The translations under genes and the position numbers were made by a program. DNA of 64,000 bases from Selaginella moellendorffii. Its lineage: Eukaryota > Plantae > Lycopodiophyta. Where the stretch lies: NCBI RefSeq assembly GCF_000143415.4, contig NW_003314377.1:1-64000 (forward strand). Direction: 5' to 3'. This document shows, piece by piece, positions 1 through 64,000 of the stretch. Under the pieces are notes generated by a model, which saw only the letters and a program-made list of their open reading frames with translations, ran no database searches and was not told the DNA's origin. Position 1 is the stretch's first letter. Each line of letters starts with the position of its first letter.

Positions 1-2712
1 GAGTTATCTATACAAACATATACACCCATGTATGTATGTATGCATGTGTGTGTAAAGGACAGATAAAATCTTTTGTGATGATTATTATATGACAAATAGC
101 TACCTGTGCTAACAAAGGTGCACATGTGATTAATGCACCCGTTTAAGTAGATTGTAGATCCAAGCAATACAAATTATATTTTGGGATTTCATTGATAATT
201 TTTTATGTACAACTATTCTAATAAATAATTTATCACTTACAATCTCCCAATGCAACTGTCTTATTTTTATCACAAATTATAATTTTTTCTTCCATTGCTA
301 GGTCACACCACAAAATATTTATTTTTAACATATTAAAGCTAAAGGAAAATTTATAGGTTTAATAACTTAAAATTCAGTTAATGTTAGAAAATGATAATGG
401 CTTACAATTTTTGCCCCAAGTATTATGTGCGGAAGAACACGTGTGCGTGGGGGTGGTGCCGTTCTGTACAGTTGACAGACGCATCAAATCGATAAAATCT
501 TTCCGCAAGGTACCGAGAAAGATGCAAATATTCGTTGCTCCGGCTCTCTATACACACCTTCTTATATCTTTCAAAATATTTTCAGTGACCCAAGTTGGCG
601 CACAATAACTTGATCATATGAATGAGTGAGAGGTACTTGGTACAATGTTGGCTTTTTGCAGTAAAGGTGGTGGCAGCTCCTAAGCCTTGTCAATCTTGCG
701 CTTTTTCGGATCGATAGGGATTATAACTACTGGATGAGTATATATATTTCTTGGGTCCGTCCCTCTCAGCAAGAAAGCGAAAGAAAGCTCGGCCCGGTCT
801 ACTGCCCTGCTACTGCTACTCTAGTCTACGATATACGAACAGAATACGCCACTCATTGAAGTTGCTAGATGGATCATATCTGAGCAAATTGGCACCGTCC
901 CGTTGCATTCAAACCTTCATGGGTTTGTAAGCAGCCCTCCAGCCACCTTTCATAAATGCAGTAACGGGATTGCGTTCTCTCTTGAGATTTATACTGTATC
1001 TTGCAAAGGTTTGCACTTCCACCACTTGGAGATCAGTTCTTCATTAGCTGTTTACAGGGTCTTGCAACACCCACCAAGAAGCATGATCTCTTCTTTCTTT
1101 CCTCTTTCTCGTCCCAGAAAGACATATCATGTTCTTCAAACTTGCGCCGGCCATACTCCATGTGACACATTAAAGTACGGTCGGAACTCCCGGGTTCCGT
1201 ACCCCAGTGGATCGACCCCACGCAATTGATGGATCAGCGCCAACTTTACGTGGGAATGGGACAACACACAGAGGAGAGAGGAAGAGGAAAAAGCGCAGCA
1301 AACATGGGGTTTTTAATTTTTTTTTAAAGATTTCTTTGGGCTGGGAAGATAGGCGGATAGATTTGCATTTGAAACGTGAGGTCTCGAGATTGACAAAATA
1401 ACATTGACTTGATATCCTTCCCCCATCCGGGATAGTTTTTCTTCGCTTTTGGACGATCGTCATTGTCAATGTTATACAGCGTACATGTATAGCTGTGGTT
1501 TGCATGATTCACAAGTGTGTTGTCAAATGGTTGTGACATCGATTTCCCGGACAAAACATTTCGAGAACACAAAAAGGAAGACTTGAAATGGGGTTAACGT
1601 CGTGTGTAAGTTATGGATCCGAAGATTTGACTCGATATTCTATGTGCACGAAGCACCAGTGTACACAACGCATACAATAGAGTCTAACATTTTCTCTAAC
1701 AATTGTTACAAAAAAGTGGCAGAGCAGCAGCGCACAACTCCATTTATTTGGCCATCCTCCAAGTTGGTTATGATTCCATTCTATTCTTCACACCAACCGC
1801 GAATTGAATTGCCCCAGCTTTCGGTTTTTTCCGGAGGAGAATCTGCAAGCTTGCCATTTGCCTAAATACGTCGAATCTTTTAGGGTTGTTTAGATAGACT
1901 TTTCTTCACGCAAGGGAAAGGAAAAGGAAAAGTGTACATTCGGAACAAAAGCTATGGTTTGGTTGCATTTACGAAGAGCCGGGGTAGTAGCGAGCACTCA
2001 GGACCACTCGCGGCAAACAAAAACCTAGAAGTAAGATTGTCACGCAAGAAGCGCTCAGGTAGCGTCGCCAGTCGCATTCTTCGTAGTTTGGTGATTCTCT
2101 CGCGTCTGAGCAAGCGCGGTGAGTTCTCGAGGATTTGGGTCGTTTTCCATGGTCGCATTAGCGTAGTGGGCGCTCGCAGATCGCCAGTCGGAAGCTCCGA
2201 TCGCTCCACTGCCACTGTCGAAGTGGGTTTTCTAGCGAAAAAAAGTCCTTTCCTGTTTATCTTACACATCGATCGTTGTGGAGAGCAAGTAGCAACAAGC
2301 CTTTTGCTTTTTTCCAGGTCCCCCTTCTTCTTTCGCTTTGTTCTTTATTCGTTTTGTCTTGTTTCTCTTCCTCGAGCGCCCTCTCGTTTTGTTTTGCTTC
2401 CACCCATAGCAAAGGAAGAAGAGTTTCCATCCTTCTTTGATCTCTCGTGTCTTTCATTCATTGCGCTGTGCTCGAGGACCACCCGACAGCCCTCAGTGCT
2501 GGGAATCGGGCAAATCTGTGGATGGACGACGACGACAACGCACAAGCACGACGACCACCTCGCTCGAAAAATCTGTCGGCGCATATCAGCAGCAGCGCAG
2601 CCATAGCCAGCTCTCATTCTTCTTCCTCTTTCCATTCTTCTTCTCCCGGTCAATCCCTTCTCTTTCCTCGTGTGCTTCCACACTATCATCGCCCGTCACC
2701 CTCGACGCATTC

Positions 2713-4287
2713 ATGGAGCACAGTAGCAGGAGGAAGAAGCTACAAGCGCTCGCGCCGCTGGAGCTCTCGGCGGATAACACATCCAAGTTGATGGGTAGCC
2801 GGGCGGCGGCGCTCAAGCGTCTCTCGGAGCGAGCAAACAATACGTTGTGCTCCTCCACGAGCCTCTCAGCTCCGCCACCCTTCTCCGGCTCTCTGGTGGA
2901 TCCATCCTCCCCTCGAAAGATCTCCTTCTCGTTCTCGGAGCTCGGCCAGGCCATCATCGCGCGGCTCCGGAGCTACGGCGTCCGGATCGACCCGGGGCTG
3001 TCGGACGAGGAGATCGAACTGGCGCAGGCCGCCTTCCAGATCACATTCCCGCCGGATCTGCGAGGAATTCTCCAGCAGGGCTTGCCGATCGGGCCCGGAT
3101 TCCCCGATTGGCGATCCCAGCTCGGCTCCCACAAGCTAAAACTGTGGATCGCGGCGCCCAAGACAGGGCTGTGCTCCGCTGCGGAGCTCGGACTCTTTTG
3201 GTGGCGGGGTTGGGGAGCTCGGCCCCCCGAGCCGGAGGGAGCTGCCCGAGCTTCCCGGGCTGCCCTGCGACGGGCGCCCGTCATGGTGCCCGTCTTCTCG
3301 CAGTGCTACGTCCCGTCGCAGCCCGTCAGGGCCGGCAACCCGGTCATGTACGTGGACCGGTCCGAGGCGTTCTACTGCGCTCACGAGCTGTCCGAGTTCT
3401 TCGGTAAGGAGTGTTTTAAACGCTTTGTAAGCGGTGGTGGTGGCGGCGGTGGCGGCTGTGGATCGAGCATTGCGGCGTACTGCCCGGAGCCGATGGCCGT
3501 CCAGCAGCAAGAGCCCAGGGTTTTGGGGGTGGAGAGCGCGCGGAAGATGATCGCGCGGTGCGTGAGCAACATTGGCGAGGATCTGGAGGGGCTGGAGGCG
3601 GCGCTGGCGGAGCGGCGCTCGAGCGTGTCGGCGAGGAGCGTCCTCGCGGGCCCCCGCGCGAGCTCCACCTCAAGGAGCTCGGATGGGTCCTCCGATGATC
3701 ATGAGCCCGGGCCGAGCCACCACCATCCATCATCGCTCCTTCTTCCCAGGGAGCGATTGGGCCACAGTAGCAGCAACAGGGGAGGGGGGATGCGGAGGAT
3801 CGAGTTTTGGAGCGATCTCGTGGAGAAGGGGCCGAGCATGAACGCCGCGGCGGGGCGATCGGCCAGTCACGATGATGGATTAGTGCAAGTGGGCGGTGAG
3901 ACGGATCTGGATTGGGAGAACGCCAAATCCAATCCATGGCAACTGGTCAAAGAATCCGTGGGCGAGATGGCGATCAAGCTCCGGAGGGCAGGGTGGAATG
4001 AACGGGACGTGGCAGAGATCATGGATTCCTGCGAGCAACTGGATCACAGGTGCGATGATCCCAGGCCTAACCCAGCGGATCGGGAGAGCGTGATCGAAGG
4101 CCTGGCCGCTCATCTAGATTTTCTCTCCTCGTGCCTCCGCGATGCCGGGTGGAGCATCCACGATATCTCCGAAACCCTCTACTCGGATCTGACTGGCTTC
4201 TCAGAGCATCCGGGCCGAAGGGCGAGAATCTCTCCCGAAGTAGCTTCCAGGATTGGCCTTCTCGCGGCATTCGTTGCACAGGGTTAG
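2713..4287 (+). CDS. Intronless plant protein with SMI1/KNR4 (SUKH)-like domain (At3g50340/At5g67020-like family)
   Basis: Long GC-rich ORF containing GLSDEEIELAQAAFQITFPPDLRGILQQGLPIGPGFPDWR, WWRGWGARP, APVMVPVFSQCYVP...GNPV, RRIEFWSD and C-terminal LRRAGW/LRDAGWS repeats. The first ATG (MEHSSRRKK) is at 2713; the track's 2437 start is TTG and runs through pyrimidine-rich UTR/intron-like sequence. Confidence 0.8.
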   Translation: MEHSSRRKKLQALAPLELSADNTSKLMGSRAAALKRLSERANNTLCSSTSLSAPPPFSGSLVDPSSPRKISFSFSELGQAIIARLRSYGVRIDPGLSDEEIELAQAAFQITFPPDLRGILQQGLPIGPGFPDWRSQLGSHKLKLWIAAPKTGLCSAAELGLFWWRGWGARPPEPEGAARASRAALRRAPVMVPVFSQCYVPSQPVRAGNPVMYVDRSEAFYCAHELSEFFGKECFKRFVSGGGGGGGGCGSSIAAYCPEPMAVQQQEPRVLGVESARKMIARCVSNIGEDLEGLEAALAERRSSVSARSVLAGPRASSTSRSSDGSSDDHEPGPSHHHPSSLLLPRERLGHSSSNRGGGMRRIEFWSDLVEKGPSMNAAAGRSASHDDGLVQVGGETDLDWENAKSNPWQLVKESVGEMAIKLRRAGWNERDVAEIMDSCEQLDHRCDDPRPNPADRESVIEGLAAHLDFLSSCLRDAGWSIHDISETLYSDLTGFSEHPGRRARISPEVASRIGLLAAFVAQG

Positions 4288-4389
4288 CTTTGCTAGATTT
4301 AGTAAATTCGAATGATTTAATTAGCACAAAATACTTTTTATTTATAAAACCCTTATTAAAGAAGCTTAAGTTCTGCTAATCTAGTGCAA

Positions 4390-4690
4390 AAGAGGAGTTG
4401 TTGCAAAAGAGGAGTATGTTGCTCTACCATAAAAAAAAATGAAAAGAAATGGAGAAATAAAAGAGAAAAAAAGAAAAAGCTATAAGAATGAATGAGATTT
4501 GAAAATAAAAGACACAAATCCAAGCACTTTTATAAGATAATTAGAGTTACCCTTCATCAATATAAGTGCATGGAATATAAAAATGTTTATACTCAATTAA
4601 CCTAAAAACCCTAGTTGAACAAATTGACACCAATCTGATGACTATTAAATTCCCATTATGCTAATAATAGTTTATGGCATTAATTTGGAC
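4390..4690 (-). repeat. Family E leader-like fragment, homologous to 55560-55890
   Basis: Shared blocks with the 55-kb copy: caaatccaagcact vs caaatctaagcact, cttcat...tataagtg, and atgactat...tatgctaata. Confidence 0.55.
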
Positions 4691-4753
4691 CTCATAATTG
4701 TAATAATTTTTATTTTCTTACTTTTATTTATTATTGAACTTCATAAGACACAA

Positions 4754-5263
4754 TTAAAATATATGGCAACAATTTACTTCTTTACTGCCACCATTATTAA
4801 TTTCAACTCCAAAATCAGCAAAGAAGAAATTATTATAACAACCTTGAGTTGAAGTACCTTCCACAACATTTAAGCTCCAAGTCCTTGAACTTGTAGTAGT
4901 CAAGCTAATATTAACACTACATATAGGTCCCTTCAAACATTTTCCTATATATCTGAAATTGTCTGATGACCAAGGTTCAAAATTATCAATACTTGTATCA
5001 AGATCACCAAATGTAACTTGTGATCCAAATTTATCCTTAAATGTTACTCCCACTGTGCCATCAGTGCCATTGTTACCAGTTTTAACTTCAAAATTATAAA
5101 CACAAGTTTTATTTATAGTTGGTGTCTGAAAAAATCACAAAACATATATTAATAACAATATAATTGATGGAATTTCTAAGCTTACAGGTAATATTATTGC
5201 CAGTGCAATATTTGAACATATTGCTAAGATTATAACTGTAAAAATGGCTTGTAACTTTACCAT
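4754..5263 (-). CDS. Small secreted PLAT/LH2 (ATS3/PLAT1-like) protein, 2 exons, 149 aa
   Basis: Exon 1 (5263-5186) encodes a signal peptide, MVKLQAIFTVIILAICSNIALAIILP. A 60-nt GTAAG...TTTCAG intron spans 5185-5126. Exon 2 (5125-4754) encodes CVYNFEVKTGNNGTDGTVGVTFKDKFG...NFEPWSSDNFRYIGKCLKGPICSVNISL...W, matching the plant PLAT pattern. Confidence 0.8.
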
Positions 5264-5449
5264 GGCCTTGAAATGTAAAAGAAGTGTAGAATTCAGTATT
5301 GGGGTTTTATGGATCATCTAATTTATAAGGATACAAGTCTTTTTAGGTGCACTGAAATATAATGTTTAAGTACATAAGTCTTTCTATTAAGTGCACCAAA
5401 AAAGGTTCATATATATCCAGAAGGAAAGTATAACTAAAATTATTTTGGT

Positions 5450-7870
5450 TTAGGAAAGAATTGGTGCAATTGCTTAATGTTATGCAATTGTAATTTAATA
5501 ATTAAACTTAGTTAAGGGTGGTGTTTGGTGCATATAATGCAACTCTTTTTACTCTTGTTGCCAATCTTCATATTTGACTGAATTTTGTCCATGAGAATCT
5601 GAAAAATTATATGTACCATTAGTTCAATTACTTTATAGTGATTGCCATCTATCATCATTGGGATGATGCCTAGTGTTTGCATAAGTTTCCCACATTTCCA
5701 AGGGATAATATTGCGATGGTATAATGGTTTGAGTGCAGCCACTTGTGCATATTGAAGCTTTCTTCTTACATCTTCAAACACACATTTAGACATGTTGACA
5801 ATTGTAACAATATTTTCCAATAATTGTATATCTTTCTTATTAGCCATTAGAGTTAGTTATACAATTTGGTGTTTACTTTTGAAGTTTCTTATTTTATAAA
5901 GAGCCAAATATGTTATAGTGGATCAAATTTGGTATATTGTAGCCAACACTTCATCAAGATTTTGTGGGATTTGTATATACACTTGCTCCAACCACCTTTA
6001 ACACTCTTCAACTAACATAACATTATGAGATATTATATCTCCCACTTATAATTATATATGCTTCAATTCCACTTCCCATAAAAAGTGATCCTATTATAAT
6101 AGAGATTGACACTACTACTGCTTATGTTCAAGGATAAGGGCAAGGATGTGGTCATAGTTGTGATATTTGATATTGGGCATATATGATAAGATTAGCCAAA
6201 TATATTAGCATTGTTGGCATTTCCCGAATTGGTTTCCTCCATTTCNNNNNNNNNNNNNNNNNNNNNNNNNNNNNNNNNNNNNNNNNNNNNNNNNNNNNNN
6301 NNNNNNNNNNNNNNNNNNNNNNNNNNNNNNNNNNNNNNNNNNNNNGGTGAAGCTTTTGTTTCCTAGGAAAAATCTTTATGTCAAGACCTTTCACTGTAGT
6401 AGCATCAATATGACAATGTTGATCCAAGTGGAAGGACTGAATAAATCATCAACCCCTCCATCCTTATTTTATAAATATTATCAAGGGGTTCATTTGGCAC
6501 TAGTTTATTTAATGTTCACTTTTTAAATTCATTTTTATAACAAAAGATCTTTTGTTATCCTCTCCTTATTAGTTAATAAGGGTTTAAGTTTATCTTCTAT
6601 TGTTTGTTCTATTGCCACAAATTGCTATTTACATTTGTGTTATGTGGTAGAGCCACTCTTCATTCTCTATGGCAATGGCCACACCTCCGGAATCCTAGAG
6701 AGCATTCGTGCTCATCCCCCAGCAAAGCATCCCTTGCTGGAATGCGATGATCACTACTATCGGCTAAAACAATTGCACTCTCGTTGCCAAGGAGCTCTTT
6801 GATGCAATGCCAGATTGAGAAACTATATTCTAGAAATTGATGACACATGCATGTGTATCGGATGAAGTAATATATATGAGTGATTTCAATCTTGAGCTTC
6901 AATTATTAAGGATGGTGCCAAATTAAGTATTTAAACTCATCTTTGGTATGGATTGTTAAAGCATAATCATGTTAAGTATGACTTTGAGGCTTCTCCCTTG
7001 TTTAATACTCCTTCATATCTCGTTCATTCCTTTTATTTTTATTATATTTTATCCTTTTACTTTTACTTATGCTTTAATCACATTTATTTTTCTATTACTT
7101 CCTATCATGTTCCCTTTCTAGATAATCTTTGTGTTACAATAGTTGACTAACTCAAATAGGAGTATACTCATCTCTTCGACTTTGGCCTATCATCTCAAAC
7201 TAAGATTGCAATGTTTCATTTTATTTTGACTAGGGATGTTTGTTTGATCAAGGTTCTTGTTTAACCTCAATTACCAAGGTTTGAGAAAAAGTGTTATTTG
7301 AAAGTCTTGAAATCCTTAGTTATATATACCTCATCTTATTTTTAAATAATATAACAATCCTATATATATACCTTCTTCCTTACACTACCCATCCTTTATA
7401 TTGTTTGGGGAGAAGCCATTCTTCACCAAGTTTAATCTTACTTTTAATTACTAACAAGTGCTAATGGTTGAAAAAGATGTTCTTCAGGCTATTTTTCATG
7501 CTCCATTTAGTTTATATATGTTATTAATAATGTTGTTTGAATAATGTTTTAGTGGTTTTCCAGTAGATGGTGGATAAAGTTCTTTTCAATATGCCATTAC
7601 TAACTTCATCATTAATGTCTTGATTCCATTGAAAAGGATATGGGAGGAGCATGTTCATTGTAAGATTGGCTATAGAAAGTTGGTTTGAAGTTGAAATAGT
7701 TGAAGTGTGTGTTTGTATCAAAGGATAAGATTTTTTTTAGGTATTATATTTTTTGCAAAGGTTTGCAAATTGGTCTTAACAAATTTATAACTATTTTTAA
7801 GTTCCCCACTCTAAAGTGTGTGAATAATGTGCAACATATCCTTAGCAAGTGCAATATCTTGGTTGTTTTA
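5450..7870 (+). mobile_element. Degenerate Ty3/Gypsy (family E): gag, protease and RT relics
   Basis: Frameshifted gag-like YHHWDDA*CLHKFP / QGIILRWYNGLSAAT near 5650-5740, protease-region IFGMD / LKHNHVK near 6940, and RT-like FTKFNL near 7420. Homologous to 7990-9265 and to 42445-43239 plus 54864-55550. Confidence 0.7.
6685..6840 (+). pseudogene. ~155-bp PLS-type PPR fragment inserted in the family E relic
   Basis: Translates as RAFVLIPQQSIPCWNAMITTIG*NNCTLVAKELFDAMPD. It is absent from the homologous position of the 7990-9265 copy. Confidence 0.7.
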
Positions 7871-7989
7871 TTGCTCATATTTTTTATTGTACTACATTGT
7901 ATGTTCTTGCCCTATTTGAATATATACATTTATATATTCCATGTACTTATATAATAAATTTTATAAAAGGTATATAGTATATACTAATT

Positions 7990-9265
7990 AAATTTTGCTT
8001 TAATATTTTTGAATTCTTTTTCCTTGCTTATTCTTCTTAGCTGCAAAGGATTATCTATAAAATTTGGTAGAAAGAAGAGGAATGCTAAGTATATCATCAA
8101 TGAAGCTAATAGTCATTTTCGGCATATCACAAAGAACTTTGTCCATCATCTATTGGAAAGTCATTAGAGCATTGTTTAAACCAAACAGCATCACCAAAAA
8201 CTCATACAAATTAAATAATATATAAAAAATAATCTTGGGAATATCTTCTTTAGCCATCAGCACTTGCCAATATCCAAAAGTAAAATTTAACTTGGTGAAC
8301 CAATGACTTCTCCTTAGACGATCCAAGAGATCAATAGTGTGAGAAAGAGGGTATATATTTAGGATTGTTATTTTGTTTAATGAACGATAGTTGATGCAAA
8401 AATGAATACTCCCATTAGGTTTCATCATAAAATGAGGTTCACGTGCTTAAAGATTCTGTAACTTTTGAATAACACCCTTTTCCAACATTTTTTTTACGTT
8501 TGCACATAAAATTTTGATCTCTTTTGGTGACTAATGATAAATATGAACCTTGATTAAACAAGTATCCCGAGTTGGAATAGGATGACGTGTTATAATCTTG
8601 GCTCTAAACGCTAGGTCAAATTTAAAAAGATCGGCATACTCCTTTATAAGACAGTCAATCGTTGCAACATAAAGACATTCGGAAGAATTTGAAGAGGGAA
8701 TAGAGGAACAAGACAAAAACATAGAAGGAAGTAATAAGAAGAAAAGGTAATAGAAGCAAAGGTAAAAGTAAAGGGACAAAAAAGAACAAAAGTGAGAGGA
8801 ATGGAAGAAATATAAAAAATATCAGATAAAAGGGAGAAACTTCAAAGTTACATTTGACATGATTATGCCGCAACCAATCCATACCAAGGATGAGGTAAAA
8901 AAACATGATTTGGCACCACCCACAATGACTGTAGCTCAAGCTTGAGATTGTCCATACGTATAACTAGGTTTGCCTTATCTCATGTACATGCGTGTGTATG
9001 GTATAAAGAATAAAAAATAACTTTGCCACATGATGAAAATATAAATGGCAACGTGTGGCAACAGGCCAAGCAATAAAAGATAAACTTGAGCCTATATCAA
9101 CCTAAAATAATAACAAAACTCTTATTATAAACACTAAATAAATTGGTGCCAAGTGAACCCCTTGATGATACTCCCGAAAGAAAGATAAAGAGGTCACTAA
9201 TTTATTCATGCAAGGACCCTCTGCTATTCGCATGATTCCTCATTTCCCTAAAGCATCTTAGTGTC
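7990..9265 (-). mobile_element. Degenerate Ty3/Gypsy (family E) protease-RT
   Basis: ORF 8150-8428 reads GSIHFCINYRSLNKIT...YPL...WFTKLNFTFGYWQV...YEFLVMLFGLNNALMTFQ, followed by FIDDIL near 8090. The protease-region motif LILGMDWL is in ORF 8655-8939. Confidence 0.8.
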
Positions 9266-9326
9266 CAAATCTTGGAGAAGTCTCACTCACAACCTCCATA
9301 TGTCATATTCCAGACTTGGGGACTTG

Positions 9327-11023
9327 TGTAAATGACTAATTTTTCCACTCTACTTTAGCCACTTAACCACACCTCCAACCACTTAAAGGAGTTTCACTCA
9401 CAACCTCCATAAGTCCTATTCCAGACTTGGGGCTTGCTATCCTCGAGAATGACATCCATGCCACTCAACCTTTGTACTTGGTCCAAGTGTTTCACGTGTC
9501 TGATCCCATGACTGACACCCCAAGGTACCACTGACCTATTGGCCCGTTACACTAAAGCCCTAGCCATTCACCTTGGCCACACTGGTGGTCCCACACCACT
9601 TGCCTCACAGTCATGTCTCTCAAAGACTGGGCCATTTGTCCAAGAGTGATGATCCCAGATTAGCATCCTTAGGATGCCCACAGACATGGGGAATAACCTT
9701 CCCCAATATCCCTTTTTTGATCCTCACTAAGTCCCTTTTTGTCTATGGCCGTGTTCGCCAATACTGCCACTAGATTATGGCCCATAGGCCTCTCTTGTTC
9801 TCTAGGACTTCCTTGTCATGTGACTGCATCCTTGGTCATTACACTAGAGGACTGCTCCTCTTCCTTTCCACCATTCGGGACTCTGGGACAACATTTCGGA
9901 ACACCGTGGCTCTACGTGAGCCTTATGGGTACTCTCCCCACCTTTCGCCTTTGGGTGCTCTAGCCATGGGCTTAAAGCGAGGTTCCATTGAGCCACGCCA
10001 GGTATCCAAGTAGATAGTGCCACCCACACTTGGACTGGGAGCATCGGCCATTCGATCTCCCGAGGGAACTAGAGTCGGCTCTTGAATACTTCACCAAGAT
10101 ACCCCACTTGTTAGTCCGTATTCACTCTAGCCTTGGATTTCCCAGTGGTTATCCCATCACTCAACACTTGGGTACAGCCTTCTTGGGCCAAACTGGCCTT
10201 TCCTGGCCAAACTGGCTCCATTGGAGTTCTCGCCCTACTATACTTTTGGAGCTCACCAAACCCCCCAGGGTCTGGGAGACGAACGCTTTGGGTTTTCACC
10301 CTCGGACTCAGACTCGGACTCGGACTCAGACTCAGACTCGGGCTTGGACTCGGACTCGGACTCAGACTCGGTCACAGTCTCAGTCTCAGTCTCGGCCTCA
10401 GCCTCGTTCTCGGTCTTGGTCTTGGTCCCGGTCTTGGTCTCGGTCCCGGTCTCGGTCCCGGTCTCAAACTCCATCTCGGGTCCTTCTTAGACTCCATCTT
10501 TGGATTCCATCTCAGACTCCATCTCGGTCCATCTCAAACTCCATCTCGGACTCCATCTCGGGTCCATCTTGGACTCCATCTCGGTCCATCTCGGACTCCA
10601 TCTTGGACTCCATCTCGGGTCCATCTTGGGCTCCATCTCAAACTCTATCTCGGTCCATCTTGGACTCCATCTCGAGTCCATCTCGGGTCCATCTCAGACT
10701 CCATCTCGGTCCATCTCGGACTCCATCTCGGTCCATCTCGGACTCCATCTCGGGTCCATCTCGGGTCCATCTAGGACTCCATCTCGGTCCATCTCGAACT
10801 CCATCTTGGTCCATCTCGGACTCCATCTTGGGTCCATCTCGGATCCATCTCGAACTCCATCTTAGTCCTTGAGCACTCCGTTAGGAGTTCCACTCCTACT
10901 TTCGACCTTTCAAGTCGGAGCTTTTAGTCCAAATATGTTATGCTTGTTTGGCTTTTACTTCGGCCACTACCATATGGCACCCTTTTCGGCTCTACTTTGG
11001 GGCTTAAGGATTTGTGTCTCACA
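9327..11023 (-). repeat. Family A LTR with (TCGGAC)n and (GGACTCCATCTC)n arrays
   Basis: Termini are TGTAAATGAC...GTGTCTCACA. It aligns with the solo LTR at 44038-45894, and its tandem arrays lie at ~10300-10860. Confidence 0.85.
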
Positions 11024-11987
11024 ACTCCACCACCCAAGTTTGATGTCCTCATCGAATGATAAACTATTTTAGAAAATAATACTAGCATGTATTACCCTTT
11101 CCATCCTTGGCACCTAGCCAATATTCGTCAATGGTTTGTCACCGAAGGCTCACCATGCCTTGTCCATCATCTAAGGAGCATAGTCTTTTAAACTTAGAGA
11201 CTTATTCGACCATTTGTGGTGGTTCTCTCCTTTTATTGGTTTAGTTCTTGCTAAACCTATTAGAGACACCTTCTCTATCTCAATCCCACTATTCATTCTC
11301 GAGTAGTCTTAGTTCCCATTGATATATCTTTTGCACTTTAGAACTTTTAATTTTGACTTCTCGAAATCAATTTCCTGGGTGTCTCCAACACCTTGCATTG
11401 CACATTTTGTACAACTCCACCTCCCCATCATAAGAAGTTCTCTACTTGAGGGTACTATCATTCTCTTTTCTATTTCATGCCACCTCTAGCACCAAGTTAT
11501 CATAAGTTGTGCTAAGGCTGTTCACAACCCTATCATTTAGCTACTTTGCCGTTCCTTCCCTTGGAGCTTTCACCTTTGCCAACTTAGAGCATTTGGGCAT
11601 CCATCCTTGGAAGCACGCTTCTTTTCCCATAATTTGTTAGCATCCAACACATTAGTGTTCCATGCTTAACTTTGCCATTTGAATTCCTTCAATGAACTCC
11701 ATAGCCCACACTTAGCCACTAGTCTTTTGCTCCTATCCTTTGATTGTTGCACCAAGTAACATAGGATCACTACCTCCATTCTTGAGGTATCCTTTTGGTT
11801 CCATGGCAAAGGCTCTACTTTGCTGAGTCTAGAGGGTGCTCACCCCTAGTGGGTCTTTTTAGCATTTTCTACTATGAGCTCTGTTCACGGCCCAACTTTG
11901 CGACCCTCCCATGGGTATTTCCTAGAGACTACTTTCTTGGACTCATTATACCATTATTTTAGCACAATTGATTTCCCTTTAAGTGTC

Positions 11988-14900
11988 TGTCGCGAATGTG
12001 ACTTCAGGTATCGAAAGTTACTTGTCGGCTAGTCCTTACGGACACTCTTACCTTACTGCCACGATGGCAGGAGGTCGGTATTGCTGGACCCTTTATTAGT
12101 CCCTCTTGTTCAAGTGTTAGTAAACTGGACTTTGCATCTGTACTTGGCCGGATGAGCATAAGGAAGGAATTCCTAAGTGTCTATTTAGCTGAGCATACTT
12201 GGCCCGGCTTGTTAGTTCTCTTTTGCTCTGTCTTGCACTGGCTTGACAAGAACCCTCGCGTATTGAGATTGGTCCCTCAATATCGCTACATGATAGCTTA
12301 CCGTGTCTGCCAAACACCCTCGCTATCATGCCCTTTGTGTTAGTCTCAATTCGTCCCAGATGCTATTTATGGAAAGTGTCCAGATTTGCTCATTTGGCAT
12401 ATCTACGGAATGTAGAGATTGTCTTGAACACAATGGTGTTCGTCCCGTGTCCAAATTCGCAATCTAAGGACATTCCATATTTAGTAAATTTTGAGCTTGT
12501 CCCAGAGACTAACTCCTGATACTAAGGGAGGCTTGGGGTGAAAGCCCAAAGCGTGTGTTCCTCAAAGGGGGGGGGGGGGGGGGGGGGGCTATGGGGGGTT
12601 CCAAATGTATAGTAGGGATAGTGGGTAGGTTGGGCATGGCCGACCAACCTGAGGCATAGTCTAGCTCCTGCTTGCGTGCCTGTCCTTGTTCTGCGTCCGG
12701 CTTGGGTCTAAGCCCAAGTTCCATTCCATGCTAGCTGGTGGAGTACCCATATCCTCACGTTAGGCCACCGGTATGCCAAAATAGCGCCAGACTCTGTTTG
12801 GCTCCGTTTTGCATGCTGGTCCTGGCATTGGGAAGCTGGTTGCTCCAGGACTGTTCCAAGTCGCTTCGGGCTCCTGTCCCTTCGCTCCTTGGGCTATATG
12901 CTCAAGAGTTGTTCCGTGGTCCGGTTCCATCACTCCTTGGCATCACGCTTGGGAGTTTGGCACCGTTCGTTCGTTCAGTGGCCCAAGGCCCTGAACCTCG
13001 GGTTCCTATGGACACGTGGCATGTGACACGTGGCATCTGTCACGTGGCACAAAGAGGGTTTAGGTTCCGCTTCGTGGTGTTATCCTATGGTAAATCACCA
13101 TAGGATAAAGGGTCAAAACCACGTGCGCTACATTTGGTATCAGAGAATGAGTCTCAGCGAGTACTATTCAATGAGATTGGGCAACTAGTCTCATTGCATA
13201 CGCAAAGATGAAAACGATGATCCGAGTGGGTACACATTTTGGTGCAAAGACTTCGCAATCGTTCCTTGGGATAGGTTTTGGTTACCTTTTTGTTCTATAT
13301 TATGTGAGCTTGCTCTTGGGCTCATAGGGTGGACTGAGTTGTTCTGTTACACGAGTTTGCGCTTGGGCTCGTGAGTGAGGCATATTAGCAACCCGAGGTT
13401 ACACTTTGAGTTGGCAGGATTAATGTTAGCCTATCGGTAGTTCCATGAGTTGTTCCGTGTACCGTGGGTGAAAGTAAACTTTCCCTGAGTTTGCTATGAG
13501 TGGCAAATAGGCTGGTCCGTAGCTGTTTAGCACGGCACTAGTGGATCCTTCCTAGGCATGATTATAAGTGGATCAATCAAGACTATAGGGATTAATCTAT
13601 TGGTTCAAGTAATCATGGCCGTGCTCTCTCATAAACTTTTCTTGGATTGAACTAAAGGCAGTGCGAAAGCAAGCTTGAGGTTTGGTCAAAGATGAGACCG
13701 AAAAGAGAGTCATCGAGGACGAAGGATCAAACACGTAAATCATCTTCTCTTCTTGGAGAGATGATTTGCAACAAGGTGTGACTCATTGCTCATATTCACA
13801 TTATGCAATCAAGAGTCCCTATCTTGATGCATGTTGGAGATGGTGGTCTTACAATGGTGAGTTATGGGATGGATAGCGGTGAAGCACTAATCCATTTTGT
13901 CTAGGCTTGCTATTAGAAGATTTGGGTTGCAATGCTCAATTCTTTTCCGGGGAACCTTACTATTGCTCCTTGAGTAACTTGGTGTTGGATTAGTTTTGAG
14001 TTTGGTCAGAAAGAGTGTGGCATGAGCTTATCTGTGTGGTGAACAAAAGTTGGTGGTATTTGGTGTTATAAATCTCTATCAGTGGAGTGTGGCATTTATG
14101 TTACATTTTATTGAATTGAGTTGACACTTGATATTTACGTAAACCTTTGTAGTAGTGACATGGGTGATGCTCGTAGTGTTGCTCGATTGATGATCAAGTC
14201 ATTGTGATTAATATCATATCCATGTGATTGTGAGCAATGTGTTTACGAGGTTGCTTGGTTAAACGATGATCAACCCCAAAGTGGTTGATAGAGAAGCTAG
14301 TCTAATTGCACGAAGTAGCATTGTAGTAGCTTTGATTGGATTCTCGATGGTGGTTCATTATGCTAAGCTTAAGTTGGTACCTTGTTTCCTTGAGGGTTTG
14401 CCCATAAGGTGTTGGGAATGGGTTGTAGCATTCATTTGTTATAGCTCATCTGGTGGATCCGTTAATGCTTGGAGTAAATTGTTGGATGGAGAAGATGTGT
14501 AGTTGAAGCATTGACATTGCTAACACTTGTGTTAGTGGAAGTGGCATTGTTATTTCAAGTGATGAGGATTTTCCTTAGAGCTTGATTTTCCATGTCATTT
14601 TTCTTGTTAGTGTTTTAGTTTCACATTGGATCTTGAAGGTGGTTGAAGAAGAGTGTTAGTGCAATATGGATATTCGAAAATGTGGTCTTCGTGATCAAGC
14701 CTTGGATGTTCCATTTGCATTTTATGGATGTCGGAGTTGGATGTCGAAAGTATGGGCAAAAAGATGTTCGAGGCTTAAGCATACTATGGATCATGAGAAT
14801 TTGTGTTGAGGTGAACCTATGTGAAGTTGTTAGTAGGAGGAAGTTGGTTGAGTCTTCAAAGTTTGCATTCCTGGACTGAGAGTCATTCTTTCTCTAGGAT

Positions 14901-17900
14901 GGAAAATTTTCCACAAATTTGCTTAGGCTTTTCCAATGGCTGATTTATCAGTCACTTTGCTCGAAAACCATTCCGTTTTCGTAAGCTAGTATAAACTAGT
15001 GAAGAGGTTGGAGTTGACTTTGGGTGGCTTGAACCTTAGTAAATAGTTTGTATGATGCGGCCTGAAAGGGATGCTAACTTTTGGGGCTAAGGCAATTGAG
15101 TTGGATAGAATCTGGAGTTGGTGTAGAAAAGTGGCCGTTGCGCTTTTCTAAGAAGGGTGACCCTTGTGCCTTTCTTTTGTAGCATTATGCTTGGTGGCAG
15201 GTTGCACCTTGCATTTCACTAAGACTCTATGAGAGTAATGAGCTCTCACTGATCTTGACTTAGTCTTGGTAGCCTTGCGCCTTGGCTGAGGATGGTGATG
15301 TCCAATTTAGTTGTTTGAGGTTGAGATGTTGGTACCCGTACTATAGCTTTGTCTATGAGGAGGTTGTGTACCAATATGAGTCCATCTCATGGTCTTCACT
15401 TTAGTTTCAACTGAGTGTTAATCATGCATAGCTAGCCTCTTCAAGGCATGCTCAGAGCTTAGTGGCTAAATGTTTTAGTGAGTTTATTGCGGTTGAGTTG
15501 GATTCGAGTGGTCATTTAGTTTGTGCTTGTCTATGAACTCTTATCTCGTACCTGGGGTATTATGTTCATGTTGGACAAGTATATAACTTGATGACAAGAG
15601 TTGGTGTTTAGGTCTTGTGAAGGCAAGTTGAGGAGTGAGTATTAGTTGCTTTATGACTAGTGATTGCTTGTTGACTTCGTCAAGGACTGTTGACACTTGC
15701 TTTGCTCGATGATGATTCAGCAGTGATGGGCTTGCTTTATCGAATGGTGTTGTGGAGGATCGTGTCATTAAACTTATAATGAGTTTTTCATGTTGATATA
15801 TCGACTCTACCTCTGTCGATATCATTGGGTTACATCTAGTCCGTAGTGTTGGATTTCATTGAGTCTTGGACGTGGTGATTCACTCCTTGATGATGTGTTA
15901 TCTGAAACTGAGTTTTGCTGAAGGATTGGTCTCGGATACTAAGTATAGTATCTTCGACTTTGGTTAGCTTGGTTGCTGGAAAGCTCCGAGTGGTGATTCA
16001 CTCGTGCTTTCTTCTAGCTTTAGTTTGGTGTTGATGGCATTGAAGTGATGCCCTGTCGTTGACATTGTTGGTATTGAGATTCAAGTGAAATGAGATGTCT
16101 CTCTGTAGGATTGATATTGAGTTTCATTAGTTCTGATAAAAATAGTGTTGATGATTTGGCTTTAGCTTTGTGTTGTTGGCATTCATGCATTTGCTAGTTA
16201 GCAACTGTGTTGACGTTCAAATGAACTGAGTGGCAAGTTGAGTTAGTTGTGTTCTCAATGAGTTTGTTTAGTAAGGGTTGAGCTTTAAGCTTGTCCTTGA
16301 AAAGTGATTCAGTCATGGACTATGCTAACTCTACAAGCGAAAGAGTTAGTGATCAATATTGGAAAATTTGAATCCTTATTGGGTTTGAATTGAAATATAT
16401 TGATCATTGATGATTCCCCTTGTGCTTGTTACGATGTGAGCTACGTCTTGCTATAGATGGATTCATGGAGGATCGATTAGATGATCACTTGTTGAGCATA
16501 ACTTCGTTATGCTTGGCTTTTGGATTGATGCAGACATGCTCTTCATTAGCTTTCGCATTATGAAGTTTAGCTTATGGATGTATTGAAGGGGATATTGTGG
16601 TTCTACCATGATTTCTTCTTTAGCATTGAAGTTAGTTCGTGCGAGACTTGTGATCATTGTTAGGCAAGACTTGGCTATGGGCTTCTTCAAACTTTTGGTC
16701 CTTTGAGTTTATTATGCTCATTGTTCCATTTGTTAGAAGTTGTTGGGGGGGAAGGCATTTTTGGCTCTTTAGCTTCGATGTACAAGTTAGTATTTGCATG
16801 TAGCAATCATTGGTGATGATTGACTATCATCTAGGAAAGTTGATTATCCTTGTCGAAGGTTTTGCTTGATTATCGTTGATCTAAAAAGATTTGCCATTGT
16901 TCCAAATGGTGGATTCTTTCTTCAATGACGATTATGCATCTCTTTATTGATGGGATGATTGATGATCTTTCATGATGGTTAGTTGTTCTCTTTGATGGCT
17001 TATGGCTTTTTACAATACCACATGTTCTTTGTGGTTTGCTCTGGATTGGTCTCTTGAGTTTGAGACATCAGTAGGATGTTGCTAACACTTGCTTGAGCAA
17101 CTCTGGTTCCTTGGTATTGTTGATTGAGATCTATTCAGATTTGCTAGTGCAATAGTTGATATGAACAAGTGTTTGTTTGCTTTGCAACATTCATTTTGAT
17201 TTGTTGATTATTGCTCGAGTTAGTTCTGATAAGATTCGGATGTTATGACCTTCGGGTGCAACATTCGCAAGCATTGTGCTTGTTACTCAATAATACTTTG
17301 TGTTCTTTGAGTTGTGTTTTGTGAGTTGTTTGGCATACTATCTGCCATTTTCGATAGTTAAGTTTCATCATTGAGTTTCCTTGATGATCTACTTGCTATT
17401 GAATTTTGTTGGATGGTGATTCCTATGTTTACCAATTATGATGATCTTGGTGGTTCCTATCTACAATACTACTAGTTTATCGGATGATAACTTGCTTAGA
17501 ATACTTTTGTGTTCTACTTTAAGATATAATCACTAGTAATTAAGCTTCTCAGATATCATTGTCTCTGACTTTGATATTGTCCATCCATTAATCTTTGAGT
17601 TTGGGCCAGTATAGGCAGACTGGCTTCGGCACTTCATGTGCATGTTGAAATCTCTAGTCATGGGGTAGCTACTGTCGACTGGTCACATAACCTGCCTCTC
17701 TGTCGATGTTCCTTATTCCGTTGAAAGGGCGTGACCGTGTAAACAACTCTAAACTGCCTGTTTACAGTAGTCTATCTAAACCTTACCGACGGGTTTGGTT
17801 TCTTTGCTTAGGAGGGTTGGGGCCTCTGGCTTCTCTCTCTATGTTCCTGCGGGCAGGGGCATATCACACTTTTGTAGCTGGGTGACCCCAGAGCAGCAAG

Positions 17901-19256
17901 GGTGGCTGACTTCGTTGGTCATTTCTTTGTCGGCGACGGCCGGAAGGTGTCTAAGCTGGTAGCGCATCCGCGTTAGACAAAGAGGTTGTCCCCTAACTCA
18001 TTTAAGTTGATGCATTTCTCACATAGTGTGAGTACCATGAACTTTTTCTGGAGTTGTTTCCTTGGCGGTATTCTAGACTCGAGTATGCATCGACGAGGAC
18101 GTCGATCTTCCCAAGGGGGGGAGAGTGTCGCGAATGTGACTTCAGGTATCGAAAGTTACCTGTCGGCTAGTCCTTACGGACACTCTTACCTTACTGCCAC
18201 GATGGCAGGAGGTCGGTATTGCTGGACCCTTTATTAGTCCCTCTTGTTCAAGTGTTAGTAAACTGGACTTTGCATCTGTACTTGGCCGGATGAGCATAAG
18301 GAAGGAATTCCTAAGTGTCTATTTAGCTGAGTATACTTGGCCCGGCTTGTTAGTTCTCTTTTGCTCTGTCTTGCACTGGCTTGACAAGAACCCTCGCGTA
18401 TTGAGATTGGTCCCTCAATATCGCTACATGATAGCTTACCGTGTCTGCCAAACACCCTCGCTATCATGCCCTTTGTGTTAGTCTCAATTCGTCCCAGATG
18501 CTATTTATGGAAAGTGTCCAAATTTGCTCATTTGGCATATCTACGGAATGTAGAGATCGTCTTGAACACAATGGTGTTCATCCCGTGTCCAAATTCACAA
18601 TCTAAGGACATTGCATATTTAGTAAGTTTTGAGCTTGTCCCAGAGACTAACTCCTGATACTAAGGGAGGCTTGGGGTGAAAGCCCAAAACGTGTGTTCCT
18701 CAAGGGGGGGGGGCTATGGGGGGTTCCAAATGTATAGTAGGGATAGTGGGTAGGTCGGGCATGGCCGACCAACCTGAGGCATAGTCTAGCTCCCGCTTGC
18801 GTGCCTGTCCTTGTTCTGCGTCCGGCTTGGGTCTAAGCCCAAGTTCCATTCCATGCTAGCTGGTGGAGTACCCATATCCTCACGTTAGGCCACCGGTATG
18901 CCAAAATAGCGCCAGACTCTGTTTGGCTCCGTTTTGCGTGCTGGTCCTGGCATTGGGAAGCTGGTTGCTCCAGGACTGTTCCAAGTCGCTTCGGGCTCCT
19001 GTCCCTTCGCTCCTTGGGCTATATGCTCAAAAGTTGTTCCGTGGTCCGGTTCCATCACTCCTTGGCGTCACGCTTGGGAGTTTGGCACCGTTCGTTCGTT
19101 CAGTGGCCCAAGGCCCTGAACCTCGGGTTCCTATGGACACGTGGCATGGACACATGGCATCTGTCACGTGGCACAAAGAGGGTTTAGGTTCCGCTTCGTG
19201 GTGTTATCCTATGGTAAATCACCATAGGATAAAGGGTCAAAACCACGTGCGCTACA
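11988..19256 (+). mobile_element. Full-length non-autonomous LTR retrotransposon (LARD-like, family B)
   Basis: LTRs 11988-13132 and 18126-19256 (TGTCGCG...GCTACA) are near-identical. TSD GTGTC at 11983-11987 and 19257-19261, PBS TGGTATCAGAG (tRNA-iMet) at 13135-13145, PPT AAGGGGGGGAGAG at 18113-18125. The ~5-kb interior has no long ORF. The homologous empty site is visible at ~59945-59970. Confidence 0.95.
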
Positions 19257-21220
19257 GTGTCCTTCCCACTTGGTCACCTTGACCAAGCCACACTATTATC
19301 AATAGTTCAAATCAACAATTTAAATTAGGAATCATGTTCCTTAACCCAAACAAAGACCTTGTCCTTGTTTAGCCACAAGATCACTTAGTGATCTCATCTT
19401 GACCCCTTAACAAGTTTGCCAATAGAAACTAGGTCTTCCAGACTCTTTTAAATTGTTGACTATGACCCCCACACTTGGCGGTGCGCCCAAGCCAGCCCTT
19501 CCGGCTAAGGATTCATAGCAACTGAGATTGGGTGTCCCCATCTCATTCATCACATCCTTGGTGCTCTTTGCACCAAAGTGTTCAAGTTAGATATGTCAAG
19601 TTTTCACTTTAAGCAATCTAAGCGTGCATCACAACTCCGGGGCATCTCCGGCTTAGCAGTGTGCCCAAGCCAGGCTCTTCACTGAGAGTCCATGACCACT
19701 GAAATATGAGTGTCCTCATATTCCAAACCATCACCACACCCTAGTGATTTGGGACTCAAACCCAAGCATTAAAGAGTTGGGACTCGAATCTAACTTCCGT
19801 ATATGCATCTACTCTAGATTCCTAGCGTGACTCCTTACGCCAGTGCACCAATTTATATTTAAAGCACACTATCTATCATAGTTTAGGAACCTAATCCCTC
19901 CAAATTGCCAAGTCCTCTCACTTGACAAGTTTATGATCATGCATGGATTCCTGCATGCTTGGCCCATGGGCCACCCCTTTTGAAATTAGCACCTTCAACT
20001 AGGGGATTTCTTCCCCTAACTTGCCACTCTCACTTAGCAAGTCATCTGACTAATATAACATGGTTTCATGCATAAACATGAAAGTCCTTGACTATTGACT
20101 TTCGTTCAAAGTCATCCCTTTGAACACTCGGGAACTACTTCCCCAACTTTGATAGCATTGTTTTATGGCAAACTTCAAGACTATGTTTCTGCTATGCCAC
20201 TTTGATTTCACGCATTTTATAAACCATTTACACTTGGCTTTTTAGGTACTACGCTATCTAAAATTGTCTTTGGGAACCTTGAAGGAACTCTGTCCCTTAG
20301 CTTGTTAAGGCCTCTCATTTCGCAAGCTTTCTAATTGCCATATGGTCTAACATGGACAATTCCATGCCTTAGACTCTCCATGGCACCACAGTTGCTAAAA
20401 ACAATATGCTCAAGTGCCCACTTGATTCTCCACTCCCAACTGATATAACCACCTTTAGTTATACTCTTCGATTCCTATGGTTTGGTTCTATCCCCTTATT
20501 ATTTGCTTTTAGCCTCACACATTTCCTTTGGTTATTCGTCTCCAAACTAGAAGGATAGCTTTGCACTTTTTACCATGCCTTAGCAAGTATTTTTAAGGAT
20601 GAACCTACCCGATAGCCTATGGAGTGGTTCCTCAATTTGGGTATGCTCACTTTATAATCTCACACACTAGGATTAACATTGCTATATATGAGCCTTTTTA
20701 TACCCATCACTACTCTTGCCAATTCCATTTTTGGCTTTGTCCAATTTGGGTAGATGGACTTCTCCTGTTTCCACAACCTTGGATGTTTGGATAGCACCTT
20801 TTATCTATCATTCACTAGAGACTTAGTACCTTGGGCCTTATCTATTGCCCTTGCAACATCAAACACCACCTCTTGGTGTTCTAGAGTGTTTGGGTGTCCT
20901 AATGATGGCCTTCTTTGACAATGAGCATTCCCTTTACGACATTGACTTACTATATCGCAATTTAAGCAATTTATCCCCCTTAAGGGTACATCTATCTTCC
21001 TTATTCCAATAAAAAGTCTTCAATAGTTACCTTCTACCAATTTAATCAATTATTATTTTACACCTTTTGCTTAGTTGCCTTATAATGGTCAAGTCCTACA
21101 ACTCATTGCTGGTGCTTCTCATTATCTAGGTCACCACACTCCAACCACATGCCTTCCATCTTAGGCTATGCCATTGCCATTTCCATTAGGATTCATTTGG
21201 GAAGGGGTTCTCATAAACCC

Positions 21221-23015
21221 GACTAATTTTTCCATTCTACTTTAGCCACATAACCATACCTCCGACCACTTGGAGAAGTCTCACTCACAACCTCCATAAG
21301 TTCTATTCTGGACTTGGGGCTTGCTATCCCCGAGAATGGCATCCATGCCACTCAACCTTTGTACTTGGTCCAAGTGCTCCACGTGTTCGATCCCATGACT
21401 AACACCCCAAGGTACCACTGACCTATCGGCCCGTTACGCTAAGGCCCTAGCCATTCACCTTGGCCACACTAGTGGTCCAACACCACCTACCTCACAGTCA
21501 TGTCTCTCAAAGACTGAGCCATCTGTCTAGGAGTGATCATCCCAGATTAACATCCTTAGGATGCCCACAGACATGGGGAATAGCCTTCCCCAATATCCTT
21601 TTTTTGATGCTCACCAAGTCCCTTTTTGTCTATGGCCGTGTTCGCCAATACTGCCGCTAGATCATGGCCCATTGGCCCAACCACTAAGCCCTCTTGTTCT
21701 CTAGACTTCCTTGTCATGTGACTGCATCTTTTGTCACTACAATAGAGGATTACTCCTCTTCCTTTCCACCATCTGGGACTCTAGAACAACATTTCAGAAC
21801 ACCGTGGCCCTACGCGAGCCTCATAAATATTCTCCCCACCTTCCTTCTTTGGGTGCTCTAGCCATGGGCTTAGAGCAAGGTTCCATTGAGCCACGCTAGG
21901 TATCTAAGTAGGTAGTGCCACCCACACTTGGACTAGGAGCATTAGCCATTCAATCTCCCGGGGGAACTAGAGTTGGTTCTTGAACACTTCACCAAGCTAT
22001 CCTGCTTGTTAGTCCGTATTCACTCTAGCCTTGGACTTCCTAGTGGTTATCCCATCACCCAACACCTGGGTACAACCTATTAGCAACCAAAGAGAACAAC
22101 TCAAGAGATGGTCTATAGGGTTCAAATATAGAGGGAAAGGGCCCACAGATAAAAGTGCACCCTTTTCTAATTAGTTAATGGTCTTGGGATATTTAAGCGT
22201 TCTTGGGTTTGAATAATACTGGGTTGGGTGACCTCCCAAAAAGTCCAAATTCAGGAACTTACATAGCCTTCTTGAGCCAAATTAACCTTTCCTGGCCAAA
22301 CTGGCTCGACTGGAGTCCTCTCCCTACTATACTTTCGGAGCTCACCAAACCCCCTAGGGTCTGGGAGACGAACACTTTGGGCTCTCACCCTTAGGCTCGG
22401 ACTCGGGCTCAAACTCAAATTCGGACTCGGTCATAGTCTCAGTCTTGGTCTCGGTCCTAATCTCGGTCTCGACCTTGGACTCCATCTCAGGTCCTTCTTG
22501 GACTCCATCTTTGGATTCCATTTTGGACTCTATCTTGGACTCCATCTTTGGATTCTATCTCGGACTCTATCTCGGTCCATCTTGGACTCCATCTCAGGTC
22601 CATCTCGAACTCCATCTCGGTCCATCTCAAGTCCATCTCAGACTCCATCTCGGACTCCATCTCGGTCCATCTCAAGTCCATCTCAGACTCCATCTCGGTC
22701 CATCTTAGACTCCATCTCGGTCCATTTCAGACTCCATCTCGGGTCCATCTCGGGTCCATCTCGGACTCTATCTGGGTCCATCTCAGACTCCATCTCGGTC
22801 CATCTTAGACTCCATCTTGAGTCCATTTCGGACTCCATCTCGGACTTCATCTTGGGTCCATCTCGGACTCCATCTCAATCTTTGAGCACTCCGTTGGGAG
22901 TTCCACTCCCGCTCTCGACCTTTCAAGTCAGAGCTTTTAGTCTGAACGTGTTACGCTTGTTTGGCTTTCACTTCGGCCACTACCATGTGGCACCCTTTCG
23001 GCTCCACTTTGGGGC
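21221..23015 (-). repeat. Family A LTR, both ends truncated
   Basis: Aligns with 9327-11023 and 44038-45894. Contains the 12-mer array at ~22480-22880. Confidence 0.85.
22078..22263 (+). mobile_element. Solo 5S-rRNA-promoter-bearing LTR (Cassandra-like) inserted in a family A LTR
   Basis: Homologous to 43240-43433 and 54677-54858. Contains TTAAGCGTTCTTGGG...TAATACTGGGTTGGGTGACCTCCCAAAAAGTCC. The flanks CAACC and TAGCC are each one mismatch from the single CAGCC at the empty site of the 9327-11023 family A LTR. Confidence 0.8.
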
Positions 23016-24025
23016 AAATGAGAACATCTAATTTAATTAGTGTTTTGATTGGATGATTCCCATCTTTGCTCCATTTTTTCTTCATGGATTTCAAAGCCTT
23101 TTGACACATCTCTACTCACTTTTATGTCTATTAAATTAAGCTTCTTTTTGTGAGTTTTAAATAAGAGTGATGCTAATGCAAACTTCATCAACCATAAGCT
23201 TACACTGTCTCATTGTATTTTCTTTTACTAGCAAAACATCTATCTTATATTGAAGTGGTGGACGGTTAACAAATCTTCTTTGAACTCATCACACACAATA
23301 TTGAGGTAATGTAGATGATAACATTAAAGACTTGTTAAGCTTTATTTCGTTAAAGTGGGATTTATTCAGTAAAATGGGACTAGGTACAAATTTTCAAGTA
23401 TTTGAAAATGACGTGAAATTATATGTTTTTTGTCCAGGGGCTAGACATATCTGGGGCATGGTGACTAGCGCGGTGACTTTGTGTCCAGACTGAGTCCATC
23501 TGGTTGTATAAAAAATCTCATTGTCAAGGTGAACAAGCCGAATCTGAAGCTAAAGAAGAGCGATGGCATGCGCGCACACACTATTTGTTTGTTCATTGAG
23601 CGTGTGGTGAGCTTTCCAAGATGAACGTCATTCCTATTAGCCAGACATATAACTTAATGGTGAGAACATTTAGATATTATTCAATGTTATCTTTTTCTAA
23701 CGAATCTAATTGTGAAGGTGTAGCAAGAGGCATTGCTAGTCTGGAGAAGTCATTTAACTCATTTGACCCTTAGTGTATTTTCATGAAACTAAATAACATT
23801 CATATTATTAAGGAATTTCTCTAGTACCTTTTTTTTACGACATAGAGGCTTGCATTTCTTTCAAAGGTGATTTAGTAAAAGGCCTGAGGGCACATGCCAT
23901 TCTATTTCTCAGACCGGTATTAAGATATACTAGTGCAAAGGGCCACATGCCATCACGCCTCCTCTGATTCAGATTCGGATTGTTCACCTTGAAATAAAAT
24001 ACATTAGAAACTTAGTAAAGGAATA

Positions 24026-27000
24026 TTAATGAATCTCACCTTGAACCCGGGTTATGAATGCTCTTGCTGCATCTCTTGCATGGTCTGGCAAGGTGATGGT
24101 GGCACTCTGCTTCCGCATCCAACCATGCACAACATTATCCACCGATATGCTCATGCTGGGATCCCTTGGATTCAGCACCCATCTCTTTTCTAGGCAATCC
24201 TTCGTATATCCGGAACTTGGCTTGAACCACTCCACAGTTACATTGAAGGAGTTAGTTTCCGCGTCCTCCTCTGCATCAGTGATGCAGCGCCCCACCCATA
24301 TCATTTGTTTTTTATTACTGGGTCTGACAAGCACGACCATTCCTTTGCAGACCTGTACTGGATTGAATGCTGAATCCGGCTTCTTGTTCCTCGGCCCACA
24401 ATAGTGATCCTCAACATCGTTATCTGTCACTGCATTTCCAGAGGACATTGTTCCGCTACTATCTGGTGCTCTGGGTTCTGGCCAAAAGGACTCTTCCAAT
24501 TCTTCATATACAACCGGCCCATTTTGGATAGCAGATATAATCTTCTCCCAGTATTCGAGCAAAGGCTTGCACCTCTTAAAATAGGATTCTCCACCAAACA
24601 CCAACCCCCTCTTCCAGAAGGCAATATGCTGTCTAATCCCGGCCACTATACTTTCCTGGTCTTTGAGTCCATCCGGGTGCATCGGCCGTGGGGAACCCTG
24701 AGGAATCATAGGTTCCCCAATTATGGGATCTCTCTTGAAGAGTTCAATGCCATCCACTGGCAGCCACACTGTGTCCCATTCTCTCATCTTGTACCTCATC
24801 ACTGGAGCACCGTCACGCATGCTGAAATGAAACTGAAGAGGCTTGGAGTGGCCAATCAGCGTTTCGGATCCGTCCCTGATGTAGCCTCTTACAAACCCCT
24901 TAAAGTCTGGAACCTCTGTCACAAGTGCAGCTTCAACAGTGCCTTTGATGCAATTTTGGAATTCATCGTAGAGTTGTGGGAGGGTGAGGACATTGGATCG
25001 CCGGAGGGACTCTGCCAGGTGACTGAACATGGCATCGACGTCTTCATGAGTGTGCCCAACCATGAGAAAGCCAAGTGTAACCGTTTCAAATATGCCTTTG
25101 GCAACAAGCATCGCCAAGTACGCGAAGACGTACATGTTTTTGTTCTCACTGCCAGCATTGTCTGTTTGGAGCAGAAGATGGGGTGGAAGGCCACATCGGC
25201 CGCAAGAACTTCCTTGAGATTCTGCTTCGTTTGGATGAGGCTGTGCATTCACCGGGCGACCAGCCTCGTCGTAATGGCATGAGGCCTCACGTGATAACCC
25301 TACAATCTGACGGCCAACATATTCACTAGGATGGCATGGGGCCCCACGCGATACTGCAAGCCTTTGCTCCTCCTCCAGCTGAACCCTGTATGGGGTTCGA
25401 TCGACAAGGGCCTTATGCAAGGGTTGGCCGTTCAGCTCAGTCTGCGCACTTTGCAGAGACCTTAAGTGTTTTGCTAAGGACGCAATCATCATGTTTGCAC
25501 CCCCGCCACCCCATAGAGGCACAAAGAAGTTCCCATAGTTCTGGGCACCATGCCCATGAGCGATTATGCCAAACAGAGACACAGGCAGCTGCATGGATGA
25601 AGAGATTGCCTTGGGGGCAGGATTGAGTCGAGGTAAGCACGTCTTTTTCTGATCCATTTTGTCGTGGATGATGCAGAGGTAAGAGTCAGGTCTCTCCATG
25701 GAGAGAATCCTGTTATGATAATATGCAGTCCTGCAGCTTCTCTGCTCGATGTTGTGGTCGAGCCGCCTTCTAACCAACGTCTCTCGCTCTTGAGCGCTGC
25801 AAGAATTCTTCGACAAAGCCATTTTGATAGCAGTGCACTCGTCACACTTTGAAAAGCTGGAGTACTTTCCTATACTCACATCCCTGAACCTGTTGCTCCA
25901 CAATCTACTAAATCTAGATTGGCTCAGCTTCCTGTAGCCATTACTCTGGAGTTCCCGATTCACATCTTCCAATATGGCCCCCTTGGTATACATGGAAGGG
26001 AGAACTCGTTGGGTGTCTCGTGTTCCATCTTCCAAGAGGCGGGTTTTATGTGGTTGCTGCTCGCTACATGTCTCGACAAACCTCTTGAAGATTGCCTCTC
26101 CATATACAACATGACCCCTGGTTTTGTGCGTACCGTTGTTCCCATGGACTGCCTGTTGAACCCTTTGTTCCTCGAACTCAGTTTTGATTCTGTAGAATGT
26201 GGTTCGAGGGACTCCATAAATGATTCTCCATGCCTTCATGCAGACCAAACCCCTCTGGAAGACCATGCCCCCCACCTGATGTTCTGAAGCATCAACAGAT
26301 GACCGTAATGCCTCATACACAAAATTGCGAGCTGCCTTCCAGGACAATGTCTTGTATCTTGCTCTCTCCTCTTCAATAGCATCCCAATCAGCATGTTGAC
26401 AGCACCTCCTCTTGCAACAAGCAACTGTCGAGACCATTCGAACCTCCATCGCCATTTTCTGCCTTTTCGGTTCGTTGCTCAGATCCCTTTGGCTGCGCTG
26501 TAGGAAGGTGTACTTTCTTTTCCCATGAAGAGATGTTCTGTCATCAGTTGTAGTGGTGTTTGATTGTGAATCCTTCACATTCTCAAACACTAAATGCCTC
26601 AATTTCCACCGCACAATGCTTCCAATAGTCAGACTGTTTTCTTCTGTGTCAACAACCTCTAAAATTGCAACTCCAATATCATCCCAGCCCAATTCTTGAT
26701 TAGCAACCGCATCTCTTGGATCGACAACTGTGGCTAAGCCCTCAGCTACCACCTCCCCCTCGGGGTTGTTTAGAAACACCTTTGCCTGAATCCATGTAGC
26801 ACGGTTCTTAAGATCCACGGAGGGAACATGCGTCGCACTTGCGCTGTCCCCAACATCTGCTTTCTTCTGAAGATTTTTCAAGGCAACAACAACATTTACC
26901 CCGACGACCATCTCTCCTCGTTCAATAGCGACCACATTCCCATCGAAGACAGTCTCTACTGATACAGCAGCATTGCCTTCCCCAAGCCTTTGACAGTGTA

Positions 27001-27094
27001 TAACAAAGTTCCGATCCATAGACACAAGGGTCCCTTTTGCAACTCTCTTCCCACCATTCAAAATGTAAACCTTTTCCCCAACCCTGAAGGCCAT
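24026..27094 (-). CDS. Intact 1022-aa DNA transposase-like protein (RNase H-fold DDD, probably Sola-like) with accessory terminal domains
   Basis: Motifs CCKRRCC, VCMKAWRIIYGV, HGN, FSKCDEC, IIHDKMDQKK, LLQTDNAGSENKN and FLMVGHTHEDVDAMFS. A splice acceptor (TTTCAG) lies just upstream of the ATG, so an upstream exon is possible. No TIR/TSD was found, and the superfamily call is tentative. Confidence 0.75.
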   Translation of the reverse strand: MAFRVGEKVYILNGGKRVAKGTLVSMDRNFVIHCQRLGEGNAAVSVETVFDGNVVAIERGEMVVGVNVVVALKNLQKKADVGDSASATHVPSVDLKNRATWIQAKVFLNNPEGEVVAEGLATVVDPRDAVANQELGWDDIGVAILEVVDTEENSLTIGSIVRWKLRHLVFENVKDSQSNTTTTDDRTSLHGKRKYTFLQRSQRDLSNEPKRQKMAMEVRMVSTVACCKRRCCQHADWDAIEEERARYKTLSWKAARNFVYEALRSSVDASEHQVGGMVFQRGLVCMKAWRIIYGVPRTTFYRIKTEFEEQRVQQAVHGNNGTHKTRGHVVYGEAIFKRFVETCSEQQPHKTRLLEDGTRDTQRVLPSMYTKGAILEDVNRELQSNGYRKLSQSRFSRLWSNRFRDVSIGKYSSFSKCDECTAIKMALSKNSCSAQERETLVRRRLDHNIEQRSCRTAYYHNRILSMERPDSYLCIIHDKMDQKKTCLPRLNPAPKAISSSMQLPVSLFGIIAHGHGAQNYGNFFVPLWGGGGANMMIASLAKHLRSLQSAQTELNGQPLHKALVDRTPYRVQLEEEQRLAVSRGAPCHPSEYVGRQIVGLSREASCHYDEAGRPVNAQPHPNEAESQGSSCGRCGLPPHLLLQTDNAGSENKNMYVFAYLAMLVAKGIFETVTLGFLMVGHTHEDVDAMFSHLAESLRRSNVLTLPQLYDEFQNCIKGTVEAALVTEVPDFKGFVRGYIRDGSETLIGHSKPLQFHFSMRDGAPVMRYKMREWDTVWLPVDGIELFKRDPIIGEPMIPQGSPRPMHPDGLKDQESIVAGIRQHIAFWKRGLVFGGESYFKRCKPLLEYWEKIISAIQNGPVVYEELEESFWPEPRAPDSSGTMSSGNAVTDNDVEDHYCGPRNKKPDSAFNPVQVCKGMVVLVRPSNKKQMIWVGRCITDAEEDAETNSFNVTVEWFKPSSGYTKDCLEKRWVLNPRDPSMSISVDNVVHGWMRKQSATITLPDHARDAARAFITRVQGEIH

Positions 27095-27539
27095 TCTGAA
27101 AGTGCAGAAAAGAAGTTAAGACCATACAAAAAATGATTGGAGAATGGCCTAAATCATAACATACCAAACAACCTCAATAGCATGAGGCCACATGCCATTA
27201 TTCAAACATGCTATTGACACCCACATGAAATTTCGCATTCACAAAATTGGCATGAGGCCTCATGCCATCTTGATATAAGGAGATGCTATAACAGTTATAG
27301 CATCTCCTTTAATATTGTCTCCATCCTAAAAACCCTCATTATTTTTTATCTCCTATAGTTTGAGTTGGTGAACCTAGCAATGGATTGAAAGTAGCATTGA
27401 TTGAACAATTTTCCCTTTCTTTAAGTATATTATTATCCTTTTCTAATTTCAATTTCTCACATTTCTTTGTATGAGTTCTGAAATGCTAGCTGTCAAGATC
27501 CTCATTCTGTTTTGCATTTATTGTTCATCTAACATTAGC

Positions 27540-27725
27540 TTCATCTATCATGATTAAATCTACTCTTCCCTTCAAGTATGCCAACTTCAAAGATGTTTGT
27601 TGACAAAAGGAGAGCTAACATTTTGCCATCATATCAATCTTGTAGAGGGGAAATCACCACTATTTTATCTTATCTACAATCTTTCATCAATAGAGTTATA
27701 AGTGTTATATAGGTATATTTATTAC
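27540..27725 (+). mobile_element. Degenerate Gypsy pre-RT fragment
   Basis: KYANFKDV / KRRANILP / LIYNLSSIEL*VLYRYI resembles the Ty3 segment just upstream of RT. Confidence 0.5.
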
Positions 27726-27728
27726 AAA

Positions 27729-28400
27729 TGTGTCTGTACAGTATCAAAAGTTATATATTGGCTTGTCTTTTTGAATATTCTCCTTTTATTACCATGATAG
27801 TAGAAGATTGGTATTTTTGGACTCTTTATCAATCTCTACCTAAGCTAGTTGAGAAACTAGTTAGTAAATGTGTGCTTAGACTGGAAGAACACTAAGGACA
27901 GAAATCTTAAACTATTATTTAATCAAGTATATTTGATATAGTGATGAGAAACTTATATTATTATATTACACTTGGTAATGTTATGAACCCCCATAATCCC
28001 TCAATATTCCCTTCATTGAGGAGGCAAATGGGGCTTATGCAAGGTTCTAAATATATAATAAAGAGAATGGGTAAGTAGGGCATGGTTGAGCAACTTGATA
28101 TATTGTCTAGCGTTTTGCTAAGTATATTTGTCTTTATTTTATATCTAGTTTAGGTGTAAGCCCAAACTCCATACTATGCTAGCTAATGGGGTACTTATAT
28201 CCTTGTGTATAGGCTATTTGTATGTTGAAATAATATCAAATTTTGTTTAGCTTTCTTTTGCATGCTGATTTTGATCTTAAAAGCTTTAGGACTATTCTAA
28301 TATTGTTCCATGTTCATATTCCTTAGTGATCATATTTTGGAGTTGATTTTTCATCTTGGTCATATTTTTAAGAGTTGTAGATTTCTATTGACAATGTCCA
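27729..28400 (+). repeat. Old, diverged family B LTR fragment
   Basis: ctagttgagaaactagttag...cttagactggaag...actaagga and gtaagtagggcatgg...taagcccaaactcc match family B LTR segments. Confidence 0.7.
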
Positions 28401-28469
28401 CTTAAGCCTGGTCTTACACCACTTTATGGCTACATCAGTGGGTGATGATATAACCCTGAGGAGTTTAAG

Positions 28470-30212
28470 GCTAGATTAAACACAAATAAACCAATGGGGT
28501 AATTTAGTGAAGTGTTCAAGAATTAGCTTTAACTCCCCTAATATATTAGATGGTTAATATTCCCAATTTAAGTGTGGTTGGCACTACCTACTTGGATACA
28601 TTGTGTGGCTCATCAAAACCTCACTCTAGCCATATGGCTAATGCATTCTAATGGTAAAAGATGGGGAGAGTACTCATAAGGCTTGTATTGGGCCGTGGTG
28701 TTTTGAAATGTCATCCTTGAGTTCTTGACTATGGAAAGAAAGAGGAGTGCTTTTTGCTTAGTGACCAAAAGTATGGTTATATGGTGAAGAAGGCCCACAA
28801 AGTCAATAGGATTTAGTGGTTGGGCCTTTAGGCCTTGACCCAGTGGCAATGTTAGGCAAACATTGCAATTGACAGAAAGGGATTTAGTGGGGGCCAAAAA
28901 AGGGATATTGAGGGATGGTGTCCTTTATGTATTGGGGCATTATAAGGATGTTAAGGTGCAATCATGGGATGATCACTTGTAGATGGATGGCCTAGTCTTA
29001 GAAAGACAAGACTGTGTTACAAGTGGTTTTGAACTACCAATAGGACAAGGGTGAATGGATATAATAGATTGAAATGTTAATGGTACTTTTAGATGTCGGA
29101 ATTGAGATCGAATACATAGAATATTTGGACTAAGTGCTAAGCCAATGTGGTCTTGAGATTACATCTGGGGGTAAGTAAGTACCCTAATGCAGATAAGGAC
29201 CTATGAAGGTTATGAGTGAGACTCTTTAAAAAAGTCATAGGTATGGTTATGTGACTAAAGTAGAATGGAAAAATTAGTCCCTTATAACACATTTGGATTA
29301 AAAGTTTTGACTCAAACAATTGAGAATAGAAGTGGAACTTCCAAATAAGCATTTAAGGGACAAGCACAAAGATATCAAAAAATAAGCACAAAGTGATTAA
29401 TAAACAAATCTTTAAAAAGGGACAAAAGAATGATTAATATATGCCAAGTATTATGACATGTGGAAGTGTTGAGATTGAAGTCCTAAAACCTAAGAGCTCA
29501 AAGTGGAATGATCTTGGAATCAATTTACCCTATCAAGAAACTGAATGTTTGAAGTTTCAAATATAGAGATATCTAGGGCTTGATATATCCAGGGTTGGAT
29601 ATCTGTGGTATATTAGGGGGAGGATTCTAAGGCAATTAGTATGACTAAGGAAGGTTATATTCATAATATGAACACAAGGGAATTTAAGGCTAAAGTGAAT
29701 ATGGATGGACAAATAGATTTAATGAAGTGTTTAAGAGTTGACTCTAGCTCTTTTAGAAGATTGAATAATCAATGCTCCCAATCTAAATATATCTGACACT
29801 ACTTATTTAGATACTTTGACTCAAGAAAACCTCACTTTAGCCATGTGGCTAATGTTATTAAGACTTAGTAGATGGGCATTTATGACTTGACCTAGTAGCA
29901 ATATTTGCAAGCATTTAGTGGGGATTGAAAAAAGGATATTGAAAGGATAATATTCCTTTATATCTTAGATCATTTTAAGATGCTAACAAGTGGTTATAGA
30001 ATAACCACTCGCAAATGAATGGTTTGGTTTTATAGGTGGTATAAGTAGTCTTGGATTACCAATGAAACAAATGAAAATGGACATGATTTTAGCATAAGAT
30101 GTTAGTATGATGGTGGTACTTTTGGGTGTTTGATATGAAACTTGGACATATGGAGCACTTAGAAATAGCCAATCAGTGACTAAAATAGAATGGAAAATTT
30201 AGTTTCTTATAA
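28470..30212 (+). repeat. Two old family A LTR fragments (~28470-29290 and ~29650-30212)
   Basis: Reverse-complement matches to the family A LTR, each ending in the ...AGAATGGAAAA(A)TT(T)AGT..CTTATA terminus-like motif. Confidence 0.7.
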
Positions 30213-30901
30213 AAGGTTATGTTCTTTATTAACTCACTTGGAATACATAAGTTAAACATTTTTTAGTTTGAATAATATATTGGGATCCCAATAAAATTAA
30301 AGAGTTTATATTTGATCAAGAGAGCAAGGTTCTTAGAAGAGCTACAGCTTTTAATGGAGAGTTGCAGATTTTAATGTTCATTAATACCCTTTATTCATGA
30401 GGTTTCATCACCCAAATCTTAATTTTTATTCACACCCTCTGTTCACCAGGTTTCATTCATGCCCTCCATTCATGGAGGCCCCTTAAACAAAATATATAAG
30501 AGACTAAGAAGCCACTGAATTAAGTTAATCAACATTTAATAATAGTCACCTTTAGGTTTACTAGTACTGCTGCAAAACTTTTCCACTAAAGGGCTTAAAG
30601 ACAAGCATGTGTTCGGTGATCAAAAACTTTTGTTGCACTTGGTTCCGAACTTTAAGAATGTGGTTATTGTAAATGACAATAGTGATTTCTTTTTCAAGGG
30701 AATGGCTTTTCCTTGTAATGAATTGAATGTATATAAAATTTTATCAGAATTCTAGTGATCTCACAGCTAAGATAACTTTATTATACCATTTTTTTCCAAG
30801 CTAAATGAATGGAACCATCACAATAGTCTTTACTTTTGTTTTCAATTGACGTTTTTCTAAATGTTTTTGGAGTTGAAAAAAGAATCGTCTGGTTTCTTTC
30901 T

Positions 30902-31712
30902 TCATAGCCAGTCAGGATGATTTGGAGGAATGGTCACCGAGTTAGCGTCGAACATCTCAATGAACTGCATCAAGAGATTTGTTGCACCTAGACAATGGAA
31001 AGCTTGAAGACACAATTTAGAGGCTTGGTACCTGCTCATTAAGGATCCGTACTTTGCTGGTTGTGTACCTGCGGTGCTCTTCAAATATCGACGTCAAGTT
31101 CCATCTCTGGAGCTTTCTAAGACAGCCTATTACAGTTCCTGCCAGGCGAAAGACTGTTAATCTCATCGGTTACTCGGGTTTTGAAAGAGATCGCGTAGTC
31201 ATACCGGTGGTGTTGCGTCCCTGCTTGCACATAACATGCAAAGGATAATTCTCCGGACGCAGTATCACCTAGAAAAAACAGAGAGAGCAGGATGACGAAA
31301 GTGTAACGAAGGAAAAAGGAACAAACGAAATTTTAAAGTACTGAAACTGACCTCCAATGCAGATAGTACCTGAGCTTCGGACAGCGATCCCGTCGTTTCA
31401 GCCGCTGTCGTGCTGCTGCTTTGATGAGTCCTTCGAAAATGTATGCCTTGTTCGTCGAGAAAGCTCAAGCTACAGAGGAAGAACGAATGAAACGAACGAG
31501 TGTTAATGCAGCAAAAACAAAAAATCGCTTTTGTCCTATCGCACACAAACCACTCACAATTGCTGCGATGGTTCGTCCTGTGAGAGATAGAGCACAGTGC
31601 GCAAGTTGAGGCGCTCTAGAAAAGGAAAATTGAGCTGATGAACAACACCTGATCTTGTGAGATCGTACTCCACCATGCCATAGTTGAGAGGAGGAACAAA
31701 GTAGCTGCTCAT
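30902..31712 (-). CDS. PFA-DSP/Y_phosphatase2-family protein, Oca1-like, 5 exons; P-loop CKQGRNT lacks the CX5R arginine
   Basis: Spliced product is [22 protein letters not shown]...[25 protein letters not shown] / [12 protein letters not shown]...VLSALE / [21 protein letters not shown] / [25 protein letters not shown]...RILNEQ / [20 protein letters not shown]. Introns are GT-AG. Confidence 0.85.
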
Positions 31713-31952
31713 GTCACTCGCGAAGGAGACACTGGAGAGAGGCTCTCAGCACTCGAGAACACGGCTACGGATCATCGCCTGCAAATCTGAGCGGCAAGAC
31801 GAACGAGAAACGAACAGGAGAAGATGAAGAGGGAAAAAAATAAGAGAAAAGAAGTGCAGTAGTGGATATTCCAGAAAGGATATGCGAAGATACTCTCAAT
31901 CGCACACGCTCATCGCTTGGCGATTCTGTTCGCCATCGCACATCTGGTCTGT

Positions 31953-34043
31953 TCAGTTCATCCACAGCTTGAGCACTCGATCCTTTCCACCCGATGCGAC
32001 TTTTTGGCCGTCGGGGCTCCAATCCACGGCGAAAACCTGCACAGGAATGTTTTGCTAGTAAGCATCCCTTGCAGCTTTGAAGAGATACCTCGTCGGCATG
32101 ACCCGGAAGATCCTCCAGAAGTTTATGGTTTCTCATGTTCCACACCTGTTTCCGAAATGGTGAGGATATGAGAGTGAAAAAAGAACGCCAACCTTCAACG
32201 TAGAATCCTTGCTTCCACTTAGTAAAAGCCGGCTATCAGCCGACCAACTGATTCACCTCGTTCAACACATAAGAAGATCGACAAGGAAGACGAAAAACAA
32301 AGAGACCTTATCTGATAAACCGGACCGACATGTCCGCGGAAAGTTGTGACGTACTCTCCGGTGTATCCATTCCAAAGCTTGACGGACTTATCAAAGGATG
32401 CACTGGCAATCCACCGGCCATCAGGCGAGAAGTAGACGTGATTGACAAGCTGAAAACATGGAGCAGCATCACAACCAAGACGCCAATGATGAGAACGTTA
32501 CCTGTTGATGGCCAGACATACGCGTCTTTGGATGCTTGCCAGTTGCAGGCTCCCATAGGTACATTGTAAAATCGTCCGAGCCTGAAACGAGCCTTTCTTG
32601 GGAGTCACCCTTGGCGGCTTTGTATCTTTTAAACGCGGCCTATGAAACCACCGTGAGAAACAGATAGAAGAGTGTCGCAGTAAGTGTTACCTCTTTGATC
32701 TCTTCGTCTGTTGCAAATGTTCTTCCTGTGTGATCGAATGGTCCAGTCCTTAGAGCATACTCCGTGCTTAATGCTAATGTGTTAACCCAGTGAGCATGAC
32801 CCTGTCAATGTCACAGTAAGAGATCACAAGCAGGGCATCCCTCCAACTTAAGCACCTCGCAAGAGTTTAACCTTTAATTCTCTGACGAGTTTTCCTTGAG
32901 TTGTCTCCCAGACCTTGATTGTACAGTCCTGTGAGCTGAAGGCCATTCGATAAGAACATAAGAAAACGTAATATACATCAAAGTGACATACGCACCTTGA
33001 GTAAATCAATCCATCGCCTCCCCATTTTACACAAGTCACAGCCCGTGTATGTCCCGAGAGGCAAAGAACAGATTTCCTTAAGGAAGAATCCCAAACACGA
33101 ACGTCTCCATCTTTGCTTGCACTAGCGAAGCGACGGCAAGGGGATTGTATGTGAGCTGGTTCCCAAGTCAGCGCTGTAATCCAGCTCTTGTGCCCCTGGA
33201 ATGAGAAAGAATGAAGAGAAATGTTTCATTTAACTAGTACCACAGTACGATTCTTACACTTAACGAATTTCCCAATGCTTTTCCAGTAAACGGATCCCAG
33301 ACATGGATGCCACCATCTTTGCTCGCACTAACAAGTTTTCTGCCATCGGGAGACCACGCAATGCAAAGAACCCAGTTCTTATGACCTGAAAGGAAGAGAC
33401 TGTGAAGGAGAACCAAGCAAGTAAGAAGCATCTTGCCTTTGCATGTATGAAGAGGTGTTTGAGTAGAAATGTCCCAAAAACGAACAGATGCATCTCCGGA
33501 ACCACTGGCAAGATGCTTGCTATCAGGGCTGAATGACACGGACAAAACTGCCTCGCTATGGCCTGGAAAAACTACTAAGTTTGATTCGAAAGAACTAACA
33601 CTTCGCACCTGAGATGGTCGCTGAGCAACGCGTAACCGGGCGGATCCGGAAGATGGCTTGCGGGTGGTAAACTATCTGCAGATCCTTCTCCACAGATACT
33701 GAATCCCAAAAGAAAATGGAGCGTTGCTTCTTGAAACTATTTCGATTCTAGATAGAGAGCACCTTTGTTTCGAAGTACGTGTTCTCCGAGCTGTCCAACG
33801 AGCTCGAGATCGTTAATATAAAAGGCGTATGGGAGCGGCTCTTCCTATACAAACGAAAACGAATAAGAATTACACGAAGGAAGCGAAAGAAAGAAAGAAT
33901 GCGTCGCTCACATTGTGGAGAACAGTGTTGATGAGCGTCTGGAGCTCCTTCGGCGTGAGATTCTGTGGCACATCCAAGCGCTCCAGCGCCTTGCCATCGG
34001 CATTCACGAACACGCAGATGATGTTATTCACTGGAGCCTCCAT
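31953..34043 (-). CDS. NLE1: Notchless homolog (NLE domain plus WD40; 60S biogenesis, Rsa4), multi-exon
   Basis: MEAPVNNIICVF...LTPKELQTLIN / EEPLPYAFYIND / YHPQAIFRIRPVTRCSATISGHSEAVLSVSFSPD...LASGSGD...WDISTQTP / GHAHWVNTLALSTEYALRTGPFDH / RLVSGSDDFTMYLW / LPGHADEVFAVDWSPDGQKVASGGKDRVLKLWMN*. Confidence 0.95.
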
Positions 34044-34048
34044 CGAAG

Positions 34049-34075
34049 AACCCTAAATCTCTCCTTAAACCCTAA
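34049..34075. promoter_or_regulatory. Two telo-box-like motifs in the 202-bp head-to-head spacer
   Basis: AACCCTAA at 34049 and AAACCCTAA at 34067. Telo-boxes are typical of plant ribosome-biogenesis genes. Confidence 0.55.
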
Positions 34076-34245
34076 AACATTTAGCTTGTTAGACGATCGC
34101 AACGCGGCGCTCGGCGGAAGCGATCCTTCTTCTTGGAGCAGCGCCGCTTCCATCAGATGGATGCTTACTTATCAGGTAAAGAAATTCCAAAATCTCCTCG
34201 TTTTATTTTTCCCTTCCATCTTGGCTAAGGTGCGTGTGAGCGGCG

Positions 34246-34527
34246 ATGGCGCTCTCTCTCCAATTCCCGGTCTCCACGCCCCGGCAAGCGTCGCTGGAGA
34301 TTTCAAAGCTAACGCCCGGCTACATTGCGTCGTCCTTCTCCTTGCGATCTCCTTCCACTTCTTCGCTCCATTCTCTCGGCACAAGCAGCGGCATTGCCAC
34401 GGCCGTGAAGAAGAGCTCGAGAAGATGGAGAGCAGCGAAGACGGTCGCGATGGCGGCACTCGCTAACGAGGTGTCGAATCGCAAGGTACTGATTGTCAAC
34501 ACCAATTCCGGTGGACACGCCGTGATT
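34246..34527 (+). pseudogene. CSP41A: 5' fragment of chloroplast stem-loop binding protein CSP41a
   Basis: A Ser-rich transit peptide is followed by KVLIVNTNSGGHAVI. The expected GFY... continuation is absent and a stop follows at 34540-34542. No downstream CSP41a exons were seen. Confidence 0.8.
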
Positions 34528-34759
34528 GTATTGTATCCATAAGTTCCGAGTGCTTGTTTGGTGATTGTGCCGCTGCTTCTTGAGCATGAGGCTGGTTTCT
34601 GAATGGGAGATACGTAATCACTCTAAACAAATAAGTGATATCGAAGACAAGATTTTAAAAACGAGGGAAAAACTTACTGGACCGGGCATGACATTCGCTC
34701 AAAGAGAGTGGCCGCTACATAAATCTTTCTAGGGTTAAGTCGAGACCAGGTGTAAGGTT

Positions 34760-35200
34760 GATCTTCTCCATTACGAAAGCGAAGAGGCGGGAGGTTGGTA
34801 GCGTGTCATGGAATGCGATGCCTACTGTATATGCCGTAAATGGGCATCTGGATGAGACCATGGCTGTGTATGAGAATATGCCAGCTCTCGCTAGGCATTT
34901 TGGTCTCTCCCCGAGAGACATGTGGTTTCTTGAGAGCGATCGTCCTCAAGAATCGGTCGGGCTCTTCCGGGAGATGGATGTCGATGGCGTCGCTCCAAAC
35001 CGGATCGAGAAACCAGGAAAGAACTTCGCACGCGCTCATCGCCTCGCTGCGCCGGACGCAATGATCCTGTATGGCCGATGCGGCAGCTGCGAAAAGTCCT
35101 TGGAAATCTTCCACCAGATAGAGGAGCCACACGATCCAGGCAGGCGCTTGGAATTCCGATCAGATCGCGATGCTGCGCCACATCGCGGCGACGCGGAGGA
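34760..35200 (+). pseudogene. PLS-class PPR fragments
   Basis: VSWNAM..VYAVNGHLDETMAVYENMP, ESVGLFREMDVDGVAPNRI and LYGRCGSCEKSLEIFHQI, with deletions between motifs. Confidence 0.75.
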
Positions 35201-35399
35201 ATGCCTGGGCGGGGCGACGGAATATTCGCGAAATAGTGTGCTGGACACGTGTCAGAGGCCTCCACGTCACGCCGGCCAGTACGGACGTGATCTCGTGGAA
35301 GGCGGGAAATGGACACATGAGACGGGATCGGGGCTAGGGATTTGGGGAAAGAGCTTCTCCGGCAGCGCTCGCGGTCCGGGACACGACGTCGCTCCGGCA

Positions 35400-35760
35400 T
35401 CGATGCGAAGAGCTCCAGTGATGATTCCATGTCGGCGGTGAGCATCAGATTCCAGGAGAGCTGGTTCTTGCGGGGGATCGGCAAACAGCGCCTGGGCTTC
35501 TTCCAGATTCCAGGATAGGGTGTAGGCGGCCGGGATTGTATTCGACGAGGAAGAATTCCCCGAAATCTCTCTCGCCTCGTCCAGATTTCCAAACCCGGTG
35601 CTGCCGGAAAGGATCGCGTTCCAGGAAGCCAGGCTCTGCTCCGGCTCTCTGCGAACGCATCGATCATCGATCAACGCGATCCAAGAAACAAGGTTCGTCT
35701 CACGCATGCGACCAAACAGATAATCTCTTGCGAATTCCAGGTCGCCGCCACAGATTCCAG
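35400..35760 (-). pseudogene. PLS-class PPR fragments, opposite strand
   Basis: GDLEFARDYLFGRMRETNLVSWIALID, SLASWNAILSG...GNLDEAREI, NLEEAQALFA and NQLSWNLML. Confidence 0.7.
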
Positions 35761-35854
35761 GGCTTGCGAGGAACCAAATTTTCTGCCAGACAATCCGACA
35801 GCCAGGTGAAAGAAATGCGTTTTGACGATCATTTATGTTGTCTTCGTTTGTAGG

Positions 35855-37000
35855 AGTCATGTCCGCCGTGACATTCTTCGTGAACACCTCTGATGGCGAA
35901 TGGACGGAGTATTCAGAAACACCCCGAGACACCTCCTGGGCGCTCTTGGGTGTAGTCTTTGTGATGGAAGCCACAAGTGCTGGGTCCGGCCTGCAAATGG
36001 ACAGGCTCGAGATGTTAGCTGGGTGGAAGTGTCAAGTGATGAGATGCTGCATCTGGTTTGTGGGACGTGGGCTCGTGACGCCACAGCGTTTTAACTGGTG
36101 ACCAGACCCAAAGACGACACATCTCCCAATCGAAAACCAGCCTCATGCTCGAGGAGCATTGTCGAGAAAGTTGCGGCACAATCACCAAAAAAGAAAAGGA
36201 CAGTAGCCGATCCCGGACTGGTTCCCAAGAGAGTCAAGAGGCTGGACGATCTTGTGCCAGCAAACAAGACGGACATATTCACACAAATGGAACTTACGCC
36301 AGGAGATCAGGATGTAGTACTAGTGACGGATGCACAAAGGGATCTCACGCTGGGTAGATGGAGAAATGCTACAGGGTTACATCCGATCTCAGCTGGCCAG
36401 CGGCGTAGCATTGGATGAAGTGGAAGTGGACGCAGTGAAGCTGAGCCTTGAAGTCTGGTTCACATGCCTAACGGCGGACAGGTTCTCATCTATTTTACAG
36501 GAGATGGCCGGGAACATGAAGTAGTACGAAGAAACCCTGCAGAAACTCCAGGCGGACGAAGATCTCTACATGAGGATGAAGTTCTTCATTAGAGACTTGT
36601 CAAGCTTCGGAAGTGACGAAGAAGCTCAGGAAAGGCTCGAGCACTCTGGCAAGTCACAGTATTTCTTCACGACGGCATATTTCAGCGAGGAAGAAATCGC
36701 GAGGCTGCTGGAGTTTCGGGTGTCAAGCGGGAAAAGCGTGAATGAGCTGCTTGGGAAGCTTGTCAGCGACAAAGGAGAGCTATGTACATCTCACGACGTG
36801 GCTCCCCTCCTGCAGAAGGTATTTGGAATCAAGAGGGGGTTCCAGGAGGACGCAGGCTTCAAGCACAGATTCAAAGCTTTCAGGAAGCAGTGGGCCAAGA
36901 AGAACAGACGTTTCTCGATTTGTAAGTGATGTTTCTTTTGGAATCACTGCTTCTCTAACACTTGTTCTCCCAGGACCGCGTCGACAGGACGAACTGCACT
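35855..37000 (+). pseudogene. Disrupted gene of unknown family with an N-terminal Cys/His motif; paralogous fragment at 59120-59737 (-)
   Basis: CSLCDGSHKC...WV...HLVCGTW followed by a basic PKKKR region and a helical region, broken by stops and frameshifts. GTAAG...CAG intron-like signals occur near 36922-36973. Confidence 0.55.
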
Positions 37001-37799
37001 AGACTCCAAGTGTAAATAGTTTCCACCACAAGGACGCGGCAAAGATACGTCGATCGTGCATTGTCGAATGGACAAGCTCTCCAAGTTTTTTAGAATCAAC
37101 CAATGTTGCTCAAAATGGTGTCATTGATCTCAATAATCTTGGACACGCCATATATTCGGGAAAGGAAATGCCTTCCTCCCATCGATGTCCAGAGCTTTCG
37201 CGTCGTACTGGAAGATTCTTCGCTTCTTTTGCCGCAGCTCTGGCGCGGAGACTAACAGCGTGGTCACTCACAGCATTGAAGATGGTGGATACGCTCGGTT
37301 TCCCAATCGCGAGCGTCATCATGCTCGGAGATTGGGACGGGTCTGTCTGTGATCCCTTGAAACACGAAAGAAATTAGGGAAAACTTACTCTCTAAGAACC
37401 ATTCCTTCTTGTTCCCTGAGCCGTCCAGCATCAATTCGCTTGAGCTGAGAAGAAGGGTTTCACACCCACCATTAATTTAGGATTTTTACATTAGAAGATT
37501 TTAACTTAATTTAAAATTATTAGTTAAAATAACAGGTGTTTTGTTTGCACCAATTAAATTATACCTAAGAGCATTAGACTTGATTTAGAGGTGGTGATTA
37601 GCACCACAAGAACAAAGATCTCTCAAGAATGTTGAGGATGGGATGGAAGAGAGGATTTCACAAGCAAGGAATCAAAATTTCCTTTTTGTGAGAGGGAGAA
37701 ATAATAAAATGCCATAGATCACAAAACAAGAACTTCCATCACAAAAATTTTCAGGAATCAAGGGGGGAAATTTAGGGTAATAGGCCCATTTCTTGCCAA

Positions 37800-38530
37800 G
37801 GTTAACAGAATAGTATATGTTGCTTAGGTTGCCTTTGATGTTGTAGATGAACCTCAAGCTGCACTAGATCCTCATGTTGCTTGAGTTGCACTAGATCTTG
37901 CTTAAGTTTTAGTTCATGATTAAGGTGCCTGCTAATCTCTTGGTCTCTAACTCTAAAGTGTTTTTTAAGTCTATTTCAAAGTGAACATGGAGTGTACTTG
38001 GACCAAAGTGAGTGTCCATGACATTCTTGTTCAATAGCCATAAACCACTTCCTCTAAATCCGAGTTGGATGTTTGTAGTGTCAAAGCCATAGTCATGTCT
38101 CTATTAGATAATTGTGTGAGATCTCAACAATTGACTTCATGTCCAAAATGTCCAAGAGTGTGTTCATCCACACACCACCTAAAGTAACATTTGTATGGGC
38201 CAAAACAAGCAATATCTAATGATTGCATATGGTGAGAAGTATGCTGAAAGAAGAATCACATCCACATATAACATTCTTGTTGTGTCAAGTGCAACCTTTG
38301 TGATATGGGATCTATGGCCATCAACAATGAGAGCATGGTGGTTTGTAGGCAAGTATCCACCAGATACTAATTTCACAAAGTGTTCAAGTTATTATGGCTA
38401 TCATCTAGGCTTTCTTGCTGATGGTGAATACAGCTTCAACTTCATACTTTATAATCCAATTTCACATCCTCTGCTCACCTTTGAAGATATAAAAGCTAGG
38501 TATTCATCCACCTACTGCATTTATGGCCAC
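37800..38530 (-). mobile_element. Degenerate pogo/Fot1-type (DDE_1) transposase fragment
   Basis: HHALIVDGHRSHIT...VDVILL; a duplicate of 41460-42210. Confidence 0.75.
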
Positions 38531-38907
38531 TAGAAATAACAAATGCCATGGATCACAAAACAAGAACTTCTATAAGCAAGAGATCATGAAAAATTCTTAG
38601 AATTGAGTTGTGTGGAAATTCAAGGTAATAGGCCCATTTCTTGCTAGGGTTAATAAAACAGTGTATGAATTCATTTATTTAAATATAAGTTTTTTACATA
38701 AAGGTATAATATAAAATTTTATATGATTTATTGCTTATAAACTAGCTTTCAGAAAAGAAAAACTCACAAAAACTTAAAAACCACTAATTACTAACAAGTT
38801 TACTAAGTCCATCTGATTATGGCCCAATGTTTGTCTATTTATGGCCAAATTTTTCATCTATCAATGGCCCTAACATTGTCCATTTGTTGCCGTAAGGAGG
38901 AGTAAGA

Positions 38908-40808
38908 TGTAAATAACTAACTTTTCCATTCTACTTTAGTCACCTAATTATATGGAGGAATCTCACTTGTGACCTCCATAAATCTTATTCCTAACTTGGG
39001 GAGATACTAGCCCCAGGAATGGCATCACTTGGTCCAAATGTGCTGATTTCATGACTGACACCCAAAGGTAACATTGACATATCAACTCATTATGTTAAAG
39101 CCATGCCCATTCATCTTTGTCACACCGGTGGTTCAAGACCACTTACATCACAATCCCGTCTCTCAAAAATTGTGCCATCTATCCATGAGTGGTCATCTCA
39201 TGACCACACCTTAACATCCTTAGAATGCTAGAAAACATGGGGAACACCCTTCCCCAATATCCATTCTTCAGTTCTTACCAAGTCCCTCTTCATCTACGGC
39301 TATGCTTACAAATATTGCCATTGGGTCAAGGCTCAAATGCTCAACCACTAAGTCCCATTGTATTTTGGAACTCCCTCACCATATGATTGTATTCTTGATC
39401 ACTACACTAAAGGATTGCTTTTCTTCCATTCCATAGTTTAAGACTTTAGGATGACATTTTGAAACACCATAGCTTTAAGCAAGCCTCATGAGTACTCTCC
39501 CCAACTTTTGCCCTTACATGCCCTAGCCATGTGGGTAGAACAAGGTTTCGATAAGCCATACCAGGTATCCAAGTAGGTAGTGCTACCCATATTTGGATTG
39601 GAAGCATTGACCATTCGATCTCTTGAGGGAGCTAGAGTTGACTCTCGAATACTTCACTAAATTACCTTATTTATCCGTCTATATTCACTTTAACCTTGGA
39701 CTTCTTAGTGATTATAACATCACAATAGCACATCCTATCTCTTTCCCCTTAAGCCAACTAAAAAAGGGGCAATTGCTTAATAAGAAAGCCTTTAGTGGCT
39801 ATTTTATCCCTATTTATTCCCCAAGATTCTAAGGATCTATGGTGACAATATATTCAAATTTCATCCCATGATTATATGTGCTATAATCACCCACCACATA
39901 GATATAACCTTCCTTGGTGTTACTAGCCTTTTTTGGCCAAACTGGCTCCAATTGGAATCCTCCTCTTACTATACTTTTGGAGCTTACCAAGCCCCCTAGG
40001 GTTTGGGAGACGATCGCTTTGGGCTTTCACCCTCGGACTTGGATTTGGACTTTTGGACTTAGACTCAGACTTGGACTCGGACTTGGACTTGGTCTTGGAC
40101 TTGGACTTAGTCTCGGACTTGGACTTGGTCTTGGACTTGGACTTAGTCTCGGACTCAGTCTCTAAGTCGATCTCGGAGTCGGTCTCTATCTCGGTCTCGG
40201 TCTCTATCTTGGTCTCGATCTCGGTCTCTATCTCGGTCTCGATCTCGGTCTCTATCTCGGTCTCGATCTCGGTCTTTTTCTCAGCTTTGACCTCAAACTC
40301 CATCTCAGGTCCATCTCAGACTACATCTCAGGTCCATCTCAAACTCCATCTTGGATTGCATCTTAGGTCCATCTCAAACTCTATCTCGGATTACATCTCG
40401 GGTCCATCTCGAACTCTATCTCAGACTGCATCTCAGGTCCATCTCGGACTCCATCTTGGATCCATCTTAGACTCCATCTCGGACTCCATCTTAGGTCCAT
40501 ATCAGATCATTCTCGAGTTCATATTGGATTCCATCTCGGACTCCTTCTCGGACTCGTTCCTAATACTTCCATGTTTCACAACACTTGGCATGTGTTAGTC
40601 TTTCTTGTGTCCATTTTCTAGAGACTCATTCACCAATTGCTTCATGCTCATCTCTTGAGCACTTCATTCAGAATTCCTCTCCTACTCTCAACTTTCCAAG
40701 TTAAAGCCTTTGGTTTAAACATGTTATATTTGTTAGACTTCTACTTCAACCACTACCATATGGCACCCTTTCTACTTCACTTTGGGGCTCAGAGATTTAC
40801 ATCTCACA
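38908..40808 (-). mobile_element. Older family A solo LTR with a ~200-bp insertion (~39730-39925)
   Basis: Termini TGTAAATAAC...ATCTCACA, with flanks TAAGA and TAAGG (4/5 TSD match). Confidence 0.8.
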
Positions 40809-40899
40809 TAAGGGTAGTGTGAGGCAATAACATTCTCTAAGTAACTACAAGCAAGCCCAAAGACATTAGAGTAGAAGCAACCAAATTTATTACCTTTGT

Positions 40900-42420
40900 T
40901 TTTAGTGTTTTCTTGGCATTAGAGATTCCAAAACCTCATTCTTTCTCCTTTTTTTTTTTCATTACTTCCTTTTCTTTCTCCCTTGTTTTTTTCAAGGCTT
41001 TCAATTTTTTCTTATTTACTACTTTAGGTTTTTTGGCTGCTACTTCTTCCCTCTCCCTTTTCTTGATAGTTGCTACTTTTTTCTTTCTTATTGCTACTTC
41101 TTTTCTTTCCTTTTTCCTTGCAGCCCTTTTTATTGCTTCTAGTTTTTTTTTCTTCTCATGTGCTTCTTTTGTAATAGCAATTGCTTCAACAACACTTATG
41201 AATTCTAGACTTGTTAAAATAGTAGCACTAGCTTTCAACACTAGTCTAAGTCAAAGATGACTTTGTGCCCTTGAAAATAATTTTACATGCAAGTATGCCA
41301 TCTTGTTGTTTTCTGATTGCCATTTAGGCACATGCACGTGTTGTTCGCGTTGTTCGACTTGATGCTTTGGCAAAGCTTCTATGAAATAAAGCTATAATTG
41401 AATGAGAATTGAGAAGTGTTTTTTACCTAGCTACCCAAGCTATCTAGGAAGTTTAGGATGCTTGAGCTGGTCAGAATGTTGCTTAGGCTACCCTCAATGC
41501 TATATATGAACCTCAGGCTGCACTAGACCCTTATGCTGCTCAGGCTGCAGTAGATCTTGCTCAAGTTTTAGTTCGTGATTGAGGTGGCTACTAATCTCTT
41601 GGTCTCCAACTCCAAAGTGTTTTCTAAGTCTACTTCAAAGTCGTCAAGAGATGCTACATGGAGTTTATTTGGGCCAAAGTGAGTGTCTATAGCATTGGCC
41701 ATAAACCACTTGCTCTAAATCCAAGCTGGATATTTGCAGGTGTTAAAGCCATAGCTATGGCTCTATTGGATAATTATACAAGATCTCAACAATTGACTTA
41801 ATTTCCAAGATATCCAAGAGTGTGTTCATCCATACACCCCATAAAGTAACATTTGTATAGCCCAAAACATGCAATATCTAACGGCTGCATGTGGTGAGAA
41901 GTGTGTGCTGGAAGAAGAACCATATCTACACCTAACATTCTCACTATGTTAAGTGCAACCCTTGTGATATGGGATCCATGGCCATCAATAATGAGAGTAT
42001 GGTGGTTTGTAGGTGAGTATCCACAAGGTACTAATTTCACAAAGTTTTCAAGCCATTGTGGCCATAAGTTGTTTGTCATTTAGGCTTTTTTGCTGATGGC
42101 AAATGCAATTCCAACTTCACACTTTACGATTTAATTTTGCATCCTATGCTCACCTTTGAAGATACAAAAGCTAGGTATTCATCCATCTACTACATTTATG
42201 GCCACTAGAATAGTCATGTGCTATGTGTTGTTTGGAATGATTTGGTAATAGGATCTTATGCATCGGGCAGCCAACACTTTGACGCCTGTAGAAAAATTAG
42301 CCTGGATGCTGGTTTCATTAGCATTCTAGATGCAATCTGCCTCATAGTTGTTTCTAATGTAGGTTTCTTTCAAGTTTTCATAGAATTATGCCACAATTAC
42401 TCAATTCAAGGACTTTGCTC
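40900..42420 (-). mobile_element. Degenerate pogo/Fot1-type (DDE_1) transposase
   Basis: TLIIDGHGSHIT...MVLLPAHTSHHMQPLDIACFGLYK and a C-terminal LTSLEFI...KE-rich coiled coil (40936-41241). Confidence 0.85.
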
Positions 42421-44037
42421 ATTCCAACTTCAAGGCTTTACTACTAATCTCTAGGTGTCTTTTTGTAAAGCCTCTATACCACTTTTGACTGATAAAAGTG
42501 ATGGAAGCAAAGGTAAAAATAGAAGGATAAGAAAGAACAATAGTGGAATAAATATGAGGAAATATAAGACAAAGGGGGAGAAGTCTTAAAGTCATAGTTT
42601 GGTATGATTGTGCTATAACCAATCCATACCAAGAATGAGGTTAAAAGTTTAACTTGACACCACTCGCAATGTTTAAAATTCAAGCTTAAGATCTCCCACA
42701 TACACAATTAAGTTCACTTCATCCCCCACACATGAAAGAATGAAGACTAGCTTTATCATATGACACAACTATAAATGGCAACATGTGCCAACAAGTTGAG
42801 CAATAGAAAATAAATTTAAATTTATATCAACTAACATGGAGAGAATAATAAGAAAACCTCTTGTTATAAAAATGAACTTGGAAAGCAAACACTCCTATTT
42901 ATTAGGGCCTTGCAACCACCGTGATAGCCAGACATAGGTTGCATGTTTAAGCACCATCCATTTTCGGAGATGAACTAGTGCCAAGTGAACCCTTTAATAG
43001 CATTTTTGAAAGAAGGATAGAGAGGTCATTGACTTATTTATATAAAGACTTCCACTACTTACGTGACTCTTAATTTTTTAGAAGAATCTCTTTGTCAAAA
43101 CCTTCCATTGCAATATCACTAATAGAATATTATTAACACTAAGGCCTCCACTTAAAAAATGGAGGACACCAATTTAGAAAATGCCAACAACATTGATATA
43201 TGGCCAACTTCATCATATGCACAACAATGGATATCATGGTGTAAGTAACCAAAAAGAATGACTTGAAAGATAGTCCATGGGGTTCAAATATAAAGGAAAA
43301 GGGCTCATGAACAAAAGTGCACCCTTTTTTCCAATTGGTTAAGGGTCTTGGGATAGTTGGGGTAAAGTGTATTTGGGTTTGAATAGTACTAGGTTGGGTG
43401 ACTTCCCAGGAAGTCTAAATTCAAGAGCTTACAATTTGGTATTGTAGTTGTTCCTTCAACAATTGTTCCTTGAGCCCCTTCATAAGGGGCAAAGGCAACC
43501 CATAAGAAACAAAAAATAATCAAGTGTCGGAGTAACACTTGCATAAATGGTCCTTATAGGTAGGACATGAATACAAGTAGTTGTATTCTAACGAACTAGC
43601 ACCTCGAAAGTAAGACCTTATGAGTTGTGAGATTAGCAAAGTCCAAAGAGTTAGATGACTCGAGGGGAGTCAAGGAATGGTTTTAAAGGATTAGTGAAAA
43701 GATTTAGACTGAGGTATGTTGTGCCCCACGAAGATGGGGAGGATCATAAAATCTAAGTATGGGAATAGTGGGTATTTCATTGATGACAGAAAGTGCCATA
43801 CTAAAGTAGTGGGAAAGGTGTTCCTAGAAGAAAACAATTTTGGTTCAGAGTTGTGTGCGAACACTATAGTGTAGTGCTAACGGATAGTTGGCATAAGAAA
43901 CACTATATTAGTCTTGGCAAAGACCTAGACACTGATAAGTAGTGTCATAAAGGTAGGCTCGTGGAACTGATGGCGTGGAGACACCAACTATGCCAAGGTG
44001 TAATACCTTAAGGTTATGTTAGTGGATTCATGAGAAC

Positions 44038-45200
44038 TGTAAGAGACTAAATTTTCCATTCTACTTTAGTCACTTAACCACACCTCCGACCATTTGGAGG
44101 AGTCTTATTCACAACCTCCATTAGTCTAATTCAGGACTTGGGACTTGCTAGCCCCAAGAATGGCATCCATGCCACTCAACACTTGCACCTGGTCCAAGTG
44201 CTCCACGTGTCCGGTCCGAAGATTGACACCCAAAGGTACCACTGACATCTCGGCCTGTTACGCTAAGGCCATGCCCATTCACCTTTGCCGCACTAGTGGT
44301 CCAATATCACTTGCATCACCATCCCGTCTCTCCAAGACTGGGCCATCTGTTCACGAGTGGTCATCCTAGATCCACTCCTTAGCATCCTTAGGATGCCCAC
44401 AGACCTGGGGAATCGCCTTCCCCAAAGTCCCTTTGTCAGTTCCTACCAAGTCCCTTTCTGCCCCTGGCCGTGTTTACCAACACTGCCACTGGATCGAGGC
44501 CCCCAGGCCCGACCACTAAGTCCCATGGTCCTCTAGGACTTCCTCACCACACGACTGTGTCCTTGGTCACTACCCCAGAGGACTGGTCCTCTTCCTTTCC
44601 ACAGTCTAGGCCTTTGGGACAACATTTCAGAACACCGTGGCCTTACGCGAGCCACCTGGGTACTCTCCCCGCCTTTCGCCTTTAGGTGCTCTAGCCATGG
44701 GCTTAGAGCGAGGTTCCGTTGAGCCACGCCTGGTATCCAAGTAGGTAGTGCCACCCACACTTGGACTGGGAGCATCGGCCAGTCGATCTCCCGGGGGAAC
44801 TAGAGCCGGCTCTTGAACACTTCACCAAGCTACCCTGCTTGTCGGTCCGTATTCACTCTAGTCTTGGACTTCCCAGTGGTCAGTTCATCACCCAACACTG
44901 GGTCTGGCCTTCCTGAGCCAAACTGGCCTTTCTTGGCCAAACTGGCTCCACTGCAGTCCTCCCCCTACTATACTTTTGGAGCTCACCAAACCCCCCAGGG
45001 TCTGGGAGACGAACGCTTTGGGCTTTCACCCTCTCAGGCTCCGGACTCGGACTCGGACTCGGACTCGGACTCGGACTCGGACTCGGACTCGGATTCGGAT
45101 TCGGACTCGGACTCGGCCTCGGCCTCAGCCTCGGCCTCGGCCTCAGCCTCGGCCTCGGCCTCGGTCTCGGTCTCGGTCCCGATCTCGGTCTCGGTCCCAA

Positions 45201-45232
<32 letters not shown>

Positions 45233-45894
45233 CCGGTCTCGGTCTCGACTTCGGACTCCATCTCGGACTCCATCTCGGACTCCATTTCGGGTCCATCTCG
45301 GGTCCACCTCGGACTCCATCTCGGACTCCATTTCGGGTCCATCTCGGGTCCACCTCGGACTCCATCTCGGACTCCATCTCGGACTCCATCTCGGGTCCAT
45401 CTCGGACTCCATTTCGGACTCCAACTCGGGTCCATCTCGGGTCCACCTCGGACTCCTCTTCGGACTCCATCTTGGGTCCATCTCGGGTCCAGCTCGGACT
45501 CCACTTCGGACTCCATCTCGGACTCCATCTCGGGTCCATCTCGGACTCCACTTTGGACTTCAACTCGGGTCCATCTTGGGTCCACCTCGGACTCCATCTC
45601 GGACTTCAACTCGGGTCCATCTCGGACTCCACTTCGGACTCCAACTCGAGTCCATCTCGAACACTCCCACGTGTCATGTGTTGGTCCTTTTGGGTCCCTT
45701 TTTGGAGCCTCGCTTTTTGCTCACTTCGTGCTCGTTCCTCGAGCACTTCTTTGGGAGTTCCACTCCCGCTCTTGACTTTTCAAGTCGGAGCTTTTGGTCC
45801 AAACGTGTTACGCTCGTTTGGCTCTCGCTTCAGCCACTACCACGTGGCACCCTTTTCGGCTCCACTTTGGGGCCTAGGGATTTTGTGTCTCACA
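44038..45894 (-). mobile_element. Young family A solo LTR
   Basis: Termini TGTAAGAGAC...GTGTCTCACA and a perfect TSD, AGAAC, at 44033-44037 and 45895-45899. Tandem arrays lie at ~45040-45660. Confidence 0.95.
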
Positions 45895-46597
45895 AGAACC
45901 CTTTACCAAAGAAATCCCAATGGAAATGGGAATGGCATAGCTTAAGTTGGAAGGCATGTGGTAGAGTGTGGGGACCCAAATAATGATGGAGGTGTGGAAG
46001 CACTAGCAATGAGTTGTAAAACTTGACAACTATGAAGCAACTAAACAAAAGGTGCAAAATGATTAGTTAAACTGGTAGAAGGTGACTACCCAAGACTTCT
46101 TTTGGGATAAAGAAGTTAATTATACTCATAGGAGGAGGACTCTAGTGGAGCTAGTTTGGCCAGGAAAGGCCAGTTTGGCCCAAGAAGGCCATACCCAGGT
46201 GTTGGGTGATGGGATAATCATTGGGAAGTCCAAGACTAGAGTGAATATGGACTGACAAGCAGAGTAACTTAGTGAAGTGTTCAAGAACTAGCTTTAATTC
46301 CCCCAGGAGATTGAATGGTCGATGCTCCCAGTCCAAGTGTGGGTGGCACTACCTCCTTGGATACCTGGCGTGGCTCAATAGAACCTCGCTCTAAGCCCAT
46401 GGCTAGAGCACCCAAAGGCAGAAGGTGGGGAGAGTACCCATGAGGCTCGTATAGGGCCACGGTGTTCCAAAATGTTGTCCCAGAGTCCCAGATGGTGAAA
46501 AGGAAGAGGAGCAGTCCTCTAGTGTAGTGACCAAGGATGCAGTCACATGACAAGGAGGTCCTAGAGAATAAGAGGACTTAGTGGTCGGGCCTGTGGG

Positions 46598-49500
46598 TGT
46601 AGTGCACCTGAATTTGGAGCCGAACTCCAAGCCCGTTGCGCTACGAAACGAGGGTCCGGTACAATCCCACGAGCACCAGCTCCCCGTATCCAGCACCTGC
46701 ACGCAAAATGGTGTCAGACGGAGTCTGGCACAATTTTGGCATACTCGGTGGCCTAACGCGAGGAGGAGGGTACTCCACCAACTAGAGCAGCGGGGAGCTT
46801 GGGCTTAGACCCAAGCCGAACGCAGAACAAGGAGCGACACAGCCCAGCGGGAGCCAAACTAATGTCTCAGGTGGTCAGACATGCATTCCAACCACTATCC
46901 CTACTATACATTTGGAACCCCCCACAGCCCCCCCCCCCCCTTGAGGGACACACGCTTTGGGCTTTCACCCCAAGCCACCCTTAGTACCAAGAGTTAGTCT
47001 CTGGGACAAGCTCGAAACTTACTAAATATGGAATGGCCTTAGATTGCGAATTTGGACACGGGACGAACACCATTGTGTTCAGGCCGACCTCAACATTCCG
47101 TAGATATGCCAAATGAGCGAATCTAGACACTTTCCATAAATAGCATTTGGGACCGAAACGAGACTAACACAAAGGGCGTGATAGCGAGGGTGTTTGGCAA
47201 ACATGGTAAGCTATCATCTAGCGAATATTGAGGGACTAGTCTCAATATCGCGGGGGTTCCCAACACTAGCAAGTGCAAGTCAACATCATGAGTTTCTCAT
47301 CACCGTGTCAAGTATGCTTGACTTAATGACAACTTAGGATTTCCTTCCTTAGTGCCCTTCCGGTCTAAGTGCACATGTGCTGACCAGTTTCTCAACTAGC
47401 TTGGGCAGAGACCATAAAGGGAACCAGCAGTACCGACCTCCTGCCGTCGTGGCAGTAAGGAGAGAGAGTCCGTAAGTACTAGCCGACAAGTATCTTTCGA
47501 TACCCGAAGTCACATGCGCGACACTCTCCCCCCCTTGGGGAAGATCGACGTCCTCGTCGATGCATACCCGAGTCTAGCAAACCGTCAAGGAAACAACCCC
47601 GAAAGTTAATGGAAAGCACACTATGTGGGAAATGCACCGACTTAAATGAGTTATGGAACGACCTCTCCTCTACGTCAAAAGACGCTAAGACTCAAACACC
47701 CTCCGGCCGTCACCGACAAGGAAATGACCAACGGAGTTAGCCACCCTTGCTGCTCCGAGTACCACTCGGCTTACAAAGGAATGATACATCCCTGCCCGCA
47801 GGGATATAGGGAGAAGGCCAGAGGCCCGACTGCCCCTGAGCAAGAAATCAACCCCGTCGGGAAGATTTAGACAACTATTATAAACTGGCAAATGAAGTTG
47901 TTTACATGACCACGCCCCTTTTTTTTTTTTTTGAAAACGAGCATCGAGAGAGAGGCGGGGACTTGTGATCAGTCTATAATAGTTATCCCCATGGTTATGG
48001 ATTGGACCCATGCACCGAAGTGCCAAAGTCAGCCTGCCAAAACTGACCCAAGTACAAATGATCGAGAGAAACGACACTTTGAGTGATAGAAATATTTTAC
48101 TTTATTAATTTGCAAGATTTATTACAAGATTTACAAAAGCTATTTTTTATTACTATGCTCATACTCCGTGACAAGCTCACGGGCATGTACAAGATTACTA
48201 AGAGGTTCCCAAGTTGATTCACAAGTCGGGTAACCTTTCCACTTAACTAGATATTCCTTCGCACGACCACCACGTGCCTTACGAGACAAAAGGATGGCCT
48301 CAACCTCATACTCCGGTTCACCATCAATAACATCCGGAGCTGGACGAACATTCCTAGAGCGGCTAGGATCCTCATGATATGGGGCCAGTAAACTGACATG
48401 AAACACATCATGAAGGCTGGACATCTCTTCTGGAATATCCAACTGATAGGATACATCACCAAGTCTTTTCAACACCCGATAGGGTCCAACATATCTCGGC
48501 AAGAGCTTCCGAGACAAAGAGCCCTTAATGTTCAAGTTCCGGGAAGATAGCCACACCTGATCTCCCACTAGATAGGATACATCCCGACGATGCTGATCTT
48601 TATCACGTCGATACTTATCCTGAGCTTTGCCCATCGCCTCAGTAGCTCTAGACCAACCGTGGCGTAGCTGCTCTGCATAAGTTTCAACGGCTGGGACCAA
48701 CACTTCGGTCATTGGTTTCGGGACAACAATCTGTTGAGGAACCCCACGAGCATTTCCTTGCAGCATCTCCCATGGAGAACAGCCTATAGCACTGTGAAAT
48801 GTGTTGTTATAACAGATTTCTGCTGTATCCAAATGCTCAATCCAATCGCTTTGGTCCACTGTGACATAGTACCGCAGATAATCCTCAACTTGAGCATTCA
48901 CGCATTCGGTCTGCCCATCGGTTTGAGGATGATAAGCTGTACTAAACTTCAACTTGGTACCAAACAACTGGAATAGGGTCCCCCAAAACTTCCCCATAAA
49001 CCTCGAATCTCTATCTGAGATCATTTCTTCAGGGAGACCACGAACTCGCACTACTTCATGGAAAAAGAGCTTTGCTGCTTGTTTCACATTTAATGTTCCC
49101 ACAGTGGAATGAAGTGTGCAATCTTTGACAACCGATCCACNNNNNNNNNNNNNNNNNNNNNNNNNNNNNNNNNNNNNNNNNNNNNNNNNNNNNNNNNNNN
49201 NNNNNNNNNNNNNNNNNNNNNNNNNNNNNNNNNNNNNNNNGTGTCACACTTTGAAATGGCCATGCCGGTGCTGGAATGCACTACAACTTTCTAGCCTGCT
49301 TCTCAGTTCTGCGCTTACATTGCTGGCATACAGGACAGGAACGGACATAGTCCGCTACATCATCTTCCATACCAGACCAGAAAAATCCCTTTTTCAATGA
49401 AGCTAGAGTCTTTCGCTGTCCACCATGTCCCGCTACTGGAACATCGTGATGTTCCCGCAGAAATAACTGCTGAAGATCCTTAGAGGGAAGATACAATCTT

Positions 49501-52500
49501 TCTTGCTTATAGAATATAAGCCCATCCCGAACTGAGAAGTGAAGTTTCGCATTAGTGTGACTAGCAACTTTTGCTGTTTCGCTACCAGGGCTCTGCTTCG
49601 ACAACTCCGCACGGCGTAAGATTGTCTGCGCCAATGGATCTCTTCCATACGAAGCCCGAACGTCCTCCAACCAGTCCGAACTGATTGCCGATATTGCCCG
49701 GAATTGAGCTTGACGACTCAACGCATCCGGAACAATATTGTCTTTACCAGGTTTATATATGATTTCAATATCATATCTAGCAAGCTTCTCTTGCCAACGA
49801 GCCTGCTTCGGCGTAAGCTTAGGCTGCGTAGCAAAGTAGCTCAGTGTGTTACTATCTGTATAAACCTTGGTATGTCCACCCAAGTAGTGTCTCCAGTGTT
49901 CCAGGGCCGACACTATAGCAAACATTTCTTTCTCATGCGTTGGCCATCTTTGTTGGGTCTCATCCAATTTCTTGGAATAGAACGCAATGGGACAACCATG
50001 TCGCCTTAGCGTAACACCAACTGCTTTGTCACAATCTTGCTGCAACACGGCACCAATAGCATAACCAGATGCATCACAATGCACTTCGAAAGGTTTATCA
50101 AGATCTGGGATCCTGAGAACAGGAACCGTAGTCAAGATCTCCTTCAATCGTGCAAAAGCACGCTGGCAAGCTGGTGTCCAATGAAACGGAATACTACTCT
50201 TTGTCAACTCAGTCAATGGAAGAGCAATCCTTGTAAAATTGCGGACAAACTTGCGATAGTATCCCGCCAAACCGAGAAAGGAACGAACATCTGATACAGT
50301 GGTCGGGACTTCCCAGGACTTCACCGCTTCCACCTTCTTTGGATCGACCTCAATCACGCCACCACCAACTATATGTCCCAGAAAGTTTACGCGCGATTGA
50401 CCAAAAGCGCATTTACTTTCCTTAGCATACAGTTTGTGTTCGCGCAATTTTTGAAACACCAGCTCCAAGTGTTTCAAATGATCCTCTAACGTCTCACTAA
50501 AGACAAGAACATCGTCGATGTATAGGACAACAAATGCATCCAAATAATCTCCAAATATTCTATCCATCATAGTGCTGAACGTTGCCGGAGCATTGCATAA
50601 CCCGAACGGCATGACAAGGAACTCATAAGATCCATACCGAGTCTTAAAGGCTGTCTTCTCCACATCCTGATCTGCCACCCGTATCTGATGATACCCGGAC
50701 CGCAAATCAAGTCGCGTAAAATACTTAGCCTTTAAGAGTTGGTCAAACAAGTCATCAATGCGAGGCAAAGGATAACTGTTTTTAACCGTGATCTTGTTGA
50801 GTGCCCGATAGTCAATACACATCCTCATGGCTCCATCCTTTTTCATAACGAAGAGGACCGGCGCTCCATAAGGTGACTTGCTTGGTCGGATATGACCTTT
50901 GTCAAGAAGCTCCGTGAGTTGCTTCTTGAGTTCAGCCATCTCCTTGATGTTCAACCGATATGGAGCTTTCGTAGGTGGTTTAGAACCCGGAATAATCTCA
51001 ATCCGATGATCAACCTCACGGCTAGGAGGTAGCCCTGGCGGCAAATCCTTCGGAAAGATATCCTGATTCCTCGCCAACAACTCCAATATCCTTTTTGGTA
51101 CAGGATCAACCCCGTCGCCGATTCATACTGAGTCACCAATACCCTCAGCTTCCATCACTTGAACCCAAAAGGTTTGACATCCCCTCTTAGCTGCTTTTTG
51201 AGCGGCCCTCGCAGTCAGGAACTTTGCATCCCAATCTTTTGAGGAACGCTTTTGCAATTGAAAGGATACATCAGGATGTCCTTCTGACTTCAACGTGATA
51301 CGACTTTGTCTAGCACCATAAATCCCTTTTATATACTTGTTGAAGAAATCCATACCAAACACCATCTGAAAATCTGGTATCTTCAACACTACCAAGTCCA
51401 CTCTTTCTTTCCACTTGGATATCTTTATTGGAACATCACTCACAAACTTTCTGGCTACTTGCCCACCTTCCGCAAATCGGAAGTGCATAGGCGACATTTG
51501 CTCAGCATTCAATCCTAACAACTTAACTAAGTCTTCGGATATCACACTGTGCATAGCTCCCGTGTCAATCATCACTCGGATTTGGTGTCCACGGACAAAG
51601 CCTACCAGATACATTAACGGATCAGTGTTTGCATTGACTGCAAGAAAAGCTTGAGGAAAGCAACGAAAGTTACTCACCTCTTCTTCCTCATAGTCTGCAT
51701 TGACCAACTCGTCAACCCCTTCGGCTTCACCACCACCGTCTTCCCTCATGACATTAACCCGAGACCTTGTCTTATGCTTGTTGGGACATTCCGAGGACCT
51801 ATGTCCCGACTCTCCACAATGGAAGCAATGACCCACACTACCCGTTCCGCTAGGAGCAGGTTTTGTAGGTTGCTGCTATTTGTACCCACCAGGAGGAGGA
51901 ACAGAGGGCCTAGGACCAGAAGAAGCTGCTGGTGGTCTCCAACCACCACCACCTTTATTTACCGTAGCTTGTGAGCCCCCAGGGCGGTACTTACTTTCCA
52001 CCCTTTGTTTCCGATCACCTTGCCTATTCCCAGAATTTTTATTCTTGTCCGAGTTACCAGCATACGATTGCTGATATTGTTCTATGAGCGAGTGACTAAA
52101 GGCAACTTGCTGCGCTGCCTCTTTACACTCCAGGTACGTCTTCGGCTTAAACTTCAAAATCTCATTTCGAGAAAGTGAACTTAAACCCTCCAGGAAATAA
52201 CTCTGAGCATCTTCGTCACTCATATTTGCAATCATAATGCGCTTCTGAGCAAACGCATTAACGTAATGCATAAGATCCCCTCGCTGCTTTAACCGCCGCA
52301 GCTCCGCGCGAAGTCTTAGACCAAGATCATCCGGCAAGTATTCCTTACGGATACGAGACCGCATCTTGGTCCAACTTCTAGTCTGCCCTTTTTCAGCACA
52401 CACCTGGCGCCACCAAGTTTTGGCATGATCGGTGAGAAAGGATTGCGCGCATGCAACTTTCGTACGATCATCTACATCTGCCGCTATGAAATAGTTTTCC

Positions 52501-54011
52501 ATATCGTAGACCCAGTCCTCCAAAACTTGATAGTCCCGCATGCCTCTGAAATTGGGTGGTTTCGGAGGCTTGAACTTTGAAACTCGTGCAATCGGGGGTG
52601 GCTGCAAAACTTCATTGTCCTCAGAACTCGAAGAGGAGTCCGGTTGCTTAGGCTTAGCTGGTTTAGCTGCCTCAGCTTCTTTCTTCCTCTTCTTGTTCTC
52701 CTTCTTCAATTTGCGAATCTCCCTTCGCAAATTCTCGATCTCAACTTCCTGAGCCGTACGCTGCAATGCCGCAGCATCTGGCTCTTCCTCTTCCGACTCG
52801 GCCTCAGCCCCTTCCGCAGCATCTCTAGCAGGAGTTTCCTCCTCTCGATTCGCCCGTCTAGAGGTTTCAGCGTCATCAGCACGGTTCCTCTTCACCATCC
52901 TGCTAGCTGCATGCATGCCTCTATCAGTAACTGAACATGCATACAATGTTCTTACCGAATGGTGCAATCCAACTAATCCTACACAGGTCGCTTCGGATCT
53001 ACTAGAAAAGTCTCTGCGTATGCAACTTGAGTCAGGAAATCCGACAAAAGTTGGATAGGAATCGCTGAGACAATCCCTCTGATACCAAATGTAGCGCACC
53101 TGAATTTGGAGCCGAACTCCAAGCCCGTTGCGCTACGAAACGAGGGTCCGGTACAATCCCACGAGCACTAGCTCCCCGTATCCAACACCTGCACGCAAAA
53201 TGGTGTCAGACGGAGTCTGGCACAATTTTGGCATACCGGTGGCCTAACGTGAGGAGGAGGGTACTCCACCGACTAGAGCAGCATGGAGCTTGGGCTTAGA
53301 CCCAAGCCGGACGCAGAACAAGGAGCAACACAGCCCAGCGGGAGCCAAACTAATGTCTCAGGTGGTCGGACATGCATTCCAACCACTATCCCTACTATAC
53401 ATTTGGAACCCCCCACAGCCCCCCCCCCTTGAGGGACACACGCTTTGGGCTTTCACCCCAAGCCACCCTTAGTACCAAGAGTTAGTCTCTGGGACAAGCT
53501 CGAAACTTACTAAATATGGAATGGCCTTAGATTGCGAATTTGGACACGGGATGAACACCATTGTGTTCAGGCCGACCTCAACATTCCGTAGATATGCCAA
53601 ATGAGCGAATCTAGACACTTTCCATAAATAGCATTTGGGACCGAAACGAGACTAACACAAAGGGCGTGATAGCGAGGGTGTTTGGCAAACACGGTAAGCT
53701 ATCATCTAGCGAATATTGAGGGACTAGTCTCAATATCACAGGGGTTCTCAACACTAGCAAGTGCAAGTCAACATCATGAGTTTCTCATCACCGTGTCAAG
53801 TATGCTTGACTTAATGACAACTTAGGATTTCCTTCCTTAGTGCCCTTCCGGTCTAAGTGCACATGTGCTGACCAGTTTCTCAACTAGCTTGGGCGGAGAC
53901 CATAAAGGGAACCAGCAGTACCGACCTCCTGCCGTCGTGGCAGTAAGGAGAGAGAGTCCGTAAGTACTAGCTGACAAGTATCTTTCGATACCCGAAGTCA
54001 TATGCGCGACA
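46598..54011 (-). mobile_element. Full-length Ty3/Gypsy chromovirus (family B, coding type)
   Basis: LTRs 46598-47523 and 53090-54011 are near-identical. TSD GTGGG at 46593-46597 and 54012-54016, PBS (plus strand CTCTGATACCA) at 53077-53087, PPT starting at 47524. Domain order is gag-PR-RT-RH-IN-CHD. Confidence 0.97.
48140..52898 (-). pseudogene. gag-pol polyprotein with chromodomain, interrupted by 3 in-frame stops and an N gap
   Basis: Gag (AKTWW, LKQRG), zinc knuckle CFHCGESGHRSSEC, protease MIDTGA, RT LYIDD, RNase [12 protein letters not shown] zinc finger HHD..GH..CPVC, FSTAYHPQTDGQTE, GPY and chromodomain EYEVEAIL...EYLVKWKGY...STWEP. Stops at 51876, 51123 and 49281 are all in one frame. 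Confidence 0.92.
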
Positions 54012-54785
54012 GTGGGCCATGATCTAGTGGTAGTGTTGGCGAATACAACCATAGACAGAAAGGGACTTGGTGAGGACCGGAAAAGGGATATTGGGGAAGG
54101 CTATTCCCCATGTATGTGGGCATCCTAAGGAGGCCAAGGAGTGGATCTAGGATGATCACTCCTAAACAAATGGCCCAATCTTTGAGAGACAAGATTGTGA
54201 GGCAGGTGGTGTTGGACCACTGATGTGGCCAAGGTGAATGGGTAGGACCTTAGCATAATGGGCTGATAGATTGGTGGTACCTTGGGGTGTCGGTCATGGG
54301 ATCAGACATGTGGAGCACTTGGACCAAGTGTAAAAGTTGAGTGGCATAGATGCCATTTTCGGGGATAGCAAGCCCTAAGTCTACTTATGGAGGTTGTGAG
54401 TGAGACTCCTCCAAGTGGTCGGAGGTGTGGTTAAGTGGCTAAAGTAGAATGGAAAAATTAGTCGTTTAAAATTTGGTATCGGAGTGGTCTCGAGTCCGAC
54501 TCTGTTAGTTGGCTAGGGGAATTACATCACAAGTTGATTGACATCTAGTTGGTCCAGTTTGCTCCCACTGGGCTCGACCCAAGAGGTAGGGTGTCAAGAG
54601 AGCGGGGCTCTCGGGAGAGTTGCGGCTCTTAACTTCTATTCACGAGGGCGTGAATTTGCAAGGAAGCGTGGTGGATTGTAAGTAACCAAAGAGAATGACT
54701 CGAAAGACAGTCCATGGGGTTCAAATATAGAGGGAAAGGGAGTGTACCCCCTTTTCCAATTGATTAAGGGTCTTGGGATAATTAG

Positions 54786-54841
54786 GGTTAAGCATCCTTG
54801 GGTTTAAATAGTACTGGGTTGGGTGACCTCCTGGGAAGTCC
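54786..54841 (+). promoter_or_regulatory. 5S rRNA-derived Pol III internal control region (A-box to C-box) within the LTR
   Basis: GGTTAAGCATCCTTGGGTTTAAATAGTACTGGGTTGGGTGACCTCCTGGGAAGTCC aligns ungapped, 46/56 by my count, to a plant 5S sequence recalled from memory (AGTTAAGCGTGCTTGGGCGAGAGTAGTACTAGGATGGGTGACCTCCTGGGAAGTCC). Confidence 0.85.
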
Positions 54842-56518
54842 AAACTCAAGAGCTTACATATGGCCACAACTACATCCTTGCCCTTGTCCTTAAACACAAG
54901 TAACAACAATGTTAACTTCTATTGGAAAAGGAGTATTTCCCATAAGAAATGGATTTAAAAGATGTATAGTAAGAAGTGGAAAAGGTGATATTTCATAATG
55001 TTGTATTAATCAAAAAGCATTGTCAAGGGTAGCTAAAGCAACTATATGTACAAGTCCTATAAGATCTTGAAAAAGTGTTAGCCATAACTCTCCCAACTTG
55101 ATCCACTCCAAGTAAGAGGAGAAGCAAATGCTAAATTGTATAATTGACTTATATAGCCTTCGATAAAAATGATATAATTATTGAAAAGCATAATCACAAT
55201 TGTCACCATGTCCAAATATGTGTTTAAAGACATTTAAGAGAATACTAAAATCTACACAAGTGGTTGCACAAACCATTATACCACTATAATGTTGTCCCTT
55301 TGAAACATATGGGAAACTTAGCAAACACTAAGTATCATCTAAAAAATGATAGGTAACAATCATTATAAAGTGATTAAACCAATAATATATATCATCCCTA
55401 GAATTTCTATGGAAAAACTTTAATCAAACGCAAGGATTGATAGTAAAAGCAAAAAGAACTATATTACACACTATGAATGCCACCATCAACCAAGTTTGAT
55501 TGTTCAACAGCAACTACATAGCTTCAAGTAATTACACCAATTGTTATTTTAGAGTTAAAGGAGGAGAAGGCAACTTTACCATGAGGATAATAGAAAAAGA
55601 AAAAGCAAGAGAGAAGAAATTGAAAAATTACAAAAAAGATTGAAATCTAGACAATGCAAAAGTTAAATATAAACCAAAATCCCAAATCTAAGCACTCTTT
55701 AGAGGCAATTAAAATTGCCTCTCACCTTCATTAATATATAAGTGTATGAAATATGGAAATGAAATATAGACATGTGCATATTAATTAGCACAAAAACTAT
55801 AGTTTATATATAGGAGCAAGTGGTCCAAATTAAAACTAATTTAATGACTATAAAAATTCAACTATGCTAATATTAATATATGCTATTGTAGCTTTACATT
55901 TCAAAATTAAATATATTGCTGTGAAGAAATATATTTCAAAATATCAAAACCTTATTTAACTTCATATAATAATTACTTCTCTTTTGGCTTAAATCCATCT
56001 TCATCATTGTTTGATTTGCTTACCTTTAATGGCAGGAATAGGATTGTGCCTAAGACTAACCCTAGACCTGCTAAAAATATAAACATAAAATAGTTATAAA
56101 TTGAATCTCAACCAAAGAAAGATAATATGTTAAGAATATTTGTAAGAAATGAGTCTTGAAATTTTACAAAATACAACAATAAATATAAAAATTTAAAATT
56201 TTTAGTTTTTTATAGAATAATAGATTGCATGATAATCTTCTGAGTGACTATTTCACACCCACCATTAAATTTGTAAATTTCATGGTAATTTGTTCGCAGC
56301 ACTACACTATTATATTAGATTGTAAACTCTAATTTAATAGCTAAATTTAATGGTAACTTGTTCATGAGAAATTAATATTAAATTAAGCTAGTGTTACAAT
56401 TAGCATTTCTTTTGCATTTTTTGCTAAAATACTAATACTACACTTTTGTAGGATTATGATTAAATTATTCCATGAATATTCTATAGGGCTGCTACAGTAG
56501 CACTCTGGCCAAATTCAA

Positions 56519-56740
56519 GTGTTTCTTGTCAATCACAAGTTCAAGTTGTCTGTGGTGGTGATTGATGTGCTGCCACAGTTGGAGGTCATGCTATTGTTCA
56601 TCATGAGGCTGGACAAGATCGACCTCAAAAAGTGCAAGGAGCACTGTATGGTGGTCACCAACACACCTGATGTGTTCACAAATGAAAAAGCCAATCTTGG
56701 AATGGTGCTACTACTGGGAACAATGCAGTAGATTGCTACA
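56519..56740 (+). pseudogene. Fragment of a D-2-hydroxyacid dehydrogenase (HPPR/HPR2-like)
   Basis: IDVLPQLEV...LDKIDLKKCKEHCMVVTNTPDVFTNEKANL, followed by a premature stop. The fragment is isolated. Confidence 0.75.
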
Positions 56741-56999
56741 TTTGTTGTTTTTCTTCAAGGTAGTAGTTGTCAAAAGAAACAAAGTTTTAGGGTAATAGGC
56801 CCGGGTCCTTAATTCGGGCCACCTTTGGCCCAAACCATGTCTATGTGATAAATGCAATTTTTTGGCGGGTTTCATAGCATTCTAGGTTATGATGGATTTG
56901 AGAGCATTCATTGCATTCCATTGCTCTATTTCATTTATATTCCTGAGTTTAGAAAAAATAGCTTAAAAAAATTGTAAGAGCAAGAGATTTATTAAGTTC

Positions 57000-59100
57000 A
57001 ACTATCCATCAAGCTACATTTCATTATTGGGTCAAAATATTTCAAGAGTGGGCAAAAAAAGTGAAGTTGGAAAGAACACATCAAATCTTGAGGTATGTTA
57101 TTGTTTTGAAAATAAAAGGAGAAAAGATGATTAAACTAGGAACTTTGGAGTCAATGTCTGCCTTGGTTTGCTCAATTGAAGCCCTACATTGCTTGTCAAG
57201 GGCAAGGATCTCCATGTCACGAGCATGAAGCTTGTCCATGTTGGAAAGTTGGAAGTTTGTAGTATGGCGCAAAGATAGCACAAGCAATAATACTTGGAAA
57301 TCTATGGAAGTACAAGTAGTCTAATCAAATAAAGAGGCTGGGCTACTCTCACTCATAATCATTGTTCCCACTTCAAAGGTCACAGATACCATAGAATGCA
57401 TGTGCTTCATTGGAGTACCATGATGAAGGCTCTAAGACTAAGCTGCAATTGAAAGGAGATCCTCCACATAAGGTCCACGTTTGAAAGAAATGATGTCATC
57501 AGAAGAGCCTCCACTAGGAAATTTGGCGACTCTTGAAGTTGGCCATCACTGATCAAACTGAGTGTTTGCTATGATAATTGGGGAAGCCTGTGTAAATAGT
57601 ATTGCATTGGAACATGTTGAACTCAGGCTGTGATGGATCTTCGATCAACTCAAGAAAGACAACAGTCAGCGAGTGGGGAAAGGGTGTCGAGGAAGATAAT
57701 ATTGGCTTGAAGGATATTGATTGGCTTTTAGATAGTCCTGGAGGTTATTCTTGAAACTTTCCCAACAAAGAGTGTCCACAAGCATTATAGAAACAAGAAG
57801 TTCAATGATTGTCATTAATCTCTATTATGCTGAGTGACTAATTTGTGATGCCTCAAACCTGATCATGCCAAACTTGTCCAATGATGAAAGAGTCCTTCAA
57901 AGGTGTGGAGCTGAACTTTTGGTAGTTTACCGCCACAAAGTTCAAAAAAGATTCCACCCCATTAATGTAAACTTGAACACTATGTCAAATGCCCGTGGGG
58001 ATAACAGTGTAGTTTGCAAACATCTTTAGGATCAGAGTTGTGCTTCTAGAGACCTGAAAACCTACTCTTGTGTCTGAAGAGATCACATTGCTCCCAGATC
58101 CAAAATCGACAAGAGCATTGATGATGGGAGAACTATTGCCAAAGTCTATAGGTGCAAAAATTGCATCTAGATTAGAAGAGGAGGTTGTGTCAATGATGTG
58201 CACATCCTATGGGAAAGAGGCTATGGCTTTAGTAGACCTTGTAAAGTCCTCTAGATGCTATCTAAAGCTAGGAATCATACATGAAGCCTCACACCACAAA
58301 AAGGTGACAGATGTTTCCATCAATTGTTGAAGTGCACACTCCAAATCCCTACCAAAGGAAGGTGTAGGATATCTGGGAAGGAGAAACGTGAATAGGAGTT
58401 TGTATGCCACCTTTAGTGTTGGATTAGTGATTGTTGAAGGAGCTGGATTGCCATTAATTTTCTCTTGATCGGTTGTTTTCTTCTTCTATGCTTTTGTGGC
58501 TATTGTCTTTGCAAATTCTTCCTTGGGATCCTGATTGCATTGACTTGTCCCATTAGAGATTTTCCTTTGTTGGAAGATGACAAAGGTACATCCTCAATTG
58601 CATGCTACTCAAGTTGTTGTTAGTAGCAATCCTTTGCTTGTGTTATAGTGCTATTATCAGTGAATGGTTGCTCTTGGACACATTGAAAATGTGGTGGTCA
58701 CAGCTCTAGATAAAACTTTCAACACCTCTCTATGCTGTGAGTTGTGATGTTGCAATGGGAGCAATACCAAGAGTGTGGAGCACATCGTGGCTTCTTAGCC
58801 TATTGTAAGTGGTAAGTATGGAGCTCTTGAAGGATTTTCTCTTGCATTTGCTATTGCTATTAGATGATCTCCTTGTACCCTACAAGCTCCATCAAAGCTT
58901 TCTTAATCACTGTAGAAACTTCGTCATCAACAACGGTAGGAGCAGTAGCTATATGAGAGATAGTTGCATATGAAACTCCCTCAACCTTGGAGATACTGAG
59001 CTCTTAGAGAAGATCACACTCTAAAGTCTCAGCAGCTGCAAAAGTCTCGTGACATATCCAAAATTGCCTCTTGAGCATCTTGTGTTAGAAATTCCTCTTG
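57000..59100 (-). mobile_element. Degenerate gag-protease retroelement fragment
   Basis: Zinc-knuckle-like YCSHCNITTHSIERC near 58725-58770 and protease INALVDFGSGSNVIS (ORF 57985-58203). Confidence 0.6.
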
Positions 59101-59119
59101 AATCTATAAATGAATGCCG

Positions 59120-59737
59120 TGATACTATGGTTCCCAGCCATCTCTTGTAAAATTGATGAGAACCTGTCCACAAACTTGTTTCTCCTCATTAGGCATGTGA
59201 ACCAGACTTCAAGGCTTAGCATCACTGCGCCCACTTCCACTTCATCCAATGCTATACCACTGGCTAGCTAAGATCAGATGTAACCTCACTAGCACTACAT
59301 CCTGATCTCCTGGCGTAAGTTCCATTTGTGTGAATATGTCCGTCTTGTTTGCTGGCACAAGATTGTCCAGCCTCTTGACTCTCTTGGGAACCAGTCCGGG
59401 ATCGGCTACTATCCTTTTCTTCTTTGGTGATTGTGCCACAACTTTCTCGACAATACTCCTTGAGCATGAGGCTGGTTTTCGATTGGGAGATGTGTCGTCT
59501 TTGGGTCTGGTCACCAGGTAAAATGCTGTGGCGTCACGAGCCCACGTCCCACAAACCAGATGCAGCATCTCATCACTTGACACTTTCACCCAGCTAACAT
59601 CTCGAGTCTGTCCATGTGCAGGGCAGACCCAGCACTTGCGGCTTCCATCACAAAGACTACACCTAAGAGCACCCAAGGAGGTGTCTCGAGGTGTTTCTGG
59701 ATACTCCCTCCATTCACCATTAAAGGTGTTCACATGC
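59120..59737 (-). pseudogene. Second copy of the unknown-family fragment (paralog of 35880-36520)
   Basis: Near-identical peptide CSLCDGSRKCWV...PKKKRIVADPGLVPKRVKRLD. Confidence 0.75.
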
Positions 59738-59739
59738 AA

Positions 59740-62700
59740 TATAGGATCACTATCTCCATCCTCAAGGTATTATTTTGATTTTATAGAAAAGACTTTACTT
59801 TGCCAAATCTAAAGGGTGTTCACCTTTAGTAGGTTTTTTTAGCATTTTTTATTATAGCCTTTATCCACAACCCAACCTTGCAATCCTTTTCTTAGAGACT
59901 ATTTTCTTGAACTCATAATACCATTACATTGTTGCAGTTCATTTCCCTTAAGTGTTTTTCCCATTTGGTCATTTTGATTAAGCCACACCATTACTAATAT
60001 TTCAAATCAACACTTTGAACTAAGAATTTTATTCTTTAGCTATAAGATCATCTAGTGATCTAACCTTGACACCTTAACAAGTTTGCCAATAGGTGTTATA
60101 TCTTATTGACCATGACTTCGGGGGCATCCCCCACACTTGGTAGTGCACCCAAGCTAGCCTTTCCAGCCAAGGGTCTATAACAATTGAGATTGACTACCCC
60201 TATCTCATTCACCACGTCTTTAATGCTATTTGCACTAAAGTGTTCAATTGGATATGCCAAACTTTCATACTAAACAATTTAACTGTATATTATGACTCTA
60301 GGGCATCCCCCACTTAGCAGTGTGCCCAAGCCAATCTTCTTATTGAGAATCCATGACCACAGAATGGGTATAAATTGGTGCACTGGTGTGGAGAGTCACG
60401 CTAGGCATCTTGGATGATGCCATCTATAGATGCGTATACAAAGATTGGGTTCAAGTCCTAACCCTCTAGTGTTTCGATTTGAGTCCCAACACACTAGGGT
60501 GTGGTGATGGTTTGGAATATGAGGATACTCATTTAAAGTATGTTATAGATCATAACTTAGGAACTTAGTTCCTTCAAACTGCAAAGTCCTCTCATTTGAT
60601 TAGTTTGTGATCATGCATAAACTCCTCCATACTTAGCCCCATGGGTTACCCCTTTTGAAGTCAGCACTTTCAACTAGGGTCATTGTTCCCCTAACTTGCT
60701 AATCTTGCTTAGCAAGTCCTCTGACTAGCATAATATGGTTTCATATATAAGTGTGAAAATCCTTAACTATTGACTTTTGTTCAAAATCATCTCTTTGAAC
60801 ACTTGGGAATTACTTCTATAACTTTAATAACCTCACCTCATAGCAAGTTTCATGACCATACTTTTGTTGTGCCACTCTAATTTTGGGCGTTCTATGAACT
60901 ATTTACTTTTGTCTTTTTAAGTATTAACCTACCTAGAATTGTCTTAGGGAATCTTGAAAGGACTTTATCCCTTAACTTGCTAAGGCCTTTTTTTTCGTAA
61001 GCTTTTTAATTATCATATGGTCTAATATGGACAATTCCATACTTTAACTCTCTATAGTATCACACTTGGTAGTAATTACACATTTGAGCACTCACTTGAT
61101 TCTCCACTCCCAACTTACATAACCACTCTTAGTTATGCCTTTTAACTACTATAGTTCAATTCTATCCCTTTATTATTTGTTTTTGGCCTCATATGTTTCC
61201 TTCAATTATTCTCCTCTAAATTAAAAGGATAGCTTTGCACTTTCTACTATACTTTACCAAATATTTCTAGAGATAAACTTACCTGATAGCCTAAGAAATG
61301 GTTCTTTAATCCGGATATGCTCACCTTGTAATTCTACACACCGGGATTAATATTGTTACTTCATATACCCATCACTAGCCTTGTTAAAATCTTTTTTGGT
61401 TTTGTCCAATTTGAATAGATGGATTTCTCTCGTCTCTGCAACTTTGGATGTTGGATAACACCTTCTATCCATTATTTGCTAGATATCTGATGCTCTCATA
61501 ATACCAAATATCATTTCTTGGTGTTTTAGAATGTTTAAATGTCCTAATGATGCCCCCGCCCCCCCCTTTTTTTTTATAATGAGCATTTCCCTTTATGACA
61601 TTAATATAGTATAATGCAATATAAGTAATTTATCCCCTTGAGGGATATATCTAACCTTTTATATAATAAGAAGTTTTAGGTGGTTAACTTCATATTGCAC
61701 TTATTGCTTAATTGCCTTATAATTGTTAAATCTTATAACTCATTGCTAGTGCTTCTACACCTCTATCATTATTTGGGTCACCACACTCTAATTGTATGCC
61801 TCCCAGTTGGGATTCCTTTGGCAAGGGGTTTTTATGAACCCATTAATTTGACTATAAAGCATCACACTTTGGCATATTTAGTGTTTCTAGCGGCTCTATA
61901 AGTCTACTCTTAGGACACTTTCCACTTGTGTTTAAGTTTTTGCCAAAATCAAAGTAATTGTTTCTCATGCCAACTATCAATTAACATTGCACCATAGTGT
62001 TCACATGCAACTCTACGCTAAAGTTGCTTTCTTCTAGGACCACCTTTCCCATGACTTTAGTATGGCACATTTTGCCATTAATGAGATACCCACTGTTCTC
62101 ATACTTGGATTTTATGATCCTCTCCATCTTTCATAGGGTATAATACACCTCAGTCCAAATGTTTCCATCAGTTCTTTAGGATTATTCTTTAACTCTACTT
62201 GAGTCATCCAACTTTTTAGACTTTGCTAATTCGATGACCCGTAAGGTCCTAGCCTTTTGGCTATTTTTGAGGTGCCAGTTCACTAGAATACATCTTCTTG
62301 TATTCATGTCTTACTCATAAGGACTACCTTTGCAAATATTATTCTGACATTTGATTATTTTCTGTTCCCTGTGGGCTACCTTTGTCCCTTAGGACTATCC
62401 ATCCATATGATGAGAATACCAACTCATCTTCTAAATACACCCCTAACTCCTTGGGTTTATTCTAGCATTTATAAAAAGTAGCTCTGGTTACCATTTCAAA
62501 GACTTATATCCTCATTTGTATTTGACCTCCCACAGTCATTAATTCTAGTTTTAAATTCATGAGTATTAGCCTCAATTATATGAGGATAATCTTGTGACTC
62601 TTTTATTATTTTGGAGTTTTTATCTTTCTTGTGATCTCAACTATAGTTGTTTACCACAACTATATTAACTAGTTTGCTAAGTCAAACACTCATCTAGATC

Positions 62701-63765
62701 ACATCCTCAACTCTTTAAGAAAATATACTATTCCTAAGATCCCAAAGTCATTCCTTTATTGACCCTTTTCTATCCACCACATTATTAACATATTCATGTA
62801 TAAACTAAAGTGGAGAGTCATGCCTTCTCAACATACTACTCCTAAAGGAAGACCCACTCATAAAACCTTCTAATGCCAATATCAAGTGGTGATATACTTG
62901 AGCACTAATAAAAGTCGGACTAAGGAATAACTCTGATACCAAATTGTAAGTAACTAAATTTTCCATTTTATTTTAGTCATTTAGCCACACCTTCAACCAC
63001 TTAGAAAAGTCTCACTCACAACCTCTATATATCCTATTCCAGACTTAAGGACTTGCTAATCTCAAGAATGACATCTATGCCACTCAGCCTCCCCCCCCCG
63101 GAGGGATGATCACTTTGGATCCAATAGCATATATTAATATTTGGATTTGAACTCAGACTCAGTCTTGGACTTGGACTCGGTCTCGATCTTGGTCTTGGTT
63201 CCATCTCAAACTCCATCTTAAACTCCATCTCAAGTCCATCTTAAACTCCATTTTGAACTCCATTTTGGGTCCATCTTGGACTCTATCTCGGACTCCATCT
63301 TGGACTCCATCTTAGGTTCTATCTTGGACTCAATCTCTGACTCCATCTTGGACTCCATCTTGAACTCTATCTTGGGTCTATCTTGGACTTCATCTTAGAC
63401 TCCATTTTAAACTCCATCTCGGGTTCATCTCAGACTCCATCTTGGGTTCATCTCAGACTTTGTCTTGGGTCCATCTTAGATTCCATTTCGGACTCTGTCT
63501 CAAGTCTATCTCGAACTCCATCTCGGGTCCATCTCGACACTTCTACGTATCATGTGTTGGTCCTTTTGTGTCTTTTTTTTAGAGACTCATTTATTGCTTG
63601 CTTCATGCTCGTTCCTTGAGCACTTCTTTGAGAGTTCCACTCCCACTCTCAACTTTTTAAATTGGAGTTTTTAGGCCAAATATGTTACACTTGTTTGGCT
63701 TCCGTCGGCCACTATCACGTGCCCTTTTGGTTACACTTTTGAAGTTCTAGGATTTGTGTCTCACA
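59740..63765 (-). mobile_element. Family A element: internally deleted 5' LTR (62945-63765), PBS and decayed internal region
   Basis: Plus-strand CTCTGATACCA (62931-62941) sits next to the LTR terminus TGTAAGTAAC, which fixes the family A orientation. The interior is collinear with 11760-11987 plus 19257-21220. Confidence 0.85.
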
Positions 63766-64000
63766 ATAGATAGTTACCTCTTGCTACAAGGATGGTCTAG
63801 AATAAGATAGCTTCTAGGAGTTACAAGTTTGTATATGAGCTCTTGAAAGTTATGTATTATGCTTTATAGTATGCTGGTTTCTTGTTGTAGTTTTTTGACT
63901 AGACAAGTGGCATGTGATGTGCTTTATGTATGCATATTGTGTTGGTTGAGCTTTGTAATTGATTAAAATATAAATTTTGTGATAAGATCTAAGAAATTAT

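Follow-up and report, generated by a model that had tools for sequence, protein, structure and literature searches.

A heterotypic three-LTR complex of Cassandra and a non-coding LTR family in Selaginella moellendorffii and its possible origin by template switching at a shared primer-binding site

Three-LTR complexes with a target-site duplication are a published signature of template switching, and those described by Sabot and Schulman (2007, PMC1950507) consist of three LTRs of one family, the switch being proposed at the R regions. Homotypic three-LTR copies are common in Cassandra (Yin et al. 2014, PMC4079214; Kalendar et al. 2020, PMC7215508), whose primer-binding site (PBS), TGGTATCAGAGC, immediately adjoins the inner end of the 5' LTR and in ferns is separated from the 5S part by about 8 nt. 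For the non-autonomous elements BARE2 and VejuL (as cited in PMC1950507) recombination of different packaged RNAs has been invoked. In the study of Kojima (2024, PMC10886601) similarity just inside the LTR serves as a pointer to common mobilisation machinery, and for Cassandra there is no indication which autonomous family mobilises it.

In the window, i.e. the whole 64-kb stretch of DNA that was analysed, a related structure occupies positions 43240-54858 and represents one insertion in an E-family repeat, with a 5-bp duplication at both sides. The left duplication is CATGG (43235-43239, + strand) and the right one TATGG (54859-54863, +), which adjoins the 3' LTR; four of the five bases match, the difference being a single C/T transition. 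When the flanks are joined they align over the junction to a paralog at 6244-5456 (-) along 802 bp (E 2e-108), and the joined version is 5 bases longer than this paralog across the junction. The duplication and the empty-site paralog confirm the single unit in family E that the first-pass annotation had delimited, and the two later insertions which it had removed (44038-45894 and 46598-54011) are verified by their own duplications, AGAAC and GTGGG. Without these insertions the left half reads Cassandra LTR, A-type PBS with leader and about 0.8 kb of non-coding interior of family A, and the right half reads polypurine tract (PPT), A LTR, then Cassandra PBS, interior and PPT, and finally Cassandra LTR. 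The chimera is 11.6 kb long in total and about 2.3 kb long without both nested insertions, exceeding the size of Cassandra TRIMs (565-860 bp, with a very short interior) owing to the A block. It is a single, old, decayed copy in the data examined, in which no further copy with a different target-site duplication was encountered. Support from public contigs and RNA reads covers 53800-55100, while the 5' half (43100-46650) was read from the assembly sequence alone.

Similar to the complexes of Sabot and Schulman (PMC1950507), the chimera has an internal LTR serving two internal domains, a single 5-bp duplication and outer LTRs that appear alike, and its origin is likewise proposed in reverse transcription of two co-packaged RNAs; it differs in having a middle LTR of another family and switches placed at the LTR end and PBS that both families share. 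With the multi-LTR (3L-type) and tandem Cassandra copies (PMC4079214, PMC7215508) it shares LTRs with 5S boxes A and C, the tRNA-iMet PBS, an internal LTR between PPT and PBS, and the outer target-site duplication; however, the 3L-type copies are homotypic and could arise by unequal LTR recombination, a route closed to the unrelated LTRs of the chimera. BARE2 and VejuL (PMC1950507) resemble it in the proposed recombination, but they are multi-copy families of hybrid sequence, whereas here one decayed copy holds the boundaries of both parents side by side. The similarity of Cassandra and family A just inside the LTR and its absence from the LTR body recall the Helenus TRIMs and their Copia partner (PMC10886601), which is autonomous, in contrast to the non-coding family A.

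The outer LTRs are of Cassandra type. The 5' LTR (43240-43433, +) is 194 bp long, runs from TGTAAG to CTTACA and carries a decayed 5S box A, and the 3' LTR (54677-54858, +) is 182 bp long and contains box A (11/12), an 18-nt spacer and box C (12/13), that is, the 5S arrangement of Cassandra; the same 18-nt spacing is present in the solo Cassandra copy. An E-value search of Rfam matched 5S_rRNA at 54769-54854 with 29.9 bits (E 3e-4), which is less than the gathering score of 38, and at gathering thresholds Rfam gave no match over the whole window. The 5S match stops 4 nt short of the LTR end, which is followed by a 3-nt spacer before the PBS. The two outer LTRs are 87% identical where aligned, 23 of 182 aligned sites being different, 21 of them by transitions, and the 3' LTR has lost 12 bp that the solo copy and the contig consensus retain. 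The K2P distance between them is 0.144, compared with 0.19-0.22 to the sole other Cassandra LTR copy in the window (22082-22263); in this comparison of three old copies the values agree with an origin of the outer pair in one reverse transcription.

Behind the 5' LTR lie an ATT spacer, a decayed tRNA-iMet PBS and the start of an A-type leader (43434-43470, +), with a small local duplication of TTGTTCCTT. The PBS that had been placed at 43437 is present, but the sequence behind it is not of Cassandra type: after TGGTAT 10 of 14 bases match canonical A and 5 of 14 canonical Cassandra, and all five family-discriminating positions are A-like, the canonical A leader being derived from 46 contigs in X2. 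The A interior continues as a first, leader part at 43471-44037 (+), of which 43483-43932 is 77% identical to copy A2 (62391-61928, -), and a second part at 45900-46128 (+), which is 79% identical to copy A1 (21211-20993, -) and 84% to A2 (61790-61684, -). Relative to A2 the leader positions of about 20-545 are missing, which implies that the source element was short or that a deletion came afterwards.

The A interior ends in a polypurine tract, TAGGAGGAGGA (46129-46139, +), with the motif TAGG[AG]GGAGGA, which occurs only three times in the window: here, before the 3' LTR of a small A-type element at 29614, and at 44967 (-), the T/M module boundary of the long A LTR. The internal LTR follows at 46140-46597 (+), is interrupted by the chromovirus and resumes at 54017-54470 (+); the left part has 85-89% identity with other copies of the A LTR, and the right part 82-86% with other A LTR ends. 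The right part closes in TTTAAA, a decayed CTTACA, in register with the LTR end and PBS of A2; at 54469 the contig majority is C. It belongs to family A and has no similarity to the Cassandra LTR body. This LTR had been regarded as partial, but its start at a conserved polypurine motif makes it probable that the short-form LTR is complete and has a PPT of its own, the exact 5' end being uncertain, as most copies have no clear TG right behind the tract. Two other readings of this piece were considered and are less favoured: an illegitimate deletion into the middle of an LTR at 46118/46129, which ceased to be the leading view because the polypurine motif recurs ahead of a short A-type LTR that is independent of the chimera, and a possible R-U5 segment ending at the RNA 5' end, which fits less well than a polypurine boundary and was not adopted because the homology begins upstream of the start site expected from a TATA-like motif.

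The segment 54471-54676 is a canonical, high-copy, transcribed Cassandra interior. It consists of the ATT spacer with the PBS, TGGTATCGGAGT (54471-54485, +), the internal domain (54486-54659, +), identified by contig depth and the RNA loose-end consensus, and the polypurine tract region AAGGAAGCGTGGTGGAT (54660-54676, +) directly 5' of the TG of the 3' LTR. The Cassandra-type PBS of the chimera is thus the internal one (54474-54485, 10/12 to TGGTATCAGAGC). The contig depth of 54486-54659 resembles that of the Cassandra LTR and is about 100-fold higher than in the E flank, and the RNA loose-end consensus agrees with this interior at 23 of 25 bases. In canonical copies the consensus past the LTR end reads ...TATCAGAGC, the PBS lying inside the 5' LTR. 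The Cassandra LTR-to-interior junction is marked by joints that go back from 54857 to 54471, from 54863 to 54487 and from 54859 to 54486; the first, which is the canonical LTR-PBS junction, is found in X2 and X3 contigs and one RNA read, and from the joints a canonical unit of about 580-590 bp is inferred. The beginning of the short domain, which resembles the A leader and had been taken as a trace of recombination, is the ordinary one, since canonical Cassandra copies start in this way in both RNA and DNA reads.

Both family switches, reciprocal in direction, fall in register within the motif CTTACA-ATT-TGGTATC, although these junction calls depend on short stretches of 14-25 nt in an old decayed copy. 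Cassandra and family A have CTTACA at the LTR end, ATT as spacer and the tRNA-iMet PBS in common, and the two are similar over about 60 nt past the PBS (p ~0.006) and not in the LTR body. Canonical A copies follow the locus exactly as far as 54484 and then continue in a leader of their own (46 contigs in X2 and 28 in X1), which places the A-to-Cassandra switch inside the PBS. The middle LTR has the PPT on its 5' side (46129-46139) and the PBS on its 3' side (54474), and all four internal boundaries are natural ones: Cassandra LTR to PBS, PPT to A LTR, A LTR to PBS, and PPT to Cassandra LTR. The shared GTCCGACT motif was also considered beside the arms of primer tRNAs, to which it is not known to have a convincing match.

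Family A is a LARD-like non-autonomous LTR element with LTRs, PBS, PPT, a long non-coding interior and high copy number. In A1 the LTRs at 9327-11024 and 21221-23015 (89% identical) enclose about 2.9 kb of non-coding interior, from which a deletion has removed the PBS together with about 1.08 kb of the leader, whereas A2 shows the LTR-PBS-leader arrangement; the contig depth over the A LTR reaches about 4-8 times the Cassandra depth. The family had been described as Gypsy-derived, but no gag or pol remnant was detected in its internal regions within the window: tblastn with the proteins of the nested chromovirus gave no matches there, and Pfam on the ORFs of the A2 interior gave no retroelement domain. 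Being non-coding here, family A appears as a fellow passenger of Cassandra and not as its helper.

With moderate confidence the structure is explained as a heterotypic three-LTR complex, for which co-packaged RNAs would have undergone template switching at the PBS that they share and whose product was integrated in one piece; we infer both the reverse-transcription route and the co-packaging. Minus-strand DNA would be primed on Cassandra RNA, and Cassandra U3, PPT, internal domain and PBS would be copied. Instead of stopping at the Cassandra PBS, synthesis would carry over to the A RNA at the identical PBS and proceed through A U5-R, whereupon transfer to the A 3' end would allow A U3, PPT, interior and PBS to be copied, and the Cassandra plus-strand strong-stop DNA would then land on that A PBS. 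The product would be Cassandra LTR, A PBS, internal sequence and PPT, A LTR, Cassandra PBS, internal domain and PPT, and Cassandra LTR, integrated once into the E-family repeat with a 5-bp duplication, and later the copy underwent decay of C-to-T type, the 12-bp deletion in the 3' LTR and the nested insertion of a solo A LTR and a chromovirus. The first-pass annotation had likewise suggested co-packaging, recombination at the PBS/LTR end and integration as a unit; the in-register swaps and the single duplication agree with this part, while the helper lineage, for which it saw potential evidence here, is not named by a non-coding partner.

In-register switches combined with natural boundaries are a prediction of PBS-mediated template switching that ordinary nesting with deletion meets with difficulty, but a DNA-level route would be possible if A had inserted exactly at the LTR/PBS boundary, and this counts against template switching, as do the single and decayed state of the copy, the missing leader positions and the uncertain start of the short A LTR. 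In that unlikely though serious case a normal Cassandra was integrated first, and a short-LTR A element was then inserted by integrase precisely where the Cassandra LTR meets its PBS, duplicating ATTTG. Its 5' LTR was lost later by recombination between two 11-bp repeats, CTTACAATTTG, one composed of the Cassandra LTR end and the duplication and the other of the end of the A 5' LTR plus the A PBS. The final sequence would be identical, nesting and illegitimate deletions are frequent in the window (seen in solo LTRs, in the deletion of A1 and in Cassandra copies nested within other A LTRs), and the chimera is so far a singleton; however, one exact position of about 590 in the TRIM is required, which makes the PBS behind the A 3' LTR look in-register, as is a precise loss of the 5' LTR, and no A-specific target-site duplication is visible. 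Filler DNA at plant break repairs is established, and a 10-bp direct repeat, AATTTGGTAT, stands on both sides of the A block (43433-43442 and 54470-54479), so that double-strand-break repair or gene conversion may also be imagined, in which a break between the Cassandra LTR and PBS was mended from a tandem or one-LTR-circle A template and the shared 14-19 nt provided the microhomology on either side; it is quite improbable, as it needs a special PBS-internal-LTR-PBS donor and a break exactly at the boundary, and direct evidence for it is lacking.

Least credible of all is an assembly artefact, in which halves of different loci were joined across an N gap or repeats collapsed at the junctions. 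Every part of the span is indeed a high-copy repeat, none of the contig pieces listed spans 53800-55100, and the chimera contains an N gap (49141-49240) in the integrase region of the nested chromovirus (46598-54011, -; gag, PR, RT-RNaseH, IN and chromodomain), between the IN zinc-finger ORF and the SH3/chromodomain ORF, where it coincides with no chimera junction. Nevertheless the two LTRs of one chromovirus (46598-47523 and 53090-54011), which share 97.6% identity, lie on either side of the gap, and the GTGGG duplication around this element is perfect. When the chromovirus is taken out, its flanks form a single A LTR, meeting at 44500-44502 of the reference copy. These features support physical continuity, and the outer flanks rejoin one E paralog with the 5-bp duplication.

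If template switching is accepted, a PBS-joined, in-register heterotypic complex would be a physical trace of Cassandra RNA sharing a particle with the RNA of another element, and the helper question becomes countable, i.e. which families recur as Cassandra partners in such complexes. The present copy indicates only a fellow non-autonomous family and would link two parasites of one helper, the shared LTR terminus, spacer, PBS and about 60 nt of PBS-proximal sequence being features expected for common Gag, reverse transcriptase and integrase. It is a tentative and rather doubtful extension that Cassandra and family A are packaged by the same autonomous element and that PBS-mediated heterologous strand transfer with tRNA-iMet elements is recurrent in the genome; were this true, the set of PBS-joined chimeras would name the helper lineage of Cassandra. 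The nested chromovirus was considered as a specific helper candidate and set aside, since neither its LTR end nor the sequence next to its PBS bears a special resemblance to those of Cassandra or A, and the PBS-proximal sequence of family A is unlike its own. The other nested insertion is a solo long-form A LTR of 1857 bp (44038-45894, -) between AGAAC duplications at 44033-44037 and 45895-45899; in A2 the corresponding site, around 61835 on the reverse strand, is uninterrupted, and the solo LTR contains tandem repeats at 45030-45650.

The window is plant-like in character and dense in transposable elements, and the chimera at 43240-54858 is bounded by a pair of Cassandra LTRs (5' LTR at 43240-43433, 3' LTR at 54677-54858), which are direct repeats starting with TGTAAG and ending with CTTACA. 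Both carry the 3' half of 5S rRNA (Rfam 5S_rRNA, E 3e-4, 29.9 bits, which falls under the gathering score), and the 3' LTR contains box A (11/12), box C (12/13), and the diagnostic 18-nt spacer as these are defined for Cassandra (PMC7215508). The outer LTRs differ from each other at 23 of 182 aligned sites, 21 of the differences being transitions. Among the three copies in the window the K2P distance is 0.144 for the outer pair and 0.19-0.22 for either of them against the third, a solo LTR (22082-22263, + strand) nested in the 5' LTR of A1, one of two family A elements of the window. Twelve base pairs present in the 5' LTR, the solo copy, and the contig consensus are missing from the 3' LTR. 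The chimera is preceded by CATGG and followed by TATGG, and its flanks, once joined, align through the junction to a paralog of the host repeat family E (6244-5456, - strand; 802 bp, E 2e-108), relative to which they hold five additional bases; therefore all of 43240-54858 entered, or grew within, one insertion site. The direct 5S-LTR repeats and the single bounded unit described in the first-pass annotation are both borne out by these repeats, the CATGG/TATGG flanks, and the E paralog.

Two later insertions interrupt the unit. The smaller, a reverse-oriented solo A LTR of the long form (44038-45894), carries an AGAAC duplication, and its site is contiguous (empty) in A2, the second family A element. 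The larger is a chromovirus on the - strand (46598-54011; LTRs 46598-47523 and 53090-54011, 97.6% identical) with the domain order gag, protease, RT-RNaseH, integrase zinc finger, and then SH3 and chromodomain. It has a tRNA-iMet PBS as in Cassandra and family A, but its LTR end and leader differ. The N run at 49141-49240 lies inside this element: the upstream ORF stops 41 nt short of the gap, the next begins 39 nt past it, and neither side yielded an integrase core domain. Physical continuity across the gap is well supported by the LTR pair, the perfect GTGGG duplication around the chromovirus, and the outer flanks, which rejoin a single A LTR at 44500-44502 of the reference copy; none of the junctions of the chimera is touched by the gap. 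A second element with chromovirus-related LTRs (11988-19256, + strand; LTR pair 97.5% identical to each other and 82% to the chromovirus LTRs) is nested in A1; given its lack of long ORFs, it is probably a non-autonomous relative.

The remaining interior belongs to family A. Positions 43483-43932 match A2 at 62391-61928, and 45895-46118 match A1 at 21211-20993 and A2 at 61790-61684; both segments are sense-oriented A leader and internal sequence. They are followed by 46129-46597 and 54012-54470, which match the 3' part (~930 bp) of A LTRs and end in register with the canonical CTTACA, then ATT and PBS. A1 (- strand; LTRs 9327-11024 and 21221-23015, 89% identical) has a non-coding interior, and A2 comprises an LTR (62942-63766), a PBS (62930-62941), and then the leader. 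Since no gag/pol remnant was found in family A within the window, the label "Gypsy-derived" is unsupported and the family is LARD-like. In A1 (20993-21240, -) the LTR tip, the PBS, and ~1.08 kb of leader are lost, and the deletion endpoint lies within about 15 nt of the solo A LTR insertion site in the chimera (44037), a coincidence of position. Tandem repeats of 12-bp and 23-bp period occupy 45030-45650 inside the long A LTR and make up ~17% of 43100-46650. Roughly one in five words sampled from this interval occurs in many very small runs (X7-X17); our guess is that these words come from the repeats, which would imply satellite-like abundance.

The internal A LTR had been regarded as partial; it is now read as a complete short LTR. 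Its homology starts at TAGGAGGAGGA (46129), a motif that in long A LTRs divides the tandem-repeat-rich 5' module from the remainder and that has just three occurrences in the 64-kb window. In a small decayed LTR element of the A superfamily (28364-30215, +), the two direct units (28439-29287 and 29663-30212) are ~69% identical to the A LTR of the chimera; GTATATTAGGGGGAGGAT stands before the 3' unit, and the sequence further upstream is unrelated. The interior of this element, ~330 bp, begins with a degenerate PBS-like CATTTGGATTAAAAG and ends with the polypurine motif at 29614. The motif before this independent 3' unit and its three occurrences in the window lead us to read 46129-46139 as the putative polypurine tract (TAGGGGGAGGA) of a short-LTR A lineage and the next ~920 bp as its complete LTR, in which case all four internal boundaries would be natural retroelement boundaries.

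The Cassandra half was characterized with contigs from three DNA runs and raw reads from one RNA run of the same species, compared with 53800-55100 at 80% likeness. The depth of 54504-54679 is similar to that of the Cassandra LTR and ~100-fold over the E flank, and joints lead back to 54471, 54486, and 54487 from the end of the Cassandra LTR. In RNA reads aligning from 54471 on, the preceding sequence is the end of the Cassandra LTR; RNA reads running past the LTR end go on into TATCAGAGCGGTCTCGGGTCCGACTCTGTT, with which the locus agrees at 23/25 positions. The stretch 54471-54676 therefore represents the PBS, internal domain, and PPT that canonical, transcribed Cassandra copies have. Over 54471-54858 (+) the RNA run (X25) contains sense reads from other copies, some spanning the LTR-PBS-domain junction; the Cassandra family is transcribed, with a depth ~10x that over the A LTR, although the latter is far more abundant. 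Contig joints 54857 to 54048 and 54858 to 54118 indicate more Cassandra insertions within A LTRs elsewhere in the genome.

Canonical A contigs track the A LTR and PBS to 54484 and then diverge into CTGTTCCTTAGTCCGACTTTTATTGGTGCT, the A leader (46 contigs in one DNA run, X2, and 28 in another, X1); therefore the A-to-Cassandra switch is inside the PBS. In the 30 nt after TGGTATCAGAG the Cassandra type begins GCGGTCTCGGGTCCGAC and the A type CTGTTCCTTAGTCCGAC. At the other end the Cassandra 5' LTR is followed by ATT, TGGTAT, and TGTAGTTGTTCCTT, which in register agrees with the A consensus at 10/14 positions and with the Cassandra consensus at 5/14. At five family-distinguishing positions the 5' junction is A-like in all five and the internal PBS Cassandra-like in four; the structure is thus a reciprocal swap (Cassandra LTR with A PBS-leader, A LTR with Cassandra PBS-domain), both exchanges falling inside CTTACA-ATT-TGGTATC, common to both families. 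Equally common to both is the motif of the short domain (AGTCCGACT..TTAGT) that had been taken as A-like. Two weak blocks make the A2 leader (62740-62941, -) collinear with Cassandra from the PBS through the internal domain and PPT to the first ~30 nt of the LTR: ~60 nt align past the PBS with a score reached by 3/500 dinucleotide shuffles, and the block at the PPT/LTR start has a score reached by 10/1000 shuffles. Common ancestry may link the A leader to the Cassandra interior, or family A may derive from an older Cassandra fusion.

Template switching between RNAs packaged together has a published signature (PMC1950507): three LTRs in one unit, a single target-site duplication around it, and outer LTRs that resemble each other. 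Three-LTR Cassandra copies of the homotypic kind occur frequently (PMC4079214), and a reverse-transcription origin is also discussed for them (PMC7215508). The chimera has the three LTRs and the single duplication, and is heterotypic and PBS-joined. Minus-strand synthesis would begin on Cassandra RNA, pass at the PBS to A RNA, undergo the ordinary transfer to the A 3' end, and return by copying to the A PBS, on which Cassandra plus-strand strong-stop DNA would land; this route would give exactly the observed order of elements. To our knowledge, unrelated LTRs cannot be joined by unequal LTR recombination. We infer that the chimera somewhat more probably arose by such reverse transcription than otherwise, while nesting at the DNA level, with insertion of A and subsequent loss of its 5' LTR, is a weaker contender, for which the single old copy leaves room but which demands insertion at one exact base and a precise LTR loss. 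Templated break repair is improbable, and an artefact still more so. The interpretation in the first-pass annotation is partly supported: the three-LTR unit with one target-site duplication stands, and the Gypsy derivation of family A is unsupported.

If the reverse-transcription reading is true, Cassandra and A were together in one particle, and a common helper is implied. Among the known three-LTR complexes the chimera stands apart as heterotypic and PBS-joined; it is represented by one decayed copy.

Elsewhere in the window, an intact 1022-aa ORF (24026-27094, -) includes a DUF7869 domain (E 2e-42), and its product is probably a DNA-transposon protein. Another ORF, of 70 aa (56519-56731, +), has a match (E 2e-7) to the catalytic domain of D-isomer specific 2-hydroxyacid dehydrogenases; it may represent either an exon or part of a host gene that was captured.
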